From Clostridia bacterium (lineage in GTDB: Bacteria > Bacillota > Clostridia > TANB77 > CAG-508), in assembly GCA_900770385.1 (NCBI GenBank), contig CAAGKK010000037.1:6195-70194 (forward strand): a stretch of 64,000 nucleotides of DNA, in the 5' to 3' direction. The notes below the pieces were generated by a model. The model saw only the letters and a list, made by a program, of their open reading frames with translations, did no database searches and had not been told where the DNA came from. A program made the position numbers and the translations under genes. Numbering within the stretch: position 1 is the first letter of the stretch; each line of letters begins with the position of its first letter. This document shows positions 1 through 64,000 of this stretch, piece by piece.

Positions 1-71
1 TCAGAATGGAAGAATATATATACAAGAGAATAATCAAAACAAAAAAAATATAATAGAATTTTCAAATATGG

Positions 72-1304
72 ATGAGGTTCGGAGAATTTTTTGATTATAT
101 TACAAAGTTGGGAATATATTGTAAGTTATATGACAAACAGATTTCATTAACAAGAAACGATGAAAATGTTAAAAGCAAAGAAATATTTATTGCTACTAAC
201 AGCTATGGTAAATTTTTTAATGAAGGTAGCAATTTTGAGAATTTTATGATGCAATACCAAGAAAGAATGCAAAAGTTACAAACAAATTTGTTTAATAATA
301 ACAATTTTTCCTTGACGGATAGACAAGAAGAAATATCTATACCTACATCGGAAGAATTAAGACAGTTAATTTTAGAAAAGTTTTCTACAATGGATGTAGG
401 TGATATTACTGATTCACAAATATCTCAATATGAATATAGAAAAATAATTGGTATGCAGTATCAAGACATGGATTTATCATCAGAAGATATTAGAGCACTT
501 AATTTATATAAACATGGTTTGTTTGATAAGATTAATGGTTTCTTAAGAGGAGATTTGGGATTTTTAGCTGAAAACAAAATGAGTGAAGAGACTTTTGTAA
601 AAATGTATATACCACAGGTCATAGAATGTATTGGAAGAATTAGTGAAATACAAAAAAAATTTATTTCAAGTAAAGATATGACACTAATTAGGAGAGATGC
701 AAGATGTAATGAGAATATGGAAGAAAAGTTAGAATACGACAATTTTGTTTCTACATCTGCCAATCCTAGATTATTTACTTATTTACTAGATGGAGTTAAA
801 GATGGAGGATTTTTATTTATAAAAGTACCAAAAGGTACACCTGTAATTCCAATGGACATAGTAACGGAAAAACAAATGTCATTAAGAGAGAGTGTAAGCA
901 AGTTTGGTGGAGGAGACATAGGCTATGAAGAATCTGAAATTCTAATTCCAATGTGTGATATTGAAATAAACAATCATTATCAAGCTAAAAATGGAAAAAC
1001 AATGGCTAATGCTACAATTGTAAAACAAAGAAATCCAATCGAAATAATGGAGAAAAGGTTAGAAGAAATGAAAGATATGATTATTCAATATGGTGGAAAG
1101 GAAGAATTAGAAGAGTTAAGAGCAAAAGTCCAAGCTATAAAATCTCAAAGCAATGAAAAGGCAAAACATAGTTTAGATGAATTCCATGATGTAGCCATTA
1201 ATGGTAGAAGTGAATCTACAAATGAAGTGACAAGAGAAACAACACAAGGTGTACGAACAGAGGGCGAATTTGAACAAGAACATAATAATGTAGAGACAAA
1301 ATAA
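72..1304 (+). CDS. ADP-ribosyltransferase (C3/exoenzyme-like, R-S-E type) with an E/K-rich C-terminal tail
   Basis: NAD-pocket motifs occur in the canonical order: YKHGLFDKINGFLRGD (Y-x-IN-x-LR), LIRRD (Arg), FVSTSANP (STS) and GYEESEILIP (ExE). Confidence 0.65.
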   Translation: MRFGEFFDYITKLGIYCKLYDKQISLTRNDENVKSKEIFIATNSYGKFFNEGSNFENFMMQYQERMQKLQTNLFNNNNFSLTDRQEEISIPTSEELRQLILEKFSTMDVGDITDSQISQYEYRKIIGMQYQDMDLSSEDIRALNLYKHGLFDKINGFLRGDLGFLAENKMSEETFVKMYIPQVIECIGRISEIQKKFISSKDMTLIRRDARCNENMEEKLEYDNFVSTSANPRLFTYLLDGVKDGGFLFIKVPKGTPVIPMDIVTEKQMSLRESVSKFGGGDIGYEESEILIPMCDIEINNHYQAKNGKTMANATIVKQRNPIEIMEKRLEEMKDMIIQYGGKEELEELRAKVQAIKSQSNEKAKHSLDEFHDVAINGRSESTNEVTRETTQGVRTEGEFEQEHNNVETK

Positions 1305-1512
1305 TAGTTAGTATAGAAATATATCTATTTAATTAAAAATAAAATATAAAGAATTTAGATGTACTGAAAAATTAAAAATATTTAACAACAGGAGTTTCTT
1401 CGAAAGTGGGACACCCAGGCGTATGTCCCATCCAAAAAGAATTTTCCACAGAATATTTATTATACAAAATTTTTAATAATAAAATAAAGGTTGAAACATT
1501 TTGTTTTAGCCT

Positions 1513-2802
1513 TTATTTGCTATTTGTAAAATATTTATTACTTAAGTTATATAATTCTTTTTTAAATTCTTCAATTTGATTATCATTATAGCTATCCCTT
1601 AATGCAACAGCTTTTTTAGACCATTCTTTGAATTGCTTTTCTTTAAAGTCTTTAGGATGGTTATAATGTCTGCCATACATTTTTTTATATTCTTTTTTGA
1701 ATTCTTTTAAAATATCGCTATTATCAACCTTTTTTTTATATTTGTTTGAAGCACCAATTTCTTTGCAAGTTTTACCAGTATCTTTATATAAATTATTACA
1801 ATATTTTTGGTCATTTCTTCCTTTTTGATATGGATTGTTGCTAGTGGTAGTTGGAATAAATAATCTTCCGCAGTTTTCACACTTATTTATAGTAAAATTA
1901 TTCTGAATTACTTTAAATAACTCAAATTTGATTTGTTCTTCACAATTATTTATCTCATAAACTTCTTCAACATATATATTTTTTGTATGCATTACATTAA
2001 TCAATTCTTCTACAGATAATTGTTTCTCTTTAAAAGTTATATCAGCATTGCAAATATATTTAGTTACAAATTTTGTGTCTAAAAATAATGCGTGGGCAGG
2101 ATTAGTGTTCAAATAATGTAAATCAAAAACATCTTTAGCTTCATATAAATATAATCTTTCTTCATTGCTCAAATTTCGAACAAAAGAATTATTAGAATAT
2201 TCACTTATTAATTCTAATCTTTCTTTCAAGTCGCTTTTTTGATTTATAAGGTCTTTTATTAAGTAATCCTTTATTGTTTCAAAAAATTTTATATATTTAT
2301 TATGTTTCTTTTTCGAGATTTTATCTATTTCAGTAGTCCACTCATACATAATTGTTTGAAGGACATAATGGTTTTCTTCTATTTCTTCAAATATTTCATT
2401 TGGAGTATATTCAGTATTGTCAATATATACTCCAATATTATTCTTGAATAAAAGGTCACTTCTAAATACTCCCGAATTATATGTTTTTATGATTATATCT
2501 ATTAAAGTTTGAGTGTAAAAATGTGTATATGGAGAAAAATTCAAACATTCTTGGACTTTATGAAACATTTCAAATAAAAAATTAACCTTTTTATCCATAC
2601 CATTACATTCTTTATTGCTACAAACAATGTTAATTAATTCTGTATATAGAATTTTTAGTTTATCAAATTCATCATTTTCCATAATTGCAAAATCATATAA
2701 TTTATCTCCAATATTGTATTCAAAATCCAAAGTAGAACCAAAAAATTCTCCTCCATTTTTTAAAATAATTTTATTGTTATTAAGTGTGAAATTACTTGTC
2801 AT
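1513..2802 (-). CDS. Hypothetical protein with a C-terminal Cys-rich (zinc-ribbon-like) region
   Basis: Long ORF of 429 aa. CENCGRLF...YCNN...TCKEIG cysteine pattern. No family recognised with certainty. Confidence 0.45.
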   Translation of the reverse strand: MTSNFTLNNNKIILKNGGEFFGSTLDFEYNIGDKLYDFAIMENDEFDKLKILYTELINIVCSNKECNGMDKKVNFLFEMFHKVQECLNFSPYTHFYTQTLIDIIIKTYNSGVFRSDLLFKNNIGVYIDNTEYTPNEIFEEIEENHYVLQTIMYEWTTEIDKISKKKHNKYIKFFETIKDYLIKDLINQKSDLKERLELISEYSNNSFVRNLSNEERLYLYEAKDVFDLHYLNTNPAHALFLDTKFVTKYICNADITFKEKQLSVEELINVMHTKNIYVEEVYEINNCEEQIKFELFKVIQNNFTINKCENCGRLFIPTTTSNNPYQKGRNDQKYCNNLYKDTGKTCKEIGASNKYKKKVDNSDILKEFKKEYKKMYGRHYNHPKDFKEKQFKEWSKKAVALRDSYNDNQIEEFKKELYNLSNKYFTNSK

Positions 2803-3138
2803 AACTGTGTTTCCTCCATTTTTTAAATAGAATATAGCTATTTTGATTTTTAGTTTATCTATAGACTTTGAAAAATCTATTTACAACACTATTTTAGCAT
2901 CTTATAATGATTTTAGCAATATAGAAAATAGAAACTTGAAATAACTATTTTCTATCAACAGCACATTGAAAATTGAATAACAAACTGCAAGCACAGATAA
3001 TGAAACTTCTGTCCGGCTAACGTGATGTAAAGGGGCGGTTCGCTAAAGGTGGAATGAGGGCAAATCTCATATGAGTATTTAATTTACTACTTGTAGTTTT
3101 AAAATTAAAGTAATATTTTTAAATTTTTAATAATAGTA

Positions 3139-3345
3139 TTGAAAAGAAAGTTGGTGAGAATTTTGAAAAAGGGTTTGAAGATTACATTTATAAATCCTAA
3201 TACTGAAGAACAAATAGTACAAGCTATGGCAGGAGTTCTTGCTTATAATTTGGATGAGAATGATGAAAATATAAAATTTGACTACAACAATTCAAATACT
3301 TATCAAAATTCTCACAAAGAAATAGAAGATGAAATTGAATTATAA
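3139..3345 (+). CDS. Small hypothetical protein (non-ATG start)
   Basis: ORF of 68 aa only. TTG start, no clear RBS. Confidence 0.2.
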   Translation: MKRKLVRILKKGLKITFINPNTEEQIVQAMAGVLAYNLDENDENIKFDYNNSNTYQNSHKEIEDEIEL

Positions 3346-3380
3346 TGACAAAAAATATAGAAAAATTTTTACAAAAAGTC

Positions 3381-3409
3381 TTGATATTTTAATAAAAAGT
3401 TTGTATAAT
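3381..3409 (+). promoter_or_regulatory. Sigma-A type promoter of the type III TA locus
   Basis: TTGATA (3381-3386), 17-nt spacer, then TGtTATAAT (extended -10, TATAAT at 3404-3409). A 5' hairpin atagtagatat/atatctactat follows. Confidence 0.6.
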
Positions 3410-3449
3410 GAATATAATAGTAGTAGATATTTAATATCTACTATAATTA

Positions 3450-3545
3450 AAAATGTGAGTCGCAACCCTATTTGCGAATTAAATGGATAGGTGAGAAAAT
3501 GTGAGCCGCAACCCTGCTTGCGAGATATAAATGGGCAGGTGAAAA
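3450..3545 (+). ncRNA. Type III antitoxin RNA candidate: two tandem 46-48-nt repeats plus the start of a third
   Basis: Unit 1 is aaaatgtgagtcgcaaccctatttgcgaattaaatggataggtgag. Unit 2 is aaaatgtgagccgcaaccctgcttgcgagatataaatgggcaggtga. Each unit holds a short hairpin (cgcaa/ttgcg). The repeats lie between a promoter and a terminator, directly upstream of a ToxN/AbiQ-like ORF. Confidence 0.7.
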
Positions 3546-3565
3546 AATGTTAATTATAGTAAAAT

Positions 3566-3598
3566 GTGGGGTCTATAAAAAAATAGATCCCATATTTT
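3566..3598 (+). terminator. Intrinsic terminator between the antitoxin repeats and the toxin gene
   Basis: Hairpin tggggtctat-aaaaaa-atagatccca followed by tatttt. Confidence 0.6.
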
Positions 3599-3622
3599 CA
3601 TAAAAGGAGAAATGTAATAAAA

Positions 3623-4099
3623 ATGGTAATAGAAGATGGAAAATTTTACTTTATAAAAGATGAATTTTTTGATGTATTTAAAGATTATGGTTTGATGGTA
3701 AATAAAGAAAATGGAAATAAAAGACCGTGTTACTTTTGTTTCAGAGATAGACAAAACAAAGAAATAATATGGTTTGTTCCAATATCTACTAAATATGACA
3801 AATATAAGAAAATCTATGACATAAAAAAAGTTAAAAGTGGAAAAAGACCAGTATATAACTTTGTTTTTGGTAATGTATTGGGAAAGAAAGCAGTATTTCT
3901 TATACAAAATATATTTCCTACAACTATAAAATATATAGAGAAAAAATATAGAAATTCTAATATGGATGTTGAAATTCCAGAAATTGTTAAAGAAGAAGTT
4001 ATTACAAAAGCATTAAGAGTAGTAAATCTTGCAGAAGATGGTGTAAATATTCCATTTTACAATATAATAGAGATGAGAAATATATTACTAAAAAGATAG
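3623..4099 (+). CDS. Type III TA toxin, ToxN/AbiQ-superfamily endoribonuclease-like (CptN-like by size and repeat length)
   Basis: 158 aa. N-terminal FYFIKDEFFDVF...NKE...RPCYFCFRD...IIWFVPISTKYDKYKKIY resembles ToxN/AbiQ/CptN-type toxins. The locus architecture (promoter-repeats-terminator-ORF) is diagnostic. Confidence 0.6.
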   Translation: MVIEDGKFYFIKDEFFDVFKDYGLMVNKENGNKRPCYFCFRDRQNKEIIWFVPISTKYDKYKKIYDIKKVKSGKRPVYNFVFGNVLGKKAVFLIQNIFPTTIKYIEKKYRNSNMDVEIPEIVKEEVITKALRVVNLAEDGVNIPFYNIIEMRNILLKR

Positions 4100-4144
4100 A
4101 ACAGTGACAATGGCACACAAAATGACACTGAAAGAGAACTAATC

Positions 4145-4290
4145 AAATGTACTCGCCACCCTGTTGGCGACAAATAAATTCACAAGTGAACAGATGTTAC
4201 TCGCAAACCTACTTGCGACAAATAAAAGCGTAGGAGGACAAATTGAAACCGCTGACCAATATGCGGTATATAAGTAGTTGGGGGGTGAAG
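4145..4290 (+). repeat. Second array of three diverged antitoxin-like 47-50-nt units downstream of the toxin stop
   Basis: D1 is aaatgtactcgccaccctgttggcgacaaataaattcacaagtgaac. D2 is agatgttactcgcaaacctacttgcgacaaataaaagcgtaggaggac. D3 is aaattgaaaccgctgaccaatatgcggtatataagtagttggggggtgaag. The hairpin is kept by compensatory changes (tcgcaa/ttgcga, tcgcca/tggcga, accgc/gcggt). Confidence 0.6.
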
Positions 4291-4292
4291 TT

Positions 4293-4340
4293 TAAAATCT
4301 ATTCCAAAATAAAACGGAGTAGATTTTTTATTTTTCGTAT
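4293..4340 (+). terminator. Terminator closing the TA transcription unit
   Basis: Hairpin aaaatctattcc...ggagtagatttt followed by a T-rich run. Confidence 0.45.
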
Positions 4341-4419
4341 TGTCTTTTTACAACTAATATGCTAAAATGCAACAGAACGAAAACAACGAAACAGAAAAAA
4401 TAAAGAAAGTAGTGATGTT

Positions 4420-6054
4420 ATGAAAATTGCAGCATATTGTAGGGTATCAACTGAAAAAGAAGCACAAATAGACTCATTAGAAAAGCAAATAGAATTTTTT
4501 AATGAATTTACAAAAAAGAACGGATATGAATTGTACAAGCTATATGCAGATGAAGGAATATCAGGAAAACAAATAAAACACAGAAAACAATTTCAACAAA
4601 TGATGATAGATGCCAAAGCCAAAAAATTCGATAAAGTAGTAGTAAAAGATGTAAGCCGTTTTGCAAGAAATACAGTAGACTTATTACAAAGTGTAAGAGA
4701 GTTAAAATCTTATGGTGTACAAGTTGATTTCCTAAATAATGGAGAAGTAATGGAAGGTGGCTCTGAATTTATACTAACAATTTTAGGAGCAATGGCACAG
4801 CAAGAAAGTGCAAATATGTCTAAAAGAGTTAAATTCGGAAAAGATATTACAGCCAAAAAAGGAAGAGTGCCGAATCTGGTATTTGGATATGACAAAATTC
4901 CAGATGAAAGATATACTTTAAAAATAAATGAAGAAGAAGCAAAAATCGTAAAAGAAATATTTGAAAGTTACGTATATAAAGGAATTGGAACAACAAAAAT
5001 AGCATGGAACTTAAATGATAGAGGAATACGTACTAAAAAGACAAAATCAAAATGGGTACAAACATCTATTGTAAGAATGCTTAAAAATCCAATATATACA
5101 GGAAGAGTAACAAATAAAAAATCAGAGGTAACAGACTTTATAACAGGAACAAGAAAAGAATTGCCAGAAGAAGAATGGATAGTTGTTGAAAGACCAGAAA
5201 TGAGAATAATATCAGACGAGCTATTTAACAGAGCACAAGAACTTTTAGAGCAAAGATCAAACGAATTTAAATTAAATAACAAAAGAGAAAAAACAGAATA
5301 TGTATTTAGCACACTTATCTATTGCAAACATTGTGGATATTCATTTAGAAGAATAAAGAGAAAATATACAGCTGATGGACCAGAATATATAAGATGGGTA
5401 TGTAGTGGAAGAAACTCAATGGGAGTAAACCATTGTCCAAATACAACTGTTATTGATGAAGAAGAACTTTTAAATGCAATAAAAATCTATTTAAAAAGTA
5501 TAATAAAAAATAAAAAAGATTTTATGAAAGCTGTTGAAAAAGAATTTGAAAAGATTACAAAATTAAGAGAAAACAATGAAAGAAGTGAAGAGAGTTTTTT
5601 AAAAGAAATCGAAAAAGTAACAGTTAAAAAACAAAAATATATGGAGATGTTTCAAAACGAAATAATCAATATACAAGAATTAAAGAAATATACAAATCCA
5701 ATAAATGAAGATATAGCAAGACTGGAAAGAGAATTAAAACTAATAACATCAGAAATAAAAGAAAAAGATGTACTAGAAAAAGAACTTAATAAGACAATAA
5801 AAACAGTAGATGACATATTAAATAATCAAACAATAACAAATGCAATGTTAAAAACAATTATAGATGTAATTGAAGTAGATTCAGATTCAAATGTAGAAGT
5901 AAGACTAAAACTATTAAATGAAATAGGAACAAATGAACCAGTAATAACAAGATTCGAAGACATTTACCAAAGTTCCGAAGAAAAAGAAAACACAAAAAAT
6001 AAAGAAAATTCTATCGTTACGAAAAGTAACAACAGTACACAAAGATGTAAGTGA
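4420..6054 (+). CDS. Large serine recombinase (resolvase/invertase N-domain + recombinase domain + zinc ribbon + coiled coil)
   Basis: MKIAAYCRVSTEKE catalytic-Ser N-terminus. FARN, GAMAQQES. Cys cluster CKHCGY...WVCSGR...HCPN. 544 aa. Confidence 0.9.
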   Translation: MKIAAYCRVSTEKEAQIDSLEKQIEFFNEFTKKNGYELYKLYADEGISGKQIKHRKQFQQMMIDAKAKKFDKVVVKDVSRFARNTVDLLQSVRELKSYGVQVDFLNNGEVMEGGSEFILTILGAMAQQESANMSKRVKFGKDITAKKGRVPNLVFGYDKIPDERYTLKINEEEAKIVKEIFESYVYKGIGTTKIAWNLNDRGIRTKKTKSKWVQTSIVRMLKNPIYTGRVTNKKSEVTDFITGTRKELPEEEWIVVERPEMRIISDELFNRAQELLEQRSNEFKLNNKREKTEYVFSTLIYCKHCGYSFRRIKRKYTADGPEYIRWVCSGRNSMGVNHCPNTTVIDEEELLNAIKIYLKSIIKNKKDFMKAVEKEFEKITKLRENNERSEESFLKEIEKVTVKKQKYMEMFQNEIINIQELKKYTNPINEDIARLERELKLITSEIKEKDVLEKELNKTIKTVDDILNNQTITNAMLKTIIDVIEVDSDSNVEVRLKLLNEIGTNEPVITRFEDIYQSSEEKENTKNKENSIVTKSNNSTQRCK

Positions 6055-6181
6055 GAGATTACTAAAGATAAATCCAGCATTAGCACATGATGTTAGAATA
6101 ATATTAGATGAAAATAAAGCAGAAAGACATATAAGAGGAGGTATGGCAACAAAATTAAAATACAAAAATAAAAAGAAATAA
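6032..6181 (+). pseudogene. spoIIID: 3' segment of spoIIID (last ~48 codons) with no 5' half in the window
   Basis: The frame starting at 6035 reads VHKDVSERLLKINPALAHDVRIILDENKAERHIRGGMATKLKYKNKKK*. As I recall it, the SpoIIID C-terminus is ...STVHKDLTERLPEINPDLANEVKEILDYHKSIRHLRGGEATKLKYKK. The upstream in-frame sequence has no ATG and no HTH similarity, and a stop lies at 5945. Confidence 0.75.
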
Positions 6182-6204
6182 AGATTTTTCTTTATTTCTT
6201 TTAG
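6173..6204. terminator. Bidirectional terminator shared by the spoIIID fragment and veg
   Basis: aagaaataaaga-tttt-tctttatttctt, flanked by an A-run and a T-run. Confidence 0.6.
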
Positions 6205-6211
6205 TTATTTA

Positions 6212-6508
6212 TTAAATTAAAGCTTTAGATTTTTTTACATCAACTACAGGAGGTATTAAAGGACTGTAACCCTCACCATCAAAAACATCAACCTCTACAG
6301 TTCTTGTTAAAACATCTTTATAACTATAAGTGACATTTCTTTCTTCATCATCGTATTTTACGATAAATAAATTAGGATAAGTTTTTTCGATTGTAGCCTC
6401 TTTTTCAAAAAATCTACTTCTTCCAAGAGTACCTTTTACAATTATCTTTTGTCCAATTTTTTCTGTGATATCTGTTTTTAAATTTGTAATATCATTTGGT
6501 AATATCAT
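6212..6508 (-). CDS. veg: Veg (biofilm/sporulation-associated small protein, DUF1021)
   Basis: Family-like sequence (...GRSRFFEKEATIEKTYPNLFIVKY...VTYSYKDVLTRTVEV) and conserved yabG-veg synteny. Confidence 0.8.
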   Translation of the reverse strand: MILPNDITNLKTDITEKIGQKIIVKGTLGRSRFFEKEATIEKTYPNLFIVKYDDEERNVTYSYKDVLTRTVEVDVFDGEGYSPLIPPVVDVKKSKALI

Positions 6509-6537
6509 TTAACCACCTACTTTATTAAGATAGGCAC

Positions 6538-6566
6538 ATTATATCATTATCTACATAAAAAGTCAA
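6538..6566 (-). promoter_or_regulatory. Near-consensus sigma-A promoter of veg
   Basis: The minus strand reads TTGACT, 17 nt, TATAAT. Confidence 0.6.
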
Positions 6567-6671
6567 AATAACATTATGCGACTTAAAATCAGCAAACATG
6601 CTAAAAATAAACTAAAAATGCATATAAGGATGTGAATTTTACAATTAGATTACAATATTATTACAAAAATA

Positions 6672-7487
6672 TTACAAATCTCTTTTTCCCATAGAACCTA
6701 CACCATCAATACCTTTTTTTCCATCTCTTAGGTCCTCTATAATATCATTTATAGTTAAAAATTTATTTCTAGATGTTGTAGCTATTTTTTCAGCAACTAT
6801 TAAAGGATCCATGAAATCGATTAAAATTCTAGCAGGAGAAGATGCAAAATTTGCACCAGAAGTTATTATTGCCTCAAAAAAACTTTGACATGCACCAGCA
6901 AATATAGCTAAATCTTTATTTGAAGGAATTATTTTTCGAGCTTCTATAACTGATTGAATAAAATACTTGGAATTTCTATAATTATGAATATCATTATAAT
7001 TAATTCCAGCTTTTATCATGCTATCATGTCCTGTTACTATTAAAATATCTGGTTTATATTTTGGTATTAAAGATTTTACCATTAAGGGTTGTTTAAATTC
7101 TGGTACATTGCGAACAATAGCGTTTAAACCTATTTTATTATAGTATCTTCTGGATTTTTCTGAATATCTTTTATCACCATCTAAATGTAAAATCATACCG
7201 GTATTTTGCATAAATCGGTATTTATTTTTTATGATTTTTTTATTTAATGAGGACAAAATTCTATTTTCTATTATGTTATCTGTTCTACTAATAGGATTAT
7301 CAAAATTATTAGAATCAATAATTAATAAATCATCTATAAATGCATCAGCAATAATTCTAGTTGTAATGCCTTTTAATATAGCAATTGCAGTACCATTTGT
7401 ACTACTAATTATTTTATCTACAGAAAATAAGATATCACATCCATAGGATTTTCGAGCAACAATATCATTTTTTCTTATTTTCAACAT
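6672..7487 (-). CDS. yabG: Sporulation-specific protease YabG
   Basis: IVARKSYGCDILF, ILHLDGD, ILIVTGHD and IFAGACQSFFEAIITSGANFASSPARILI match the YabG family along the full length. Confidence 0.85.
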   Translation of the reverse strand: MLKIRKNDIVARKSYGCDILFSVDKIISSTNGTAIAILKGITTRIIADAFIDDLLIIDSNNFDNPISRTDNIIENRILSSLNKKIIKNKYRFMQNTGMILHLDGDKRYSEKSRRYYNKIGLNAIVRNVPEFKQPLMVKSLIPKYKPDILIVTGHDSMIKAGINYNDIHNYRNSKYFIQSVIEARKIIPSNKDLAIFAGACQSFFEAIITSGANFASSPARILIDFMDPLIVAEKIATTSRNKFLTINDIIEDLRDGKKGIDGVGSMGKRDL

Positions 7488-7655
7488 TACATATCACTCC
7501 ATAATATATGTCCTTATAGCATAATATGTCGAAAAAGGTTATTTGGTGAATTGACTTATACAAAGCTAATCAAAAATTATTAGTAATAGGAATTTTTTTG
7601 GATTTTATTAATATAATGAAGTATGTATTTATGAGAAAATAAGGAGGTAATTTTA

Positions 7656-9206
7656 ATGGAGGTAGATACAACTAGACAGAACTTAACAATTAATAAACTA
7701 GTTAGTACTAAGAAACAAACAGTTACAATTGAAGGAGATATAATAGTACCAGATGTTAAGCCTGATATACTAAATACAATAGATAGCGTAGGAAATGTAT
7801 GCGTATACAAAAAAGAAGTTTTAGATGGAAAAGTAAGAATAGATGGAGGAGTAAATGTTTATTTAATATATTTAGCAGATTCTCAAACAGATACTACAAG
7901 GGGGCTAAATACAACATTAGATTTTACACAAATAATGGACATGGAAGCTTGCAAATCAGATATGGATGTAATTAGTAATCTTGGCGTTAAAAATATAGAA
8001 TGTAAAGTACTAAATGGAAGAAAAGTAAATATAAAAGCAGAAGTAGAAATAGAAATGCAAATATATTCAAATGAAAATATAAAGATTTTAAAAGAAATTA
8101 ATAACATTAATGAAATTCAAACATTAAATTCAAAAATGAATGTAAATACTCTAATAGGAAAAGGTTCAACAAAAGCATTTGCAAAAGATACAATTTCGTA
8201 TGATAATTCAGATAATTTAATGGAGATTTTAAAAGCAGAAGTTAGAGTTGTTAATCAAGAAATAAAAACAAGTTATAATAAGGTATTATTAAAAGCGGAT
8301 GCAAATACTAAAATTATGTATTTAACAGAAGATGGCAGTATAAGAAAGACACAATTAAATATACCTATAATAGGATTTGTTGATGTTGCAGATGTTTCGG
8401 AAGATGATATTATAGATAGCAATTTTGAAATAAAAAATATAATTATTAAACCAAATTCAGCAGAACAACATTCTATTTATATAGAAATAGAAGTGGAAAT
8501 TGGCTGCAGAGTATATGGAACAAATAACTTTGAACTAATACAAGATATGTACTCTACAGAAGAAGAAATAAATTTTACAACAAGAAGAATTGAAACTGAA
8601 AGAAATAAGAAAAACAAAAAAGATATTTGTGCTATAAATGAAAAAGTAGTAATTCCAGAAATAGCTAATAATGAAATTTATGATGTAGAAATTAACCCTA
8701 TTATTAATAACATGAATATATTAAATGGAAGAATTATATATGAAGGAGAATTAAATTTAAACTTTTTATTCTCATCAAATGTAAGTTTGCAAATTGAAGC
8801 AAAAGACTATAAAATACCATTTAGTTTTGAAGTAAATGACGATTGTATAAATTCAAACAAAAATATAATTACTAAAACAGAATGTATAGGAGATAGTTTT
8901 AAAATAGTGGCAGAAGGGACTATAGAGTGTAATATAAAATTACAATTTAATATGGATATGTATGATACAGCTAAAATAAATATAATAGACGAAATTAAGG
9001 TAGCTGAAAACAGAAACAATCAACAAAACAGTATGACTATATATATAGTAAAATCAGGAGATTCATTATGGAATATAGCTAAAAAATATAGAACTACTAT
9101 AGAAAATATTATGAGACTTAATAATTTGGAGGAAGATAAAATTAATGTTGGAGAAAAACTATATATACAAAGGTATAATGTTAACATGATTCAACATACT
9201 GCATAA
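7656..9206 (+). CDS. SPOCS (DUF3794) repeat protein with a C-terminal LysM domain; SpoVID/SipL-like spore coat morphogenetic protein
   Basis: C-terminal LysM (YIVKSGDSLWNIAKKYRTTIENIMRLNNL...GEKLYIQ). Position next to yabG, as in clostridial sipL loci. Confidence 0.65.
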   Translation: MEVDTTRQNLTINKLVSTKKQTVTIEGDIIVPDVKPDILNTIDSVGNVCVYKKEVLDGKVRIDGGVNVYLIYLADSQTDTTRGLNTTLDFTQIMDMEACKSDMDVISNLGVKNIECKVLNGRKVNIKAEVEIEMQIYSNENIKILKEINNINEIQTLNSKMNVNTLIGKGSTKAFAKDTISYDNSDNLMEILKAEVRVVNQEIKTSYNKVLLKADANTKIMYLTEDGSIRKTQLNIPIIGFVDVADVSEDDIIDSNFEIKNIIIKPNSAEQHSIYIEIEVEIGCRVYGTNNFELIQDMYSTEEEINFTTRRIETERNKKNKKDICAINEKVVIPEIANNEIYDVEINPIINNMNILNGRIIYEGELNLNFLFSSNVSLQIEAKDYKIPFSFEVNDDCINSNKNIITKTECIGDSFKIVAEGTIECNIKLQFNMDMYDTAKINIIDEIKVAENRNNQQNSMTIYIVKSGDSLWNIAKKYRTTIENIMRLNNLEEDKINVGEKLYIQRYNVNMIQHTA

Positions 9207-9355
9207 AATAATACTAATAAGCTTATAAATTTAAAGCATATTACAATATAACAAAAGAGTAAGAGAATATCTTACTCTTTTGCTGATAATATTAGATTAA
9301 TATTTTTTATAAAAAAGTAATACAAAATAGGGGAGATTAAAATAAGAGGTGAAAA

Positions 9356-10069
9356 ATGGACTTATTATATTCTAGACCTAGATTAAAAATTCCTAGATTA
9401 TGTGTATTTAAAAGTAATAGAAAAAATAAAAATGAAAAGAAAATAGAAAAGTTAATATTTATATTAATTTTAATTGTTTTTAGTATGATATGTTTAATTA
9501 AAGCTGTTGAACCAATATTTAACGAATTGTGTAAAGATAAAGCTAAAAGTATTGCGACAATTATATGTAATAGTAAAACAACTGAATGTATGCAAGGTTA
9601 TAATTATTCAGACTTTATAATAATACATAAAGATGACAAAAACAATGTTGTAATGCTAGAATCCAACATGGTTAATATAAATTCAGTAACATCTGATATA
9701 GCACAAAAAATTCAAGAACAAATAAATAATACAGAAGATAGCAATATTTCAATTAGTTTAGGGAGTTTTACTGGAATTAGTTTGTTATCTGGAAAAGGTC
9801 CAAGGATACCAATTGAGATCTCAACTATAGGAAATATTTCAACTAATTTCAAAAGTGAATTTATAGAAAAGGGAATCAACCAAACTTTACATAGGCTATA
9901 TTTAGAAATTGAATGTGAAATAAGTATATTAACACCATTTAATACAATTAATGAAAAAATAAAGAATGAATTTTTAATTACAGAAAATATTATAGTAGGA
10001 AATATTCCAGATGCGTATTACAATATAAAAGGAGTAACAGCAAATGATGCTTTAGAAGTAGTAGAATAA
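9356..10069 (+). CDS. yunB: Sporulation protein YunB
   Basis: 237 aa, a single N-terminal TM, overall YunB-like sequence. Good RBS (aagaggtga). Confidence 0.6.
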   Translation: MDLLYSRPRLKIPRLCVFKSNRKNKNEKKIEKLIFILILIVFSMICLIKAVEPIFNELCKDKAKSIATIICNSKTTECMQGYNYSDFIIIHKDDKNNVVMLESNMVNINSVTSDIAQKIQEQINNTEDSNISISLGSFTGISLLSGKGPRIPIEISTIGNISTNFKSEFIEKGINQTLHRLYLEIECEISILTPFNTINEKIKNEFLITENIIVGNIPDAYYNIKGVTANDALEVVE

Positions 10070-10109
10070 GAAAAAAGCTGTCAATATTTTTAATATTGGC
10101 AGCTTAAAA

Positions 10110-10436
10110 TTATTGTTCTTTAATGATAACTTTTGCTATATCATAAATTAGTTTTAATTTATCTGGTGGACAATCTTTTAGCAAAATAGAAAATTCTTCA
10201 TTTAGATAGTGGTTAGATGTACTACCAGTTCCAGATAAAACATCTCCCTCGGAAATATCTAATAAATCGCATATTTGATTTAATCTATTTAAATTAATTT
10301 TAGAATTTCCTCTTTCAACTCTACTTAAAAAGGCAACAGAGATGTCAATTTTTTCAGCAAGTTGTTCTTGAGTATAGCCTTTTTCTATTCTTGCTTTTTT
10401 TAATCTTTCTCCAATAATAGAATAATCTAAAGACAT
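10110..10436 (-). CDS. XRE-family HTH transcriptional regulator
   Basis: N-terminal HTH: GERLKKARIEKGYTQEQLAEKIDISVAFLSRVERG. Confidence 0.8.
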   Translation of the reverse strand: MSLDYSIIGERLKKARIEKGYTQEQLAEKIDISVAFLSRVERGNSKINLNRLNQICDLLDISEGDVLSGTGSTSNHYLNEEFSILLKDCPPDKLKLIYDIAKVIIKEQ

Positions 10437-10560
10437 TTATATCACCCTTTCTTTTTTATAAAATATAGCATTACAAATTTATATTTTACAGAAAGCAATA
10501 GGTTAAATTATACTGTTGGTATAATTTAACCTATTTGTCTTAAATTATTCAATTTTGAAG

Positions 10561-11163
10561 TTAAAAAGTAAAACTTCTTAATAGGAAATCCCTAGTAAAT
10601 GGAACATATAATAATATACATAGTAGGATAAAAACAATAAAAATAGTTAATACAAAAGCTATTAAATTTTTTACCCAATGGTCTATTTTGTACTTTATAA
10701 TATCTATAATCGAAGGTTCATAATAAGTTCTATTTTGAGATGTAGTTCTATTTGTATTTTGAGGTGTATTTTTTATATTATTAACAGTAGAATTAGTATA
10801 TTGTGGAGTAGAATAAGTATTGTTATTCTGAGCCGAAGAATGATTATAATTAGTATTGTAATTATTCTTTAATTTAGAAATCTCAGAAGATAAAACCTGA
10901 TTATCTTTAACTAATTGATTATATTTGTTTATATCAATTATTGGTTCTGTTATATTTAATTGGTCATCATATTTTTTCTTTTTTTCAGAGTCAGATAAAG
11001 TTTCATAAGCTTCACTAATTTTTTTGAAGCGTTCTTCTGCAAGTTCTTTATTTTCTTTAGTAGAATCTGGATGATACTTTTTTGCAAGAGTTTTATAAGC
11101 CTTATTTATAACTTCAGAAGAAGCATGTCTACTAACCTCTAATTCTTCATAATAATTTTTCAT
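10561..11163 (-). CDS. J-domain (DnaJ-like) protein with a C-terminal membrane anchor
   Basis: [31 protein letters not shown]-domain with the HPD motif. N/T/Q-rich linker. C-terminal hydrophobic helix. Confidence 0.75.
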
Positions 11164-11327
11164 AATTTACCTCTTAAAAAGTATAACAAATATATAATGT
11201 AAAGTAAACAGTTTTGTAATACTATAAAAAATATTTTTTAATAATCAAAGATAAGTCTTGCAAAAATAAAAAACTATGATAAAATAAGAGAAAAAATGTT
11301 CGAGTTTTAAATATTGAGAGGTAAAAA

Positions 11328-11930
11328 ATGATAGCATATCTTAATGGAATATTAGAATTGAAATTTAATGGATACATTATAATAGATGTTATGGGAGTTG
11401 GATATAAAGTTTTTATGTCAGAAACTTCAATAAACAAATTAGGAGAAATAGGAGACAAAGTAAAAGTATACACACACTATCATGTAAGAGAAGATGAGAT
11501 TAGCCTTTATGGATTCTTAAATATAGAAGAATTAAACATGTTTGAATTATTAATATCTGTAAGTGGTGTTGGAGCAAAATCTGCATTAAATACTTTAGCA
11601 TATATAGAACCATCAACATTTGCGTTAGCAGTTGTATCAAATGATACGAGTAAACTAGTAAAAATTCCTGGAATTGGAGCAAAAACTGCAGCAAGAATAG
11701 TATTAGAACTAAAAGATAAACTAAAAAATCAGGATATAGTTAAAAATAAAGTAGATAAAATTGAAAGTAATATAGAAAATAAAGAAAATATAGAAGAGGC
11801 AATAACTGCACTTCAAGTATTAGGATATAATAGAAAAGAAATAGAAAAAATATTTGAAAAAATAGAAGATACTAATATTTCACTTGAAGAGTTAATAAAA
11901 AAAGGATTAAAATACTTATCAACAAGATAA
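11328..11930 (+). CDS. ruvA: Holliday junction branch-migration complex subunit RuvA
   Basis: MIAYLNG..., GVGYKVF, LISVSGVGAKSALNTL and IPGIGAKTAARI HhH motifs. Confidence 0.9.
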   Translation: MIAYLNGILELKFNGYIIIDVMGVGYKVFMSETSINKLGEIGDKVKVYTHYHVREDEISLYGFLNIEELNMFELLISVSGVGAKSALNTLAYIEPSTFALAVVSNDTSKLVKIPGIGAKTAARIVLELKDKLKNQDIVKNKVDKIESNIENKENIEEAITALQVLGYNRKEIEKIFEKIEDTNISLEELIKKGLKYLSTR

Positions 11931-11955
11931 ATTACAATTAGAATAGGAGAAATTT

Positions 11956-13200
11956 ATGGAAGATAATAAACCATTAGCATATAGAATGCGTCCTAGAACA
12001 CTAGAAGAATATGTTGGACAAGAACATATATTAGGAAAAGATAAAATATTATATAGAACAATAAAAGCCGATAGATTATCAAGTATAATATTATTTGGAC
12101 CTCCAGGCTGTGGTAAAACTTCGCTTGCAAAGGTTATAAGCGAAACTACAAAATATAAATTTGAAAAAATAAATGCAGTTACCTCAGGAGTTTCAGATAT
12201 AAAAAAGATAATAGAAGATGCAAAAAATGTGTTTTTAAATCCAACAGGAAAATGTATATTATTTATAGATGAAATTCATAGATTTAATAAATTACAACAA
12301 GATGCATTACTTCCAGCAGTTGAAGATGGTACTATTATTTTGATTGGAGCAACAACAGAAAATCCGTATTTTTCTGTAAACAAAGCTCTAATTTCTAGAT
12401 CAATGGTATTTAAACTAGAACCTTTAAATGAAAATGATATTTTAAAAGTTTTAAAGATGGCGCTTGAAAGAAAAGACGGATTAGGAGAGTACAATATAAA
12501 TATAAGTGATAATACTTTAAAAAATATTGCAAAGATTTCAGGAGGAGATGTAAGAACAGCATTAAATGGATTAGAAATAGCAGTGCTTACAACTTCAATG
12601 GATAAAGATGGAATAATTAATATAACAGACCAAATTGCAGCAGATAGTATGCAAAAAAAGAAAACTTTTTTTGACAAATCAGGAGATAGTCATTATGATA
12701 ATATAAGTGCATTTATAAAATCTATGAGAGGAAGCAATCCAGATGCAGCTATTTTTTATTTAGCGAGAGCATTAAATGCTGGTGAAGATCCTATGTTTTT
12801 AGCTAGAAGAATTGTAATTGCTGCATCAGAAGATGTAGGAATGGCAAATCCAAATGCATTAGTAGTTGCTACTTCTGCAATGCAAGCTGTTCATCAAATT
12901 GGAATGCCAGAAGCCAGGATAATACTTGCTGAAGCTACAATATATGTTGCAACATCTAAAAAATCAAATGCTTCATATTTAGCTATAAATAAAGCAATTG
13001 AAGATGTTAGTACAAAAGATACAGGAGAAATACCAATGCATATTAGAAATGCACCTGCAGAAGGAATGAAGGATTTAGGATATTCTAATGGATATAAATA
13101 TCCACATGATTATCCAGGACATGTTGTAGAACAGCAATATTTACCAGATAAAATGCTTGGAACAAAATATTATTTAAAAGATGAAAATATCAAAAATTAA
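11956..13200 (+). CDS. rarA: Replication-associated recombination protein A (RarA/MgsA AAA+ ATPase)
   Basis: Walker A GPPGCGKTSLA, FIDEIHRFNK, and the MgsA C-domain ISAFIKSMRGSNPDAAIFYLARALNAGEDPMFLARR. Confidence 0.9.
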   Translation: MEDNKPLAYRMRPRTLEEYVGQEHILGKDKILYRTIKADRLSSIILFGPPGCGKTSLAKVISETTKYKFEKINAVTSGVSDIKKIIEDAKNVFLNPTGKCILFIDEIHRFNKLQQDALLPAVEDGTIILIGATTENPYFSVNKALISRSMVFKLEPLNENDILKVLKMALERKDGLGEYNINISDNTLKNIAKISGGDVRTALNGLEIAVLTTSMDKDGIINITDQIAADSMQKKKTFFDKSGDSHYDNISAFIKSMRGSNPDAAIFYLARALNAGEDPMFLARRIVIAASEDVGMANPNALVVATSAMQAVHQIGMPEARIILAEATIYVATSKKSNASYLAINKAIEDVSTKDTGEIPMHIRNAPAEGMKDLGYSNGYKYPHDYPGHVVEQQYLPDKMLGTKYYLKDENIKN

Positions 13201-13221
13201 TAATAAATTGAATATTTTAAC

Positions 13222-13261
13222 AAAAATCTCTTAAACTATAAATATGTTAAGAGATTTTTTT
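13222..13261 (+). terminator. rarA terminator
   Basis: aaaaatctcttaa / ttaagagattttt stem followed by a T-run. The ATG at 13244 lies in the loop. Confidence 0.6.
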
Positions 13262-13606
13262 GATATAAAAAGAGTTTTAATTGGAATATTTTCTGGTATT
13301 GTGAGCGGACTATTTGCAACAGGTGGAGGAATGATATTAGTTCCAGCTTATATATATATGCTAAATATGAGCGAAGTGGAATCAAGAGCCACTTCCGTAC
13401 TATGTATATTACCAATGGTGGTTACTAGTGGATTTTTTTATTACAAAAATAATTATATTGATTGGAAAATAGGCTTGTTTTGTGCAATAGGTGGAATATT
13501 AGGAGGATTGGTTGGAGCAAAGTTACTAAATAAGCTGCCCGTAAAATATTTAAAAATTGCATTTATCATCTTTTTAATATATGCATCATATAGAATGATT
13601 GTATAG
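13244..13606 (+). CDS. TauE/SafE (TSUP) family half-size membrane protein, N-terminal-type half
   Basis: SGLFATGGGMILVP motif. About 4 TM segments. 120 aa. No convincing RBS. Confidence 0.55.
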   Translation: MLRDFFDIKRVLIGIFSGIVSGLFATGGGMILVPAYIYMLNMSEVESRATSVLCILPMVVTSGFFYYKNNYIDWKIGLFCAIGGILGGLVGAKLLNKLPVKYLKIAFIIFLIYASYRMIV

Positions 13607-13634
13607 TGCAGAAACAGAAAGGGGATTGATTATA

Positions 13635-14018
13635 ATGTTAGAAACATTGATTGGTTTTATTTCTGGAATTGTAAGTGGAACAGGAATGGGTGGAGGAACA
13701 ATTTTAATTCTTTGTTTATCTTTATTTATGGGAATAGACCAAAAAGTAGCCCAAGCCACTAATCTAGTTTTCTTTATTCCAACTTCAATTGCAGCTATAT
13801 ATATTAATATAAAAGAAAAAAAGATTGAATGGAAAACCGCTAAAGTGATAATCATGTGGGGAATAATAGGAGCAGTAACAGGAGCATTAATAGCTTTAAA
13901 AGTTAATGTAAAATTTTTGAAAAAATTATTTGGCATTTTTTTAGCTGTTATTGCAATACATGAAGTATATATTTTAATAAAAGAGTATAAAAAAGATAAA
14001 AAAAATAATAATAAATAA
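13635..14018 (+). CDS. TauE/SafE (TSUP) family half-size membrane protein, second half
   Basis: SGIVSGTGMGGGTILI motif. About 4 TM segments. RBS aaagggga lies upstream of the ATG at 13635 (the ORF track extends to 13599). Confidence 0.6.
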   Translation: MLETLIGFISGIVSGTGMGGGTILILCLSLFMGIDQKVAQATNLVFFIPTSIAAIYINIKEKKIEWKTAKVIIMWGIIGAVTGALIALKVNVKFLKKLFGIFLAVIAIHEVYILIKEYKKDKKNNNK

Positions 14019-14047
14019 TAAGATTAAAAACTAAAGGAGGAACAGAT

Positions 14048-14185
14048 ATGAAATTTGCAAAAGGTATGATACTAGGAGGAATGATTGCAGCAGGTGTTAT
14101 GATGGTATATGCAGATAATAATATGAATACTAAAAAAATAATGAAAAAGGGAAAACAATTAGCAAGAAAGATGGGAATAATGTAG
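14048..14185 (+). CDS. Small (45 aa) membrane protein
   Basis: Strong RBS aaaggagg 7 nt upstream. One hydrophobic helix plus a basic tail. Below the ORF-track size cutoff. Confidence 0.45.
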   Translation: MKFAKGMILGGMIAAGVMMVYADNNMNTKKIMKKGKQLARKMGIM

Positions 14186-14225
14186 TCCCATCTTTACTTT
14201 TGTATAATAAAACTTTTGCTGAGTC

Positions 14226-14666
14226 TTATTTAATGCAAGGTTTGTTATCAAATTTGCAATCATCTTTTTTGTCACCAATAAAGCAATCACATTCTTTCAT
14301 ATCTACACCTTTTAAGCATTTGCCTTCGCGATGACATTTAGAGCAAACTTTTACATGTTTTACTTTATTTACCCATATTTGAACTTCATATTTTCTGTCA
14401 GGACAAAGTGGACCAAATACAAATTCACCATCACAATCTGTAAAAGTATGAGAAACTGGTTTTCTTTCAGGTTTGCCACAGCTAAAATCAACTTCTATTA
14501 ATTTTACTACTGCATCTTTTATAGGTTCTTTGTGACAGTCTTTTACAACACCATATAAAACACTTCTGTCATCTTCAGGTAATACAATGTCTAAATCATA
14601 TTGTTTTCCAGTAGCAATATGACCATCAACATCTACAATTGAACAACATTTATTTTCAAAATCCAT
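14226..14666 (-). CDS. Cys-rich protein with a carboxypeptidase-regulatory-like (prealbumin fold) domain
   Basis: GVVKDCHKEPIKDAVVKL...TFTDCDGEFVFGPLCPDRKYEVQIW pattern. 17 Cys in 146 aa. Confidence 0.45.
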   Translation of the reverse strand: MDFENKCCSIVDVDGHIATGKQYDLDIVLPEDDRSVLYGVVKDCHKEPIKDAVVKLIEVDFSCGKPERKPVSHTFTDCDGEFVFGPLCPDRKYEVQIWVNKVKHVKVCSKCHREGKCLKGVDMKECDCFIGDKKDDCKFDNKPCIK

Positions 14667-14860
14667 TAAAATACATATCCTTTCATATTTTTTATATAAG
14701 CATAAAAGCTTTTGCTATATTATATGAAAAATAAGAAATAGTGTTACATTATAGAAGAAAATGTTATTTTAAAAAAATAAAACTATATAATTGACCCAAA
14801 AAATAATTACTGATATAATAAACATGCTAAATAAAACTAAAGAAGGAAGGAAAAACATAC

Positions 14861-16663
14861 ATGCAAATCCTTAAAAAAAATAATGAAAATGGAGTAACAT
14901 TAATAGTATTAATAATTACAATTATTATATTATTAATACTATCTTCTGTAAGTATAAAAATAGTAAAAGATAATGGAATAATCTTCCATACTAAAAATGC
15001 ACTAAAAGATTATTCAGAAACAGAATTTGAAGACCAAATAGGAGTAATCTTTGCTTTATATTTACAAACAGATTATTCAGGTCAAATAGTTAATTATAAA
15101 GAAGTGGTAAATGATATATTAGATATATTTAATTATCCAAATATAAATGAAGAAACAGGAGAATTAAAAGACCCTAATAAGGCGACAACAGATAAATACA
15201 CTATAACTGCAAGTAACGGATTAGTAGAAGTTGTAGATAAAAACAATCAATCATTATTAAAAATAAAATATGATGAGACAGGTAGAAGCATAAAAATATA
15301 TTATAATGGTAAAAAATGGGTATATGAAAACTTTACATTAAAGAGCAAAACAGATATATATGTAGAATATACAGGAGAAGAAACGACATCTGATACAGAT
15401 GAATATATTACAGGCTTATGGAAATATAAAAAGAATGAAAATGGAACATTAACTATAATAGCTTATTTAGGAACAACAGAAGAAGAACTAAAAGATGTAA
15501 CAGTACCAAATAAAATAAATGGACAAATAGTAGAATATTTTGATGGCTTTGGAAAAAATTTAACAGGAACATTAACAATATCAAATGGACTAAAAACAAT
15601 TGAAAATTATGGAGGTAACCAAAAGCTAGCTAATATAAAGTTGAACAAATTAGTAATAGGAGAAGAATGTGTATTACAAAGTGGGTATTTTTTCACAAAA
15701 GCAACAATAGGTACAATAGAAATAGAAGATAATGTAATAATGAATGGAGATGCCATATTTGGAATGGCAAGTGTAAATGATATAATAATTAGAAATAATT
15801 TAGAAATAAAATCGGGAGGAGGAAATGGTTTCTGTTTTGCAACAATAAAAAATAATTTAACAGTTGGAGATAATTGTAAATTTATTAATAATTCACAAGG
15901 ATTAAATGTTGGAGGAAAATTTATTATAGGTAACAATTGTAATATAAATATTGGACAAACAACTGCTCAGGAAATTTCTATTGGAAAGAACTGTACAATT
16001 ACACAATTAAAAACATGTCCAAATTTAACAAAATTATCAATAGGCAAAGAAACTATTGCAAATGGATCAGTATTTAATAATACACAATTAAGTAATGAAG
16101 ATGTAACAAAAGCATTAAAAGTTCTTAATACAATAAAAGGACAATCTTTTACAAATAACTCAGTAATAACAGAAGTTGAAATCGCAGAAAATAGTAATAT
16201 TAATGCAGCTATGTTCCAAAAATGTGCCAATTTAAAAAAACTTATAATAAATAATAATACTACAATCCAAAGTAATGCATCATTTAAATCATTAGCAATA
16301 GAAGAATTAATAATAAAAAATAATGTTATATTTTCTCCTTGCTATAATATGTTTCAAGGATGTTCAAAATTAAATAAAGTAACGATAGGTGAAAACAGTT
16401 CTTTAACTAATGACTTTTTTAATTCATGCCCTATTGTAGATTTAGAAATAGGAAAAGGTACAGTAGGTACAAATACAACATTTTTAAATTGCACAAAAAT
16501 AGAAAATATAAAATGGTACTTAACAGATGAACAAATAAGTCAGTGTAAAGAAGGAAAAGTTGATACAGTAATATCAGCGGCTAAAATGTTTAGTAGAATT
16601 TTAGGATATAACACATATACAAAAGAGTTTAGCTTTAATAAAATAATATTTACAAAACAATAA
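14861..16663 (+). CDS. Surface protein: pilin-like N-terminal hydrophobic segment + BspA-type leucine-rich repeats
   Basis: NENGVTLIVLIITIIILLILSSV N-terminus. The C-terminal half consists of repeated I/L-x-I-x-N-type LRR units. Confidence 0.55.
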   Translation: MQILKKNNENGVTLIVLIITIIILLILSSVSIKIVKDNGIIFHTKNALKDYSETEFEDQIGVIFALYLQTDYSGQIVNYKEVVNDILDIFNYPNINEETGELKDPNKATTDKYTITASNGLVEVVDKNNQSLLKIKYDETGRSIKIYYNGKKWVYENFTLKSKTDIYVEYTGEETTSDTDEYITGLWKYKKNENGTLTIIAYLGTTEEELKDVTVPNKINGQIVEYFDGFGKNLTGTLTISNGLKTIENYGGNQKLANIKLNKLVIGEECVLQSGYFFTKATIGTIEIEDNVIMNGDAIFGMASVNDIIIRNNLEIKSGGGNGFCFATIKNNLTVGDNCKFINNSQGLNVGGKFIIGNNCNINIGQTTAQEISIGKNCTITQLKTCPNLTKLSIGKETIANGSVFNNTQLSNEDVTKALKVLNTIKGQSFTNNSVITEVEIAENSNINAAMFQKCANLKKLIINNNTTIQSNASFKSLAIEELIIKNNVIFSPCYNMFQGCSKLNKVTIGENSSLTNDFFNSCPIVDLEIGKGTVGTNTTFLNCTKIENIKWYLTDEQISQCKEGKVDTVISAAKMFSRILGYNTYTKEFSFNKIIFTKQ

Positions 16664-16795
16664 AATATACAGTAGAGGATGGTTTAGGTAAAAACATCCT
16701 CTATTTTTATATATAATATTGTTAATTAATGTTGAAAAAAGAGCATAAATATGATATAACTTAAAACAAATTAAATTAGAAAAGGAAAATGAAAA

Positions 16796-16951
16796 ATGCA
16801 AAAAAATAAAGATAAAAAAGAAGAAAAAATCAATAAAAAAAAGGCAGATAAAATGGCAGTTGCTACTAAAATTATTGCTGGTATATTAGTATTATTAATG
16901 TTACTAAGTATAGCAGGAAGTTTCATATATTATCTTTTAAAAATAATTTAA
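16796..16951 (+). CDS. Small (51 aa) Lys-rich membrane protein upstream of cdaA
   Basis: ATG ORF with one TM (VATKIIAGILVLLMLLSIAGSFIYYLL). Below the ORF-track cutoff. Confidence 0.35.
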   Translation: MQKNKDKKEEKINKKKADKMAVATKIIAGILVLLMLLSIAGSFIYYLLKII

Positions 16952-16964
16952 GGAGAATAAAAAA

Positions 16965-17867
16965 ATGAGTGAAAGTCCATTTATAAAAGTAGAAAATTTT
17001 TGGAAGGGTGTAACCTTAAGCTTAAATAATCCATGGAGTATTATTACACTAATTATAGATATAATAATTGTTATATTTTTAATAGTTAAAGTTGTAAAAA
17101 TATTAAAAGGTTCAAGAGCAATGCAATTAATAAAAGGTATTTTATTTTTGATAATCATAACTTGGCTAAGTGGTATATTTAACTTTCAAATTTTAAACTA
17201 CATATTAACTACTATAATGACATATGGTGTTATTTTATTAATTGTATTATTTCAACCAGAATTAAGAAGAGCTTTAGAGCAATTAGGTTCATCTAATAAA
17301 TGGACTAAGTACTTTGGACTAGAAAAAGATATTATTTCTAAAACTAAAGAAGGAATTTATAAAATTGTTTTAGCTGTTGTAGAACTATCTAAAAATAAAA
17401 CAGGAGCTTTAATAGTAATTGAAAGAGATATAAAATTAAAGGAAATAATATCAACAGGTGTAACTTTAAATGCTGAAATTTCACCACAATTATTAGTAAA
17501 TATATTTACTCCAAATACACCATTACACGATGGAGCAGTTGCAATTAAAGATAATAAAATAGCAGCGGCAGCTTGTATGCTTCCTTTGGCAAATGATGAA
17601 GATATAGCAAGAGAATTAGGAACAAGACACAGAGCAGCAATTGGTATGAGCAAAGAGTCAGATGCAATTATAATAGTAGTATCAGAAGAAACGGGAAGAA
17701 TATCAATAGCAAAAGAAGGAACATTAATAGCAGATCTAAAAGAAGAAGCTATTAAAAAGATACTAATTAGTAATATTATTACCAAAAGATTTAAAGAAGA
17801 AGATAAAACAACAATATTAGATAGAATAAAAAATATAAAGAATATAAGAAAGAAAAAAGCAGAATAA
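16965..17867 (+). CDS. cdaA: Diadenylate cyclase CdaA (DisA_N/DAC domain, 3 N-terminal TM)
   Basis: TPLHDGAVAIKDNKIAAAACMLPL and RELGTRHRAAIGMSKESDAIIIVVSEETGRISIA. Confidence 0.9.
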   Translation: MSESPFIKVENFWKGVTLSLNNPWSIITLIIDIIIVIFLIVKVVKILKGSRAMQLIKGILFLIIITWLSGIFNFQILNYILTTIMTYGVILLIVLFQPELRRALEQLGSSNKWTKYFGLEKDIISKTKEGIYKIVLAVVELSKNKTGALIVIERDIKLKEIISTGVTLNAEISPQLLVNIFTPNTPLHDGAVAIKDNKIAAAACMLPLANDEDIARELGTRHRAAIGMSKESDAIIIVVSEETGRISIAKEGTLIADLKEEAIKKILISNIITKRFKEEDKTTILDRIKNIKNIRKKKAE

Positions 17868-17869
17868 AA

Positions 17870-18607
17870 ATGAGAAATATTAAACTAACAATAGAATATG
17901 ATGGAAAAGACTTTAATGGTTGGCAAAAACAACCTACGCAATTAAATATACAGGGTGAAATAGAAAGAGCAATAAACCTTATAACAGGAGAAAATGTAGA
18001 ATTAATTGCATCTGGTAGAACTGATGCAGGAGTACATGCTTTAAAACAAATAGCAAATTTTAAAACAAATTCGAATATACCTATAAGAAAAATACCTATA
18101 GCTATTAATACTAAACTAAAAAGAAGCATTAGAATTATTAATGCAGAAGAAGTAGATGAGCAATTTCATAGTAGATATCATTGTAAAAGAAAAACATATG
18201 AGTATACAATAAATAATTCTGAAAATGGAACAGCAATATTTAGAAATTATCAGTACAACTTTCCAGAAAAATTAGATGAAGAAAGTATGAATAAGGCTAT
18301 TAAATACTTTATAGGAGAACATGATTTTAGTGCTTTTAAAGCAAGTGGAACTAGTTCAAAAAGCGCAGTTAGAACAATATATAGCGGAGAAGTAATAAGA
18401 AATTGTGATATTATAAAAATAAAAATTACTGGAAATGGATTTTTATACAACATGGTAAGGATAATTGCTGGAACATTAGTAGAAGTAGGACTAGGCAAAA
18501 TAAAACCAGAATACATAAAAGAAATAATAAAGTCAAAAGACAGAACAAAAGCAGGAAAAACACTACCACCACAAGGGTTATGCTTACTAGCTGTAGAATA
18601 CATTTAA
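17870..18607 (+). CDS. truA: tRNA pseudouridine(38-40) synthase TruA
   Basis: IEYDGKDFNGWQKQP, SGRTDAGVHAL and FLYNMVRIIAGTL. Confidence 0.9.
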   Translation: MRNIKLTIEYDGKDFNGWQKQPTQLNIQGEIERAINLITGENVELIASGRTDAGVHALKQIANFKTNSNIPIRKIPIAINTKLKRSIRIINAEEVDEQFHSRYHCKRKTYEYTINNSENGTAIFRNYQYNFPEKLDEESMNKAIKYFIGEHDFSAFKASGTSSKSAVRTIYSGEVIRNCDIIKIKITGNGFLYNMVRIIAGTLVEVGLGKIKPEYIKEIIKSKDRTKAGKTLPPQGLCLLAVEYI

Positions 18608-18696
18608 AAAGCATAAAAAAATAATAATATATATTGATTTTAAATATAAAAAATTGTATAATTTCAATATTGAAAATAAGAAAAATGGAGAAGCAA

Positions 18697-19746
18697 ATGA
18701 GTAAAAAAGAAAAAATAAAAGGACCAATGAAAAAATGGAAGAAAAATTTGATAACAGTTATTGTTATACTAATAGTACTTGGAATGAGTTCAGGCTTATT
18801 CTTACTATATGGACCATATGGAGGATTTAGGGAATGGCTAATTACAACAGCAATGACAACTTTAAATCATCAATATTTTGCAACATGGTTTTATGATGAC
18901 AAAACTATACAAGATGTTTTATCTAATAATGCTGTAATAGAATCAGGCGAAGATACAAATACATCAGAAGTAGAATTAGTAAGTTATGATAAAAAAGTTA
19001 CATATGCAAATGAATATGAAGAAGCTATATTAAAAAAAGATGAAGGAAATGACTTATATAAAGTTATACCAATAAAAGGTAAAGGATATTCAGGAAATTT
19101 AATAGCTGTTTATGATCCATCTAAAATATCAGTATGTGTTACAAAACACTTAGGAACAAAAGGACAATATTTAGTTGATATGGCAACAGATAATAATGCG
19201 GTTATTGCAATAAATGGAGGAGGATTTGTAGATCCTAACTATAACAGCTTAGGTGGAATACCACAAGGAACAGTTATTAAAAATGGAAAAATTATTACTA
19301 ACAGAACTTATAAAAAAACTGGCGGAATTATAGGCTTTACAAAAGATAATAAATTAATATTAGCAAGAATGACAGCAAACGAAGCAATAAAAAATGGTGT
19401 TAGAGATGCTGTAACATTTGGACCATTTCTAATAGTAAATGGAAAACCATCATTCATAAAAGGAAATGGCGGCTGGGGAGAAGCTCCAAGAACAGCTATA
19501 GGACAAAGAAAAGATGGTATAGTTTTATTCTTAGTAATAGATGGAAGAATGGTTGGAAGACCAGGAGCAGACATGGTAGACTTAACTGAAATAATGCAAA
19601 ATTATGGAGCTTATAATGCTGCAAACCTAGATGGTGGAACATCATGTGGTTTAGTTGTAAATGGAAAATTAATAAATGATCCTGTAAATGGAAATGGAAA
19701 ACACAAAACAAGAATGATTGCAACAGGATTTATTGTAAAAAAATAA
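18697..19746 (+). CDS. Phosphodiester glycosidase family protein (DUF2233/NAGPA-like), membrane anchored
   Basis: AINGGGF, PRTAIGQRKDG..LFLVIDGR and NLDGGTS motifs. The start was moved to the ATG behind RBS ggag; the track ORF begins at 18634. Confidence 0.7.
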   Translation: MSKKEKIKGPMKKWKKNLITVIVILIVLGMSSGLFLLYGPYGGFREWLITTAMTTLNHQYFATWFYDDKTIQDVLSNNAVIESGEDTNTSEVELVSYDKKVTYANEYEEAILKKDEGNDLYKVIPIKGKGYSGNLIAVYDPSKISVCVTKHLGTKGQYLVDMATDNNAVIAINGGGFVDPNYNSLGGIPQGTVIKNGKIITNRTYKKTGGIIGFTKDNKLILARMTANEAIKNGVRDAVTFGPFLIVNGKPSFIKGNGGWGEAPRTAIGQRKDGIVLFLVIDGRMVGRPGADMVDLTEIMQNYGAYNAANLDGGTSCGLVVNGKLINDPVNGNGKHKTRMIATGFIVKK

Positions 19747-19756
19747 ATTTATATAA

Positions 19757-19794
19757 AAAGCACACAGAATTTATTATTCTGTGTGCTTTTTTTT
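19757..19794 (+). terminator. Intrinsic terminator
   Basis: aagcacacagaat-ttatt-attctgtgtgctt followed by T8. Confidence 0.8.
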
Positions 19795-19827
19795 ATAAGA
19801 AAAAAATAAAAAAAATTAAAAAAACTA

Positions 19828-19856
19828 TTGCATAATATAAAAAGTTATATTAAAAT
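19828..19856 (+). promoter_or_regulatory. dcw/mraZ promoter
   Basis: TTGCAT, 17 nt, TAAAAT. Confidence 0.5.
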
Positions 19857-19863
19857 ATACATG

Positions 19864-19910
19864 AAGTGGTAGAAAGTGGTTTAAAGTGTCACAAAAGTGA
19901 AAAGAGGTGA
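19864..19910 (+). promoter_or_regulatory. Candidate MraZ operator: five (A/G)AGTG boxes in 10-nt phase
   Basis: GTG triplets start at 19866, 19876, 19886, 19897 and 19907 (gAAGTGG, aAAGTGG, aAAGTGT, aAAGTGA, gAGGTGA). They lie immediately downstream of the -10. Confidence 0.55.
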
Positions 19911-19917
19911 AACCAAA

Positions 19918-20349
19918 TTGTTTATAGGTGAATACGAACATAGTGTTGATGCTAAAGGCAGAGTAATAATGCCAGCAAAGCTTAGAGAAGACATCGGTGA
20001 GAAGTTCATTGTAACAAAAGGACTTGACGGATGTTTATTTGCGTATTCAAAAACAGAATGGTTAAATTTCGAAGAAAAGCTAAAAACTTTACCACTAACG
20101 AATAAAAATGCTAGAGATTTTGTTAGATTTTTCTTATCTGGCGCTGTAGAATGCGAAATAGATAAACAAGGAAGATTTTTATTACCAAATAACTTAAGAA
20201 CTTATGCCAAACTAGAAAAAGAAATAAATATAATTGGTGTAGGAACAAGAATTGAAATTTGGAATAGAGAAAATTGGAAAAATTACAGTAGTAGTGAGAA
20301 TATTTCAGCAGATGAAATAGCAGAAAATATGACAATGCTTGGTATATAA
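19918..20349 (+). CDS. mraZ: Transcriptional regulator MraZ
   Basis: (M)[23 protein letters not shown]...DKQGRFLLP duplicated SpoVT/AbrB-like motifs. TTG start behind RBS aagaggtga; the track ORF starts at the GTG at 19897. Confidence 0.85.
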
Positions 20350-20578
20350 CTTGCAAAAGTTTATATAAAATACAAAAGATTAAATAAGAAACAAATGAAA
20401 AATAAAAGGTTCTGCCTTTTGCAAGATACAAAAGATAAAGCATACAAAAGAAAAAATTTACAAATGAATTGTAAAAAACAAAAGATTTGTAAGTGCAAAA
20501 GAAAAAAACAATTATAAACAAAAGCCTAAAGGCGGGCCAAAGGTCCGCCTAAAAAAATCAAATAGGAAGGATGTTTAA

Positions 20579-21508
20579 ATGGAATTTAAACATATACCTG
20601 TACTTTTAAATGAATGTATAAATGGATTAGAAATTAAACCAGATGGAATATATGTAGATGGTACATTAGGTGGTGCAGGTCATAGTAGCGAAATCGTAAA
20701 ACACTTATCTACAAAAGGGACTTTAATAGGTATAGATAGAGATGAAGAAGCATTAAAAGCAGCTAGTGAAAAACTAAAAGAATATAAAAATGTAAAATAC
20801 ATTTATGGTAATCATGATAATATAAAAGAAATACTAGAACAATTAAAAATAGACAAAGTAGATGGTATACTTTTAGATTTGGGAGTTTCGTCATATCAGC
20901 TAGATGAAAAAAATAGAGGCTTTAGTTATATGGCAGATGCAAAGTTAGATATGAGGATGGATAAAACAACAGGTATAACAGCAGAAGAAATAGTAAATAC
21001 ATATTCGGAAGATATTTTATCTAAAATAATTTTTGAATATGGAGAAGAAAGATTTGCAAAAAAAATTGCTAATAATATATGTAAATATAGAAAAGAAAAA
21101 AGAATAGAAACAACTAAAGAATTATCAAAAATAATAGAAAACTCTATTCCAAAATCAATGCAAAATAATGGACATCCAGCAAAAAGAACATTTCAAGCAA
21201 TACGAATAGAAGTAAACAACGAAATAGAGCCATTATATAAAACAATATTAGATTGCATAGATGTTTTAAAATCACATGGTAGGCTTTGTGTAATTACATT
21301 TCACTCATTAGAAGATAGAGCAGTTAAAAATGCTTATACAGAAGCAAATGGAAAATGCATATGTCCACCAGGATTACCATACTGCGTATGTGGAGCAAAA
21401 AAACTAGGAAAAATAATCAATAAAAAGCCAATAGTAGCAAATGATTTAGAAGCAAAAGAAAATTCTAGATCAAGAAGCGCAAAGTTGAGAATATTTGAAA
21501 AGATATAA
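20579..21508 (+). CDS. rsmH: 16S rRNA (cytosine1402-N4)-methyltransferase RsmH
   Basis: [30 protein letters not shown] and FHSLEDR. Confidence 0.95.
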
Positions 21509-21522
21509 GGAGGTGAAAACTT

Positions 21523-22047
21523 ATGGCAGGATACAATAGAAATAGGTATCAATATGAAACAAGTCCAAGAAAATTAGAACCAGAATATAGACCTATTCAA
21601 AAAAAATATCCGAAAAAAAGTACTGCAGCAAAGAAAAGTAATATATCAACTAAAAAAAGCATAAATACACAGACAAAAACAATAAAAGCACAATATAAGG
21701 CAATACTTTATGTTGTAGTAGCTTTTGCAATATTATTTGCCATAAGTTATAGAAATACGGTTATATCTGAAAAATATAGTCATATTAAAGAAGTAAAAAG
21801 CGATCTAGCAACAATAGAAAAAGAAAATGAACAAATGGAAGTAAGCATAGAAAGTAAAACAAATTTAGGAACAATAGAAAAAGAAGCAAAAGAAAAATTA
21901 GGCATGAAAAAATTAGATGATAATCAGGCAATATATGTAAATTTAGATAAAAAAGATTATGTAGAATCAATGACAGATGAAATTGTTAAAAATAATAATC
22001 AAAATATATTCCAAAAAATTATTGCTAAAATTCAAAATATATTTTAA
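21523..22047 (+). CDS. ftsL: Cell division protein FtsL-like (single TM + coiled coil)
   Basis: Position after rsmH. Basic N-terminus, one TM (AILYVVVAFAILFAISY), coiled-coil region. Confidence 0.65.
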   Translation: MAGYNRNRYQYETSPRKLEPEYRPIQKKYPKKSTAAKKSNISTKKSINTQTKTIKAQYKAILYVVVAFAILFAISYRNTVISEKYSHIKEVKSDLATIEKENEQMEVSIESKTNLGTIEKEAKEKLGMKKLDDNQAIYVNLDKKDYVESMTDEIVKNNNQNIFQKIIAKIQNIF

Positions 22048-22080
22048 TTAGAAAAGAACTATAAATTAAACAATAAATAA

Positions 22081-22110
22081 AAAAGAATTAGGAAACTAAT
22101 TCTTTTTTTT
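22081..22110 (+). terminator. Terminator/attenuator after ftsL
   Basis: aagaattag-gaaa-ctaattctt followed by T8. Confidence 0.65.
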
Positions 22111-22161
22111 ATATAGAGATAATAAAATTAATAATAATATATTTGTTAAAGGAATGATAAA

Positions 22162-24147
22162 ATGAAAGAGATTAGCAGAAAAAAAAGAATGAGAAATGGT
22201 TTGCTTTTTTCAATAATAGTATTATTTGCTTTAATTTTTAGAGTTGGTTGGATACAATTTGTAAATGGAGGTGAATTGCAAACTTTAGCCTATGAACAAC
22301 AAACATTAGATAGAAAAATTAATCCTAAAAGAGGAACAATATATGATAGAAACAAAAATAAATTAGCTGTTAGTAGTACAGTGTACACAATAACAATAAC
22401 TCCTACTAATATTGAAGAAGAAAATAAAGAAAAAGTAGCAAAAGAAATTAGTGATATATTTAATTTAGACTATGAAACTATATTAAAAAAAGTTAAAAAA
22501 AGAAGTTCTATAGAAACAGTTGCTAAAAAACAAGACAAAGAATTGGTAGATAAACTTAGTAAATGGATGATAGAAAATAAAATTGAAAAAGGTATTAATA
22601 TAGATGAAGATACTAAAAGATTTTATCCATACAATAATTTAGCATCTCATATAGTTGGTTTTTGTGGAAGCGATAATCAAGGGCTAGGAGGAATAGAAGC
22701 AAAGTACGATGAAATTTTACAGGGAAAAAAGGGGAGAATAACTAAGGTAAAAGATGCATCTGGAGGAGAAGTTGATGGAACATTGGAAAAATATACAAAT
22801 GCAATAGATGGAAATGATGTTATAACAACAGTAGATATGACTATACAATCAATTGTTGAGAAATATTTAGAAGATGCGTGTATAGATAATAAATGTACTG
22901 ATGGTGGTAATATTATAGTTGCAAATCCAACAACAGGTGATATTTTAGCAATGGCTACTTATCCAAGCTATAATTTGAATTCACCATATGAAATAAATAA
23001 TGAAAAATTGAAAAATGTATGGGATACATTATCAAATAAAGAAAGATCTGAAGCTTTACAGGGAATGTGGAGAAATAAAGCAATAGCAGACACATATGAA
23101 CCAGGGTCAACATTTAAACTAGTAACAACATCTGCAGCACTAGAAGAAGGAATAACAACAACAGATAAAAGTGGAGAGTTTTGTTGTACAGGAAGTATAA
23201 ACATTGCAGGAACAAGAATAAAATGCTGGAGATACTATAGACCACATGGTAGTGAGAGCTTAAGACAGGCACTTATGAATTCATGCAATCCAGTATTCAT
23301 AGGATTAGGACAAAAAATTGGAGTTGATACTTATTATACTTATTTAGAAAAGTTTGGTTTTCTAAATAAAACTGGAATAGATTTACCAGGAGAAGCAAAA
23401 GGAATATTCTTAGATAAATCTAAAGTTGGTCCAGTAGAATTAGCTACTATTTCGTTTGGCCAAAGGTTTGAGGTAACGCCTATACAAATGATTTCTATGG
23501 TATCTACTATAGCAAATGGTGGTAATAGAATGAAATTGAGGTTAGTAAAAAAAATTATTGATTCACAAACAGGAGAGGAAAAAGAAATAGAACCACAAAG
23601 CACAGGGCAAGTAATATCTAAAGAAACAGCAAATAATGTATTAAGTATGATGGGATCAGTAGTTGGAGAAGGAACAGGAAAAAATGCACAAGTAGTGGGA
23701 TATCAAGTTGGTGGAAAAACAGGAACATCAGAAGATGGAGTTAATACTAATAAATATGTAACATCATTTATAGGTGTTGCCCCGATATCTGATCCCAAAG
23801 TCACAATATTGGTTACACTATATAATCCAACAGGTGAAGGGGGACACCAAGGAGGTGCTGTAGGAGCACCAGTAGCTGGAAAAGTATTAAATGAAGTTTT
23901 ACCATACTTAGAATTAAAGCAAGACAACGAAAAAACTAAACAGAATGTAGAAAATGTAACTGTTCCAGATATAACTTATAAAACTGTAAAAGAAGCAGAG
24001 AAGATTTTAAAAGAGAAAAACTTAAAAATAAAATTAGATAAAGAAATAGCAAGTAACGAAAAAGAAAAAGTTATTATTAAAGAACAAAGTCCGAGTGCAG
24101 GAATTAGTATAAACGCTGAAAGTACAGTAATGGCAAAAATTCAGTAA
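22162..24147 (+). CDS. Class B penicillin-binding protein (PBP2B/SpoVD family) with one C-terminal PASTA domain
   Basis: STFK (GSTFKLVT), SCN and KTGT active-site triad. PBP dimerisation domain. PASTA at the C-terminus. Confidence 0.9.
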   Translation: MKEISRKKRMRNGLLFSIIVLFALIFRVGWIQFVNGGELQTLAYEQQTLDRKINPKRGTIYDRNKNKLAVSSTVYTITITPTNIEEENKEKVAKEISDIFNLDYETILKKVKKRSSIETVAKKQDKELVDKLSKWMIENKIEKGINIDEDTKRFYPYNNLASHIVGFCGSDNQGLGGIEAKYDEILQGKKGRITKVKDASGGEVDGTLEKYTNAIDGNDVITTVDMTIQSIVEKYLEDACIDNKCTDGGNIIVANPTTGDILAMATYPSYNLNSPYEINNEKLKNVWDTLSNKERSEALQGMWRNKAIADTYEPGSTFKLVTTSAALEEGITTTDKSGEFCCTGSINIAGTRIKCWRYYRPHGSESLRQALMNSCNPVFIGLGQKIGVDTYYTYLEKFGFLNKTGIDLPGEAKGIFLDKSKVGPVELATISFGQRFEVTPIQMISMVSTIANGGNRMKLRLVKKIIDSQTGEEKEIEPQSTGQVISKETANNVLSMMGSVVGEGTGKNAQVVGYQVGGKTGTSEDGVNTNKYVTSFIGVAPISDPKVTILVTLYNPTGEGGHQGGAVGAPVAGKVLNEVLPYLELKQDNEKTKQNVENVTVPDITYKTVKEAEKILKEKNLKIKLDKEIASNEKEKVIIKEQSPSAGISINAESTVMAKIQ

Positions 24148-24242
24148 GTTATAAGCTAAGATATTAAATTCAAAACAAATACTGTACAAATATTGAATTT
24201 AATTATATAATACATATAATTAAAAAGAAAGGAAGATTGGTT

Positions 24243-25742
24243 ATGGAATTAAAAAAAGTCCTAGCTAACATAGAAGGCTTAAAAGCCAAGGGAAGTCTAA
24301 AATTAGAGGTCTCTAGTATTGAATGTGATTATAGAGAAGTAAAAGAAGGAAGTATGTTTGTAGCGATTAAAGGCTACGAAGTTGATGGGCATACATTTAT
24401 AAATAAGGCAATAGAAAAAGGCGCAAAAGTAATAATTTTTGAAGAGGGTTCAAACTATAAAGAATTTATTTCAAACAAAGATGTTACATTTATTATGGCA
24501 CCAAATACAAGATTAGCATTAGCATTATGCTCTTGTAATTTTTATGATAATCCATCTAAAAAGATGAAAATAATAGGTATAACTGGTACAAAAGGAAAAA
24601 CAACAACCAGCTTTATGTTAAAATCTATATTAGAGAAACAAGGTAAAAAAGTAGGTTTAATAGGAACAATAGCTGTTTATATAGGAGATAAATTAGTTAA
24701 AAATTCTGATAGAACAACTCCAGAAAGTAATAAATTACAAAAAATATTAGCAAAAATGTATGAATTAGGTATAGAGATTGTTATTATGGAGGTCTCTTCA
24801 CAAAGTTTAAAATTAGATAGAGTTGCAGGAATAGATTTTTATGCTGGAATATTTACAAATTTATCAGAAGAACACATAAGCAAAAATGAGCATAAAGATA
24901 TGCAAGAATATTTTGAATCAAAAATGAGATTATTTAATAATTGTGAATATGCATTTGTAAATGCAGATAGTATTTATACAGAAAAAGTTCTAAAAAGTAT
25001 CTCTGTAGAAAATGTGCAGACATATGGAATCGATAACTATTGTAATTTATTAGCAAAAGATGTAACAGTTACAAATACATATGTGGACTTTAGAGCAAAA
25101 ATAAAAGACAAAAATGAAAGAATAAAGGTTTCTATACCAGGAAGATTTAGTGTATACAACGCACTTGCAGCAATTAGTGTAGCAAGAATTTTTGGAGTAA
25201 CAGTAGAACAAATTAAAGAAGCTCTAGAAAATGTAAGAGTACCAGGTAGAAGTGAACTTGTAGAAAATAAAGAAGAATTAAAAATAATGATAGATTATGC
25301 TCATACACCAGAGAGTTTAAAAAGTATTTTGCAAACTGTAAAAACATATACAATTGGAAGAGTTATTTGCGTTTTTGGATGTGGTGGAGATAGAGATAAA
25401 AACAAAAGACCACTAATGGGTGAAATATCAGGAAAACTTGCAGATTACACTATTATAACATCAGATAACCCAAGAACAGAAAATCCAGATGAAATAGTAT
25501 TAGAAATAGAAAATGGAATAAAGAAAACAAAAGGAAAATATGAATGTATTTTAGATAGAAGAGAAGCAATGAAAAAAGCAATAAGTATGGCAAACAAAAA
25601 AGATATTGTTGTTTTAGCTGGAAAAGGGCATGAGGTATATCAAGAAATAGGTAAAGAAAAATATCCATTTGATGAAAGAATAATTATAAAAGAAATATTA
25701 TCTGAACTAGAAAATGAACCTAAAAAAAAGAAAAAGAAATAA
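24243..25742 (+). CDS. murE: UDP-N-acetylmuramoyl-L-alanyl-D-glutamate--2,6-diaminopimelate ligase MurE
   Basis: GITGTKGKTTT P-loop. DNPR motif (TSDNPRTENP, typical of the DAP-adding enzyme). Position in the dcw cluster. Confidence 0.9.
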   Translation: MELKKVLANIEGLKAKGSLKLEVSSIECDYREVKEGSMFVAIKGYEVDGHTFINKAIEKGAKVIIFEEGSNYKEFISNKDVTFIMAPNTRLALALCSCNFYDNPSKKMKIIGITGTKGKTTTSFMLKSILEKQGKKVGLIGTIAVYIGDKLVKNSDRTTPESNKLQKILAKMYELGIEIVIMEVSSQSLKLDRVAGIDFYAGIFTNLSEEHISKNEHKDMQEYFESKMRLFNNCEYAFVNADSIYTEKVLKSISVENVQTYGIDNYCNLLAKDVTVTNTYVDFRAKIKDKNERIKVSIPGRFSVYNALAAISVARIFGVTVEQIKEALENVRVPGRSELVENKEELKIMIDYAHTPESLKSILQTVKTYTIGRVICVFGCGGDRDKNKRPLMGEISGKLADYTIITSDNPRTENPDEIVLEIENGIKKTKGKYECILDRREAMKKAISMANKKDIVVLAGKGHEVYQEIGKEKYPFDERIIIKEILSELENEPKKKKKK

Positions 25743-25774
25743 AAAAAATAAAACTTCAGATGTCAATAAAAAAA

Positions 25775-25894
25775 CGAAAATGCACTTCAAAGAAAAAAAT
25801 TTCGGATGACGATGAGCGAACGAAAATGCACTTCAGAGGAAAGATTTGGCAGACGGAATTTTGAAAAAATTTCGGATGACGATGAGCGAACGAA
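25775..25894 (+). repeat. Interleaved direct repeats in the murE-mraY spacer
   Basis: A 29-nt perfect repeat aaaaatttcggatgacgatgagcgaacgaa occurs at 25796-25824 and 25866-25894. A 15-nt repeat cgaaaatgcacttca occurs at 25775-25789 and 25821-25835. Confidence 0.85.
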
Positions 25895-25913
25895 GTGAGC
25901 GAAAGGAAAAAAT

Positions 25914-26885
25914 ATGAATTACCAAGTAAAAGTATTATTATTATCATTTGGTATAGGAATAATAATATCACTTATAATATTACCAATATTAAAACGATTA
26001 AAAGTAGGTCAAATAGAAAGAGAAGATGGACCACAAAGCCATTTAAAAAAACAAGGAACTCCAACTATGGGAGGAATTATTACAATTATTTCTATTATTA
26101 TAATGACAACAATAATTTGTATTGGATACATAGGAAATCAAACAGATCTTATATTTAAATTACTTCCACTAGTATTAGTTTCAATAGGATTTGGATTAGT
26201 AGGATTTGTAGATGATTTTAAAAAATTAGTTTTAAAAAACACAGAAGGATTAAAACCATCTTATAAAATGTTAGGATTGTTAATTATATCAGTTACATTT
26301 GTTGTGTTTTTATATAAAAAAGTAGGAACTCAAACATTAATACCAATTGTAAAACAATATATAAATTTACCAGTATGGGTATATATACCATTTGCAATAT
26401 TTGTAATGCTTGGAACAACAAATGCTGTTAATCTTACAGATGGAATAGATGGGTTAGCAACTAGTGTAACTACTATAATTATTGCAACATTAACAATTAT
26501 AGGAATTATATTAGATGTAAAAGAAGTTGTTTTATTAGGAAGTATGGTATGTGGAGCAAACCTAGCCTTTTTAATATTTAACATGTATCCAGCAAAAGTA
26601 TTTATGGGAGATACAGGTTCTTTATTGCTAGGTGGAGTTATTGTATCAATGGCTTTATACTTAAAAATGCCTTTGATATTAATTGTAATTTCATTAGTAC
26701 CAGTTTTAGAAACTTTATCTGTTATGATACAAGTAGTATACTTTAAAAAAACAGGAAAAAGAATATTCAAAATGGCACCATTACATCACCACTTTGAACT
26801 TTCTGGATGGAACGAAAATAAAGTTGTTTCAGTATTTAGTATAGTAACTCTATTATTATGTGTTATAGGGTTAAAAATAATTTAA
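25914..26885 (+). CDS. mraY: Phospho-N-acetylmuramoyl-pentapeptide transferase MraY
   Basis: PTMGGI, NAVNLTDGIDGLA, VFMGDTGSL and APLHHHFE. Confidence 0.95.
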   Translation: MNYQVKVLLLSFGIGIIISLIILPILKRLKVGQIEREDGPQSHLKKQGTPTMGGIITIISIIIMTTIICIGYIGNQTDLIFKLLPLVLVSIGFGLVGFVDDFKKLVLKNTEGLKPSYKMLGLLIISVTFVVFLYKKVGTQTLIPIVKQYINLPVWVYIPFAIFVMLGTTNAVNLTDGIDGLATSVTTIIIATLTIIGIILDVKEVVLLGSMVCGANLAFLIFNMYPAKVFMGDTGSLLLGGVIVSMALYLKMPLILIVISLVPVLETLSVMIQVVYFKKTGKRIFKMAPLHHHFELSGWNENKVVSVFSIVTLLLCVIGLKII

Positions 26886-26897
26886 TGAGGAGATAAA

Positions 26898-28046
26898 ATG
26901 GTAACTTCATTTGAGAATAAGAATAGTAAAGTAGTTCAAAACAGACCAATTGATTTCATATTATTAGTAGATGTTTTAATCATGCTTGCACTAGGTATTA
27001 TTATGGTCATGTCAGCGAGTTCACCTACATCTTTAGCAGAAACAGGAAAAAGTTATACATATGTAAAAACACAAGCAATAAGTGCTGTACTTGGATTAAT
27101 TGGAATGTTTATTATATCAAAAATTAACTACAATTTATATAAAAAATTTTATAAGTTAATATACTTTGTAGTGGTTGTTTTACTAGCTTCAGTAGCTGTA
27201 ATTGGAAAAGGAGCAGGTGGAGCAAAAAGATGGATAGATTTAGGATTTATAAGTTTCCAACCATCCGAACTTGCTAAAATAGGCCTTATTATATTTTATT
27301 CTGCTTTGTTATCTAACAATAAAGAAAGAATAAGTCAATTATGGGGTGGTTTTTTATATCCAATGTTATTTTTGGTTCCAGTTGTTGCAATTTTAATTGG
27401 ATTACAAAATCATTTAAGTGCTACTATTTTAATTGTAGCAATTGTATCTATTTTAATGCTTATGGCGGGTAGTAAATTTAGATATTTTGTTTCATTTGGT
27501 GTGCCAGGTGTTGGAATATTAGGTACTATTATGCTTATTTATGCAAAAGTAACAGGTAAGGGAGCTTTTAGAATTAATAGATTAGTAGCATTTCTTGATC
27601 CATTTAAATATGTTAAAGAAATAGGTTGGCAGACAGTGCAAAGTTTATATGCAATAGGATCAGGAGGATTATTTGGAGTAGGACTAGGAAAGAGTACACA
27701 AAAATATTTATATTTACCTGAAGCACACAATGACTTTATATTTTCAATAATAGCAGAAGAATTAGGATTTGTAGGATGTGTTTTTGTTATTGTATTATTT
27801 GCAATATTTATATGGAGAGGTATTATAATTGCAATGAAAGCACCAGATATGTTTAGTAGTTTATTAGCAGTAGGTATAACTACAATGGTAGGGTTACAGG
27901 CAATAATTAATATAGCTGTTGTAACATCTTCAATGCCAAATACAGGTATGCCATTGCCATTTTTTAGCTATGGAGGTACATCACTTTTAATAATGTTATG
28001 TTCAGTGGGAATCTTATTAAACATATCAAGATGTGCAAAAAAATAA
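26898..28046 (+). CDS. ftsW: SEDS-family peptidoglycan polymerase FtsW/SpoVE
   Basis: FQPSELAKI, LPEAHNDFIFSIIAEELG and PLPFFSYGGTS. Confidence 0.9.
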   Translation: MVTSFENKNSKVVQNRPIDFILLVDVLIMLALGIIMVMSASSPTSLAETGKSYTYVKTQAISAVLGLIGMFIISKINYNLYKKFYKLIYFVVVVLLASVAVIGKGAGGAKRWIDLGFISFQPSELAKIGLIIFYSALLSNNKERISQLWGGFLYPMLFLVPVVAILIGLQNHLSATILIVAIVSILMLMAGSKFRYFVSFGVPGVGILGTIMLIYAKVTGKGAFRINRLVAFLDPFKYVKEIGWQTVQSLYAIGSGGLFGVGLGKSTQKYLYLPEAHNDFIFSIIAEELGFVGCVFVIVLFAIFIWRGIIIAMKAPDMFSSLLAVGITTMVGLQAIINIAVVTSSMPNTGMPLPFFSYGGTSLLIMLCSVGILLNISRCAKK

Positions 28047-28093
28047 ATATAATTGTAAAGAAATATACAGATATTTTTAGAAAGGAAAAAAAT

Positions 28094-29194
28094 ATGAAAG
28101 TTATAATAGCAGCAGCTGGTACAGCAGGGCACATTAACCCAGGAATATCAATTGCAAATAAAATAATGCAAGAAGAGCCATCTTCTGAAATAATATTCAT
28201 CGGAACAAATAGAGGTTTAGAAAAAGATTTAGTATCTAGAGCTGGATATAAATTAGAGACAATAGATGCGTATGGTTTAACACTATCTAATATAACTAAA
28301 ATATTTAAAATATTAAAGGGATTTAGAGAGGCTAAAAAAATAATAAAAGACTTTAAACCGGACATAGTAATTGGTACAGGTGGATATATATGTGGAGCAG
28401 TAATTACCCAAGCTCATAAATTACATATTCCAACAATGTTACATGAAAGCAACGCATTTCCAGGAAAAGCTGTAAAAATGTTAGCTAAAAGCACAGATAC
28501 AATATTAGTAGCATTTGAAGATGCAAAAGAAAGAATAAATGGTGCTAAAAAGATAGTTGTTACTGGAACACCTACCAAAATTAAATCGCTTAATTTAAGT
28601 CAAGATGAAAAAAATAGAAAAATTAAAGAAATAGGATTAAGTGAAGAAAAGCCAATCTTACTAGTATTTGGAGGTAGCCAAGGAGCTAAGGCAATAAATG
28701 ATGCAATTTTAAAATTAATTAATGATAAAAAAATAAAAGACTATCAAATGATATGGGCACCAGGGCCAAAACAATATGAAATAATCAAAGAAGAATTAAT
28801 GAAAAAAGGAACAGACATTGATAATATTCCTCAAGTAAAAATATATTCATACATATACAATATGGAAGAAATGATGAATATAGCAGATTTAATAATATGT
28901 AGAAGTGGAGCAATGACAGTAACAGAAGTAGCAAAAGTGGGAAAAGTAGCAATATTTGTTCCTTTACCTGGAGTATCACAAAATCATCAAGAATATAATG
29001 CAAAAGTTTTAGAAAAAAGAGGAGCAGCAAGAATAATATTAAATAAAGACTTAGAAACAATAGATTTAAATCAATATATAGAAGAACTAATATTAAATAA
29101 GAGTCTTTTAAACGAAATGGAAAAGAAATCAAAAGATGTCTCTTTAAATGATGTGGAAGATAAAATATATAAGGAAATAAAAGAATTATTATAA
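28094..29194 (+). CDS. murG: UDP-GlcNAc:lipid I GlcNAc transferase MurG
   Basis: MKVIIAAAGTAGHINPG, VFGGSQGA and CRSGAMTVTE. The start was trimmed from the track ORF (27998), which overlaps ftsW. Confidence 0.9.
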   Translation: MKVIIAAAGTAGHINPGISIANKIMQEEPSSEIIFIGTNRGLEKDLVSRAGYKLETIDAYGLTLSNITKIFKILKGFREAKKIIKDFKPDIVIGTGGYICGAVITQAHKLHIPTMLHESNAFPGKAVKMLAKSTDTILVAFEDAKERINGAKKIVVTGTPTKIKSLNLSQDEKNRKIKEIGLSEEKPILLVFGGSQGAKAINDAILKLINDKKIKDYQMIWAPGPKQYEIIKEELMKKGTDIDNIPQVKIYSYIYNMEEMMNIADLIICRSGAMTVTEVAKVGKVAIFVPLPGVSQNHQEYNAKVLEKRGAARIILNKDLETIDLNQYIEELILNKSLLNEMEKKSKDVSLNDVEDKIYKEIKELL

Positions 29195-29372
29195 CAATAA
29201 AGTTACAGAAAAATTAAGTTTTTATGACAAATAGAGAAAAGTGGCAAAATACAGTCACTTTCTTTTTTTATTTAGTACAAACGGTCGAAAACTGTAAAAG
29301 AATGCGTTGGAAAAAGCTTGAAAATATGTAGAAGTAGAGATATAGTTATTTTGTATACAATAAGGGGGAGTT

Positions 29373-29693
29373 ATGAAGCATTTTTACGGAGGGACTTTTA
29401 TAAATCGAGGCGATTTAAGAAAAGTTGGTATAGAATATCCAATTAAATTGGAATATTATAAAACAATACCCAATAATGAATTATTAAAAAATACAAATGA
29501 AGTAAAATATGGAATAGAGGTTGTAAAAACATCTTATATACATGATGAAGTAAAAATAGAAAATAAAGAGATGTTAGGCTTAACAAGAGATGAGAATATA
29601 GTAAATAAAATACTAGACATATTGAAAAGAAATGAGGTTACACCAATTAGTGCTGGCTATGTTATTGAAGATTTATTAAAAGAAATGATTTAA
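29373..29693 (+). CDS. Hypothetical small protein
   Basis: ORF of 106 aa with RBS aagggggag. No family recognised. Confidence 0.4.
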   Translation: MKHFYGGTFINRGDLRKVGIEYPIKLEYYKTIPNNELLKNTNEVKYGIEVVKTSYIHDEVKIENKEMLGLTRDENIVNKILDILKRNEVTPISAGYVIEDLLKEMI

Positions 29694-29800
29694 GAATGAA
29701 TATATATTCATTCTTATTTTATATATTTATTTATAAAATTACTTGAAACTTTAATAAATATAGTATAGAATTTATAAGATATTAAAGATAGGAGAAAATA

Positions 29801-31786
29801 ATGGCAGATAAATTAATTATTGTTGAGTCTCCTGCAAAAGCAGGAACAATAAAAAAATTCCTTGGAGGAAATACAAAAGTTGTCGCTTCTATGGGACATA
29901 TAAGAGATTTACCTAAATCAAAATTAGGAGTAGACATAGAAAATGATTTTGAACCAGATTATATAAATATTAGAGGAAAAGGAGATTTAATAAAATCATT
30001 AAAAAACGATGCTAAAAATGCAAAACAAGTATATTTAGCAACTGACCCTGACCGAGAAGGAGAAGCAATAGCATGGCATTTGGCTAATATACTAAATATA
30101 AATGAAGAAACAAAATGTAGAGTAACATTTAATGAAATAACAAAAGATGCAGTAAAAGAAGCAATAAAAAAACCAAGGAAAGTTGATAAAAATTTAATAG
30201 ATGCACAACAGGCTAGAAGAGTTTTAGATAGAATAGTAGGATACAAAATTAGTCCTATACTTTGGAAAAAAGTTAGAAGAGGATTATCTGCAGGAAGAGT
30301 ACAATCAGTTGCAGTTAAGTTAATTGTTGATAGAGAAGAAGAAATAGAAAAGTTCGTGCCAGAAGAATATTGGAATATGTATGCTTGCTTAAAAAAAGAT
30401 GAAGATATATTTAAAGCAAAATTAGTAGGTAAAAATAATAAAAAAATTGAATTGCATACAAAAGAAGATGTAGATAGTATTTTAAAAGAGATAGATAAGG
30501 CTACATATATTGTTGAAGAAATAAAAAAATCACAAAGAAAAAGAACACCTGCCCCACCTTTTACAACAAGTACAATGCAGCAAGAAGCATCAAGAAAATT
30601 AGGTTTTACATTAAAAAAGACAATGTCTGTTGCTCAGGGGTTATATGAAGGAGTAAAAGTTCCACAAAAAGGAACAGTAGGTCTTATTACATATATGAGA
30701 ACAGATTCTACAAGAATCTCAGAAGTAGCAAGAAATATGGCTAAAGAACAAATAACAAAAACATATGGCGAGCAATACTATGAAAATAGATTTTATAAAA
30801 CTAAAGCAGATGCACAAGATGCACATGAAGCCATAAGACCAACTTATATTGATTTAACACCTAATGATTTAAAAGAAAATTTAACTAAAGATCAATTTAA
30901 ATTATATCAATTAATATATAATAGATTTTTAGCAAGCCAAATGTCACAGGCAATTTACGATACAGTTTCAGTAAAAATAAATGCAGATAAATATAACTTT
31001 AAAGCAAATGGACAAACATTAAAATTTAAAGGATTTATGGCTCTATATGTTGAATCTAAAGATACAGAAGAAAAAGAAGAAGAAAATAAAATACCAGAAT
31101 TATTAGAAAATGATATTTTGGAAAAAGTAGATATTGAAAATGTTCAGAGTTTTACAGAACCACCACCTAGATTTACAGAAGCAAGTTTAGTAAAAACACT
31201 AGAAGAAAAAGGAATCGGTAGACCAAGCACATATTCACCAACAATTACTACTATAATAGAAAGAAGATACATAGAAAAGGATAAAAAGCAACTAGTTCCA
31301 ACAGAATTAGGAAAAGTTGTAAATAAACTTCTAGTAGATAATTTTACAGATATATTAAGTGAAGAATTCACAGCAAATATGGAAACTGAATTTGACCAAA
31401 TTTCAATAGGAAAATTACCATGGAAACAAGTTATAAGAGAGTTTTATGGACCTTTTAAAGAAGAGCTAGATAAAGCAAATGAGGAATTAGAACATGTTGA
31501 ATTAGTAGAAGAAGTTTCAGATGTTCCATGTGAGAAGTGTGGAAGAATGATGGTTATTAAATATGGAAGATATGGAAAATTTTTGGCTTGTCCAGGTTAT
31601 CCAGAATGTAAAAATACAAAACCATTTGTACAAACATTAGATGTCCCATGCCCAAAGTGTGGAGGAAAAATCCAAATAAGGAAAAGCAAAAAAAGAAGAA
31701 ATTATTATATATGCGAAAATAATCCAGAAAAATGTGATTATATATCATGGAATAAACCTCAAAAAGAAAAGAAAAAAGAAAAATAG
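29801..31786 (+). CDS. topA: DNA topoisomerase I (type IA) with C-terminal zinc ribbons
   Basis: Toprim LIIVESPAKA...DPDREGE. Catalytic region GLITYMRTDS. CEKCG...CPGYPEC and CPKCG zinc fingers. Confidence 0.95.
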   Translation: MADKLIIVESPAKAGTIKKFLGGNTKVVASMGHIRDLPKSKLGVDIENDFEPDYINIRGKGDLIKSLKNDAKNAKQVYLATDPDREGEAIAWHLANILNINEETKCRVTFNEITKDAVKEAIKKPRKVDKNLIDAQQARRVLDRIVGYKISPILWKKVRRGLSAGRVQSVAVKLIVDREEEIEKFVPEEYWNMYACLKKDEDIFKAKLVGKNNKKIELHTKEDVDSILKEIDKATYIVEEIKKSQRKRTPAPPFTTSTMQQEASRKLGFTLKKTMSVAQGLYEGVKVPQKGTVGLITYMRTDSTRISEVARNMAKEQITKTYGEQYYENRFYKTKADAQDAHEAIRPTYIDLTPNDLKENLTKDQFKLYQLIYNRFLASQMSQAIYDTVSVKINADKYNFKANGQTLKFKGFMALYVESKDTEEKEEENKIPELLENDILEKVDIENVQSFTEPPPRFTEASLVKTLEEKGIGRPSTYSPTITTIIERRYIEKDKKQLVPTELGKVVNKLLVDNFTDILSEEFTANMETEFDQISIGKLPWKQVIREFYGPFKEELDKANEELEHVELVEEVSDVPCEKCGRMMVIKYGRYGKFLACPGYPECKNTKPFVQTLDVPCPKCGGKIQIRKSKKRRNYYICENNPEKCDYISWNKPQKEKKKEK

Positions 31787-31854
31787 CGTTTGCTATTTTT
31801 CTTTTTTTATAGTATAATAATACACTAAGATAATTGGATATATTGGAGGAAATA

Positions 31855-34773
31855 ATGTCAGAAAATTCAAATAGCATAAAAGTCCATGATAGAGAATTTA
31901 AAGAGATAATTAATAAAATATTTGAGCAAGAATTTAAAGAAGAAAACAAATTTAGTGAACTTATAAAACAAATAAAATTTTCACCAAATTTTATTTTTGA
32001 TTTTGAGACTAATTCTCTTCAAATATTATTTGAAGAGAATAATGAAGCTAATTCTTCAAAAGATTTGAATATATTTTATAATGATATTCAACATAAAAAA
32101 AATATAGAAAATGGAGAAACCAATCTTTTAATTAAAGCAGATTCACAGATTTATAGGATAATATTGAGTAAATATGTTGATATAATTCATTTTATAAACG
32201 GCAAGAATGGAAAAACATATTATACTAAAAAATACTATAATGAAAAAATTTTAGTGAGGCTTGCAGCATTAGAAGAAATAATAGATTATGCTATAAGAAA
32301 TGAATTAAAAATATATTTAAATAATAGTGAAACTAGAATATTTCCTAACAATATAAAATTAGAATATGAACTAATAGATTATTCTAATTATTGTGCATTA
32401 GCATTAAAAAATAATATACAGGATTTTCAAAACATTATTTATTCTAAAGAAAAGGTATATATAATTTATAAAAATATAATTTATAGATGTGACAATGATT
32501 TTATAAAAAATGAATTAAAATTATTAGAAACATATTTAAGCAATAGTATAAGTGAAATAAAATTAAAAAAAGAAGATTTAACTACTTTCTTTTCTTTAAT
32601 AATGCCTAAAATAGAAAAAAGAATAAAGATAGAGAATTTAGATTTATATAAATATAAACCGGAAGATTTAAAAATAAAATTATATTTAGATTTTAACGAA
32701 AAAAATTATATTGTAGCAAGTGTAAAATTTAGCTACAAAGAAAAAGAATTTGATCCATTAATTGAGGAACCTAAAGATATAAAAAGAAATATTTTACAAG
32801 AATCAATATTTTTAAATAAGTTAAGAAAAACAGGATTTTTGTATGATAATAAAAACAAGGTATTTGTAATTAATAATAATGATGAAATTTATAAATTTAT
32901 TACTAATCAAATAGAAAAATATCAAAAATGGGCACAAATATATACAACAGATAAATTTAATTCAAAAAAAGCAAGAACAAATAATAAAATAAAAATGGGA
33001 GTCAAAATAGATAATGGACTTCTTAATATAAATTTTGAAGATATAAAATTCGATAAAGAAGAATTAAAAGAAATATTACAAAAATATAAATTAAAAAAGA
33101 AATATTATAGATTAAAAGATGGAACATTTATAGATTTAGAAGATAATCAAGAAATAGAGTTTATAGACAGCATTTTAACAGGAATGGATATATCTTATAA
33201 AGAAATAGAAGATAATATTCAATTACCAATAAACCGAAGCTTTTATTTAGAAAAACTTTTGAATTCTAATTCAAATGTTGATGTAAATATAGATGAAAGC
33301 TATAGCAAAGTAATAGAAAAAGCAGAAGATTTAGAAAATACAGGAAAAATACCAACACAATTAGAGAAAATTTTAAGAGACTATCAAAAAGTCGGATTCA
33401 ATTGGCTAAAAACATTAGATAAATACAATTTTGGAGGAATTTTAGCAGATGATATGGGGTTAGGAAAAACAGTGCAAGTGTTAGCTGTTTTGCTTGACTA
33501 TGTAAAAAATACTAATTCTAAAAGATCTTCTATAGTTGTAGCTCCAAGTTCATTAGCATTAAACTGGTGTAATGAAGCTAAAAAGTTTGCTGACGAATTA
33601 AAAGTTTTAATAGTTAATGGTGATGCAATAGAGAGAAAGAAAAAAATAAATGAGATACCTAATTATGATTTAGTTATAACATCATATGATTTATTAAAGA
33701 GAGACATAGAAGAATATAAAGAACTAAATTATCAGTTTAGATTTATTATAGCAGATGAAGCTCAATATATAAAAAATAATAATACTAAAAATGCAAAGGC
33801 AATTAAACAAATAAATGCAGATACTAAATATGCATTAACAGGAACACCAATAGAAAACTCATTAAACGAATTATGGTCTATTTTTGATTTTATTATGCCA
33901 GACTATTTATTTACATATAAAAAATTTAAACAAAATTTTGAAACTCAAATAGTAAAAGAAAATGATGAAAAAGCATTATACAAATTGAAATTATTAATAG
34001 AACCATTTGTTTTGAGAAGAACTAAAAAAGAAGTATTAAAAGAATTACCAGATAAAGCAACCAGTATATTAAGTAACGAAATGACAGAAGAACAAGAAAA
34101 AATATATTTAAGTTATTTAGCACAAGCAAAAAATGAATTAAATCAAGAAATAGAAGAAAAGGGATTTGAACAAACAAGAATAAAAATATTAGCTTTATTA
34201 ACCAGACTAAGACAAATTTGTTGCCATCCATCTTTATTCGTTTCAAATTATAAGGGCGAAAGTGGAAAATTAAATCAATGTATTGAATTGGTGAAAGATG
34301 GAATAAATAGTGGACACAAAATGCTCTTATTTTCTGGATATACTTCTATGTTTGAAATAATAGAAAAAGAATTAAACAAAAATAATATTTCCTACTTAAA
34401 ATTAACTGGTAAAACTAAAGTTAGTGAAAGATTAGAATTAATAAATGAATTTAATAACAATAATGATATTAAAGTTTTTCTAATTTCTTTAAAAGCAGGT
34501 GGTACAGGAATAAATTTGACTTCTGCAGATATGGTAATTCACTATGATCCATGGTGGAATATATCAGTAGAAAATCAGGCAACTGATAGAACACATAGAA
34601 TAGGCCAAACAAAAAAAGTGCAAGTATATAAATTAATAACTAAAAACTCAATAGAAGAAAAAATATATGATTTACAAAAAAGAAAAGAAGAACTTATTGA
34701 TAATATGCTAAGCATAGATACAAAATTTATAAATAAATTATCTAAAGAAGATATACTTGGACTATTTGAATAA
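31855..34773 (+). CDS. SNF2-family helicase/ATPase (RapA/HepA-like) with a long N-terminal domain
   Basis: [12 protein letters not shown] (motif I), [11 protein letters not shown] (DEAQ box), LTGTPIEN and TDRTHRIGQ (motif VI). Confidence 0.85.
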
Positions 34774-34798
34774 ATTTGAAAGACAGAAAGGTGCAAAT

Positions 34799-36148
34799 AT
34801 GAAAGATTATATAGTAATAATAGGAGGAGGATTGGCTGGATGCGAAGCAGCTTACCAGATTGCTAAAAGAGGAATAAAAGTAAAATTATATGAAATGAAG
34901 CCAGTAAAATTTTCTCCTGCACATACAAATTCAAATTTAGCAGAAATAGTATGTAGCAATTCACTAAAGTCTAATTTATTAACAAATGCTTGTGGACTAT
35001 TAAAAGAAGAACTACGAAATTTAGATTCTTTATTAATAAAATGTGCAGATGAAACTTCAGTTCCAGCAGGACAGGCATTAGCGGTTGATAGGGAAAAGTT
35101 TTCAGAATTAGTTACAAAAAGGATAAAAGAAAATCCTAATATAGAAATAATAAATAAAGAAGTAAAACAAATAGAAAAAGATGCTATTACAATTATAGCA
35201 ACAGGACCTTTAACTTCTGAAGGCTTAATAAATCAAGTATTAAAACTAACAGGAGAAGAACAATTATATTTTTATGATGCTGCAGCTCCAATTATTTTGA
35301 AAGATAGCATAAATTTTGATATAGCTTTTTATGGAGATAGATATAGTCAAGAAAAAAAGAAAGAAGAAACAATAGAAGAATGGAAAGAAAGACAAAATAA
35401 AGAAACTAAAGACTATATAAACTTGCCTATGAATAAGGATGAATACGAAGAATTTATCCAAGAGTTAATAAATGCGGAAGTAGTAGAATTACATGAATTT
35501 GAAAAAAGAGAAATATTTGAAGGTTGTATGCCAATTGAAATTATGGCTAAAAGAGGAAACGATACTCTAAGATTTGGGCCATTAAAACCAGTTGGATTTG
35601 ATGATCCAAAAACAGCAAAGAGGCCATATGCAGTGGTTCAATTACGACAAGATAATAAAAGTGGAACTATTTTTAATATGGTAGGATTTCAAACCAACTT
35701 AAAATTCGGGGAGCAAAAAAGAGTATTTTCTCTAATACCAGGGCTAGAAAAAGCAGAGTTCGTAAAATATGGTGTAATGCATAGAAATACATATATAAAT
35801 TCTACTAAATTACTAGATCAAACATATCAATTAATAAAAAACAAAAATGTATATTTTGCTGGTCAAATTACAGGAGTAGAAGGATATGTAGAATCAATTT
35901 CTTCTGGTTTAATAGCAGGAATAAATGCAGTTCAGAATTTTAATAAAAAAGATAAAATAATATTTCCTAAAGAAACAGTTTTGGGAGCTTTAAGCCAATA
36001 TATATCAACACCAAATAAAAAATTTCAACCAATGAATGCAAACTTTGGAATACTGCCAGAACTAGATGAAAAGATAAAAGATAAAAAAATAAGATATGAG
36101 CAAATGGCTATAAGGTCTTTAAAAATTATAAAAAGTAAAGAAATATAA
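34799..36148 (+). CDS. trmFO: Methylenetetrahydrofolate--tRNA-(uracil54-C5)-methyltransferase TrmFO
   Basis: [26 protein letters not shown] and [14 protein letters not shown]. topA-trmFO synteny. Confidence 0.9.
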
Positions 36149-36240
36149 TATTACATTTATATTACATAAAGTCAATATATTGTAAAAAAATAGAAATTAT
36201 GCTATATTATATATAATATTGTGGTATAAAGGAGAGTTTT

Positions 36241-38244
36241 ATGGAAGATAGATTAAAAAATGTTGAAGATATCATGAAAAAATATAACGATATAAAAGAT
36301 AGCCTAGAACCAAAAGTAGATGAAAATTTTGAAAAAGAAATACAAGATAAAAAACAAGAATTAGATAGAGAAGAAAGAATCCTTCAGGCTTTTAAAGATG
36401 AATTAAACTCATTAGATACATCAGAAATGGATTATGTTCAAATGCATGTAACTATGGGAAACTATAATAGATATATAAAAGAAGAACAAGAAAAAGTGAA
36501 CTTAATAAAAAAAGATTATGAAGAAAAATTATCTCAAAAAGAAAAAATAGAAAATCCAGATCTTACTTTAGACCAAAAAAAAGAAAAAAAATCAAAAACT
36601 TATGAGGCAAGAGATAATGCAAAAAAAAGCTTAATTTCAGAACAAAAAGAAATAGAAACTGAAATAGAAGAACAAGAATTAGAATTTAAATCTATAGAAT
36701 TAAAATTAAAGAAATTCAAGCATGAATATGAAGAACAAGAACAATCATTGGAAGAAAGAGACAACGAAGGAAAGCTTGTTACAGTGACAAAAAAGGTTAG
36801 AGTATGTACTAATGGTGAAGAATATAAAAAGTTAGATGATAAATTAAAAGAAGTAACAGATAAATTATCAAGCTTAAGAGAAGCAAAAACAAAATGTGAA
36901 GAATATCTATCTCAAATAGATAATGAATATAAAAAAGATGTTGAAAAGATAAATGAAGTTATAAGTAGAAAAGAACCTGAAAAAGAAGAACCAACATCAG
37001 GAAAGCCAGAAACAGACCCAACAAAACAGGTGGAACCAACAACTAAAAAGCCAGAAACAGACCCAACAAAACCGGTGGAACCAGCAACTAAAAAGCCAGA
37101 AACAGCTCCAACAAAACCGGTAGAACCAGCAACTAAAAAGCCAGAACCAGCTCCGGTTAAACCAACAGAAACAACACATACGGAACCAAAAACAGGAAAT
37201 GAATTAGTAGATGTAAGATTCAATGCAAAAAAGAATAATTATAGTTTGGTAATAAAAGGTGAAGATGGATTTTATAAAGAGCAAAATCAAAATTATAATG
37301 AATTAATACAATCAAAAGAATTTGATGATTTCAAGTCAGTATTTTATACATACTATAGAGAAGCACCAGGATTAAGTGATGTTGATCCATGTGTAGCATA
37401 TATGCTTCATCAAGCAGATAAAACACTAGACCAAAATAGATTAGATAATTATGTTGATGCACTAGGAAAAAAAGATAAAATGTCAGATAATACAGCAATA
37501 AGATATGATCTAAATGGAATAGTAAATGGAATATATGGAAGAAATTATTCTAAAGCATCATCAGATATAATAATGGAAAAAGCAAATAATCATTCACAAA
37601 TGGGATTAGCAAATGTAGTGGATAAAAGTGCATTTATAAAATTTATGGAGAAACATAAACATATTAGATCCGCATTTCAATCAGTGGCAGGAATTGGAAA
37701 TAAAAGAGATAAAGCTTTAGGAAATAAGAAAGTTGAAAAATTAGCACCAGCTCAAGACGACAAACAAAAAGAAGATGAAAAACTAAAAGAAAAAGATATA
37801 CAAAAATATATGAGTACAGTGATGGAAAATAAAATAGGCTTAGCTAAAAATAAAGAGGACTTACAAAAAATAAGAGAAGAAAATCAAAAATTATATGATG
37901 AAGGTAGAATATTAAAAGATGATTATGAGCAGATTGATTTTGATATTAGAGCTAGAGCAGGAGAATTAGAAGAAGAAAAAAATCCTCCAAAGAAAGAAGG
38001 AAAATATCAAACTATTGATCCTATAATAAAAGTAGAACCAATTGAACCAGCAAAAAAATCATTTAGAGATAAATATAAAATAGATTTGGGTAATATTGTT
38101 GCTACAGCAAGTTACAAAAGAAAAGTAAGGAAAGAAAACAAAGAAAGAGGCATAAAAAATGTATATACTAGTGGAGGATTAAAATCAAAAATAAAATCTG
38201 CAATTGAAAAAAGAAACAGGAAAAGTAAAGAAAACGAAAGATAA
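36241..38244 (+). CDS. Hypothetical K/E-rich coiled-coil protein with a Pro-rich tandem-repeat linker
   Basis: 667-aa ORF with a good RBS. It contains the 45-nt repeats listed separately. Confidence 0.5.
   Translation: MEDRLKNVEDIMKKYNDIKDSLEPKVDENFEKEIQDKKQELDREERILQAFKDELNSLDTSEMDYVQMHVTMGNYNRYIKEEQEKVNLIKKDYEEKLSQKEKIENPDLTLDQKKEKKSKTYEARDNAKKSLISEQKEIETEIEEQELEFKSIELKLKKFKHEYEEQEQSLEERDNEGKLVTVTKKVRVCTNGEEYKKLDDKLKEVTDKLSSLREAKTKCEEYLSQIDNEYKKDVEKINEVISRKEPEKEEPTSGKPETDPTKQVEPTTKKPETDPTKPVEPATKKPETAPTKPVEPATKKPEPAPVKPTETTHTEPKTGNELVDVRFNAKKNNYSLVIKGEDGFYKEQNQNYNELIQSKEFDDFKSVFYTYYREAPGLSDVDPCVAYMLHQADKTLDQNRLDNYVDALGKKDKMSDNTAIRYDLNGIVNGIYGRNYSKASSDIIMEKANNHSQMGLANVVDKSAFIKFMEKHKHIRSAFQSVAGIGNKRDKALGNKKVEKLAPAQDDKQKEDEKLKEKDIQKYMSTVMENKIGLAKNKEDLQKIREENQKLYDEGRILKDDYEQIDFDIRARAGELEEEKNPPKKEGKYQTIDPIIKVEPIEPAKKSFRDKYKIDLGNIVATASYKRKVRKENKERGIKNVYTSGGLKSKIKSAIEKRNRKSKENER
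37003..37170 (+). repeat. In-frame 45-nt tandem repeat (about 3.7 copies) encoding KPETDPTKPVEPATK
   Basis: Units start at 37003, 37048, 37093 and 37138. Confidence 0.85.
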
Positions 38245-38329
38245 TAATAAAAAAATATCTACATATTTGTAGGTATTTTTTTTATGTACAAGCATATATT
38301 CTAGTAATACACAAAAGGAGGTGCCTTAT

Positions 38330-40999
38330 ATGTGGCATGAAAAGAATATATACGAAGTAATAAGAAAAAAGAAAACAAATGAAAAAATAGGACTAACTAC
38401 TAAAGAAGTTGAAAATAGAAAAAAAGAAAGCGGTTTAAATCAAATAAGAGAAAGTAAAAAGGAAGGTATAATTAAAAAATTTATAAAACAATTTAATGAC
38501 TTTATGATTATTATATTAATTATAGCGTCTATTATTTCACTTGTTTTGGCTAAAATAGAAGGCTCAAAAGATTACATAGACTCAATTATAATTATTGCAA
38601 TAGTAATTTTTAATGCAATTTTAGGTTTAATACAAGAAAGCAAAGCAGAAAAATCAATAGAAGCACTTAAAAAAATGTCTTCTCCAACTGCAAAGGTAAA
38701 AAGAGATGGAACAATAAAAGAAGTTGCGAGTGAAGAACTTGTTCCAGGAGATATTATAATTTTAGAAGCTGGAAAGTTTGTACCAGCAGACTGTAGACTG
38801 ATTAATTCATATAATTTAAAAATTGAGGAAGCAGCACTAACAGGAGAAAATATACCAGTAGAAAAAGATGCAAATAGAATACTAAATAAGGATATACCAA
38901 TTGGTGATATGGTTAATATGGCATTTTCTACTACAATAGTAACAGAGGGACATGGAGAAGCGGTAGTAACAGAAACAGGAATGAATACAAAAGTAGGAAA
39001 AATAGCAGATATGATTACGAAAGATCAATCACCAGAAACACCAATTCAAAAAAGATTGGCAGAAGTAGGGAAAAATCTAGGTATAATATGTTTAGCAATA
39101 TGTTTTTTTATTTTTATTATAGGTTTATTTAAGAAAATAGAAATTAAAGAAATGTTTATGACATCAGTAGGACTAGCAGTTGCAGCAATACCAGAAGGAT
39201 TACCAGCAATAGTAACTATAGTTCTTTCTATTGGAGTAACAAGAATGGCAAAGAAAAATGCAATAATAAGAAAACTTCCAGCAGTAGAAACTTTAGGGAG
39301 TAGTAGTGTAATATGTTCAGACAAAACAGGAACACTAACTCAAAATAAAATGACAGTAGTTAATCTTTCAAATATAAATGGTAAAATAACTGATAAACTA
39401 GAAGAAAGTTTTTTATTAGAGCTAGCATGTATGTGTACAGATGCAAATGTAGTTGATATTAAAGAAAAAGAAGTTACAGGTGAGCCTACAGAAAAAGCTA
39501 TTGTAGCAAAAGCACTACAAGAAAAAATAGATAAAAGAGAATTATACAGAAAATATGAAAGAGTAAATGAAATTGCATTTAACTCAAAAAGAAAATTAAT
39601 GACAACAATACACAAAACTAATAATGGATATAGAATTATTACTAAAGGAGCGCCGGATGTTTTAATAAATAAATGTATAAAGTATTATTACAATAATTCA
39701 GAATTTAATATGGAAAAAAATATAGTTAAAAAACTGGAATGGATAAACAATCAAATGGCACAAGATGCATTAAGAGTATTGGCAGTTAGTTATAAAGATG
39801 TTAAAGAATTACCTATGCATATTGATGAAAAAATAGAAAATGAAATGGTATTTGTAGGACTAATTGGTATGATAGATCCACCAAGAGATGGTGTAAAAGA
39901 GGCAATTATGGTTTGCAAAAATGCAGGAATAAAAACTGTTATGATCACAGGAGACCATATTGTAACTGCTAAATCAATTGCTAAGAAATTAGGAATACTT
40001 AGAAACAAAGATTTAGCTATAACAGGCAAAGAATTAGATGAAATTAGTGATAAAGAATTGGAAAAAAATATTATGAATTATAGTGTTTTTGCAAGAGTTT
40101 CTCCAGAACATAAAGTAAGAATAGTAAATGCTTTTAGAAATGCACAAAATGTTGTTGCTATGACAGGAGATGGAGTTAATGATGCACCAGCACTAAAAAA
40201 TGCAGACATTGGAATTGCAATGGGAAAAAACGGCACAGATGTTGCAAAAAATGCTTCAGACATGATTTTAACTGATGATAATTTTGTAACTATTGTAAGT
40301 GCAGTAAAAGAAGGCAGAAATATATATGATAATATAAAAAAAGCAATTCATTTTCTAATCTCTACAAATGTTGGAGAAATTGTAACTATATTTTTAGGTT
40401 TACTACTTGGATTAGAATCACCACTTCTTGCAATACAATTATTATGGATTAATTTAGTTACAGATTCTATGCCAGCAATTGCCTTAGGTTTGGAAAAACC
40501 AGAAATAGACATCATGGATAAGAAACCACAAGATCCTAAGAAAGGAATTTTTTCTGATGGATTATGGAGTAATATTTTAATAGAAGGAATAATGATAGGA
40601 ATTTTAACATTATTTGCATTTAGTTTGGGTAATAATAAGTTTGGACTAGAAGTTGGAAGAACAATGGCTTTTATATGTTTGGGAATGTTAGAATTAGTTC
40701 ATAGTTTTAATATAAAGAGTAATCAATCTATTTTCAAAGTAGGACTTTTAGAAAATAAATTTTTAATAGGTGCTCTAATAATAGGAATGATATTGCAATG
40801 CGGAATAGTATGTATACCATCTTTAGCAAATGTCTTTAAATTGGTACAATTAAATAAAACACAATGGCTATATTGCCTTGGAATATCTATATTGCCAATA
40901 GTAATTATGGAATTACAGAAAAAAATGAATGAATTAAAATTTGGTAAAACGTTATACCAATATAAAGAAAAAAGAATTTCATACGAAGAAATACTTTAA
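38330..40999 (+). CDS. P-type cation-transporting ATPase (Ca2+-ATPase, P2A/P2B-like)
   Basis: CSDKTGTLT phosphorylation site, TGE, MITGDH, TGDGVNDAPALK and about 10 TM segments. Confidence 0.9.
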   Translation: MWHEKNIYEVIRKKKTNEKIGLTTKEVENRKKESGLNQIRESKKEGIIKKFIKQFNDFMIIILIIASIISLVLAKIEGSKDYIDSIIIIAIVIFNAILGLIQESKAEKSIEALKKMSSPTAKVKRDGTIKEVASEELVPGDIIILEAGKFVPADCRLINSYNLKIEEAALTGENIPVEKDANRILNKDIPIGDMVNMAFSTTIVTEGHGEAVVTETGMNTKVGKIADMITKDQSPETPIQKRLAEVGKNLGIICLAICFFIFIIGLFKKIEIKEMFMTSVGLAVAAIPEGLPAIVTIVLSIGVTRMAKKNAIIRKLPAVETLGSSSVICSDKTGTLTQNKMTVVNLSNINGKITDKLEESFLLELACMCTDANVVDIKEKEVTGEPTEKAIVAKALQEKIDKRELYRKYERVNEIAFNSKRKLMTTIHKTNNGYRIITKGAPDVLINKCIKYYYNNSEFNMEKNIVKKLEWINNQMAQDALRVLAVSYKDVKELPMHIDEKIENEMVFVGLIGMIDPPRDGVKEAIMVCKNAGIKTVMITGDHIVTAKSIAKKLGILRNKDLAITGKELDEISDKELEKNIMNYSVFARVSPEHKVRIVNAFRNAQNVVAMTGDGVNDAPALKNADIGIAMGKNGTDVAKNASDMILTDDNFVTIVSAVKEGRNIYDNIKKAIHFLISTNVGEIVTIFLGLLLGLESPLLAIQLLWINLVTDSMPAIALGLEKPEIDIMDKKPQDPKKGIFSDGLWSNILIEGIMIGILTLFAFSLGNNKFGLEVGRTMAFICLGMLELVHSFNIKSNQSIFKVGLLENKFLIGALIIGMILQCGIVCIPSLANVFKLVQLNKTQWLYCLGISILPIVIMELQKKMNELKFGKTLYQYKEKRISYEEIL

Positions 41000-41187
41000 C
41001 AATATTCAGCTTACATTTTGAGCACTTTCTTTCCAAATAATTTCATTGTAATTAGTATTTGGAATTTAGTGTTTGGCTGTATATAGAAATATCTTCGAAG
41101 CCTTTGCCTATATTCAAAATACCAAACACTAAATACAAAATACATATAAATTATTAACTATTCATTATTCATTATTAATTAAATCGT

Positions 41188-41220
41188 ATGTAGGGGCGGA
41201 CGCCTCTGTCCGCCCGTATA
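41188..41220 (+). repeat. GC-rich hairpin element, copy 1
   Basis: atgtaggggcggacgcctctgtccgcccgtata. The stem is gggcggac/gtccgccc. Confidence 0.6.
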
Positions 41221-41288
41221 TAAAGAAATATATTTAAAAGAGTAGAATTACTGAAGGTTTTGTGATAAAATACTTCTAGGTGAAAATA

Positions 41289-44200
41289 ATGAGTTTAAGA
41301 CTAATTTATGGAAGAAGCGGAACAGGAAAAACAACTTTTTGTTTTAATGAGATAAAAAAGCTTATAAAAGAAAATAAAAAAATATATATTATAACACCAG
41401 AACAATTTTCATTTACTGCTGAGCAAAATTTAATGAAAACAGTAGAAAATAATTCTGTTATTAATGCTGAGGTTTTAACATTTGAAAGAATGGCACATAG
41501 AGTGATAAACGAGATTAGAGATTCACAAAATTCCAATCTTTCAGAATGTGCTAAAGCAATGATTTTATATGATATATTAGATGAAAACAAAAAAAGTCTT
41601 AAATATTTAGGAAAAACACAAAAGAATCTAGATATAGTTTTAAGAACTATTACAGAATTAAAAAAACATAATGTAACAACTAATATGCTAAATGAAGTAT
41701 TAAGCAATATTAATGATAAAAGATTAGAACTTAAAATAGAAGATATTTGTCTATTATTAGATAAATATAATAGTATAATTTTAAATAATTATATAGATGA
41801 AGATGATGTGTTAACCATATTAAATAAAAACATTGACAAAACAAGCATGTTTAAAGATAGCATTATTTATATAGATGAATTTGCAGGTTTTACAAAACAA
41901 GAGTATTTAATAATAGAAAAATTATTAAAAATATCTAAGATAGTGAATATATCAATATGCACAGATAGCATACAAGAAAGTAATAATCCAGAATCAGATG
42001 TTTTTTATGCAAATAAAATATGTATAAATAAAATATTGCAAATAGCTAAAAACAACAATATACAAGTAGAAGATGATATAATATTAAATAAAAATTATAG
42101 ATTTAAAAATAAAGATTTATACAATTTAGAAAATGAGCTATACAATTATAAACAAATCATATTGGAAAAATGTACAAGTATAAATCTGTTTTTAGCAAGT
42201 AATCCATATACAGAAATAGAAAATGTTGCAAACAATATTATAGAACTTGTAAGAGACAAACAATATGATTATAAGGATATTGCAATTATTACTAAAGAAA
42301 TAAATAGATATGAAGGATTAATAAAAGCAATTTTCGGAAAATATCAAATACCAGTATTTATAGATGAAAAACAAGATCTAAGTAAAAATAGTTTTATTAA
42401 ATATATAATAGCTTTTTTAGACATATTTGGGAAAAGTTGGACAACTCAAACAATGTTTAATTATATAAAATCTGGATTTATAGATATAAAAACAGAGGAA
42501 ATTTTTACATTAGAAAATTATTGTAAAAACTTTGGAATAAAAGGAATAAAAAAATATTCTGAAGAATGGAAAATACAAACAAATACCAATTATAATTTAG
42601 AAGAATTGAATAATTTAAGAAAACAGATAGTAGATCCATTGCTAGAGTTTAAACAAAACTTAAATAATCAAAAAACAGTCAAAGATATATCAAAAAGTTT
42701 ATATGAATTTTTAATAAAAAATAATATAGATAAAAAATTAAATGAAAAGGTAAATATATTAGAAAAAGCAGGAAAAATAGATTTAGCTAATATTTATAGC
42801 AATAGTTGGAATATATTTATGGAAGTATTAGATTCATTAGTTTTAGTATTAGGGGATAAAAAGATTTCATTTGAAAAATATACAGAGTTAATAAAAATTG
42901 GTTTGTCAAACAGTTCTCTTGGTAAGATACCAGCAACATTAGATGAGATTACTGTAGGGGATGTGGATAGGTCAAAAAGTTCTAAGAAAAAAGTAGTGTT
43001 TATAATAGGATTAAATGATGGAGTATTTCCTTCAAATAATAAAAGTGAAGGTTTTATTGATGACAATGAAAGAATAAAGTTAAAAAATAATGGAATAGAA
43101 CTAGCTAAAACAATAATGGAACAAATATATGACGAAAACTTTAATATATATAAAGCTTTTACAATTGCAGAAGAAAAGCTTTATTTGTCATATCCAGCAT
43201 CAGATGCCGATGGTAAAGGATTAAGAAAATCAATACTAATAAATAAAATAAAAAAGATATTTCCAAAACTGGAAGAAGAAAGTGATATAACTAGTATTAA
43301 AGAATGTATAGGTAATAAGGATACCACATTTGATTTACTACTTACGAATATGAGAAAATTTTTAAATGGAGAACAGATAAATGATTTCTGGTTTGAAATT
43401 TTTAATATATATAATAAAGATATAAAATATAAAGAAAAATTAAAAAAAGCAATAACAGGTTTTTATTATTCTAATATTCCAGAAAAGATTAATAGCAAAA
43501 ACTTAGAAAAATTATATGGCAAAACACTAAAAACGAGTATATCAAAAATGGAAACCTATAGAAGATGTGCATTTTCTTACTATATTAAATATGGATTAAA
43601 ATTATCAGATAAAACAGAATTTAAATTGGAAAGCCTAGACACAGGAACATTTATGCATGAAATCATAGATGAAACATTTAATTATATAAATGAAAATAAT
43701 ATTAAAATAGTAGAGCTTGAAGATACAAAATTAGAAGAGATAATTGAAAATATAATAAATAAAAAATTATTATTAAATAAAAATTATATATTTAATAGTA
43801 CTCCTAAGTATATAATATTGACAACTAGGCTAAAAAAAGTTATAAAGAAATCTGTAAAATACATTATAAATACACTAAAAAATAGTGATTTTAAAGTATA
43901 TGGAAATGAAATAGAATTTGGAGATGGAAAAAAATATGCTCCAATGGAAATTAGGCTTGATAATAATCAAAGAGCAGAAATAATAGGAAAAATAGATAGA
44001 GTAGACATTGCAGAAAATGAAGATGGTAAATATATTAGAATTATAGATTACAAATCTTCAGTAAAAAATGTAGATTTGAACGAAGTAATGGCAGGAATAC
44101 AAATACAATTACTAACATATCTAGATGCAATTACAAAAGAAGAAAATGCCAATCCAGCAGGAGTATTATATTTTAACTTAATAGAACCTATAATAAAAAC

Positions 44201-44636
44201 TAAAAATAGAAATATTACAGACGAAGAATTAGAAAATGAAATAAGAAATCAATTTAAGATGAATGGACTAATATTAGGAGATGTAAAGGTTGTACAAATG
44301 ATGGATAAATCTGTAACATCTGGTAAGTCTAGTATTATACCAGCATATATCGACAAAAATGGAGATATAAGTAAATCAAAATCAAGTACAGTAAACTTAG
44401 TTGAATTTAAAAAATTGCAAAAACAGATAAATAACATTTTAAAGGAAATTACACAAGAAATATTAACAGGAAAAATAGAACAGAATCCTGTATATATTTC
44501 AAAGAAAAAAACAACACCATGTTTATATTGCAATTATAAATCAATATGTGGATTTAATCCAGAATGGAAAGAAAATAATTATAAATATATACCAAACCTA
44601 AATAAAAATGAAATTTTAAATGAATTAGGAGAATGA
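41289..44636 (+). CDS. addB: Helicase-exonuclease AddAB, subunit AddB
   Basis: MSLRLIYGRSGTGKTTFC...ITPEQFSF N-terminus. C-terminal nuclease/Fe-S cysteines (RRCAFSYY ... CLYCNYKSIC). Confidence 0.85.
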   Translation: MSLRLIYGRSGTGKTTFCFNEIKKLIKENKKIYIITPEQFSFTAEQNLMKTVENNSVINAEVLTFERMAHRVINEIRDSQNSNLSECAKAMILYDILDENKKSLKYLGKTQKNLDIVLRTITELKKHNVTTNMLNEVLSNINDKRLELKIEDICLLLDKYNSIILNNYIDEDDVLTILNKNIDKTSMFKDSIIYIDEFAGFTKQEYLIIEKLLKISKIVNISICTDSIQESNNPESDVFYANKICINKILQIAKNNNIQVEDDIILNKNYRFKNKDLYNLENELYNYKQIILEKCTSINLFLASNPYTEIENVANNIIELVRDKQYDYKDIAIITKEINRYEGLIKAIFGKYQIPVFIDEKQDLSKNSFIKYIIAFLDIFGKSWTTQTMFNYIKSGFIDIKTEEIFTLENYCKNFGIKGIKKYSEEWKIQTNTNYNLEELNNLRKQIVDPLLEFKQNLNNQKTVKDISKSLYEFLIKNNIDKKLNEKVNILEKAGKIDLANIYSNSWNIFMEVLDSLVLVLGDKKISFEKYTELIKIGLSNSSLGKIPATLDEITVGDVDRSKSSKKKVVFIIGLNDGVFPSNNKSEGFIDDNERIKLKNNGIELAKTIMEQIYDENFNIYKAFTIAEEKLYLSYPASDADGKGLRKSILINKIKKIFPKLEEESDITSIKECIGNKDTTFDLLLTNMRKFLNGEQINDFWFEIFNIYNKDIKYKEKLKKAITGFYYSNIPEKINSKNLEKLYGKTLKTSISKMETYRRCAFSYYIKYGLKLSDKTEFKLESLDTGTFMHEIIDETFNYINENNIKIVELEDTKLEEIIENIINKKLLLNKNYIFNSTPKYIILTTRLKKVIKKSVKYIINTLKNSDFKVYGNEIEFGDGKKYAPMEIRLDNNQRAEIIGKIDRVDIAENEDGKYIRIIDYKSSVKNVDLNEVMAGIQIQLLTYLDAITKEENANPAGVLYFNLIEPIIKTKNRNITDEELENEIRNQFKMNGLILGDVKVVQMMDKSVTSGKSSIIPAYIDKNGDISKSKSSTVNLVEFKKLQKQINNILKEITQEILTGKIEQNPVYISKKKTTPCLYCNYKSICGFNPEWKENNYKYIPNLNKNEILNELGE

Positions 44637-44637
44637 T

Positions 44638-45447
44638 ATGAAAAATTTATCAAACCAAAACATTATTCATATTAAACATGGAGAAATTGAGTATATTCAA
44701 TTCAAAAAACTACTTGAATATAAAGAAAAAATAAAACATTGTTTTACACTCAAAAAATTAGATTTTAAAGGATATGACTCATACGAAGAAAACAAAGAAA
44801 TGATTACTAAAAACTATAAAGCATTATGCAAAGATTTGGATATCAAGTATGAAAATTTATGCAGACCAAAACAGACTCATACAGATAATGTAGAAAAAAT
44901 AGAAAAAGGTGATTTTGGAATATATAATCCCAAATTTGATGATGTGGATGGTTTAGTAACAAGTGAAAAAGAAAAAGCATTAGTATTGGCATTTGCAGAT
45001 TGTACACCATTGTTATTTTACGATCCAATTAAAAATGTAATAGCAAACACTCATTCTGGATGGAAAGGCACATATAAAGAAATAGGAAATAAAACAGTAG
45101 AAAAATTAGTAAAAGAATATAATTGTAATCCTAAAGATATAATTTGTTGCATAGGTCCACATATTAGAAAGTGCCACTTTGAAGTGGATAAAGATGTAAA
45201 AGATATGTTTTATGAAAAATTTAAACATTTAAAAAATATAAATAATTATATAGTAAAAAAAGGCAATAAATACAATATAGATACCTTGGAAATAAATACT
45301 GATAATCTAATAAGTATGGGATTATTAAAAGATAATATAATAGACAGTAAGATTTGTACAGTATGTGAAAGCAACATATGTCATTCTTATAGAGCAGAAA
45401 AAGAAGAATCTGGAAGGAGTATAGCTTTAATAGAGTTAATAAAATAA
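44638..45447 (+). CDS. pgeF: Peptidoglycan editing factor PgeF (YfiH/DUF152, laccase-domain protein)
   Basis: QTHTDNV, FADCTPLL, HSGWKGT and CTVCE...HSYR. Confidence 0.8.
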   Translation: MKNLSNQNIIHIKHGEIEYIQFKKLLEYKEKIKHCFTLKKLDFKGYDSYEENKEMITKNYKALCKDLDIKYENLCRPKQTHTDNVEKIEKGDFGIYNPKFDDVDGLVTSEKEKALVLAFADCTPLLFYDPIKNVIANTHSGWKGTYKEIGNKTVEKLVKEYNCNPKDIICCIGPHIRKCHFEVDKDVKDMFYEKFKHLKNINNYIVKKGNKYNIDTLEINTDNLISMGLLKDNIIDSKICTVCESNICHSYRAEKEESGRSIALIELIK

Positions 45448-45463
45448 CACAAAAGGAGGAAAA

Positions 45464-46381
45464 ATGTTACCACAAGCAATAAAAAGAGGAGATACAATAG
45501 GTGTTGTAGCACCATCAAATCCTATTGTAGGAAAAAATATAGAAGAATTAAATAAAGCAAAAGAAATAGTAGAAAAAGACGGTTTTAAAGTAGTATTTTC
45601 TAAAAACATATTTTCAAATACAAATGGATATACAGCAACAGCAAAAGAAAAAGCAGAAGATATAAACGAAATGTTTAGAAATCAAGATGTAAAAATGATT
45701 TGGTGTGCTAAAGGTGGAAATAATTCTAATTGCGTATTTGAATATTTAGACTATGAATTAATAAAGAAAAATCCGAAAATAATATGTGGTTATAGTGACA
45801 TAACATCACTTACAAATATGATACATAAAAAAACAGGATTAGTAACATTTAGTGGAACAAACTTTAAAACAATAGCAACAGATGAAACAGATTATAGTTA
45901 TAAGGAAGCAATAAATAGATTTGTAAATGGTAGCATAGAAATAGGAAAAGAAAAAACAGGGTATAAAACAATAAAAGAAGGAACAGCAGAAGGAGAATTA
46001 GTTGGAGGAAATCTATTTTTAACAAGAGGAATGGTCTGTGGAAAATACTCAATATCTTTTAAAGACAAGATACTATTCTTAGAAGAATTAGGAATAGAAA
46101 CAGAGCCGGCAGTAATCAATAATTTCTTATATTATATGAAACAAAATGGAGTATTTGACGAGATAAAAGGATTATGGCTTGGAAATTATGAACATGAAAG
46201 TAATATAACATTAGAAGAGATAGTACAAGAAGTGCTAGGAGATGAATACAGTTTTCCGATTATTAAATCAAACAACTTTGGACATTGCGAAACAAAAACA
46301 GTAATTCCAATAGGTACAAGAGCAAGAATAAATACAAATGAAATAGAAAAGATAAAATTAATAGAAAAGTGTGTAAAATAA
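45464..46381 (+). CDS. LD-carboxypeptidase (peptidase S66, LdcA/MccF-like)
   Basis: GDTIGVVAPS. Nucleophile motif CGYSDITSL. C-terminal FGHC. Confidence 0.8.
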   Translation: MLPQAIKRGDTIGVVAPSNPIVGKNIEELNKAKEIVEKDGFKVVFSKNIFSNTNGYTATAKEKAEDINEMFRNQDVKMIWCAKGGNNSNCVFEYLDYELIKKNPKIICGYSDITSLTNMIHKKTGLVTFSGTNFKTIATDETDYSYKEAINRFVNGSIEIGKEKTGYKTIKEGTAEGELVGGNLFLTRGMVCGKYSISFKDKILFLEELGIETEPAVINNFLYYMKQNGVFDEIKGLWLGNYEHESNITLEEIVQEVLGDEYSFPIIKSNNFGHCETKTVIPIGTRARINTNEIEKIKLIEKCVK

Positions 46382-46391
46382 GGAGCAAAAA

Positions 46392-46949
46392 ATGTATAAT
46401 AGTTGGGAAGAATTAGAAGAAAGCATAAGAAATTGTAACAAATGTAAATTATGCAAAAACAGGCATAATATTGTGTTAGGAGAAGGAAACAAAAATGCAG
46501 AAATAATGTTTATAGGAGAAGGACCAGGGGCAGATGAAGATATTCAAGGATTTCCGTTTGTTGGAAAAGCAGGACAACTAATGAATAAAGCATTCGAAGC
46601 ACTAGAAATAAAAAGAGAAAAAGTGTACATAACTAATATAGTAAAATGCAGACCTCCTCAAAATAGAGTGCCAAACAAAGAAGAAGCAACAGCTTGTATG
46701 GATTATTTAAGAAGCCAAGTAATGTTAGTAAAACCAAAAATAATAGTATTATTAGGAAGTACAGCCCTAAAAAGTATATTGGGTGAAGAGTATGGAATTA
46801 CTAAAACAAGAGGAATTTGGATAGAAAAGAAAGGTATTTTATATATGCCAACATTCCACCCAGCAGCATTATTAAGAGATGATACTAAAAAGATAGATTT
46901 CTGGAGAGATTTAAAATTAGTAAAAGAAAAATATGGAGAATTGAAATGA
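46392..46949 (+). CDS. Uracil-DNA glycosylase, family 4 (Fe-S)
   Basis: CNKCKLC..., GEGPGADED, GFPFVGKAGQLM and HPAALLR. Confidence 0.85.
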   Translation: MYNSWEELEESIRNCNKCKLCKNRHNIVLGEGNKNAEIMFIGEGPGADEDIQGFPFVGKAGQLMNKAFEALEIKREKVYITNIVKCRPPQNRVPNKEEATACMDYLRSQVMLVKPKIIVLLGSTALKSILGEEYGITKTRGIWIEKKGILYMPTFHPAALLRDDTKKIDFWRDLKLVKEKYGELK

Positions 46950-48193
46950 AATATGATGTAACAGAAATAATTAGAGATGCTAGTTATTGTTTAAACTGCA
47001 AAAACAAACCATGTAAATTTGGATGTCCATTAGGAAATAATATACCAGATTTTATAAAATACATAAAAGAGCAAAAAAATAGTGAAGCATTTGAAGTGCT
47101 TTCTGAAACTACTATATTTGAGCCGATTTGTGGAAGAATATGTCCACAGAAAAAACAATGTGAAGGAAGTTGTGTAAGAGGAATAAAAGGCCAAAGTGTA
47201 AAAATAGGAAGGTTAGAAAAATTTGTAGGAGACTATGCATTAGAAAATAAAATAAAACAAAAAGTTATGCCGGCAATTGGAAAGAAAATAGCAGTAATTG
47301 GGTCTGGACCAGCAGGACTAGCAGTTGCAAATTATTTATCAACAAAAGGATATTTAGTAACAATTTATGAAAAACATTCAAAACTAGGTGGTTTATTAAG
47401 ATATGGAATACCAGAATTTAGATTATCCAAAAAATTATTAGATAGTTGGCTAGAAAATTATGTGTTGAATAAAAATATAGAAGTAAAAACAAATACTAAG
47501 CTTGGAAGAGATATAACTCTTGAACAACTAAAAGAAAAATACGAAAAAATAATCTTATCATTTGGAGCAAATGTATCAAATAAAATGAATATACCAGGAA
47601 AAGAACTTGAATTTGTATTGGGAGGAAATGAACTTTTAGAATATAGAAAAATGCCTGATTTTAAAGATAAAAAAGTAGTAGTAATAGGCGGTGGTAATGT
47701 AGCAATTGATTCTGCAAGAACAATAAAAAAGCTAGGTGCCAAAAGCGTAAATATTATTTACAGAAGGTCAGAAACAGAAATGCCAGCTGAGAAAAAGGAA
47801 ATTGAAGAAGCAAAAAAAGAAAAAATAGAATTTACATTTCAAACAAATATATTAAAAATAAGTACAGGTGACTTAATAAATAAAGTAGAGTGTATAAAGA
47901 CAAAGTTAGTACCAAGCAAAACAGAAGATAGAAAATATCCTGTAAATATAGAAAATAGTAATTATACAATAGATACAAATTATGTTATAATGGCTATTGG
48001 CTCTAAAGCAGATAAGAAAACTATAAATGAATTAAATCTAGAAACTACAAGTTTGGGGTATATAAAAGTAGATGAAAATTACAAAACCACAGATAATAAG
48101 ATTTATGCAATAGGGGATTTAATAGGCAACAAACAAACAGTTGCATGGGCAGCCAAAAGTGGATTTGAATGTGCAAAAAGAATTTGTAAATAA
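46946..48193 (+). CDS. GltD-like NAD(P)H-dependent Fe-S flavoprotein oxidoreductase (glutamate synthase small subunit family)
   Basis: N-terminal Cys clusters. VIGSGPAGLA and VIGGGNVAIDSAR dinucleotide folds. Confidence 0.75.
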   Translation: MKYDVTEIIRDASYCLNCKNKPCKFGCPLGNNIPDFIKYIKEQKNSEAFEVLSETTIFEPICGRICPQKKQCEGSCVRGIKGQSVKIGRLEKFVGDYALENKIKQKVMPAIGKKIAVIGSGPAGLAVANYLSTKGYLVTIYEKHSKLGGLLRYGIPEFRLSKKLLDSWLENYVLNKNIEVKTNTKLGRDITLEQLKEKYEKIILSFGANVSNKMNIPGKELEFVLGGNELLEYRKMPDFKDKKVVVIGGGNVAIDSARTIKKLGAKSVNIIYRRSETEMPAEKKEIEEAKKEKIEFTFQTNILKISTGDLINKVECIKTKLVPSKTEDRKYPVNIENSNYTIDTNYVIMAIGSKADKKTINELNLETTSLGYIKVDENYKTTDNKIYAIGDLIGNKQTVAWAAKSGFECAKRICK

Positions 48194-48194
48194 C

Positions 48195-48229
48195 AAAAAC
48201 ATATTATCATTTAAGATAATATGTTTTTT
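48195..48229. terminator. Bidirectional terminator
   Basis: aaaaacatattatc-attta-gataatatgtttttt. Confidence 0.7.
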
Positions 48230-48263
48230 CATTTTATAATAGAAAATTATAATAAATTGTTTT

Positions 48264-48295
48264 ATGTAAGGGAGTACGCATCTGTACGCCCAATA
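48264..48295 (+). repeat. GC-rich hairpin element, copy 2
   Basis: atgtaagggagtacgcatctgtacgcccaata. It aligns with copy 1 and carries a compensatory stem change. Confidence 0.6.
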
Positions 48296-48298
48296 TTC

Positions 48299-49402
48299 TT
48301 ACCTCATATTAATATCATTATAATTGTAATTATTATTATAATTTAATTTAAGTAAAGTTTTAATTTTTCTAATAATTAATTGAAATAAAGTTTCTTTCTT
48401 TATAGGAACAAGTGCAAGTGGAGTATTAGGTACATTATTATATTTATTCTCAAGTTCAGCCATTTTATTTATATAATAATCATTGAAAAAAGTATAATCA
48501 TCTGTAACTCCAATGAAATTTCTATATGTATACAAAGCATTTCTGAAATTTTCCATGCTTCTTGAAGAGTATAAAGAATTAAACAAATTATCAAAAAAAC
48601 TAGTAAAAATTCTATTTTGAGTAAGCAAAAATCCTCTTCTTATATTTTCTTTAATTTGATTTGATTTTTTCATTAATCTTGCTATTTCAGAAGTAACTAT
48701 TTCACTTGATTGAATCTTTTCTAATGTAGCATGTAATTTATCTTCTAAATACATAATTGTATTTATATTATTTTTTATAATTTCGAAATCTTCTTCACTA
48801 GTTAATGTTATGAATTTATTTTTAAAATTATCGTTTCCATATAATGTGCTATTGTAAAGAACATATTCACCAGTAATATAAGCCATTTGCCTAACTAAAT
48901 TGCATTCCAAAGTATAATAATCAGGACTGTTAGATGGAAGTTCAATATCAAAATATTTTACTGTATCAAACTTAGATTTAGTGCATTTCATTGCCATTAA
49001 CTGGACAGCAGCTTCATTAAGAGCCATACCAGAAAGTTTAATATCAGAAAAGTCGCAAAGACCTAACTTAATTAATTTATTTCTAGAATTTACTTCAGCT
49101 TGAAGATAATGTATACATTCGTGAATAGTAACTGCATCAAGATTATCTAAATTTGTAGAACTACTAAAATAAATAGAAGAATTTTTGTAATAATATTTAG
49201 CAGCTACGCCATTTGGAATTTCAGCAATGTACATATTCAATCTAGAAAGTTTCATAAATAATTCATGATAATCTATGTCTTGTTCTGGAAAAGTATCAAC
49301 TAATTTTTGAGCAAGGTTAGTTGCAATTGAATTAACTTTTAAAGTATTTAATTTTTTTATTACTTTAATTCCTTCTTTGCGAAGTTTAGCTTCTGTATTC
49401 AC
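48299..49402 (-). CDS. Hypothetical protein with an HExxH motif (possible metallopeptidase)
   Basis: TIHECIHYLQ. No signal peptide. 367 aa. Confidence 0.4.
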   Translation of the reverse strand: MNTEAKLRKEGIKVIKKLNTLKVNSIATNLAQKLVDTFPEQDIDYHELFMKLSRLNMYIAEIPNGVAAKYYYKNSSIYFSSSTNLDNLDAVTIHECIHYLQAEVNSRNKLIKLGLCDFSDIKLSGMALNEAAVQLMAMKCTKSKFDTVKYFDIELPSNSPDYYTLECNLVRQMAYITGEYVLYNSTLYGNDNFKNKFITLTSEEDFEIIKNNINTIMYLEDKLHATLEKIQSSEIVTSEIARLMKKSNQIKENIRRGFLLTQNRIFTSFFDNLFNSLYSSRSMENFRNALYTYRNFIGVTDDYTFFNDYYINKMAELENKYNNVPNTPLALVPIKKETLFQLIIRKIKTLLKLNYNNNYNYNDINMR

Positions 49403-49537
49403 TAATAATTTATCCTTTCAATAATATACAAATATTATATAATATAATTCTACAAAAATACAATAAAAAAATGAAAAAATATATTAAATTTATGTTACAA
49501 TTAATGATATAATGTATATAAATATAGGAGAATAAAA

Positions 49538-50455
49538 ATGAATAATAAATTGCCAGATTTTTTATTAAATAAATTAAATAATCAGTATGGAGAAGATATA
49601 ACAAATAAAATAATAAATGGTTATTGCAAAAAAAAGGTAACAATTAGAATAAATACATTAAAAACAAGCAAAGAAGAAGTGTGCAATATTTTAGAAAAAA
49701 ATAATATACAATATAAAGAAGTTACAAGGAATAACATAGCTTTAATAATAGAAAATGCAAATGAAGAAACATTAAGCAAATTAGAAATATATGAAAAAGG
49801 GTATATATATTTACAAAGTTTATCTTCAATGCTTCCTCCTATTATTTTGCAACCGCAAGAAAGCGAAGATATATTAGATATGACAGCAGCTCCAGGAAGT
49901 AAAACAACACAAATAGCAGCAATCACAAAAAATAGAGCAAACATAACAGCATATGAGATGAATAAAATAAGAGCAGATAGATTAAAATATAATTTACAAA
50001 AACAAGGTGCAAACAGTGTTATTGTTATTAATGAAGATAGTAGAAAAATGAGCGACTATTTTGCTTTTGATAGAATTTTATTAGATGCCCCATGTAGTGG
50101 AAGTGGTACAGTAAATTTACAAAATGAGAAAACATATAAAAACATAACAAAAGAGTTAATACAAAAAAACAGAAAAAGCCAACTTGCACTATTAAAAAAA
50201 GCATTAAAAATACTAAAGCCTGGTCATGAAATGGTATACTCAACTTGTTCTATATTAAGAGAAGAAAATGAAGATATAATTAATCAGGTAATAAATGACC
50301 AAGATATAGAAATTATACCAATTAATATAAATGAGGATATACCAAAACTTCCTTGCAGAATAAAAGAAGCAATTTGCATAGCACCAAATGAATATTATGA
50401 AGGATTTTTTGTTGCAAAATTAAAGAAGAAAAATAGAAAAGAAAATGGATTTTAA
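49538..50455 (+). CDS. RsmB/NOL1/NOP2/Sun-family RNA m5C methyltransferase
   Basis: DMTAAPGSKTTQIA, DRILLDAPCSGSG and VYSTCS. Confidence 0.85.
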   Translation: MNNKLPDFLLNKLNNQYGEDITNKIINGYCKKKVTIRINTLKTSKEEVCNILEKNNIQYKEVTRNNIALIIENANEETLSKLEIYEKGYIYLQSLSSMLPPIILQPQESEDILDMTAAPGSKTTQIAAITKNRANITAYEMNKIRADRLKYNLQKQGANSVIVINEDSRKMSDYFAFDRILLDAPCSGSGTVNLQNEKTYKNITKELIQKNRKSQLALLKKALKILKPGHEMVYSTCSILREENEDIINQVINDQDIEIIPININEDIPKLPCRIKEAICIAPNEYYEGFFVAKLKKKNRKENGF

Positions 50456-50466
50456 TCCACTTTCTT

Positions 50467-52854
50467 TTATTTTATAACAATATTGTAAATTTTATTTTTT
50501 ACATAAATCTCTTTTACAATAGATTTACCATCAAGATAACTCTTTACAGCTTCATGAGCTTTTCCTTTTATGATTTCTTCATCAGTATCATAAGGTATTT
50601 TTAAAGTAGCTCTAAGCTTACCATTTACTTGTATTGGTAAATTATATTCATCTTCTTTACATTTATCTTCATCAAATGTAGGCCATACTTCATATGATAT
50701 TGTATTATTGTGACCTAGAATATTCCATATTTCTTCGGTAATATGTGGTGCTACTGGATTTAATAATTTTAAAAAGCCCTCTGCATATTCTTTAGGTAAT
50801 ATTTCTTCTTTATTAGCTGTATTTATAAATATCATCATTTGGCTTATTGCAGTATTAAAGTTCATAGATTCATAATCATTTGTTACTTTTTTTACTGTAA
50901 AGTTATATATTTTTTCTAAGTTTTTATTCTCAATTTCTTGAATTTTATTAGACTCTACAAATAATCTCCAAACTCTATCTAAGAAATTTTTAGAACCTGA
51001 AATTCCATGTGGATCCCAAGGCTTAGCGGCATCTATTGGTCCCATAAACATTTCATAAACTCTTAAGCTATCAGTGCCATATTGTCTAACCATGTCATCT
51101 GGGTTAACAACATTACCTTTTGATTTAGACATTTTTTCTCCATTTGAACCTAAAATCATACCTTGATGACGAAGTTTTGCAAATGGTTCTTTTACAGGTA
51201 CTATGCCTTTATTATATAGATAGTTATTCCAGAATCTCGAATATAATAAATGTCCTACAGCATGTTCTGGTCCACCAACATATAAATCAACAGGAAGCCA
51301 ATGCTTTAATAGTTCTTTGTTTGCAATTTCATTATCATTATTTGGATCAATATATCGTAGAAAATACCAACTAGAAGCTGCACTACCAGGCATTGTACTT
51401 GTTTCTCTTTTTCCTGCTTGGCCATTTACTTCAACATTAACCCAATCAGTTGCCTTTTCAAGTGGTGAGGCCCCGGATTTTGAAGGAGCATAATCTTCAA
51501 GAGAAGGTAAAATTAAAGGTAAATCCTTATCATCTAAAACAATCATATCATCTCCAATATGAATAATTGGAATAGGTTCACCCCAATAACGCTGCCTTGC
51601 AAAAATCCATTCTCTTAATTTATAATTTACTTTTTTCTCTCCAATTTCATTTTCCTCAAGCCATGAAATAATCTTATTAATAGCATCTTCTTTATTTAAT
51701 CCATTTAAGAAAGCCGAATTAATATGTAATCCGTCACCGGTAAAAGCTTCTTTTGATACATCTCCACCATCTAGAACAGGGATAATATCTAACCCAAATT
51801 TTTTAGCAAAAGCATAATCTCTTTCATCATGTGCAGGAACAGCCATAATAGCTCCAGTTCCATAAGAAGCTAAAACATAGTCTGAAATCCATATTGGAAT
51901 TTCTTTTCCGTTTACAGGGTTAATTGCATATGCACCTGTGAATACACCAGTTTTCTCTTTATTTAATTCTGTTCTTTCTAAGTCAGATTTTGAACTACAA
52001 ACTTTCTTATATGACTCAACAGCATCTTTTTGTTCTGTAGTTGTAATAATATTTATGAACTCATGCTCTGGAGCTAATACACAATATGTTGCTCCAAATA
52101 AAGTATCTGCTCTTGTTGTGAATACTGTAAATTCTAAATCATGATTTGCAACTTTAAATTTTACATGAGCACCAACAGATTTGCCAATCCAATTTCTTTG
52201 AATTTCTTTTGTAGATTCAGGCCAATCTATGTCATCTAGTCCAGCAAGTAATGTTTCTGCATATTTAGGAATGTCTAGTACCCATTGTTTCATATTTTTA
52301 CGAACAACAGGGAAGCCACCTCTTTCAGATTTTCCATCTATTATTTCATCATTGGCAAGAACAGTTCCTAATTCTTCACACCAGTTAACAGGCATATCCA
52401 CAAATTTTGCAAGACCATCATTGTATAATTGTTTAAAAATCCATTGTGTCCATTTGTAGTATGAAGGATCACAAGTTGAAATTTCTCTATCCCAATCAAA
52501 AGAAAAACCAAGCATTTTTAATTGCCTTTTAAAAGTTGAAATATTTTGTTTAGTAAATATTTCAGGATGATTACCAGTCTTAATTGCGTATTGCTCTGCT
52601 GGAAGACCAAAAGAATCCCAACCCATTGGATGTAAAACATTATATCCATTCATTCTCTTAAATCTAGACATTACATCTGTTGCAGTATAGCCTTCTGGAT
52701 GGCCAACATGCAAACCCTGACCAGATGGATAAGGAAACATATCTAAAGCATAATATTTAGGTTTAGAAAAATCCCATACATCAGTTTTAAATGTTTTGTT
52801 ATCGTCCCAATATTTTTGCCATTTCTTTTCTATATTTTGAAAATCATATGTCAT
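50467..52854 (-). CDS. leuS: Leucine--tRNA ligase
   Basis: [12 protein letters not shown] (HIGH) and KMSKSKGN (KMSKS). 795 aa. Confidence 0.95.
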
Positions 52855-52954
52855 TTATTTATCACTTTCTTTCCATTTAAGAATATTAATATACGATATT
52901 ATACAATACTTCAGTAACAAAATAAAGAGTAAACTGAATAAAAAATAAAAAAAT

Positions 52955-52995
52955 GAGGGGAACCAAAAAGGGTCAGACCACTTTTGGTTCCCCTC
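52955..52995. repeat. REP-like palindrome, left flank of the Y1 transposase gene
   Basis: gaggggaaccaaaa-agggtcagaccac-ttttggttcccctc. Confidence 0.8.
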
Positions 52996-53076
52996 TTGAA
53001 AAAAAAAAATCAATATAATATAATAACGATCGGGAGCAAAATTATAAAAATCATATTTAAGGAGAATGTAATAATT

Positions 53077-53868
53077 ATGCCCCGTTCACTTAGAATAAAA
53101 AGTTTAACTAATATTTATCATATAATGATAAGAGGTGTTAATAAAGAAATCATTTTTTATGACACAGCAGATAAGAAAAAATTCTTACAAATACTAAAGT
53201 ACTATTTAAGCAAATACAGTGTAGAAATAATAGCTTATTGTTTAATGAATAATCATGTGCATTTTTTATTAAAATCAAAAGAGGATTTTAGCAAATTTAT
53301 GCAATGTATACAGACAGTATATGCTACTTATTTCAATAAAAAGTATAAAAGAATAGGTCATTTATTTCAAGATAGATTTAAAAGTATTCCGGTTGAAGAA
53401 GAAAGATATTTATTAGAATGTGTACGATATATACACCAAAATCCTGTAAAGGCCAATATTTCAACAATAGAAAAATATAAATGGAGTAGCTATAATGAAT
53501 ATATTAAAAATTCAAAATTAGTTAATACTGATTTGATTCTAAAGCTATTTTCTACTGAAAAAGAAACAGCAATTAATAATTACAAAAAATATATGAATAT
53601 AATTAGCAATGAATCAGATATTAGAAATGTGGGAATAGAAGAGAAAATAAGTGATAATGATGCTATAAAATTTATAGAGGATTTCTTTAAGGTAAAAATA
53701 GGTGCCATAAGAAAAATGAAAATAATAGAGAGAAATATATTATTAACTAAAATAGTATCATTAGAAGTTATGAATATATTACAAATTTCGAGAATTACAG
53801 GAATAAATAGAAATATTTTAAGAAAAATAGATAAAAGAAGAAAGGCAGGGGGACCAAAAGTGGTCTGA
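53077..53868 (+). CDS. IS200-like/REP-associated tyrosine (Y1, HUH) transposase (RAYT-like) with a C-terminal HTH
   Basis: IYHIMIRGVNKEIIF, HUH motif NNHVHFLL, GHLFQDRFKS and RYIHQNPVKA. The start was moved to the ATG at 53077 behind RBS aaggag. Confidence 0.8.
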   Translation: MPRSLRIKSLTNIYHIMIRGVNKEIIFYDTADKKKFLQILKYYLSKYSVEIIAYCLMNNHVHFLLKSKEDFSKFMQCIQTVYATYFNKKYKRIGHLFQDRFKSIPVEEERYLLECVRYIHQNPVKANISTIEKYKWSSYNEYIKNSKLVNTDLILKLFSTEKETAINNYKKYMNIISNESDIRNVGIEEKISDNDAIKFIEDFFKVKIGAIRKMKIIERNILLTKIVSLEVMNILQISRITGINRNILRKIDKRRKAGGPKVV

Positions 53869-53885
53869 CCCTTTTTGGTTCCCCC
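53848..53885. repeat. REP-like palindrome, right flank (reverse complement of the left copy)
   Basis: gggggaccaaaa-gtggtctgaccct-ttttggttccccc. The loop is the exact reverse complement of the left copy's loop. Confidence 0.8.
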
Positions 53886-53902
53886 TAACAGAGGAAGGAT
53901 AT

Positions 53903-55831
53903 ATGCCTAAAAAACTATTGATAACTGAAAAGCCATCTGTTGCAATGGAATTTTCAAAAGCTTTAAAACAAAATACAGTTAGAAAAAATGGATATTTAGA
54001 GTCAAAAGATTGGATTATAACTTGGTGTGTAGGACATTTAGTTACAATGTCTTATCCAGAAGCATATGATGAAAAATTAAAGTTTTGGAGATTAGATACA
54101 CTACCATTTATACCAGACGAGTATAAATATGAAATAATATCAGCAGTTAAAAACCAATTCGATATAGTACAAAGCTTATTACAAAGAGAAGATGTAGAAG
54201 AAATATATAATGCTGGAGATTCAGGAAGAGAAGGAGAATATATACAAAGGTTAGTGTTTATGATGGCACATCCAAATCCAAAAGCTAAAATGAAAAGAGT
54301 TTGGATAGATTCTCAAACAGAAGAAGAAATTTTAAGAGGAATAAAAGAAGCAAAAGATATGTCAGAATATGATAGCTTATCAGATTCTGCATATTTGCGT
54401 GCAAAAGAGGATTATCTAATAGGAATTAATTTTTCAAGATTATTATCAATAATATATGGAAGAAGATTAGCAAAAGAAATAAATGAAGATAAAGTTTCTA
54501 TTTCAGTAGGAAGAGTTATGACATGTGTTTTAGGAATGGTTGTAATAAGAGAAAGAGAAATTAGAAACTTTGTAAAAACTAAGTATTATAAATTAATAGG
54601 AAAATTTGGAAATAACGAATCAGAATTTGATGCAGAATGGAAGGTAAATGAAAATTCTGTAATGTACAATAATCCTAAATTATATAATGAGTCAGGCTTT
54701 AAAAAGGTAGAAGATTTAAAGAACTTTATAAATTATCTGAAAGATAAAGAAGCAATAATCACAGAAGTAAAAAAACAAAAACAAAAAGAGAATCCACCAC
54801 TTTTGTTTAATCTAGCTGAAATTCAAAATGAATGCACTAAACAATTCAAAATAAAACCAGATGAAACACTAGAAATAATACAAAACTTATATGAAAAGAA
54901 ACTAGTAACATATCCAAGAACAGATGCTAGAGTTTTATCTACTGCAGTAGCCAAAGAGATAACTAAAAACTTAAATGGAATATCAAGAGGTCTTAAAGAT
55001 GAAGAAATAAAAGAATATATAAATAAAATGGTAGAAGAAAAATATTCAACAAATTTAATAAAAACTAAATATGTAAATGACTCAAAAATAACAGACCATT
55101 ACGCAATAATTCCAACAGGACAAGGATATGAAAATTATGAAACATTACCAGAACTACATAAAAGAGTATATAAAATAATAGTAAAAAGATTTTTAGCAAT
55201 TTTTTATCCACCAGCAGAATACAATAAAATAAATGTAACAATTGATATAGAAAAAGAAAAATTTTATGCTAATGGAAAGGTTTGTATAAAAAGAGGATAT
55301 TTAGACATATTAAAACCAAAAAACGAAACAGAAGAATCTGATACATCAAAAGATAATAATAGTAATTTAGATATACTTTCAACATTAAAAAAGGAACAGA
55401 AAGTTCAAATAAATAATTTTGAAAATAAGGAAGCAGAAACCACACCACCTAATAGATACAATTCTGGTTCTATGATTCTAGCAATGGAAAATGCAGGAAA
55501 ATTAATAGAAGACGAAGAACTAAGAGAACAAATAAAAGGAGCAGGTATTGGTACAAGCGCAACAAGGGCGGAAATTATAAAAAAGTTAGAAAGAATAAAA
55601 TACATACAAATAAATAATAAAACTCAAATAATTACACCAACCGGAAAAGGTGAAAAAATATTTGATATAGTAAATATGTCTATGCCAGATATGTTAAATC
55701 CAAAATTAACAGCAAGTTGGGAAAAAGGATTAGATATGGTTGCAAAAAAAGAAATTGAGCCAGATATATTTATGAATAAACTAAAAAAATATATTCATTC
55801 AAAAGTTGATAAATTGGTAGTTAAAATGTAA
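53903..55831 (+). CDS. topB: DNA topoisomerase III (type IA)
   Basis: Toprim [10 protein letters not shown] ... GDSGREGE. Catalytic region [13 protein letters not shown]. No zinc-ribbon tail. Confidence 0.85.
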
Positions 55832-55883
55832 GCATATATTTCACCTAATTATTATAAAAAAATATAATATATTAGGTGATTTT

Positions 55884-56429
55884 ATGTTTAAAGCAATAAA
55901 AGATATATATTTAGATGCAAAAAATATATGCCAAAAGGATCCAGCAAGTAAAAATATTTTATATGTGATTTTTCTTTATCCAGGTTTTCATGCTATTTTA
56001 TTTCATAGAATAGCGCACTTTTTAAATAATTTAAATTTTAAATTTATAGCAAGGCTAATATCGCAAATAGCGAGGTTTTTTACAGGAATAGAAATACATC
56101 CTGGTGCTAAAATTGGAAAAAGATTATTTATAGATCATGGAATGGGAATTGTAATAGGCGAAACAGCTACAATTGGAAATAATTGTACAATATACCATGG
56201 AGTTACATTAGGAGGAACAGGAAAAGATAAATATAAAAGACATCCTGATTTAGGAAATAATGTAATAGTAGGGTGTGGAGCTAAAATTTTGGGACCAATA
56301 AAAATTGGAAACAATGTGAAAATAGGAGCAAATGCAGTAGTTTTAAAAGAAGTACAGGATAATTCTACAATAGTAGGAGTACCAGGAATAACAAAAAACA
56401 CAAATGAAGATGGAATCTTTTTAGAATAA
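55884..56429 (+). CDS. cysE: Serine O-acetyltransferase
   Basis: [41 protein letters not shown] hexapeptide core. Confidence 0.85.
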
Positions 56430-56489
56430 GTAATAGAAAAAGCAGATAATTAGTTGATAATTATCTGCTTTAATAATACAAATAATTTA

Positions 56490-56551
56490 GAATTCACCTT
56501 TTATGTAAAAATGACATAATATATAGCAAGTTACATAAGGAAGGTGAATTT
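56490..56551 (+). promoter_or_regulatory. Long imperfect hairpin that pairs the murA Shine-Dalgarno region
   Basis: The left arm gaattcacctt-ttatgtaa pairs with ttacataa-gg-aaggtgaatt(t). The right arm contains the RBS aaggaaggtga, 5-14 nt before the ATG at 56555. Confidence 0.45.
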
Positions 56552-56554
56552 TTT

Positions 56555-56895
56555 ATGAAAAGATATATTATTGAAGGTGGAAAAAAACTTGAGGGAACTA
56601 CATATGTTTCAGGATCTAAAAATGCTTCATTACCTATAATTGCAGCAACACTTTTGAATAAAGGAATAAACAAATTGTATAATGTACCTAATATTCATGA
56701 TACAAAGATGATGTTTAAAATATTAGAAGAATTAGGTTGTAAAATAAAAAAGGTAAATGGTAAAACAATAATTGATTCAAGAAATATAAATAAGTATGAA
56801 ATACCAGATAATTTAATGAGCAAAATGAGATCATCCGTGATTATAGCAGGAGCTCTGTTATCAAGAAGTAAAAAAGTAACATTTACCTACCCAGG
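56555..56895 (+). pseudogene. murA: murA 5' segment (codons 1-113 plus the first two bases of Gly114), interrupted
   Basis: MKRYIIEGGKKLEGTTYVSGSKNASLPIIAATLL...KVTFTYPG, then a non-MurA Asp and a TGA at 56900-56902. Confidence 0.9.
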
Positions 56896-57061
56896 GGATT
56901 GAGATGTTTGGTGGATACATCGGATAAACATAAGATAAATGAATAGATTTGGGAGGTCGATTTTGTTTAAAGTTAGTTGATAATTATCAGTTTTTTGTAA
57001 TATTAACTAATTCTTTAGTAATAAGTACAAACAACATAACAATATAATTTAGAAAAAGGAA

Positions 57062-57235
57062 ATGGAGGTGGATATTCTGGAAGAATCAAATATTACCAAG
57101 AAAACGAAACAAAAGAAAGATAAATTACCATTTACAGTATTCATTTGTCCAAAATCAAATACTGGTGATACTGAGGATTACAAACAGGTATTCACCGACA
57201 TAATTTCCGATAGAATAAAGGAAAAATATGAATAA
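57062..57235 (+). CDS. Small hypothetical protein (57 aa) inside the element
   Basis: ATG preceded by aaaaaggaa. MEVDILEESNITKKTKQKKDKLPFTVFICPKSNTGDTEDYKQVFTDIISDRIKEKYE. Below the ORF-track cutoff. Confidence 0.35.
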   Translation: MEVDILEESNITKKTKQKKDKLPFTVFICPKSNTGDTEDYKQVFTDIISDRIKEKYE

Positions 57236-57580
57236 AAAACAAAACAAAATTTTGTAAAGCTGTTGAAAAAATAATTAAAGATATGATATAAAATATAGTA
57301 AGTTACAATAAGAATTTAGAAAAGTGAACTTGCAAGAATTTGTTGCAAGTTCGAAACGAAAGAAAAAGGTAAATTAAATATATTATAAATTTTAAAAATG
57401 TAATAAATAAAGCAAAGGAAGCTTGTAAGGGTAGTAATATTGCAGAAGAGGAACGCTTTGCAAACGTCGGGAGGGTGTTAAAAGTAGGTAATAATGCAGA
57501 AATTAAAGCAAAGGCTTAGAAAAGAAGGAAATGAGTCGGTGACAAATTGTCACCAACTAAAATAAAAAATATAAGAATTA

Positions 57581-58150
57581 CTACTTTATAATAAACTTGC
57601 CATTTTTATACAATAAAGTATCTCCATTTTTGGCGTTTTTAGGAACTTCATCTATGGGGATATTTTCAGATTTATTAGTATTTAAATTTTTGCAAACAGC
57701 AAAATCTATACCAATATCAGAAATTTGATAATATTCTGGTAAAACATTTATCTTTGAAGAAAGGGTTGCATAACTGCATTCACTTAAAAGTTTATCAATA
57801 TCATTTGCATTTGCTGAAATTCCTGTAGTATCTACACGAAAATCCTTTGAAGAAACTTTTTTTATAGCTTCGCCAACTTCTGGAGTACTATCGTTTAAAT
57901 AAGATTTAGGAATATTGTATATAGTTTTAGAAGAGTAATCAAAGCAAATAGCATAATCATCTTCAAATTTTGCAAAATGCAGATTTGTATTATTAGGTAA
58001 GTTTTCTAGTATTTTATCATTTGTTTGAGATTCTAAATAGTCTTGTAATTCATGAATAAAGTCATCAACAAAAGTTCCTTTAATATTATCATGAATTTTG
58101 TTATCTAATAAATTTAAATTATTTAGTGAAAAGTTTAAAAAATCGTTCAA
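57581..58150 (-). CDS. Hypothetical protein; the C-terminal part is DUF3006-like
   Basis: 189-aa ORF with RBS aggagg. The C-terminal ...IPIDEVPKNAKNGDTLLYKNGKFII resembles the small beta-rich DUF3006 pattern (weak call). Confidence 0.45.
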   Translation of the reverse strand: MNDFLNFSLNNLNLLDNKIHDNIKGTFVDDFIHELQDYLESQTNDKILENLPNNTNLHFAKFEDDYAICFDYSSKTIYNIPKSYLNDSTPEVGEAIKKVSSKDFRVDTTGISANANDIDKLLSECSYATLSSKINVLPEYYQISDIGIDFAVCKNLNTNKSENIPIDEVPKNAKNGDTLLYKNGKFIIK

Positions 58151-58190
58151 AAAAATTCCTCCTTATATTATAATATGTTAGGTGATAGAA

Positions 58191-59045
58191 ATGAAAAAAA
58201 TAAAAAATGCAATAATAATTATAGTAATGCTAATATGTGTAAGTAATGTGAGTTTGGCACATAGTGGTAATATTACAGGTTGGAAAGATAAAGATTCAGA
58301 ATATATAACTGAATATAATGGAAAATATTATGGCTATCACAAAGAAAATGGGGTAGTACATTATCATCAGGTAAAATGGGATAAAGAAAACAAAAAATGG
58401 GTAATTGTTACGCCTGCTGTATACTATGATGAAAATTTTAATAAAATAGAAAACGATTATAATAAAGACACAAATAAAATTGAAGTAGAATTAGTAAAAA
58501 CTGTAGATGGGGATACTGCAAAGTTCAAAATGGATAGGGAACAAGTAACAGTTAGATTTTTAGGAATAAACACAAAAGAAACTGTTCATCCAGAAATTGG
58601 AGAAGAAGAGTGGGGAAAAGAGGCAAGTGATTTCACCAAAGGAAAACTTGAAAATGCTACAAAAATTGAATTAGAGTTTGATAAAGTTGCTGATAAAAAA
58701 GATAAATATGATAGATATTTGGCATGGATATGGGTAGATGATGAGTTGTTGCAAAATTTATTAGTACAAAATGGATTGGCAGAAACTTATATGTTGCAGA
58801 ATAACTATAAATATGCTGGAATGTTACAAGAAAGTGAAGAACTAGCCAAAGAAAGCAAACTTGGAATTTGGAGTGAAGACACGAATGGTACACAAGATGA
58901 CAAAAACAAAACAATACAAGGCAATGATACAGAAGTAAATGCTCAAACAGATGACAATAATTTACTATATATAATTATTGGAGCAATAATATTAATTGCT
59001 ATAAGCATATTTAATATAGCACATAATAATAAAAAAGAAAAGTAG
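58191..59045 (+). CDS. Thermonuclease (staphylococcal nuclease/SNase family) with a signal peptide and a C-terminal TM anchor
   Basis: VKTVDGDTAKF...VRFLGINTKET...GKEASDFTK...DKYDRYLAWIW...NGLAE...AKESKLGIWS covers the SNase catalytic core. N-terminal hydrophobic leader. C-terminal LLYIIIGAIILIAISIF. Confidence 0.8.
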   Translation: MKKIKNAIIIIVMLICVSNVSLAHSGNITGWKDKDSEYITEYNGKYYGYHKENGVVHYHQVKWDKENKKWVIVTPAVYYDENFNKIENDYNKDTNKIEVELVKTVDGDTAKFKMDREQVTVRFLGINTKETVHPEIGEEEWGKEASDFTKGKLENATKIELEFDKVADKKDKYDRYLAWIWVDDELLQNLLVQNGLAETYMLQNNYKYAGMLQESEELAKESKLGIWSEDTNGTQDDKNKTIQGNDTEVNAQTDDNNLLYIIIGAIILIAISIFNIAHNNKKEK

Positions 59046-59052
59046 ATAACTA

Positions 59053-59100
59053 AAAAAGTTCTAAAATTTTGAGGAGATAACTTGAAGTTTTAGAACTTTT
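59053..59100 (+). terminator. Terminator after the nuclease gene
   Basis: aaagttctaaaa ... ttttagaacttt followed by a T-run. Confidence 0.55.
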
Positions 59101-59170
59101 TATATAATAGCAACAATAAAATGTAATATACATTAAATGTTATTGATACATAATGAAGCGGAGGTATACT

Positions 59171-60814
59171 ATGAAAAAATCTAACGAAGCAAAAAAGGTA
59201 GTAATCTATTGCAGAGAGAGTAGAGATGACTATGGAGAAAATTATGAAAGAATAGAAACGCAAAGAGACTTGCTAGTTAAATACTGTAAAAGTCATGGAT
59301 ATACTAATATTGTAGATATTATAATGGATGATGACAAAAGTGGAACAGATTTTAGTAGATTTGATGATATTAGAAAAAGAGCAAAGAATAAAGAAATAGA
59401 CATAATTGTTTTTAAAAATTCTGCAAGACTTGGAAGAAACCAAAAAGAAGCATTGAATTTTGTAGAATACTTAGAAGAACAAGGGGTAGAGATAATATTT
59501 GAAGATGAGCAATACAATGAGGAAATGTTTGGGTTATACGCATGGTTTAATGAAAGAAGAGCAAGAGATGATAGTAAAAATATAAGAAGAAATTTAAGAC
59601 ATAAAATTGAAGAAGGCGATTTATTAGTAAAAGCAATTTATGGATATAACAAAGATGGAAAAAGCCTTGTAATTAATGAAGAAACTGCCACCACGGTGCA
59701 AGAAATATTTGAATTATACTCTAAAAGTTGGGGATATCAAAAAATTGCAACTTACTTAAATAAAAAAGGAATACCAACTCCATCACAATCAAGAGGATTT
59801 TCAAATGCAAAACAAACAGCAAATTGGAAAGCGCAGCATATTGTAAGAATATTAGAGGATAGAAGATATACAGGAGCCTATGTTGGAGGACATACAGAAA
59901 AATTAAGCTTTAAATCTAAAAAAACAAGAGTAAAGCCAGAAGAAGAATGGACTATAATAGAAAATCATCATGAACCTATTATTGATAAAGAACTATTTGA
60001 AAAAGTTCAAAAAATTAGAAAGAAAAGAAAAAAAGAAAGTGATAAAATAAATAATGGTTTTAAATTTGTAGATACAGACAATAACTTATATTCAGGACTT
60101 TTATATTGCGGAAGATGTGGAATTCCAATGTATAAAAGAAAGGGAAATACTGGAACAAGAAAAAGACCAGATAGTTATTTATGCAAAAAGTATAGTAATG
60201 AAGGTGCAATAAAAGATATAAGACCAAATTATGGGTGTAAACCACACAGGATAAGAATAGAATATTTAGACGAAATTGTAAATGCATATATAGATAATTT
60301 AGTAAGTAATCCTGAATTTAAAAATTTTGTTATGGACAATGTAAAAGCAATTTCTACAAATAAAGCAACCTTAGAAAAAGAGTTAAACAAATCTAAACAA
60401 ACATTGGAAAAGCTAGAAAAACAATTTAAACAAGTATATGAAGATAAGCTAAATGATTTAATTCCAGAATTTATATATAAAGATAAAAAACAGGAATTAG
60501 AAAAGAAGATACAATATGAAAAAGAAAAATTGCAAGAAGCGGAAGGTAAATTCAATACACTAAACAAATTAGAAGATAAAGAAGATTTAATATTTAAAGC
60601 AATAGATGATATAAAGAAAAATGGATTAACAAAAGAAGAATTATCAAGACTATTTGATAAAATAGTAGTATTTGATAAAAATGAAATAACAAAAGAAGAA
60701 AAAGACTTGTATACCCTAAATGATATGATGTATAATGAATTATACGAAAACGGAGGGTTGCTATTTCATTTGAAATTTATGTACCCACAAACTATCACAA
60801 ACAGGAGGGTGTGA
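59171..60814 (+). CDS. Large serine recombinase of the murA element
   Basis: VVIYCRESRDD catalytic-Ser N-domain. Recombinase domain. Zn-ribbon CGRCGIPMY...YLCKKY...GCKPH. Coiled coil. The stop codon (60812-60814) lies 9 nt beyond the crossover, inside murA DNA. Confidence 0.9.
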   Translation: MKKSNEAKKVVIYCRESRDDYGENYERIETQRDLLVKYCKSHGYTNIVDIIMDDDKSGTDFSRFDDIRKRAKNKEIDIIVFKNSARLGRNQKEALNFVEYLEEQGVEIIFEDEQYNEEMFGLYAWFNERRARDDSKNIRRNLRHKIEEGDLLVKAIYGYNKDGKSLVINEETATTVQEIFELYSKSWGYQKIATYLNKKGIPTPSQSRGFSNAKQTANWKAQHIVRILEDRRYTGAYVGGHTEKLSFKSKKTRVKPEEEWTIIENHHEPIIDKELFEKVQKIRKKRKKESDKINNGFKFVDTDNNLYSGLLYCGRCGIPMYKRKGNTGTRKRPDSYLCKKYSNEGAIKDIRPNYGCKPHRIRIEYLDEIVNAYIDNLVSNPEFKNFVMDNVKAISTNKATLEKELNKSKQTLEKLEKQFKQVYEDKLNDLIPEFIYKDKKQELEKKIQYEKEKLQEAEGKFNTLNKLEDKEDLIFKAIDDIKKNGLTKEELSRLFDKIVVFDKNEITKEEKDLYTLNDMMYNELYENGGLLFHLKFMYPQTITNRRV

Positions 60815-61718
60815 TATTGGTTCTAGACCAATAGATTTACATCTTAAATCTTTTGAAAAACTAGGAGTAAATGTTAAAGAAGAGTTTGGAGAATTAATAT
60901 GCACAGCAGATGAAATAGTGGGAAATGATATTCATTTAGACTTTCCAAGTGTAGGTGCAACTGAAAATATAATGCTTGCTAGTGTACTAGCTAAAGGGGT
61001 AACTAAAATAAACAATGCAGCAATGGAACCAGAGATTATTGATTTGCAAAATGCATTAAATTCTATGGGAGCAAAAATAACAGGTGCAGGAACTAATAAT
61101 ATTATTATAAAAGGTGTAGAAAAATTAAAAGATTTGAGTTATAATATAATTCCAGATAGAATAGAAGCGGGAACTTTGCTATGTGCAGCAGCAATAACAG
61201 GAGGAAATATAAAATTACAAAAAGTTATTCCAGAACATATTGAAACATTAATCAACAAGCTAGAGGAAATGGGATGTCAAATAACTAAAAGTAAAAATGA
61301 AATTGTATTAAAAAGTCCTAAGAAACTAAGAGCAGTAGACATTAAAACACTGCCATACCCGGGATTCCCTACAGATTTGCAATCAATATTAGGAGTAACC
61401 TTAACAATAGCTAAAGGAACCTCAATTATAATAGAAAATATATTTGAAAATAGATATAAATATCTAAATGAACTTATAAAAATGGGAGCAAAAACCACAG
61501 TAGAAGGTAGAACAGCAGTAATAAAAGGAGTAAAAAGGTTAAACAAAGCAACTGTAAGAGCTACAGATTTACGAGGCGGAGCAGCTTTAATATTAGCTGG
61601 TTTAAATGCAAAAGGAAGGACAACAGTAGAAAATATAGAATATGTATTAAGAGGTTATGAAAATTTAGATAAAAAACTAACATCTTTAGGAGCAAATATA
61701 AGATTAGAAGAAATATAA
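60806..61718 (+). pseudogene. murA: murA 3' segment (from the last base of the Gly114 codon, then Gly115-Cys116, to the stop)
   Basis: (G)GCDIGSRPIDLHLKSFEKLGVNV...FPSVGATENIMLASVLAKG...FPGFPTDLQ...FENRYKYLNEL..ATDLRGGAALILAGL...LRGYENLDKKLTSLGANI. Confidence 0.9.
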
Positions 61719-61749
61719 AATATATTTGATTCAGAAGGAGAAAAAATAT

Positions 61750-62742
61750 ATGCCAAGAGCAAGTAAAAAAAATATGAAAAAGAAAAAGAATGACAATAGC
61801 TATAGCTCTGAAAATGAAATAATTATAGGTGTTACAACTAAACCTAAAAATGTACGAGTAGAAAATAAAAAAACTACTCGTACCAATAATAACAAAAAAA
61901 ATAATATGTCAAAACCTAAAAAAAGGACAAGCAAAAGCAAAGGAGTTCCTAAAAAAAATAGCAAAATACAAAATGATAAAGATCAGAAAATAAAAAAGAT
62001 TAACAGAAAAAAAGGAATCGCAGGATTTATAGTATTATTTTTGTTACTTGTATCAGGGACAATTTATATGTTAACAACACCAATGTTTAATATTACTAAT
62101 ATAGAAATAAGTGGAAATGAAAAGAATTCTGTAGAAACATATATTAGTTTAACCAAGGTAGAACTTAATACTACAAATATATTTGCAATAACTAAAAATA
62201 GCATAACTAAGAATTTAAAAGAAAATTCATATGTAGAAAAAGTAACAATAAAAAGAAAACTACCAAGTACTCTACAAATTAATATAGAAGAAAGAAAAGT
62301 AGCTTATCAAGTTAAATACAACAATCAATATATATATTTAGACAAACAGGGATATATATTAGAAATAGCTGATGAAAAAGAAAACATTGTAAAAATAGAA
62401 GGACTAACTAATTTAGAGAATTCTATAGACAAATCAAATAGATTGGGCGATGAAGATTTAACAAAACTAAATACAATAATAAAAATTATGAATTATTGCC
62501 AATACAATAGTATAGATAACCAAATTACATCTATAAACTGTAAAGACACATCAAATTATATTTTAACCTTAGAAAAAGAAAAGAAAATTGTGTATTTGGG
62601 AGATGCTACAAATTTAAGTGAAAGAATATTATGGTTGAAAACTTTATTAGAAAAAGAAAAAGGTAATAAAGGAGAGATATTTATTAATGGGGATTTAAGT
62701 AATAGAAAGGTATATTTTAAACCAGATAATAAAAAGGAGTAA
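61750..62742 (+). CDS. divIB: Cell division protein DivIB/FtsQ (basic N-terminus, TM, POTRA)
   Basis: TM followed by the POTRA-like ITNIEISGNEKNSVETY. Position after murA. The start was moved to the ATG behind RBS agaaggag. Confidence 0.75.
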   Translation: MPRASKKNMKKKKNDNSYSSENEIIIGVTTKPKNVRVENKKTTRTNNNKKNNMSKPKKRTSKSKGVPKKNSKIQNDKDQKIKKINRKKGIAGFIVLFLLLVSGTIYMLTTPMFNITNIEISGNEKNSVETYISLTKVELNTTNIFAITKNSITKNLKENSYVEKVTIKRKLPSTLQINIEERKVAYQVKYNNQYIYLDKQGYILEIADEKENIVKIEGLTNLENSIDKSNRLGDEDLTKLNTIIKIMNYCQYNSIDNQITSINCKDTSNYILTLEKEKKIVYLGDATNLSERILWLKTLLEKEKGNKGEIFINGDLSNRKVYFKPDNKKE

Positions 62743-62746
62743 TATT

Positions 62747-63475
62747 ATGAATAAAAAAGTTGTTTCAATTACTTTAGGAGTAATGTGTTTAATTCTAACA
62801 ATAGCAATAGTTGTACAATACAAAACAATTCAAAATGCTAATCATATAATAAATATTAGTGGAGCAAATAGCGAATTAAAAGCAGAAGTTTTAAACTGGA
62901 AAGAAAAATATGATGATGCATATTCTGATTTAGAAAAAGCAGAAAAGAAATTGGAAACACAAAGACAGCAAGCCACACAAAGAGGAGACAAGTCCTCAGA
63001 ATCTGAAAAAGAATTAAAAATAGCAAATTCAATTATAGGAACAATAGATGTAGCAGGTAAAGGAATTGTTGTAACTGTAGCAGATAATAAAAATGTTACA
63101 AATGATTCAATTAGTATATTAGACAATATTAGCAACTATTTAATTCATGATACAGATTTATTAACACTAGTAAATGAATTAAAAAATGCTGGAGCTGAAG
63201 CAATATCTATAAATGATGAAAGAATAACCAATTTAACTTCAATTACATGTGATGGAAATGTAATATTAATAAATGGAAACAAAATAAGTTCACCATTTAA
63301 GATAAAAGCTATAGGATCACAAGAAGCATTACTTGGAGCAATACAAAGACCAGGAGGATTTTTGGCACAGTTAAAAAAATTCGGATTGGTTTCAAGTGTA
63401 ACAAAACAAAACAAAATAACAATATATAAATATAATGGAATTATGGATTATAAATATATGAGAAACCAAAAATAA
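62747..63475 (+). CDS. DUF881 protein (YlxW/YlxX-like, division/sporulation associated)
   Basis: TM + coiled coil + GKGIVVTVAD...LVNELKNAGAEAISINDERI. Confidence 0.7.
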   Translation: MNKKVVSITLGVMCLILTIAIVVQYKTIQNANHIINISGANSELKAEVLNWKEKYDDAYSDLEKAEKKLETQRQQATQRGDKSSESEKELKIANSIIGTIDVAGKGIVVTVADNKNVTNDSISILDNISNYLIHDTDLLTLVNELKNAGAEAISINDERITNLTSITCDGNVILINGNKISSPFKIKAIGSQEALLGAIQRPGGFLAQLKKFGLVSSVTKQNKITIYKYNGIMDYKYMRNQK

Positions 63476-63498
63476 GTATTTCTTAGAGAGGTAAAAAT

Positions 63499-64000
63499 AT
63501 GAAAAAAGAAAAGATAGTAATTGTAATTACAATAGGAATTATGAGTTTATTATTAGCTTGTGTTATGTTTATGCAGTTCAAAGTGGTAAATGAAATAGAT
63601 GTATCAGAATTAGAATCATTAAGAGAAGATGAACTACAAAAGCTTGCATCAGAATGGAAAGAAAAATATGAAGAAACTAATACTAAGCTTCAAGATACTC
63701 AAACTAAAATAGCAGAATACAAAGAAAAATCAGAAAACAGTGATGAAACAGAAAAGTTAGTTGAGGAAGAATTAAAAGAAGCAAACTTAATATTAGGAAA
63801 AACAGATGTAATAGGAAATGGTATACAAGTTACACTTAAAGATACAGAAGATAAAGTATATGATGCGGAAGATTTACTAACATTAGTTAATGAACTTAGA
63901 GCAGCAGGAGCAGAAGCTATAAGTATAAATGGAGAAAGAGTTATTAATTTAACAGATATTGTAGATATATCAAGTAGATTTGTTTTAGTAAATAGCAATA
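63499..64000 (+). CDS. Second DUF881 protein, truncated by the window end
   Basis: MKKEKIVIVITIGIMSLLLA... GNGIQVTLKD...LVNELRAAGAEAISINGERV. It is open to the window edge and so is absent from the ORF track. Confidence 0.7.
   Translation, partial: MKKEKIVIVITIGIMSLLLACVMFMQFKVVNEIDVSELESLREDELQKLASEWKEKYEETNTKLQDTQTKIAEYKEKSENSDETEKLVEEELKEANLILGKTDVIGNGIQVTLKDTEDKVYDAEDLLTLVNELRAAGAEAISINGERVINLTDIVDISSRFVLVNSN

Follow-up and report, generated by a model that had tools for sequence, protein, structure and literature searches.

A predicted CptIN-family type III toxin-antitoxin locus on a mobilizable element inserted in spoIIID of a Clostridia bacterium

Here we describe a region of Clostridia bacterium DNA that is very likely to be a functional type III toxin-antitoxin (TA) locus of the CptIN family, carried on an integrative mobilizable element inserted in the sporulation gene spoIIID. 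The window analysed is a stretch of 64,000 nt (GCA_900770385.1, contig CAAGKK010000037.1, positions 6,195-70,194 of the forward strand), and coordinates below refer to positions within it. The locus was compared with 80 related loci, one per gut Clostridia species genome; active-site conservation was counted over 81 toxins, pseudoknot pairs were counted on an alignment of 56 distinct CptI units, and variation within the element was read from six near-identical element copies. These comparisons show a genuine and ordinary member of a known family, with the order promoter, units, terminator and ribosome-binding site the same in every related locus inspected, and with three toxin subtypes (types 1, 2 and 3), each accompanied by a matching array. 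What is new here is a set of three more CptI-like units 3′ of the toxin gene, at 4144-4288. An original prediction made from the sequence had listed five parts of the locus, from promoter to open reading frame (ORF), and all five are there, none more than a few bases from where it had placed it.

Toxin gene and leader

The toxin gene and the leader elements that surround the antitoxin array are as follows.

3381..3409, + strand: predicted sigma-70-type promoter, TTGATA (3381-3386), 17 nt, TATAAT (3404-3409), with 11/12 consensus matches
3415..3449, + strand: 5′ hairpin at the predicted transcript start, with 17-nt arms that are 88% complementary (-12.1 kcal/mol, z -4.7)
3561..3599, + strand: intrinsic terminator, a hairpin that separates the antitoxin array from cptN; its 16-bp stem (-19.8 kcal/mol, z -7.7) precedes UUUUCAU
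3604..3610, + strand: ribosome-binding site AAAGGAG, read from the sequence, 12 nt before the ATG
3623..4099, + strand: toxin gene cptN, 158 aa, predicted endoribonuclease (NF047359, 4RMO, Foldseek and dN/dS)

[quoted passage not shown] A sequence search likewise matched the ORF to the CptN chain of PDB 4RMO (E 3.8e-19), with ∼34% identity to Eubacterium rectale CptN. The resemblance to ToxN/AbiQ/CptN-type enzymes had originally been assigned to the N-terminal half; it is a resemblance to CptN, and it is not confined to that half but spans residues 6-155. Among Pfam, PADLOC and NCBIfam, a CptN model was found in NCBIfam only: a Pfam scan of the toxin gave no significant family, ToxN included, at E ≤ 1 and two weak unrelated sub-cutoff matches, and the PADLOC defence-protein models gave no match to it.

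The AlphaFold model of the toxin is moderately confident (pLDDT 68) and finds 4RMO_A as its best Foldseek match (E 2.4e-8, TM 0.63), with MazF and CcdB folds ranking after it. S55, K57 and Y109 are invariant in 81/81 toxins and position 56 is Thr or Ser; Ser55, Thr56 and Tyr109 align with the CptN active site, which consists of a Ser-Ser/Thr-Arg triad and Tyr104, and Arg53 of that site is replaced by the invariant Lys57. The protein belongs to the CptN family and has a predicted CptN/MazF-like fold; its aligned active site keeps the catalytic Ser and Tyr, as in E. rectale CptN, and differs from it in having Lys for the triad Arg. The two enzymes also differ in that Asp81 and Ser85, which specify the scissile adenine in E. 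rectale CptN, are not conserved and align with Val and Ala here, so that cleavage specificity cannot be read off from the alignment. The gene is under purifying selection (median dN/dS 0.15), and the identical CptN protein is on record in 360 contigs.

The promoter read as TTGATA, 17 nt and TATAAT stands, but its extension to “TGtTATAAT” was slightly off: the -10 region reads TTTGTATAAT, in which the TG abuts the -10 hexamer, so there is no canonical TGnTATAAT extended -10. A TTGAnn-17-TATAAT promoter lies at the equivalent position in the related loci inspected, and a weaker promoter-like site also scores at 3532-3560 in a promoter scan. The 5′ hairpin is found in type 1 and type 3 loci, with a different hairpin in its place in type 2 loci. 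The intrinsic terminator, first proposed at 3566-3598, is confirmed as a slightly longer hairpin whose stem is a consensus structure in 40 related loci, with compensatory changes in 3/14 pairs. A simple terminator scan missed it, and flagged the stem of downstream unit A (below) on the wrong strand. Finally, a 12-nt inverted repeat, 3439-3450 with 3550-3561, brackets the array as a candidate long-range helix; this helix is not in the minimum free energy (MFE) fold, is missing from type 2 loci and shows no covariation.

The antitoxin array

Between the 5′ hairpin and the terminator lie two full repeat units and part of a third.

3450..3495, + strand: CptI unit 1, 46 nt (TRF, nhmmer and pair counts), with stems S1 at 3460-3465/3472-3477 and S2 at 3467-3471/3487-3491
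3496..3543, + strand: CptI unit 2, 48 nt (TRF, nhmmer and pair counts), with stems S1 at 3506-3511/3518-3523 and S2 at 3513-3517/3535-3539
3544..3553, + strand: start of a third unit, AAAATGTTAA, which gives a third inter-unit junction (recurrence of the AAAATGT motif)

TRF reports the repeats at 3449-3550 with a period of 46, 2.2 copies, 83% matches and a score of 148, in agreement with the two tandem 46-48-nt repeats and the beginning of a third that had been described. The junction motif AAAATGT occurs three times, at 3450, 3496 and 3544, and is kept in related loci, and the junction at the start of the third unit would be used as a cleavage site too. In nhmmer searches all 80 related loci carried exactly two full units at an equal distance upstream of the toxin gene, and the only other units within ∼8 kb of these loci lay directly downstream of the toxin. 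An arrangement of repeats and toxin as regular as this is not due to chance.

MFE folding cannot show a pseudoknot, and folds of single units were no better than those of shuffled sequences; the structure was therefore tested by counting pairs on the alignment of the 56 units. Stems S1 and S2 of an H-type pseudoknot were paired in 95.5% of cells, as against 30-48% in shifted registers, and 7/11 pairs had changes on both sides; 0/500 shuffles reached the observed score. Covariation thus supports the reading of the upstream repeats as encoding an H-type pseudoknot RNA of the CptI type. Each repeat does contain the short conserved hairpin that had been noted in it, but this is really one stem of the pseudoknot; the pseudoknot nature of the repeats and the CptI-like units downstream had both been missed. 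Neither a permissive Rfam scan of the region nor a gathering-threshold scan of the whole window gave a matching family, and Rfam has no CptI model.

The predicted structure resembles E. rectale CptI, itself an H-type pseudoknot with a one-base L1 and a long, A-rich L2 that makes an A-minor twist: here L1 is a single C, and the L2 loop of unit 2 holds AUAUAAAUG, identical to L2 (A27-G35) of the E. rectale RNA. The L2 loop of unit 1 is 2 nt shorter than that of unit 2 and, since single-nucleotide changes in the L2 loop of E. rectale CptI abolished antitoxicity, unit 1 may be the weaker antitoxin. The array is invariant among the six near-identical element copies, in which 0/104 columns vary.

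As a whole, the locus is arranged like E. rectale CptIN (PDB 4RMO; PMC3401426; PMC4627078), with a promoter, about two repeats of ∼45 nt, a terminator and a toxin of ∼155 aa that is related by profile, sequence and predicted fold. The repeats are 46 and 48 nt here and 45 nt in E. rectale, and the single-stranded junction is 14 nt compared with 11 nt. Published ranges for CptIN (repeats of 40-48 nt in 1.9-3.4 copies, mean toxin length 149 aa; PMC3401426 Table 2) accommodate these repeats, the 2.2 copies and the 158-aa toxin, which bears out the earlier preference for CptIN over ToxIN, a family with means of 38 nt and 2.8 copies; the locus falls outside the original ToxIN, with its 36-nt repeats in 5.5 copies (PMC3401426). 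ToxIN of Pectobacterium atrosepticum and AbiQ/antiQ of Lactococcus share the same logic, in which a repeat-RNA antitoxin is cut by its own toxin, a terminator sets the ratio of the two and the RNA forms a pseudoknot; ToxIN differs in its toxin family, its repeat length and number, its 3:3 triangular complex, where that of the CptIN family is a 2:2 heterotetramer of protein and RNA, and its proven abortive infection.

The element in spoIIID and the role of its cargo

Downstream of the toxin gene lies the right end of the element.

4420..6054, + strand: large serine recombinase of the element (Pfam Resolvase, Recombinase and Zn_ribbon_recom)
6029..6181, + strand: 3′ portion of the interrupted spoIIID, at the element's right junction (tblastn, residues 36-76 of intact SpoIIID, 90% identity)

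The 3′ part of spoIIID begins at ∼6029 and overlaps the end of the recombinase gene, and the suggestion of a spoIIID-intervening element is thus upheld, with cptIN as the last cargo before the recombinase. A search of the window found no 5′ part of spoIIID, which places the left end of the element before position 1. The possibility that element sequence completes the left spoIIID fragment was rejected, as the translation diverges after residue 40 (...SKSTVH).

Recombinase homologues of 85-98% identity lie downstream of cptN in 30/80 related loci, and the spoIIID 3′ part follows the recombinase in 25 of those 30. Both spoIIID halves are seen in loci L002, L007 and L051, the three among the 80, and in L081-L084. 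In 13 further loci cptIN lies at one end of a small element that interrupts a CotJC-like Mn-catalase gene; cptIN stands beside a recombinase or att junction in at least 43/80 loci, and ∼37/80 have no recognisable recombinase context. Complete copies are integrative mobilizable elements of ∼10 kb (the elements measure about 5-10 kb) with a Mob_Pre relaxase. The known E. rectale system differs from the present one, which lies inside an element that splits a sporulation gene and has orphan units behind it.

Sporulation genes interrupted by intervening elements include sigK (skin), spsM (SPbeta), gerE (gin) and yabG (yin). As in these cases, an element with a serine recombinase at one junction splits a mother-cell sporulation gene; in contrast to them, the target is spoIIID, and the element is small, non-phage and mobilizable, encodes a Mob_Pre relaxase and carries a type III TA locus as conserved cargo. 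The literature searched, whose coverage is incomplete, contained no account of an element intervening in spoIIID, nor of such an element with a type III TA, and this silence is weak evidence of novelty.

By analogy with E. rectale CptIN and ToxIN, a single promoter would transcribe the 5′ hairpin together with the two CptI units. Most transcripts would end at the 3561-3599 hairpin and a minority would read through into cptN, so that the RNA would stay in excess of the toxin. CptN would cut the precursor within the A-rich GA(A/G)AAAAUG junctions, freeing pseudoknots of 46-48 nt that would then bind CptN in a closed, inactive protein-RNA ring. Should transcription stop or the element be lost, the RNA would be expected to decay before the protein, and free CptN would cleave cellular RNA and arrest growth.

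Based on this analogy and on the genomic association, the most likely biological role of the locus is post-segregational stabilisation of the element, which would have to remain in the germ line and yet appears built to excise. E. rectale CptIN raised plasmid retention from ∼50% to 100%, and in tests with more than 200 coliphages it was not protective (PMC4627078). It is possible, but rather doubtful, that the main role is instead abortive infection, with phage shutting off transcription or degrading CptI and the freed CptN killing the cell, and with the element carrying cptIN as beneficial cargo. Type III ToxIN and TenpIN do abort phage infection (PMC3401426), defence genes are often borne by mobile elements, and the family is not restricted to the elements described here, as shown by L081, which holds a second, element-independent cptIN copy, and by the loci that lack a recognisable recombinase context. 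However, CptIN gave no protection in either published test (PMC3401426, PMC4627078), CptIN of E. rectale stabilised a plasmid, the toxin is unmatched in PADLOC, and we found no phage-borne CptI mimic or cptN: the toxin had no tblastn match in phage genomes, and searches of viral contigs for the repeat units gave single chance-level matches for a 14-base pattern and zero matches for two specific patterns. Furthermore, the tight placement of cptIN by a recombinase or att junction fits a module for element maintenance. Because the published phage tests used E. coli and coliphages (PMC3401426, PMC4627078), they leave room for defence in the native host, and stabilisation and abortive infection are not mutually exclusive.

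Orphan CptI-like units and significance

The region between the toxin gene and the recombinase contains the additional units and a terminator.

4144..4190, + strand: orphan unit A, with one S2 mismatch in this window (nhmmer and pair counts)
4191..4238, + strand: orphan unit B, with both stems intact (nhmmer and pair counts)
4239..4288, + strand: orphan unit C, similar to E. rectale CptI (alignment with the 45-nt RNA of 4RMO)
4294..4340, + strand: second terminator, which ends the cptN 3′ region before the recombinase promoter, with a 12-bp stem (-12.3 kcal/mol, z -3.8) and then a U run

Unit A shares 79% identity with type 2 cognate units and 72-73% with the upstream units of its own locus; for unit B the figures are 92%, with the second cognate unit in type 2 loci (e.g. 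L052), and 69-71%, with the units of its own locus. Unit C, which is also present in L001, L002 and L081-L084, keeps both stems through compensatory changes (CCAC/GUGG to CCGC/GCGG, and ACCGA/UCGG to ACCAA/UUGG). The terminator at 4294-4340 is similar to the leader terminator of type 2 loci. No toxin matching units A-C is present.

Constraint on these units is relaxed relative to the cognate array. Stem-breaking cells number 9/140 in orphan units versus 3/560 in cognate units (p 5e-5), and 8/145 columns vary in the orphan array compared with 0/104 in the cognate array (p 0.02, among near-identical copies). The stem-breaking mutations differ from one near-identical copy to the next, falling in unit A in the window, in unit B in L081 and L082, and in unit C in L084. 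Across loci the orphan array erodes stepwise, from two units to one hybrid unit, a 31-nt stub and none. Because a matching toxin is absent and constraint is relaxed, the orphan units are probably remnants of antitoxin arrays that belonged to other CptIN subtypes, the toxins of which have been lost.

It is unlikely, in our judgement, that the units at 4144-4288 are functional, either as extra antitoxin for their own toxin or as decoys against CptN of another subtype, although several observations would suit such a function. Among the orphan units examined, all six S1 and all five S2 pairs are intact in 11/16, with one compensatory variant (UCUAC/GUAGA), and the close likeness of unit B to a cognate type 2 unit and the compensated stems of unit C point the same way. 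The units are on the toxin strand, with no terminator before them and one after, and more than one cptIN can occur per genome. A precedent for decoy antitoxins exists in the pseudo-ToxI of phage PhiTE (PMC3475682), which, like orphan antitoxins that serve as anti-addiction modules, places antitoxin-like repeats on a mobile element without their cognate toxin; the units described here differ in that they occupy the 3′ region of another toxin's gene, itself intact, and in their relaxed constraint. Against function stand this relaxation, the breakage of different units in different near-identical copies, and the reduction of the array across species to hybrids, stubs or nothing. In addition, CptI RNAs are highly selective (PMC4627078), and the second cptIN of L081 is of type 1, not type 2. 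A more specific form of the proposal, which we think quite improbable, is that the units of the cptN 3′ UTR form a decoy panel (two of type 2 and one of the E. rectale type) that neutralises other-subtype CptN of the host or of rival elements at spoIIID. If so, the element could enter or displace others without triggering killing, and the panel would be an RNA-based anti-addiction or anti-defence array of a kind so far known only from phage pseudo-ToxI.

Two further readings concern the locus itself rather than the downstream units. It is highly improbable that it is an inactive remnant with a dead toxin and decaying repeats: truncated cptN genes are known in the CptIN family (PMC3401426) and the catalytic Arg is replaced by Lys, but the ORF is full length with a median dN/dS of 0.15, Lys57 is invariant in 81 toxins and therefore a subfamily trait and not a lesion, and the cognate array is without polymorphism and has nearly all of its pairs intact. 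Least credible is the idea that the repeats act as DNA, whether as iterons, as att sites or as sites for recombinase binding, rather than as RNA antitoxin, for although they sit on a mobile element near a recombinase gene, compensatory changes maintain two crossing helices on one strand, the repeats are always between the promoter and terminator upstream of cptN, also in loci without a recombinase, and the actual element junction is inside spoIIID at ∼6029.

As a TA locus, the CptIN system described here adds little, given that the family, a structure and a curated annotation model already exist. The value of its context is moderate: in dozens of uncultured gut Clostridia species, small serine-recombinase elements that split spoIIID and a CotJC-like Mn-catalase gene carry members of one CptIN clade as conserved cargo. 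The three toxin subtypes with their matching arrays, together with the eroding orphan arrays, document in compact form how toxin and RNA have co-evolved and how TA loci turn over. The spoIIID elements also provide a natural case in which to ask whether a type III TA keeps in the germ line an element whose excision from the mother-cell genome would be programmed.

A CptN-family toxin and its leader

The product of cptN is a member of the CptN family. Pfam and PADLOC scans returned nothing for it, and the profile comparison proposed in the original prediction matched the NCBIfam equivalog NF047359 ("type III toxin-antitoxin system CptIN family toxin") well above its 90-bit cutoff (154 bits, E 2.5e-45), with toxin residues 6-155 aligned to the whole model. 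In the PDB, the CptN chain of 4RMO, the solved E. rectale CptIN complex, is its sole match by sequence (E 3.8e-19). An AlphaFold model of moderate confidence (pLDDT 68) likewise has 4RMO_A as its best structural match (E 2.4e-8, TM 0.63), followed by MazF and CcdB proteins, in line with published work relating type III toxins to the Kid/MazF fold. In an alignment with E. rectale CptN, the toxin has S55, T56, K57 where the E. rectale enzyme has its S51, S52, R53 triad, and Y109 in the place of Tyr104. The window toxin and all 80 homologues share S55, K57 and Y109 without exception and have Thr or Ser at position 56; E. rectale Asp81 and Ser85 are not conserved. The full profile match, a median dN/dS of 0.15 against homologues and the record of an identical toxin on 360 contigs indicate that cptN is intact, constrained and common.

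Features of the cptIN locus and its downstream flank (window positions)
3381-3409, +, sigma-70-type promoter (TTGATA, 17 nt, TATAAT; 11/12 consensus matches)
3415-3449, +, 5' hairpin (-12.1 kcal/mol, z -4.7)
3449-3550, +, tandem repeat (period 46, 2.2 copies, 83% matches)
3450-3495 and 3496-3543, +, repeat units 1 and 2; a third unit begins at 3544
3561-3599, +, hairpin, the leader terminator (-19.8 kcal/mol, z -7.7), followed by UUUUCAU
3604-3610, +, RBS
3623-4099, +, cptN ORF, 158 aa
4144-4190, +, orphan unit A, same RNA family as the cognate units, closest to type 2 cognate arrays
4191-4238, +, orphan unit B, same family and closest relatives as unit A
4239-4288, +, orphan unit C, aligns with E. 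rectale CptI, both stems kept through compensatory changes
4294-4340, +, second terminator (-12.3 kcal/mol), resembling the type 2 leader terminator
4420-6054, +, large serine recombinase gene
~6029-6181, +, spoIIID 3' part from residue 36, overlapping the recombinase 3' end

Each of the parts originally listed, from promoter through 5' hairpin, repeats, terminator and RBS to the ORF, is present in the sequence. For the promoter, both hexamers and their spacing stand, and the TGn extension also claimed for it is inexact, the sequence being TTTGTATAAT. The leader terminator stem is a consensus structure across 40 loci. A perfect 12-nt inverted repeat (TACTATAATTAA / TTAATTATAGTA, at 3439-3450 and 3550-3561) brackets the two-unit array exactly, and the 5' hairpin uses its left arm as a 3' arm, so that an alternative long-range helix around the array is possible; this helix does not appear in the MFE fold, is missing from type 2 loci and showed no covariation.

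Antitoxin RNA and downstream orphan units

The fold of the antitoxin RNA, the conserved order of the parts and the constraint on both toxin and antitoxin are established here. In an alignment of 56 distinct upstream units, with S1 pairing columns 11-16 to 24-29 and S2 pairing columns 18-23 to 41-45, 95.5% of cells in the proposed pseudoknot pair; shifting the partner strand by 1-3 columns lowers this to 30-48%. Both sides change in 7 of the 11 pseudoknot pairs, and none of 500 shuffles reached the observed covariation. Compensatory changes are seen in S1 (UCGCAA/UUGCGA vs UCGGAG/CUCCGA) and in S2 (CCUAU/AUAGG, CCUGC/GCAGG, CCUAC/GUAGG, CCUGU/ACAGG). In topology the units match the solved 45-nt CptI, with S1, a one-base L1, S2 abutting the S1 3' strand and a long A-rich loop, and AUAUAAAUG in unit 2 is identical to E. 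rectale CptI L2 (A27-G35), a loop in which single-nucleotide changes abolish antitoxicity in that system. The L2 loop of unit 1 (3478-3486, AUUAAAUGG) is 2 nt shorter than that of unit 2 and of most homologous first units, as it is in a few close relatives of this locus.

A protein-guided scan of species-representative genomes yielded 80 related loci, all from uncultured gut Clostridia. By repeat-unit profile, exactly two full units precede the toxin in 80/80, ~170 and ~122 nt ahead of its start codon, and over ~8 kb per locus no further units were found except directly downstream of the toxin (15 loci). The toxins fall into three subtypes (49, 24 and 7 loci) with 65-71% identity between them, and array junction and stem variants are specific to each, which fits published toxin-RNA co-evolution. 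On L081, one of the contigs encoding the identical toxin, a second complete cptIN (594-1330, minus strand), with a type 1 array and a toxin of 80% identity, lies ~1.5 kb beyond the element, so more than one CptIN module per genome is possible.

The three pseudoknot units downstream of cptN were overlooked in the original prediction; the window holds no second toxin. Unit B shares 92% identity with the second unit in loci like L052, a type 2 example, and only ~70% with the units upstream of cptN in the window. The observations favour reading units A-C as relics; that they act as a decoy or spare antitoxin is the less likely reading. The reading as relics rests on an excess of stem breaks, greater variation among copies and stepwise erosion across species. 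Stem-breaking cells number 9/140 in orphan and 3/560 in cognate units (p 5e-5, or 0.03 after leaving out one badly decayed orphan unit), and such changes differ from one near-identical copy to another. When six near-identical element copies are compared, variable columns number 0/104 in the cognate array, 5/477 in cptN and 8/145 in the orphan stretch (p 0.02 and 0.003). Across species the stretch erodes by degrees: some loci have two units, others a hybrid unit or a 31-nt stub, and others none, with the flanking frame and terminator still in place. Directly after the cptN stop codon, at 4102-4130 in the window and likewise in L006, L040 and L012, a degenerate palindrome is accompanied by a third half-site (AGTGCCAATGGCACT ... 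TGGCACT in L006 and L040), an arrangement that resembles a protein-binding site.

The element and its genomic setting

In full, the element is integrative and mobilizable and spans ~10 kb. On contigs encoding the identical toxin, it runs from a spoIIID 5' fragment through cargo that includes HTH_36, a Mob_Pre relaxase and DUF6076 to a small ORF, cptIN, the recombinase and the spoIIID 3' fragment. Complete copies lie at about 2640-12610 in four such contigs (L081-L084), with cargo varying between copies; smaller versions of ~5 kb also occur (e.g. locus L051). The left spoIIID fragment departs from the gene after ...SKSTVH, so spoIIID is truly split. The 5' part was not found in the window, where a 410-aa ORF (72-1304) without a Pfam match occupies the corresponding cargo place. 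Just past the 3' fragment, a sporulation-related core gene cluster (6212-9206) with a Pfam-confirmed veg, and with yabG-like peptidase U57 and SipL/LysM genes inferred from syntenic L081 genes, places the element in a conserved sporulation neighbourhood.

Among the 80 species loci, cptIN is followed by this recombinase in 30, and the split spoIIID 3' part is visible in 25 of these. In 13 further loci (L004, L008-L010, L013, L015, L017-L019, L021, L025, L034, L036) the same cptIN subtype edges a different small element, with another large serine recombinase and a radical-SAM gene, which interrupts a Mn-catalase (CotJC-like) gene; that gene resumes 120-220 nt past cptN in most (52 nt in L017, 853 nt in L004). 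At six loci (L026, L035, L044, L055, L065, L073) cptIN adjoins an intact spoIIID, on a side that varies by locus, an arrangement not explained by precise excision, which could not leave cptIN behind; L065 retains orphan units and DUF6076 fragments, and the ORF upstream in L026 ends in an orf68-like C-terminus. Directly upstream of cptIN, a 68-aa ORF (3139-3345) without a Pfam match recurs at 73-92% identity in nearly all elements with this recombinase and is a candidate recombination directionality factor or regulator. The phage collections searched contained no match to the toxin or to the repeat units.

Proposed mechanism and role

By analogy with E. rectale CptIN and ToxIN, transcription would start from the one promoter and be attenuated at the terminator, giving an excess of RNA over toxin. 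CptN would then cut A-rich junctions to yield unit pseudoknots with 2',3'-cyclic phosphate ends and assemble with them into a closed, inactive complex, from which it would be released once RNA supply stops. Since the junction is 14 nt here and 11 nt in E. rectale, no exact position can be given for the cut. The locus further differs from the solved system in an Arg to Lys change in the toxin and in its genomic setting. E. rectale CptIN raises plasmid retention from about 50% to 100% and did not abort >200 coliphages; together with the consistent siting of cptIN next to either the recombinase gene or the att junction in excisable elements, these results make element maintenance, on balance, its most likely role. 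Phage defence in the native host is a live alternative, if a less probable one.

In the literature, of which coverage was partial, we found no account of an element splitting spoIIID, or of any type III toxin-antitoxin system on a sporulation-gene intervening element, which is weak evidence of novelty. The original reading of a CptIN-like type III system was correct: the locus is a bona fide CptIN of an uncharacterised subclade. This kind of system is already known, and the main value of the finding lies in its genomic context and in the orphan arrays.

Follow-up and report, generated by a model that had tools for sequence, protein, structure and literature searches.

The prevailing view has each type III antitoxin strictly tied to its own toxin and located 5' of it. 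Canonical CptIN loci, exemplified by that of E. rectale (4RMO; PMC3401426, PMC4627078), consist of a promoter, two tandem repeats of 45-48 nt, a terminator and the gene for the CptN endoribonuclease. The E. rectale antitoxin unit, CptI_Er, folds as an H-type pseudoknot whose two stems, S1 and S2, are combined with a single-base L1 and an L2 rich in A, and non-cognate CptN was not neutralized by CptI RNAs at toxin identities of 35-44% (PMC4627078). Surveys of type III systems place the repeats upstream of the toxin; the departures on record are one swapped toxIN with downstream-only repeats, in Lactobacillus jensenii, and decayed toxins with intact arrays, including cptIN loci with truncated toxins but full arrays (PMC3401426). 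A 2025 survey of tenpIN loci describes non-identical repeats and no double arrays.

Antitoxins can also occur without a matching toxin. Phage PhiTE is reported to escape ToxIN via toxin-less pseudo-ToxI repeats, some of them gained by recombination (PMC3475682). Type II anti-addiction modules and orphan antitoxins counter the toxin of a competitor or of host defense (PMC7354431, PMC12548467), and a phage orphan antitoxin against DarTG1 has been described (bioRxiv 10.1101/2024.07.11.602962).

The locus analyzed here, within a 64,000-nt stretch of DNA from a Clostridia bacterium (the window), shares the promoter, paired repeats, terminator and toxin gene of canonical CptIN, and its units can likewise fold into the two-stem H-type pseudoknot whose L2 loop is A-rich. 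It differs in having a promoterless second array 3' of the toxin, composed of unit classes of other toxins. Antitoxin-type repeats and a terminator 3' of the toxin gene are also seen in the L. jensenii toxIN (PMC3401426), but that arrangement is swapped, with no upstream array and a predicted promoter before the repeats, whereas the window retains an intact canonical upstream array and has the heterologous downstream one in addition. Decayed cptIN loci (Bryantella formatexigens and others; PMC3401426) offer a parallel in that arrays outlive toxin genes; there, however, a toxin fragment and the terminator remain, whereas the window units are fused to each other and to a working locus, with no toxin remnant. 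PhiTE is likewise a mobile element with recombination-gained or expanded antitoxin repeats and no matching toxin, and its repeats are reported to act against another's type III toxin, a role that for the window array is only proposed. PhiTE is a lytic phage, the system is ToxIN and the proof is reported to be experimental, whereas the window array lies on a serine-recombinase element, integrated and equipped with a complete cptIN of its own, which carries the repeats in the toxin 3'UTR and combines two specificity classes. The type II modules resemble it as toxin-less antitoxins but are proteins with demonstrated activity; the window array would be an RNA counterpart in array form.

None of the type III surveys and reviews that we searched describes a toxin with its own array on one side and a heterologous array on the other. 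A conserved downstream array of other toxins' units would demonstrate that loci exchange these RNA modules by recombination and that the modules are stackable.

The toxin gene and its upstream antitoxin array

The toxin ORF matches the NCBIfam equivalog NF047359, 'type III toxin-antitoxin system CptIN family toxin', with 154 bits (cutoff 90), and its sole PDB match is E. rectale CptN (4RMO_A, E = 4e-19). Neither Pfam nor PADLOC recognizes it. Upstream lie the expected tandem repeats and terminator (Table 1). Tandem Repeats Finder (TRF) finds 2.2 copies at 3449-3550 (period 46), within the published cptIN ranges of 1.9-3.4 copies and 40-48 nt (PMC3401426, Table 2). The region of the promoter-like site is conserved in related loci.

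In a permissive scan of positions 2800-4500, no Rfam family reached threshold for either this array or the one downstream, so there was no curated model to lean on. A profile of 56 distinct upstream units (the upstream-unit-only profile) was searched against the whole window on both strands. It matched U2 (55 bits), U1 (44 bits) and two units 3' of the toxin gene, D1 and D2; everything else scored ≤5 bits.

Table 1. Features of the cptIN locus and adjoining element, in window coordinates
Feature	Position	Strand	Details
cptIN operon promoter-like site	3381..3409	+	TTGATA, 17 nt, TATAAT; 11/12 matches
Upstream cptI antitoxin array (U1, U2 and a partial third unit)	3450..3556	+	TRF, profile; U1: S1 TCGCA/TGCGA, S2 CCTAT/ATAGG; U2: S1 CGCA/TGCG, S2 CCTGC/GCAGG
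Terminator hairpin between upstream array and cptN	3561..3598	+	Followed by T run; -19.9 kcal/mol, z -5.65
cptN toxin gene	3623..4099	+	158 aa; RBS AAGGAG 3604-3609, ATG start
Short conserved stem-loop just 3' of cptN stop	4102..4130	+	CAGTG...CACTG, no T run; weak fold, -6.1 kcal/mol
D1 unit	4145..4191	+	30.9 bits, E 1e-8 vs upstream-unit-only profile; S1 TCGCC 4153-4157 / GGCGA 4166-4170; S2 CCTGT 4160-4164 / ACAAG 4182-4186
D2 unit	4192..4239	+	32.7 bits, E 4e-9 vs upstream-unit-only profile; S1 TCGCA 4201-4205 / TGCGA 4214-4218; S2 CCTAC 4208-4212 / GTAGG 4230-4234
D3 unit, E. rectale cptI class	4240..4288	+	34.3 bits, E 1e-9 vs E. rectale-type profile; E. rectale register: S1 ACCGC 4248-4252 / GCGGT 4263-4267; S2 CCAAT 4256-4260 / GTTGG 4277-4281
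Backbone terminator, first after cptN	4294..4335	+	Hairpin 4294-4327 and T run; -15.4 kcal/mol, z -4.2
Recombinase promoter-like site	4340..4368	+	TTGTCT, 17 nt, TG-TAAAAT; kept as GATATGCTAAAATG in related loci
Large serine recombinase	4420..6054	+	Pfam Resolvase, Recombinase, Zn_ribbon_recom
3' part of spoIIID, element right end	6029..6151	+	tblastn 90% identity, E 3e-21

A second cptI-like array follows the toxin gene

Past the cptN stop and ahead of the first terminator, three cptI-like units of ~48 nt occupy 4145-4288 on the strand of the toxin gene, in agreement with the initial annotation. All three resemble genuine upstream units (E ≤1e-8 in 64 kb), with the qualification that D3 is not significant against the upstream-unit-only profile and matches the E. 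rectale-type one instead. A repeat search also connects the two arrays directly, through a 72-nt match of 71% identity between 3477-3548 and 4172-4243. The position of D1-D3 is not that of a cptI unit, which lies between promoter and terminator 5' of the cognate toxin; they lie 3' of cptN. Array starts only 12-20 nt past the cptN stop are seen in two related loci (L043 and L050; loci are denoted by L numbers throughout).

On the + strand between 4099 and 4293 there are no promoter-like or terminator-like sites, which upholds the earlier statement that no terminator separates the toxin stop from the array. The array is a genuine second cptI-like one and, judging from sequence, would share a transcript with the toxin. 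The corollary, three antitoxin-like modules on each toxin mRNA, is plausible, except that the modules are of a non-cognate kind (see below).

No toxin gene lies 3' of the array, the next gene being the serine recombinase. A present-day tandem cptIN-cptIN arrangement was rejected: the window holds a single cptN, with no second toxin gene downstream or elsewhere, and each of the 80 related loci described below gives one tblastn HSP.

Downstream units can adopt the CptI pseudoknot

We aligned the window units onto the 45-nt CptI_Er unit, taken from the primer table of PMC4627078. The differences in the hairpin (S1) between units are as first described, but only S1 had been seen then; S2 is found in all three downstream units (Table 1). 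With S2 kept beside S1, each can form the CptI pseudoknot, D1 with one private mismatch in S2 (C4161.A4185). In L083 and L085, whose toxin is identical to the window's, this strand of D1 is intact (ACAGG).

To quantify pairing, we used pair counts from the alignment, as minimum-energy folding of single units (z -1.1 to -1.6) is uninformative for a pseudoknot. Among 19 distinct full-length downstream units, standard pairs fill 94.7% of 190 pair cells, compared to 23-53% in slid registers, and 13 of the 19 retain all ten pairs. Unpaired cells number 10/190 in these units versus 4/504 in upstream units (nine core pairs, 56 distinct units), indicating that the downstream units are well folded yet measurably more damaged than working upstream ones.

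The stem differences had been taken as compensatory substitutions, and hence as a sign of selection on RNA structure. This argument does not hold, because other lineages already have the same variant stems in their upstream arrays: U1 of L035 and L041-L044 has TCGCC/GGCGA, and U2 of L095 has ACCGC/GCGGT. Since the variants pre-exist in working arrays elsewhere, they provide no evidence for selection acting in place, and most likely were imported by recombination. Private changes in the closest copies break pairs, in S2 of the window D1 and in S1 of the L001 D1.

Downstream units resemble the antitoxins of other toxins

We compared the D1-D2 segment (4141-4243) with the upstream arrays of a sister lineage, whose toxins are 65-68% identical to the window's. 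Identity is 76-85% (82-85% for the best-matching loci), versus 71% to the window's own upstream array. D2 is 91% identical to U2 of the sister lineage, and the sister-lineage signature (..GAC/AAATGTTAC), not the local one (..GAGA/AAATGTGAG), is present in the single-stranded tails of D1 and D2. D1 and D2 are of the unit class that serves the sister CptN lineage as upstream antitoxin; this lineage rides on the same family of spoIIID-inserted serine-recombinase elements.

D3 is different. Its 35-nt core matches U2 of L095 at 33/35 positions and CptI_Er at 29/35; L095 is an E. rectale-type locus, and its toxin (P0026) is 38% identical to the window toxin. The third downstream unit of L002 is 39/45 identical to CptI_Er. 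Directly after D3, AGTTT corresponds to the beginning of another E. rectale-class unit. We assign D3 on sequence similarity to the E. rectale/Muricomes cptI class. Since no CptI cross-neutralization was seen at 35-44% toxin identity (PMC4627078), and the toxin of the D3 class is 38% identical, D3 is very unlikely to serve the neighboring toxin. Hence the array is not, as initially described, a diverged copy of the local antitoxin: D1 and D2 are closest to sister-lineage upstream units, and D3 is of another cptI class.

No upstream array of exactly the D1 type was found. Scanning metagenomes with the D1 core brought up six further contigs, and in all six the unit lies 3' of cptN. This leaves D1 without a known partner and led us to reject the idea that it is the upstream antitoxin of an unsampled lineage. 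Viral contigs gave no match to the D1 pattern, nor did BLAST of 3380-4420 against plasmid and phage records.

Distribution among related loci

A scan of species-representative genomes gave 80 related loci, with CptN identities of 65-99%. Exactly two upstream units, on the toxin strand, are present in every one (81 loci counted). Downstream units or remnants occur in 15 of the 80. There are three units in L001 and L002; two in L043, L050, L051 and L065; a single D1/D2 hybrid in L020 and L054; one degenerate unit in L012; and, common to L007, L016, L022, L041, L042 and L044, a 30-nt stump from which the 3' strand of S2 is missing. In L016 and L044 even this stump is decaying. Among 14 E. rectale-type loci, each has two units upstream and none has any downstream. 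This comparison, which the initial annotation had called for, bears out its impression that the layout is unusual (absent in 14/14 E. rectale-type loci and 65/80 close relatives). The double-array layout is real and recurrent.

Elements that combine a sister-lineage toxin with an orthologous recombinase (86-99% aa identity) carry downstream units in 0/14 cases, compared to units or stumps in 11/15 elements with other toxin lineages, four of which have none.

A mobile element in spoIIID

Downstream of cptN, the last codons of the recombinase gene overlap a spoIIID-derived junction. This segment (Table 1) corresponds to residues ~36-76 of the 90-aa SpoIIID of L026, and similarity to other elements stops at about 6162-6184. 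In L040, L051, L002 and L020, the 5' part of spoIIID is found 1.2-2.5 kb before cptN. The split of spoIIID on both sides of cptN and the recombinase indicates that these are small elements inserted in spoIIID. In 34 related loci, cptN is followed on the same strand by an orthologous recombinase (85-99% aa identity). All three toxin sub-lineages ride on one backbone, and because the element variants all end in the same spoIIID junction, they have one common target site.

We considered whether the terminator after the array is an old sister-lineage cptI terminator, as the two have AAAATCTA...TAGATTTTTT in common. This was rejected: the terminator is conserved before the recombinase gene in elements both with and without downstream units, and is therefore better treated as a backbone feature. 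The downstream array, too, belongs to the element backbone and not to the toxin cassette. What the window holds is thus a set of antitoxin repeats of other-lineage classes, without a matching toxin, on a recombinase element in a split spoIIID.

Divergence and decay of the array

Toxins of three sub-lineages, at 100%, 87% and 72% aa identity, are all followed by near-identical D1-D2 segments. Compared across the three array lineages, identity is 87-92% for D1-D2, 66-81% for adjacent non-coding DNA, 59-79% for cptN four-fold sites and 67-92% for recombinase four-fold sites. In all three lineage comparisons D1-D2 diverges more slowly than either flank, which points to constraint, although only suggestively and not as proof, given that mosaic recombination is frequent here. 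Between the window and L050, D1-D2 is 91-93% identical, the promoter and upstream array 85%, and the toxin 72% (aa). Upstream arrays track the divergence of the adjacent toxin; the downstream array does not. One caveat here is that the slower divergence could partly reflect recent mosaic recombination, as in the window and L085, where cptN is identical at all synonymous sites and recombinase four-fold sites are only 77% identical.

Signs of decay are also apparent. Four near-identical arrays (window, L001, L083 and L085) show four private substitutions, two of which break stems. The full set of stem-breaking changes comprises those in D1 of the window, D1 of L001, D2 and D3 of L002, D1 of L065 and D2 of L081. 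The array is often lost or degraded and appears to be dispensable.

Possible roles of the array

We tentatively favor the reading that the array consists of captured non-cognate antitoxin units, co-transcribed in the cptN 3'UTR, that would give cross-immunity against rival CptN variants, although we stop short of calling it probable. Three options had been raised at the outset, namely a toxin flanked by repeats on both sides, the orphan antitoxin of a lost second toxin, and a cis-acting self-limiting device. The orphan antitoxin comes closest to the comparative data; self-limitation and an extra antitoxin dose become less likely because the downstream modules are non-cognate.

D1-D3 are joined seamlessly at unit boundaries, with no promoter, terminator or toxin-gene remnants in between. 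This argues for capture through recombination between cptI arrays rather than deletion of intervening genes. Having no promoter of its own and lying before the first post-cptN terminator, the array would be made only as the 3'UTR of the cptN read-through transcript. Expression by read-through of the upstream terminator alone would be low, which counts against the favored reading, as do the lack of a candidate target toxin in the window (with its single cptN), the lack of a known partner for D1, and the frequent loss and damage of the units. A foreign CptN that recognizes one of the units would excise it at the unit junctions, and the excised unit would trap that toxin in an inactive RNA-protein complex, so that the element, or the host, would gain cross-immunity. 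Rival elements contending for the one spoIIID site are the obvious source of such a foreign toxin, a host locus being another; in both cases the function would be one of anti-addiction or anti-defense. The window's own toxin would be neutralized by the canonical upstream array, and for that the downstream array would not be needed.

With more reserve, we propose a specific form of captured cross-immunity. Here, an element that splits the sporulation gene spoIIID would carry, in the 3'UTR of its own toxin, a small library of sister-type and E. rectale-type units able to disarm rival or host CptN; that is, an RNA-based, multi-specific anti-addiction or anti-defense array that arose as antitoxin repeat arrays recombined with one another. 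Provided that the units are active, they would represent natural cross-immunity, acting between mobile elements in competition or against abortive-infection systems of the host, and would extend the single phage precedent, PhiTE, to integrated elements of gut Clostridia. The three unit classes, the hybrid units and the compensatory stem changes also make up a natural variant set for mapping CptI-CptN specificity.

Somewhat unlikely, in our judgment, is the main rival reading, that the array is a decaying relic, left over from recombination between element variants or from a lost second and third cptIN cassette, sitting passively in the 3'UTR without function and heading for deletion. The range of three to zero copies among close relatives, the D1/D2 hybrids of L020 and L054, the shared stump, the degenerate unit of L012 and the stem-breaking changes listed above are all consistent with decay. 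Orphan arrays are, moreover, the expected survivors of toxin-antitoxin decay because loss of the toxin is harmless. Set against this are the slower divergence of D1-D2 relative to flanking non-coding DNA and synonymous sites in three independent lineage comparisons, the distinct full-length units with all ten pairs kept (13/19), and the exact joining, at unit boundaries, of two unrelated unit classes without the promoters, terminators or toxin genes that a dead cassette would leave as traces. Even as a relic, the array would document the turnover of type III loci, with cassettes swapped and antitoxin arrays outliving toxins.

A good deal less likely is that the neighboring CptN cuts and binds the downstream units, such that the mRNA brings its own antidote; in the self-limiting variant, cutting in the 3'UTR would remove the terminator hairpin and destabilize the toxin mRNA, producing negative feedback. 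Predicted co-transcription with cptN fits this. Selectivity may also be lower among toxins of 65-100% identity than in the tested 35-44% pairs (PMC4627078), U1 and U2 within one array differ from each other as much as D1 and D2 differ from them, and the pseudoknot core of the L043 D1 is 93% identical to that of its own U1. However, co-variation with the adjacent toxin is confined to the upstream array, the tails of D1 and D2 bear the sister-lineage signature, the D3 class serves a toxin too distant for any cross-neutralization observed so far, and sister-lineage elements do without downstream units altogether.

A role unrelated to toxin binding (a recombinase attachment or recombination site, a generic 3'-end stabilizer, or chance resemblance) is highly improbable, for while the array sits at a module boundary with mosaic breakpoints on both sides and has inverted repeats within its units, the window profile E values of 1e-8 to 1e-9 rule out chance, the element ends elsewhere, its right end being the spoIIID junction at 6029-6151 (on which ground an attachment site was rejected), and both stems, the A-rich loop and the CptI junction motifs are kept, none of which a stabilizer or attachment site needs.

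The CAGTG...CACTG motif of the weak stem-loop just 3' of the cptN stop is also found 3' of cptN in L006, L040, L012, L064, L066 and L069.

An element inserted in spoIIID

The sporulation regulator gene spoIIID is interrupted by an element whose right end consists of the type III toxin–antitoxin locus cptIN and the serine recombinase gene that follows it. The 3' end of the recombinase ORF reads into spoIIID, at about codons 36–76, and the 3' part of spoIIID is likewise seen at the element end in many related loci from other genomes. In four of the related loci (L040, L051, L002 and L020), spoIIID codons 1–43 lie 1.2–2.5 kb 5' of the toxin gene cptN, and hence some of these elements are just about 3.5–5 kb in size. 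The window lacks the 5' part of spoIIID; thus, the left end of its element either lies before position 1 or has been rearranged. The arrangement looks like that of a sporulation intervening element of the skin or gin type, and a literature search found no report of such an element in spoIIID.

Two genes of the window element, encoding a DUF6076 protein and a 68-aa product of unknown function, are cargo common to several related elements (L006, L050, L054, L064, L066 and L069), and similarity of the window to these elements begins at about position 1530. The Rfam pemK RNA motif (RF02913) is weakly matched 5' of both the 68-aa ORF and the promoter of cptIN (21.2 bits, E = 0.48; gathering score, 34.8). 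This sub-threshold hit may be due to chance.

Features of the window element and its surroundings
Feature	Window position	Strand	Remark
DUF6076 protein	1513-2802	-	429 aa
pemK RNA motif match	2997-3072		sub-threshold
ORF of unknown function	3139-3345		68 aa
Upstream cptI array (U1, U2)	3450-3545		
cptN	3623-4099	+	toxin gene
Stem-loop	4102-4130		immediately 3' of cptN stop codon
Serine recombinase	4420-6054	+	
spoIIID codons about 36-76	6029-6151		
Host sporulation-related genes	6212-7487	-	directly right of element
Veg-like ORF	within 6212-7487	-	98 aa; named by eye from translation
YabG-like ORF	within 6212-7487	-	271 aa; named by eye from translation

Other genomic settings of cptIN

At five loci (L026, L044, L055, L065 and L073), cptIN lies just 5' of an apparently intact spoIIID and the recombinase gene is absent; the spoIIID of L065 carries a frameshift. 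Within this group, L065 has two cptI-like units downstream of cptN, and L044 has a stump, a 30-nt remnant of such a unit.

The same cptIN cassette is found in a further set of loci (L008-L010, L013, L015, L018, L019, L021, L025, L034 and L036), where it is followed on the 3' side by the motif ACAGCCAATAG and then by the mid-portion of a manganese-catalase/CotJC-like coding sequence, which includes HGTEELAHLEMVGT. Several of these loci contain a distant (25–29%) serine recombinase on the opposite strand. Given this recombinase and the position of cptIN at the border of mid-CotJC-like sequence, there may be a second element family that has cptIN at its end and splits a cotJC-like sporulation gene.

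RNA features flanking cptN

The two antitoxin units 5' of cptN, U1 and U2, are non-identical within every upstream array (81 loci). Each has a distinct sequence in S2, one of the two stems of the CptI H-type pseudoknot, and each sequence is kept across lineages, with compensatory changes. Non-standard pairs co-vary at the positions next to S2, most units having C/U and the downstream unit D2 having A/A. In the window's lineage, a C.A opposition is fixed at the base of the other stem, S1, in U2. The distinctness of U1 and U2 may reflect two separate RNA positions in the CptIN heterotetramer.

Immediately after the cptN stop codon is a short stem-loop, CAGTGnCAA...TTGnCACTG, without a T run. It recurs in several toxin sub-lineages (L006, L040, L012, L064, L066 and L069), both with and without downstream units.

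Follow-up and report, generated by a model that had tools for sequence, protein, structure and literature searches.

In a 64,000-nucleotide window of Clostridia bacterium DNA (the window being the whole stretch that was analysed), murA lies in two pieces on the plus strand. The ORF at 56555-56902 encodes MurA residues 1-114 followed by Asp and a stop. Its murA-derived part, 56555-56895, comprises codons 1-113 and the first two bases of the Gly114 codon, and in the integrated state the frame runs into the intervening DNA as ...YPGD, ending at TGA 56900-56902. The 3′ fragment, 60806-61718, supplies the third base of Gly114, Gly115, Cys116 and the remainder of the gene through its stop codon; its first own start codon is a GTG at 60918. 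Both fragments were delimited from the ORF list and by tblastn with the joined MurA. Joining 56555-56895 to 60806-61718 gives, in frame, a full-length MurA of 417 amino acids that aligns with MurA models over its whole length (NF006873, 535 bits, positions 1-414 of 419; TIGR01072, 522 bits; Pfam EPSP_synthase, residues 7-405). By family, the interrupted gene encodes the general enzyme MurA, closest to the MurA1/MurAA type, which is essential in Bacillus subtilis and Listeria.

An earlier note on this DNA had reported the N-terminal MurA ORF that diverges to Asp and TGA, a CAGG in the same register at both junctions (56892-56895 and 60802-60805), and a join of 56895 to 60806 that rebuilds MurA with its active-site loop. 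All three observations hold, and in the HMM alignments that it proposed the joined halves behave as one contiguous MurA. Its statement that the gene is split exactly at the catalytic-cysteine codon needs a small correction: the break falls within the codon for Gly114, and the catalytic residue, Cys116 (Cys115 in E. coli), is encoded two codons further 3′. The crossover dinucleotide GG, at 56894-56895 and 60804-60805, forms positions 1 and 2 of that codon.

The 3,910 bp between the halves, which the same note had described as ending with a large serine recombinase gene, constitute an integrated element at 56896-60805 (+), delimited by blastn against the related element L088 and by the empty site in L166. 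Its left end, attL (56870-56920, +; alignment of 21 attL junctions), consists of a host B arm ending at 56893, the GG, and an element P′ arm, GGATTGAGATGTTTGGTGGATACAT, at 56896-56920. Its right end, attR (60779-60830, +; identical junction in 72 loci), consists of an element P arm, ATGTACCCACAAACTATCACAAACA, at 60779-60803, the GG, and the host B′ arm from 60806. Downstream of attL, a promoter-like block that contains TATAAT and is conserved in an alignment of 22 family members, TTTAGTAATAAGtACAA ... AATATAAT (57014-57052, +), precedes a gene for a small conserved protein of 57 amino acids (57062-57235, +; 55 amino acids if the start is GTG 57068). Two cargo genes follow. One (57581-58150, minus strand) encodes a 189-aa protein with a C-terminal DUF3006 match (Pfam PF11213, 2e-09) and also occurs in the L088, L092, L135, L137 and L153 elements. 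The other (58182-59045, +) encodes a 287-aa staphylococcal-nuclease-fold protein (Pfam SNase, 1e-22; NCBIfam NucI-like; PADLOC SNc+LTD candidate model, 6.5e-27) with a signal-like segment at the N terminus and a hydrophobic anchor at the C terminus. The recombinase control region (59053-59151, +), defined by an alignment of 26 family members, a four-way alignment and an inverted repeat, contains a 17-nt palindrome (59053-59069/59085-59101) overlapping a -35 element, TTGAAG (59082-59087), followed by a -10 element, TATAAT (59103-59108), and a conserved box, ATGTTATTGATACAT, at 59137-59151.

The integrase gene (59171-60814, +) encodes 547 amino acids with three Pfam domains, all above cut-offs: Resolvase (PF00239, 16-156), Recombinase (PF07508, 176-292) and Zn_ribbon_recom (PF13408, 312-380). 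The active-site motif VVIYCRESRDD is kept in relatives. Although the mechanical ORF begins at 59153, translation probably starts at ATG 59171, which is preceded by a ribosome-binding site (GGAGG, 59160-59164) and is favoured because homologues are 547-548 aa long. The ORF crosses attR and extends 9 nt into murA (last three sense codons plus the stop at 60812-60814). Homologues form more than 100 clusters at 73-95% identity, and dN/dS in the family comparison is ~0.1. More distantly, the best solved-structure match is SPbeta YokA/SprA (E 3e-10, 43 bits), TnpX matches in the catalytic domain alone (27 bits), and among named proteins of the plasmid collection TndX comes nearest, at ~28% identity.

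An uninterrupted allele, which the earlier note had proposed seeking in related genomes, exists at the same locus in two conspecific contigs. L166 and L167 are 99.1-99.6% identical to the window in nucleotide sequence over 13.5 kb and align to 46557-56895 and 60802-64000, with the 4-bp CAGG as the sole overlap; the intact murA of L166 is collinear with the 5′ fragment up to 56895 and with the 3′ fragment from 60802. Their MurA (P0241, 417 aa) is 100% identical to the protein joined in silico. As conspecific contigs carry the exact uninterrupted gene, the split in murA is neither chance nor an assembly artefact. Together with the in-silico joint, this allele bears out the proposal of a self-contained large-serine-recombinase element whose precise removal rebuilds murA. 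Another species provides a second occupied/empty pair, L109 and L029, with flanks 99.5-99.7% identical. In both pairs (window and L166; L109 and L029) the alleles differ by the element alone, with no target duplication or loss, as in conservative recombination.

The same insertion recurs widely. In 72 of 72 public loci that reach the junction, a close integrase homologue (78-99% identical) adjoins murA at the identical position, and the murA 3′ fragment starts without exception at one particular base, following a common element arm; the P′ arm is likewise common to the 21 attL junctions. Immediately 5′ of the GG, the bases come from the host in attL and from the element in attR, and 3′ of it the reverse applies. 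Because this change of origin falls precisely at the GG, we placed the crossover there. The reconstructed attP is 25 + GG + 25 bp (52 bp), with imperfectly inverted arms (ATGTAYCCAC...TATCRC...). Serine integrases typically act on an imperfectly symmetric attP of ~50 bp and a shorter attB that have the same non-palindromic dinucleotide at their centre, and the murA sites agree with this pattern, GG being common to both. Within murA, the non-wobble positions of attB are >90% conserved in 80 empty genomes. The elements make up a widespread family, apparently undescribed so far, whose members integrate at a single conserved site in the murA of uncultured gut Clostridia. The earlier note was not aware of an excisable element having been described in an essential cell-wall gene of the dcw cluster, and in the literature that we searched we likewise found no description of murA as a target.

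Family members range from 3.6 to >11.6 kb and vary in cargo. A variable slot beside the integrase often holds candidate anti-phage genes, and relatives' cargo includes Bro-N and RhuM domains. In the L109 element, a Mob_Pre relaxase accompanies a replication-initiator-like gene (HTH_36/DnaD_N), and the L081 element has a PF03432 relaxase; the Mob_Pre family occurs in 11 of 28 elements. Since the larger elements carry relaxase and replication genes, the full-size relatives are, by gene content, integrative mobilizable elements.

Apart from the integrase, the only gene present in every element is the small one (28/28 loci), which encodes 52-69 aa across the family. We found 347 homologues of its product, and no family match in Pfam, PHROG, NCBIfam or PADLOC. 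The alignment has a coding signature (variable third positions 29/35, second positions 13/35) and indicates strong purifying selection; an AlphaFold model of the protein alone is poor (pLDDT 62). As the only non-integrase gene kept by every member, it encodes the best candidate for a recombination directionality (excision) factor. Across directionality factors, neither sequence nor synteny is conserved (PMC12286644). GirX, which has 42 aa and no conserved motif, was picked out because gin elements have it in common; deletion, complementation and in vitro assays subsequently verified its role (PMC5595907).

Divergence of the integrase is uncoupled from that of the host. Across 946 pairs, host murA dS and recombinase dS are uncorrelated (Spearman rho 0.06). 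L090/L091 and L141 differ by a murA dS of 1.64 and a recombinase dS of 0.027, the window and L088 by 0.93 and 0.11, while recombinases in same-species hosts are up to dS 0.85 apart. Occupied and empty murA sites also coexist within species. This uncoupling and this polymorphism argue that the family spreads horizontally, mobility being inferred from presence/absence polymorphism and phylogenetic incongruence only; the attP junction of an excised circle was found in no public contig. Near-identical recombinases across a murA dS of 1.6 and divergent ones within a species are at odds with stable vertical inheritance of the skin type.

The insert probably belongs, in reduced form, to a family of integrative mobilizable elements whose recombinase uses murA as its attachment site. 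That site would be a ~40-bp stretch encoding the conserved ...YPGGCDIG... active-site loop. By a chemistry that we infer from the sequences at hand, the recombinase would pair the 52-bp attP with attB in murA, cut both at the GG in positions 1-2 of the invariant Gly114 codon, and rejoin them without duplication or loss to yield attL and attR. Integration splits this murA copy into an N-terminal stub of 115 aa and a 3′ part that has neither promoter nor start codon, and the copy should therefore be null. Excision would rebuild murA exactly and, by analogy with all characterised serine integrases, would need a directionality factor, a protein that binds its integrase and permits attL x attR recombination, for which the 52-69 aa protein is the best candidate. 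Full-size relatives add a Mob_Pre or MobA-type relaxase and a replication-initiator-like gene, and would pass from host to host by riding on conjugative elements. A second MurA paralogue presumably sustains the host; the 64-kb window contains no further murA, and in 80 related genomes none lies within 10 kb of the gene. The likeness of the interrupted gene to the essential MurA1/MurAA type also weighs against this reading.

Blastn indicates that the window element arose by deletion from a 10.3-kb element of the L088 type; it has no counterparts to L088 1405-6935 and 7580-8280. It keeps the recombination module and the nuclease/DUF3006 cargo and has lost the transfer module. Since neither the ORF list nor Pfam revealed a relaxase or replication gene in 56896-60805, the term mobilizable, as applied to this copy, rests on its relatives.

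Further changes raise the possibility, which we consider less likely, that this strain's element is an immobilised fossil and its murA a disrupted pseudogene set to decay. The changes are evident against L135, a sibling element with 99% overall identity. Within 40 bp of the attL P′ arm the window copy differs by three substitutions, and two of these turn a hexamer that is CGATAT in 20/20 other attL sites into AGATGT. A 2-bp TA deletion shortens the -35/-10 spacer of the integrase promoter from the 17 nt of relatives to 15 nt, and in the small protein Thr replaces Ala25, a site where conservation is at least 90%. L135 and the window copy also both lack the relaxase and replication genes that larger relatives carry. 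These changes in the attL arm, integrase promoter and small protein suggest that the window copy may be drifting towards immobility. However, the integrase and small ORFs are intact, neither murA fragment contains a stop, the same-species L135 retains the consensus motifs, and the impact of the att and promoter changes is judged from conservation only.

Precise, in-frame removal that restores the active-site loop would also suit a conditional switch, excised at sporulation (in the mother cell), under cell-wall stress or with growth phase to rebuild murA, on the model of skin in sigK, SPbeta in spsM, gin in gerE and the comK prophage of Listeria. We consider such a switch unlikely. It is consistent with the retention of the integrase and small protein under selection even in mini-elements without transfer genes, and with sporulation genes in the hosts (spoVD-/spoVE-like genes in the window; spoIIGA-sigE-sigG just downstream of ftsZ in L166). 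The murA 3′ fragments are still open in 57 of 69 occupied loci, but recent insertion predicts intact fragments equally. Because their excision is confined to a terminal cell, sporulation elements are expected to show stable vertical inheritance, whereas here element and host do not co-diverge and a single species holds occupied and empty alleles. The integrase promoter conserved in relatives is of sigma-A type (TTGAAa-17-TATAAT), and we recognised no sigma-E or sigma-K motif in the two conserved regions upstream of the integrase and small genes, the sporulation promoters of this lineage being undefined. In addition, murA is by family a general peptidoglycan gene rather than a sporulation-specific one. 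The likeness to domesticated sporulation elements (skin, SPbeta in spsM) implied by the earlier note is therefore not supported, given the rho of 0.06, the relaxase-bearing relatives and the sigma-A-type promoter.

Comparison with the known sporulation elements points the same way. Like the murA element, gin in gerE of Bacillus cereus is small and non-phage, lies inside a coding sequence, encodes a large serine recombinase (GirC), and rebuilds its gene on precise removal, with the tiny motif-less GirX as counterpart to our 52-69 aa candidate (PMC5595907). It differs in interrupting a sporulation-specific regulator and in being excised in mid-sporulation (PMC5595907), whereas MurA is a general peptidoglycan enzyme and its elements spread horizontally, include many members with relaxases and show no sporulation promoter. 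Skin (SpoIVCA) in sigK, SPbeta (SprA/SprB) in spsM, and skinCd (factor CD1234) of Clostridioides difficile likewise combine a serine integrase, att sites within an ORF and in-frame reconstitution (PMC4191935, PMC5499854, PMC5025042). However, skin, SPbeta and skinCd are prophages or their relics in mother-cell genes, with a developmentally controlled directionality factor (PMC4191935, PMC5499854, PMC5025042), and the murA-element integrase is only distantly related to theirs.

A prophage remnant or phage satellite is very improbable. Relatives carry phage-associated cargo domains (Bro-N, RhuM) and a replication-initiator-like PHROG match, but PHROG matches are limited to the replication initiator and the Bro-N family, and of the proteins run against PHROG, eight from L109 and two from the window cargo, none matched a capsid, terminase, tail or lysis family. 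Scans of cargo in other elements used Pfam only. IMG/VR holds no relative, integrases in phage collections are <30% identical to that of the murA element, and the larger elements carry relaxases. An assembly or chimera artefact can be dismissed, as it is already refuted by the empty site in L166 and by identical junctions in >70 independently assembled contigs from many studies, among them one of 1.69 Mb and two from the same species, L135 and L151. Nothing was found in favour of an artefact.

As integrative mobilizable elements, the murA family can be set beside Tn4451/Tn4453 (TnpX and the Mob_Pre-type TnpZ) and Tn5397 (TndX) of clostridia and enterococci, small elements in which, as in L109, a large serine recombinase occurs together with a relaxase of the Mob_Pre family. 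Tn4451/Tn4453 and Tn5397 move as excised circles, and TnpX and TndX are not known to require a directionality factor of their own. The targets of TnpX and TndX are loosely defined, GA-containing sites; the murA family differs in its strict use of one murA site (72/72 loci) and in its ~28% identity to TndX. Streptococcal integrative mobilizable elements with serine recombinases also combine an integrase and a relaxase, have no transfer apparatus, and lie inside conserved protein-coding genes (PMC5357655). They differ in hosts, targets and integrase lineage, and murA is not among their reported targets (PMC5357655). The authors of that study raise excision of the element when the target gene is needed (PMC5357655).

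The murA gene in the window is interrupted by a 3,910-bp element (56896-60805), and the central observation of the earlier note is confirmed. An open reading frame (ORF) at 56555-56902 reads as a MurA N terminus up to ...KVTFTYPG before ending in Asp and TGA, and from 60804 the same frame resumes as GGCDIGSRPIDLH... and runs to a stop at 61718, both as described. Joining 56895 to 60806 yields, as proposed, 1,254 nt in frame encoding a 417-amino acid protein. When compared with MurA HMMs, the joined protein matches NF006873 (535 bits) and TIGR01072 (522 bits) over their full length, and Pfam EPSP_synthase covers residues 7-405. Among solved structures, those related to it most closely are of Gram-positive MurA enzymes, and several of these were deposited as "transferase 1." CAGG is found at each of the two junctions, and the intervening 3,910 bp end, as had been claimed, in a large serine recombinase gene that encodes all three diagnostic domains. 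For the recombinase, the first reading is corrected to a most likely start at ATG 59171, which follows a GGAGG and gives a protein of 547 amino acids, a length like that of its homologues. Although the split is as precise as the earlier note held, it does not fall at the catalytic cysteine codon: the break lies within the Gly114 codon, two codons 5′ of the catalytic Cys116, which corresponds to Cys115 of E. coli MurA.

An uninterrupted allele is present in the same species. Two conspecific contigs, L166 and L167, which are 99.1-99.6% identical in nucleotide sequence to the window over 13.5 kb, carry an intact murA whose product (P0241) is 100% identical to the joined protein. These contigs align to window positions 46557-56895 and 60802-64000, and the two aligned segments share only the 4-bp CAGG. 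murA is also uninterrupted in all three of L168-L170 (~97.7% identity to the window), and the element is present in L135 and L151 (98-99% identity). Since both empty (L166 and L167) and occupied (L135 and L151) conspecific alleles are seen, the murA split is real, precise, and polymorphic within the species.

The split gene lies ~27 kb beyond the first half of the division and cell-wall cluster (mraZ, rsmH, a spoVD-like PBP gene, murE, mraY, spoVE/ftsW, and murG; window 19.9-29.2 kb) and immediately upstream of ftsQ and a DUF881 gene. Contigs from the same species and from relatives extend this gene order by a second DUF881 gene, DUF1290, ftsA, ftsZ, spoIIGA, sigE, and sigG; thus, sporulation genes are present in the host. 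Its closest matches among genomes are MAGs of uncultured gut bacteria named "Clostridia bacterium" and assemblies named "Clostridium sp. CAG:." murA is intact in all of the 80 best-matching species representatives, and the closest of the 80 looked at (L001-L006) also have the same flanking gene order. An Rfam scan of the window gave no match. Between leuS and a topoisomerase gene, the window contains an IS200-like Y1 transposase ORF (52984-53868; Pfam Y1_Tnp) that is also present in the conspecific L166 and L168 and is not in the closest other species (L001 and L002), where ~60 bp are found instead. The ~97.7% identical contigs (L168, 5370-5900; likewise L169 and L170) have an additional 176-amino acid Ogt/MGMT-like gene between the hexapeptide acetyltransferase gene and murA, which is missing from the window and L166.

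Homologues of the recombinase form >100 clusters at 73-95% identity, every one from gut metagenomes or MAGs. We collected 85 recombinase loci. At 72 of 72 loci that reach past the recombinase to the junction, the murA 3′ fragment starts at the identical base after a common element arm, giving the right junction (attR) as ATGTAYCCACAAACTATCACAAACA-GG-NGGNTGYGA.... The 21 loci with the other end give the left junction (attL) as host ...TAYCCN-GG-GGATTGCGATATTTGGTGGATACAT.... In attL, the base preceding GG is host-like and the one following it is element-like; in attR, this assignment is reversed. Therefore, exchange occurs at the GG dinucleotide. This GG forms positions 1-2 of a glycine codon, positions that are unable to vary. 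The reconstructed element site (attP) spans 52 bp (25 + GG + 25 bp; junction ...CTATCACAAACAGGGGATTGMGATRTTTGGTGG...), and its arms are imperfect inverted copies with an outer ATGTAYCCAC and an inner TATCRC motif. The inner motif is present again, at equal distance, in the right half of the empty murA site (attB; junction ...ACCTACCCAGGAGGGTGTGATATTGG...), whose non-wobble positions are >90% conserved across 80 empty genomes. The site architecture is that of a textbook serine integrase.

Because the attP arm mimics attB, the MurA stub in most relatives (e.g., L135 attL, 7901-7960) ends ...YPGDCDIWWIHRT.., resembling the native ...YPGGCDIG.... The recombinase ORF itself runs through attR, ending in ...TNRRV (547 amino acids) in the integrated form. 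In the predicted excised circle (59171-60814 joined to 56896-56940), it would read across attP to 561 amino acids (...TNRGLRCLVDTSDKHKINE), such that its C terminus varies with whether the element is integrated or excised.

Elements range in size from ~3.6 kb to >11.6 kb. Among all clustered ORFs of 28 elements, only the recombinase and a protein of 52-69 amino acids (window 57062-57235) are universal. The slot between the genes for these two proteins is variable in content, with Bro-N (PADLOC candidate PDC-S13) or RhuM (PDC-S05) in relatives and a secreted/anchored staphylococcal-type nuclease (matching the PADLOC SNc+LTD candidate) plus a DUF3006 protein in the window. In L148 (9496-13674) and L137 (3740-14157), the recombinase lies away from the attR edge, with 2-2.5 kb of additional DNA before attR; in L148, the small gene adjoins the recombinase gene directly.

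Mobilization genes are found in a number of elements. L109 carries a 10.4-kb element, and the host flanks around it match the empty Clostridium sp. CAG:567 locus L029 at 99.5-99.7% identity. Besides the recombinase and the small protein, this element encodes a Mob_Pre relaxase, DUF6076 and Bro-N proteins, and an HTH_36/DnaD_N protein with matches to phage replication-initiator families. Members of the Mob_Pre family are present in 11 of the 28 elements, and the L081 element carries a PF03432 relaxase and a giant SNF2-type helicase. When proteins of L109 and the window were scanned against PHROG, no match was to a capsid, terminase, tail, or lysis family, and a viral origin was rejected, as no relative of the integrase was found in IMG/VR. 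The integrase represents a new serine integrase lineage, <30% identical to the integrases in the phage and plasmid collections searched, in which the nearest named protein is TndX of Tn5397. The description that best fits the family is that of integrative mobilizable elements.

The earlier note had suggested that the insert may be an excisable gene-intervening element, as known for sporulation genes (the developmental reading). A skin-like relic is expected to pass vertically, since it is excised only in a terminal cell; the pattern of the murA element is the opposite. We calculated Nei-Gojobori dS at 44 loci (946 pairs), once for the recombinase and once for the murA 3′ fragment next to it, and found the two to be uncorrelated (Spearman 0.06). 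L090 and L091 differ from L141 by a recombinase dS of 0.027 and a murA dS of 1.64, and the window differs from L088 by 0.11 and 0.93, respectively. The opposite case also occurs, with recombinases as far as dS 0.85 apart in hosts with murA dS <0.02. This dS pattern is repeated in a separate host clade, and recombinase dN/dS is ~0.1. Occupied and empty alleles pair in several species (L109, L103, L117, and L141 versus L029; L110 versus L012; L148 versus L059; and the window versus L166). Because dS is uncorrelated and occupied/empty pairs occur within species, the family bears the hallmark of repeated horizontal acquisition of a functional element, and the developmental reading is improbable.

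Upstream of the recombinase gene, all members have a 17-nt palindrome (AAAAAGTTCTAAAATTT / AAgTTTTAGAACTTTTT), a near-consensus sigma-A promoter that overlaps it (TTGAAa, 17 nt, TATAAT), and a box, ATGTTATTGATACAT, directly 5′ of the ribosome-binding site. A separate conserved block, ending AATATAAT, precedes the small gene. By inspection, the conserved upstream regions contain only sigma-A-like elements; sigma-E/-K/-F/-G motifs were not recognised in them, a weak negative given that the promoter consensus of this lineage is not defined. A generic promoter scan was uninformative (28 found versus 31 expected).

The small protein has 347 homologues, all without annotation or family match, and hardly any variation occurs over its C-terminal 36 residues (LPFAVFICPKSN..DYKQVFTDIISDRIKEKY). 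Since third codon positions vary freely (29 of 35) compared to second positions (13 of 35), the ORF encodes a real protein under strong selection. AlphaFold modeled the monomer as a single helix at low confidence, too poor for a fold search. Directionality factors of serine integrases are small, mutually unrelated, and without synteny to the integrase (PMC12286644), and GirX, the 42-amino acid factor of the gin element, was picked as the sole gene conserved among gin elements and later confirmed experimentally (PMC5595907). By these precedents, the small protein is a candidate directionality factor, with the balance tipping slightly in favor of this assignment.

MurA, the target of fosfomycin, catalyzes the first committed step of peptidoglycan synthesis. 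In the integrated state, the murA 5′ stub ends after 115 amino acids and the 3′ part lacks a promoter or start codon upstream of Cys116; the interrupted copy should therefore be inactive while the element is in place. A functional two-piece MurA is unlikely, as the 3′ fragment has no start codon 5′ of Cys116 and the break is inside a domain. Two murA genes are common in low-GC Gram-positive bacteria, and a second murA, if carried, would explain tolerance of the disruption; none was found in the window, in the 85 recombinase loci, or within 10 kb of murA in 80 related genomes.

Early stops occur in 12 of 69 murA 3′ fragments. We rejected these as a sign of decay or dispensability, as six share a frameshift, two end at codons 289 and 291, near the expected end, and four are singletons on contigs of 1.5-7x coverage. 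The shared frameshift is an extra C near codon 177 (xxx CGG A, +1 shift), ~190 nt past the junction (e.g., L102 11833 and L113 2112), in six hosts of one clade (L101, L102, L105, L113, L114, and L118). Both frames around the extra C are open, with dN/dS of 0.04-0.34 upstream and 0.10-0.18 downstream at dS values as high as 1.1. Both frames are thus under strong purifying selection, which marks the extra C as a conserved host feature and not as decay. It resembles a programmed +1 frameshift, conserved among these hosts, at a rare CGG codon. Neither decay of the interrupted murA nor selection to retain it has solid evidence.

Conceivably, the family could form a reversible on/off switch on a MurA1-type gene in an abundant spore-forming lineage of gut Clostridia, in which integration silences the gene, regulated excision restores it, and the small protein drives excision under sporulation or envelope stress; we consider this a long shot. 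If true, a mobile element would control flux into peptidoglycan synthesis, and in genomes without a second murA, viability would depend on the equilibrium between excision and integration.

In mechanism, the murA insertions are serine-integrase elements that fall into one broad class with gin, skin, SPbeta, Tn4451/Tn5397, and the serine-recombinase mobilizable elements of streptococci. They differ from all of these in integrase lineage, strict specificity for the codons of the MurA active-site loop, candidate directionality factor, and host range, which consists of uncultured gut Clostridia. In the literature searched, we found no report of murA as an attachment site. The division-cluster murA is often knocked out by a mobile element in natural populations of these common bacteria, raising the question of how many MurA enzymes gut Clostridia need, and when. 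By crossing over on two bases that never vary, within the codon of a universally conserved active-site-loop glycine, the elements exemplify how a landing site can be secured across hosts whose murA genes are only ~60% identical. Dozens of natural junctions directly reveal both attP and attB, and the small protein is a strong candidate for the excision factor; the integrase, its att sites, and the candidate factor are the kind of complete, orthogonal set wanted for genome engineering.

The window copy is reduced. Compared to the L088 element, whose recombinase is 97-98% identical, it lacks the equivalents of L088 1405-6935 and 7580-8280, which comprise a left-hand module and the Bro-N gene, and it retains attL, the small gene, the DUF3006 and nuclease genes, the recombinase gene, and attR. 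Relative to the sibling element of L135 (99% identical overall), the copy has three substitutions within 40 bp of the attL P′ arm, of which a pair changes CGATAT, a hexamer invariant in the other 20 attL sites, to AGATGT; one of this pair (TGC to TGA) also makes an early stop, such that the stub ends right after PGD. A 2-bp deletion leaves the recombinase promoter with a 15-nt spacer in place of 17 nt, and the small protein has Thr instead of Ala25, where conservation is at least 90%. Singly, these changes are minor; in combination they hint at a drift towards immobility, although this is less likely than not. The sibling element has also changed, as 158 bp of the window (57367-57524), between the small gene and the DUF3006 gene, are deleted in L135. 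A 22-nt direct repeat (91% identical, with the common 16-mer TTAGTTGATAATTATC) has one copy in a host terminator-like hairpin 5′ of murA (56450-56471) and the other close to the left end of the element (56973-56994); the 16-mer also occurs within the L092 element, in a different host.
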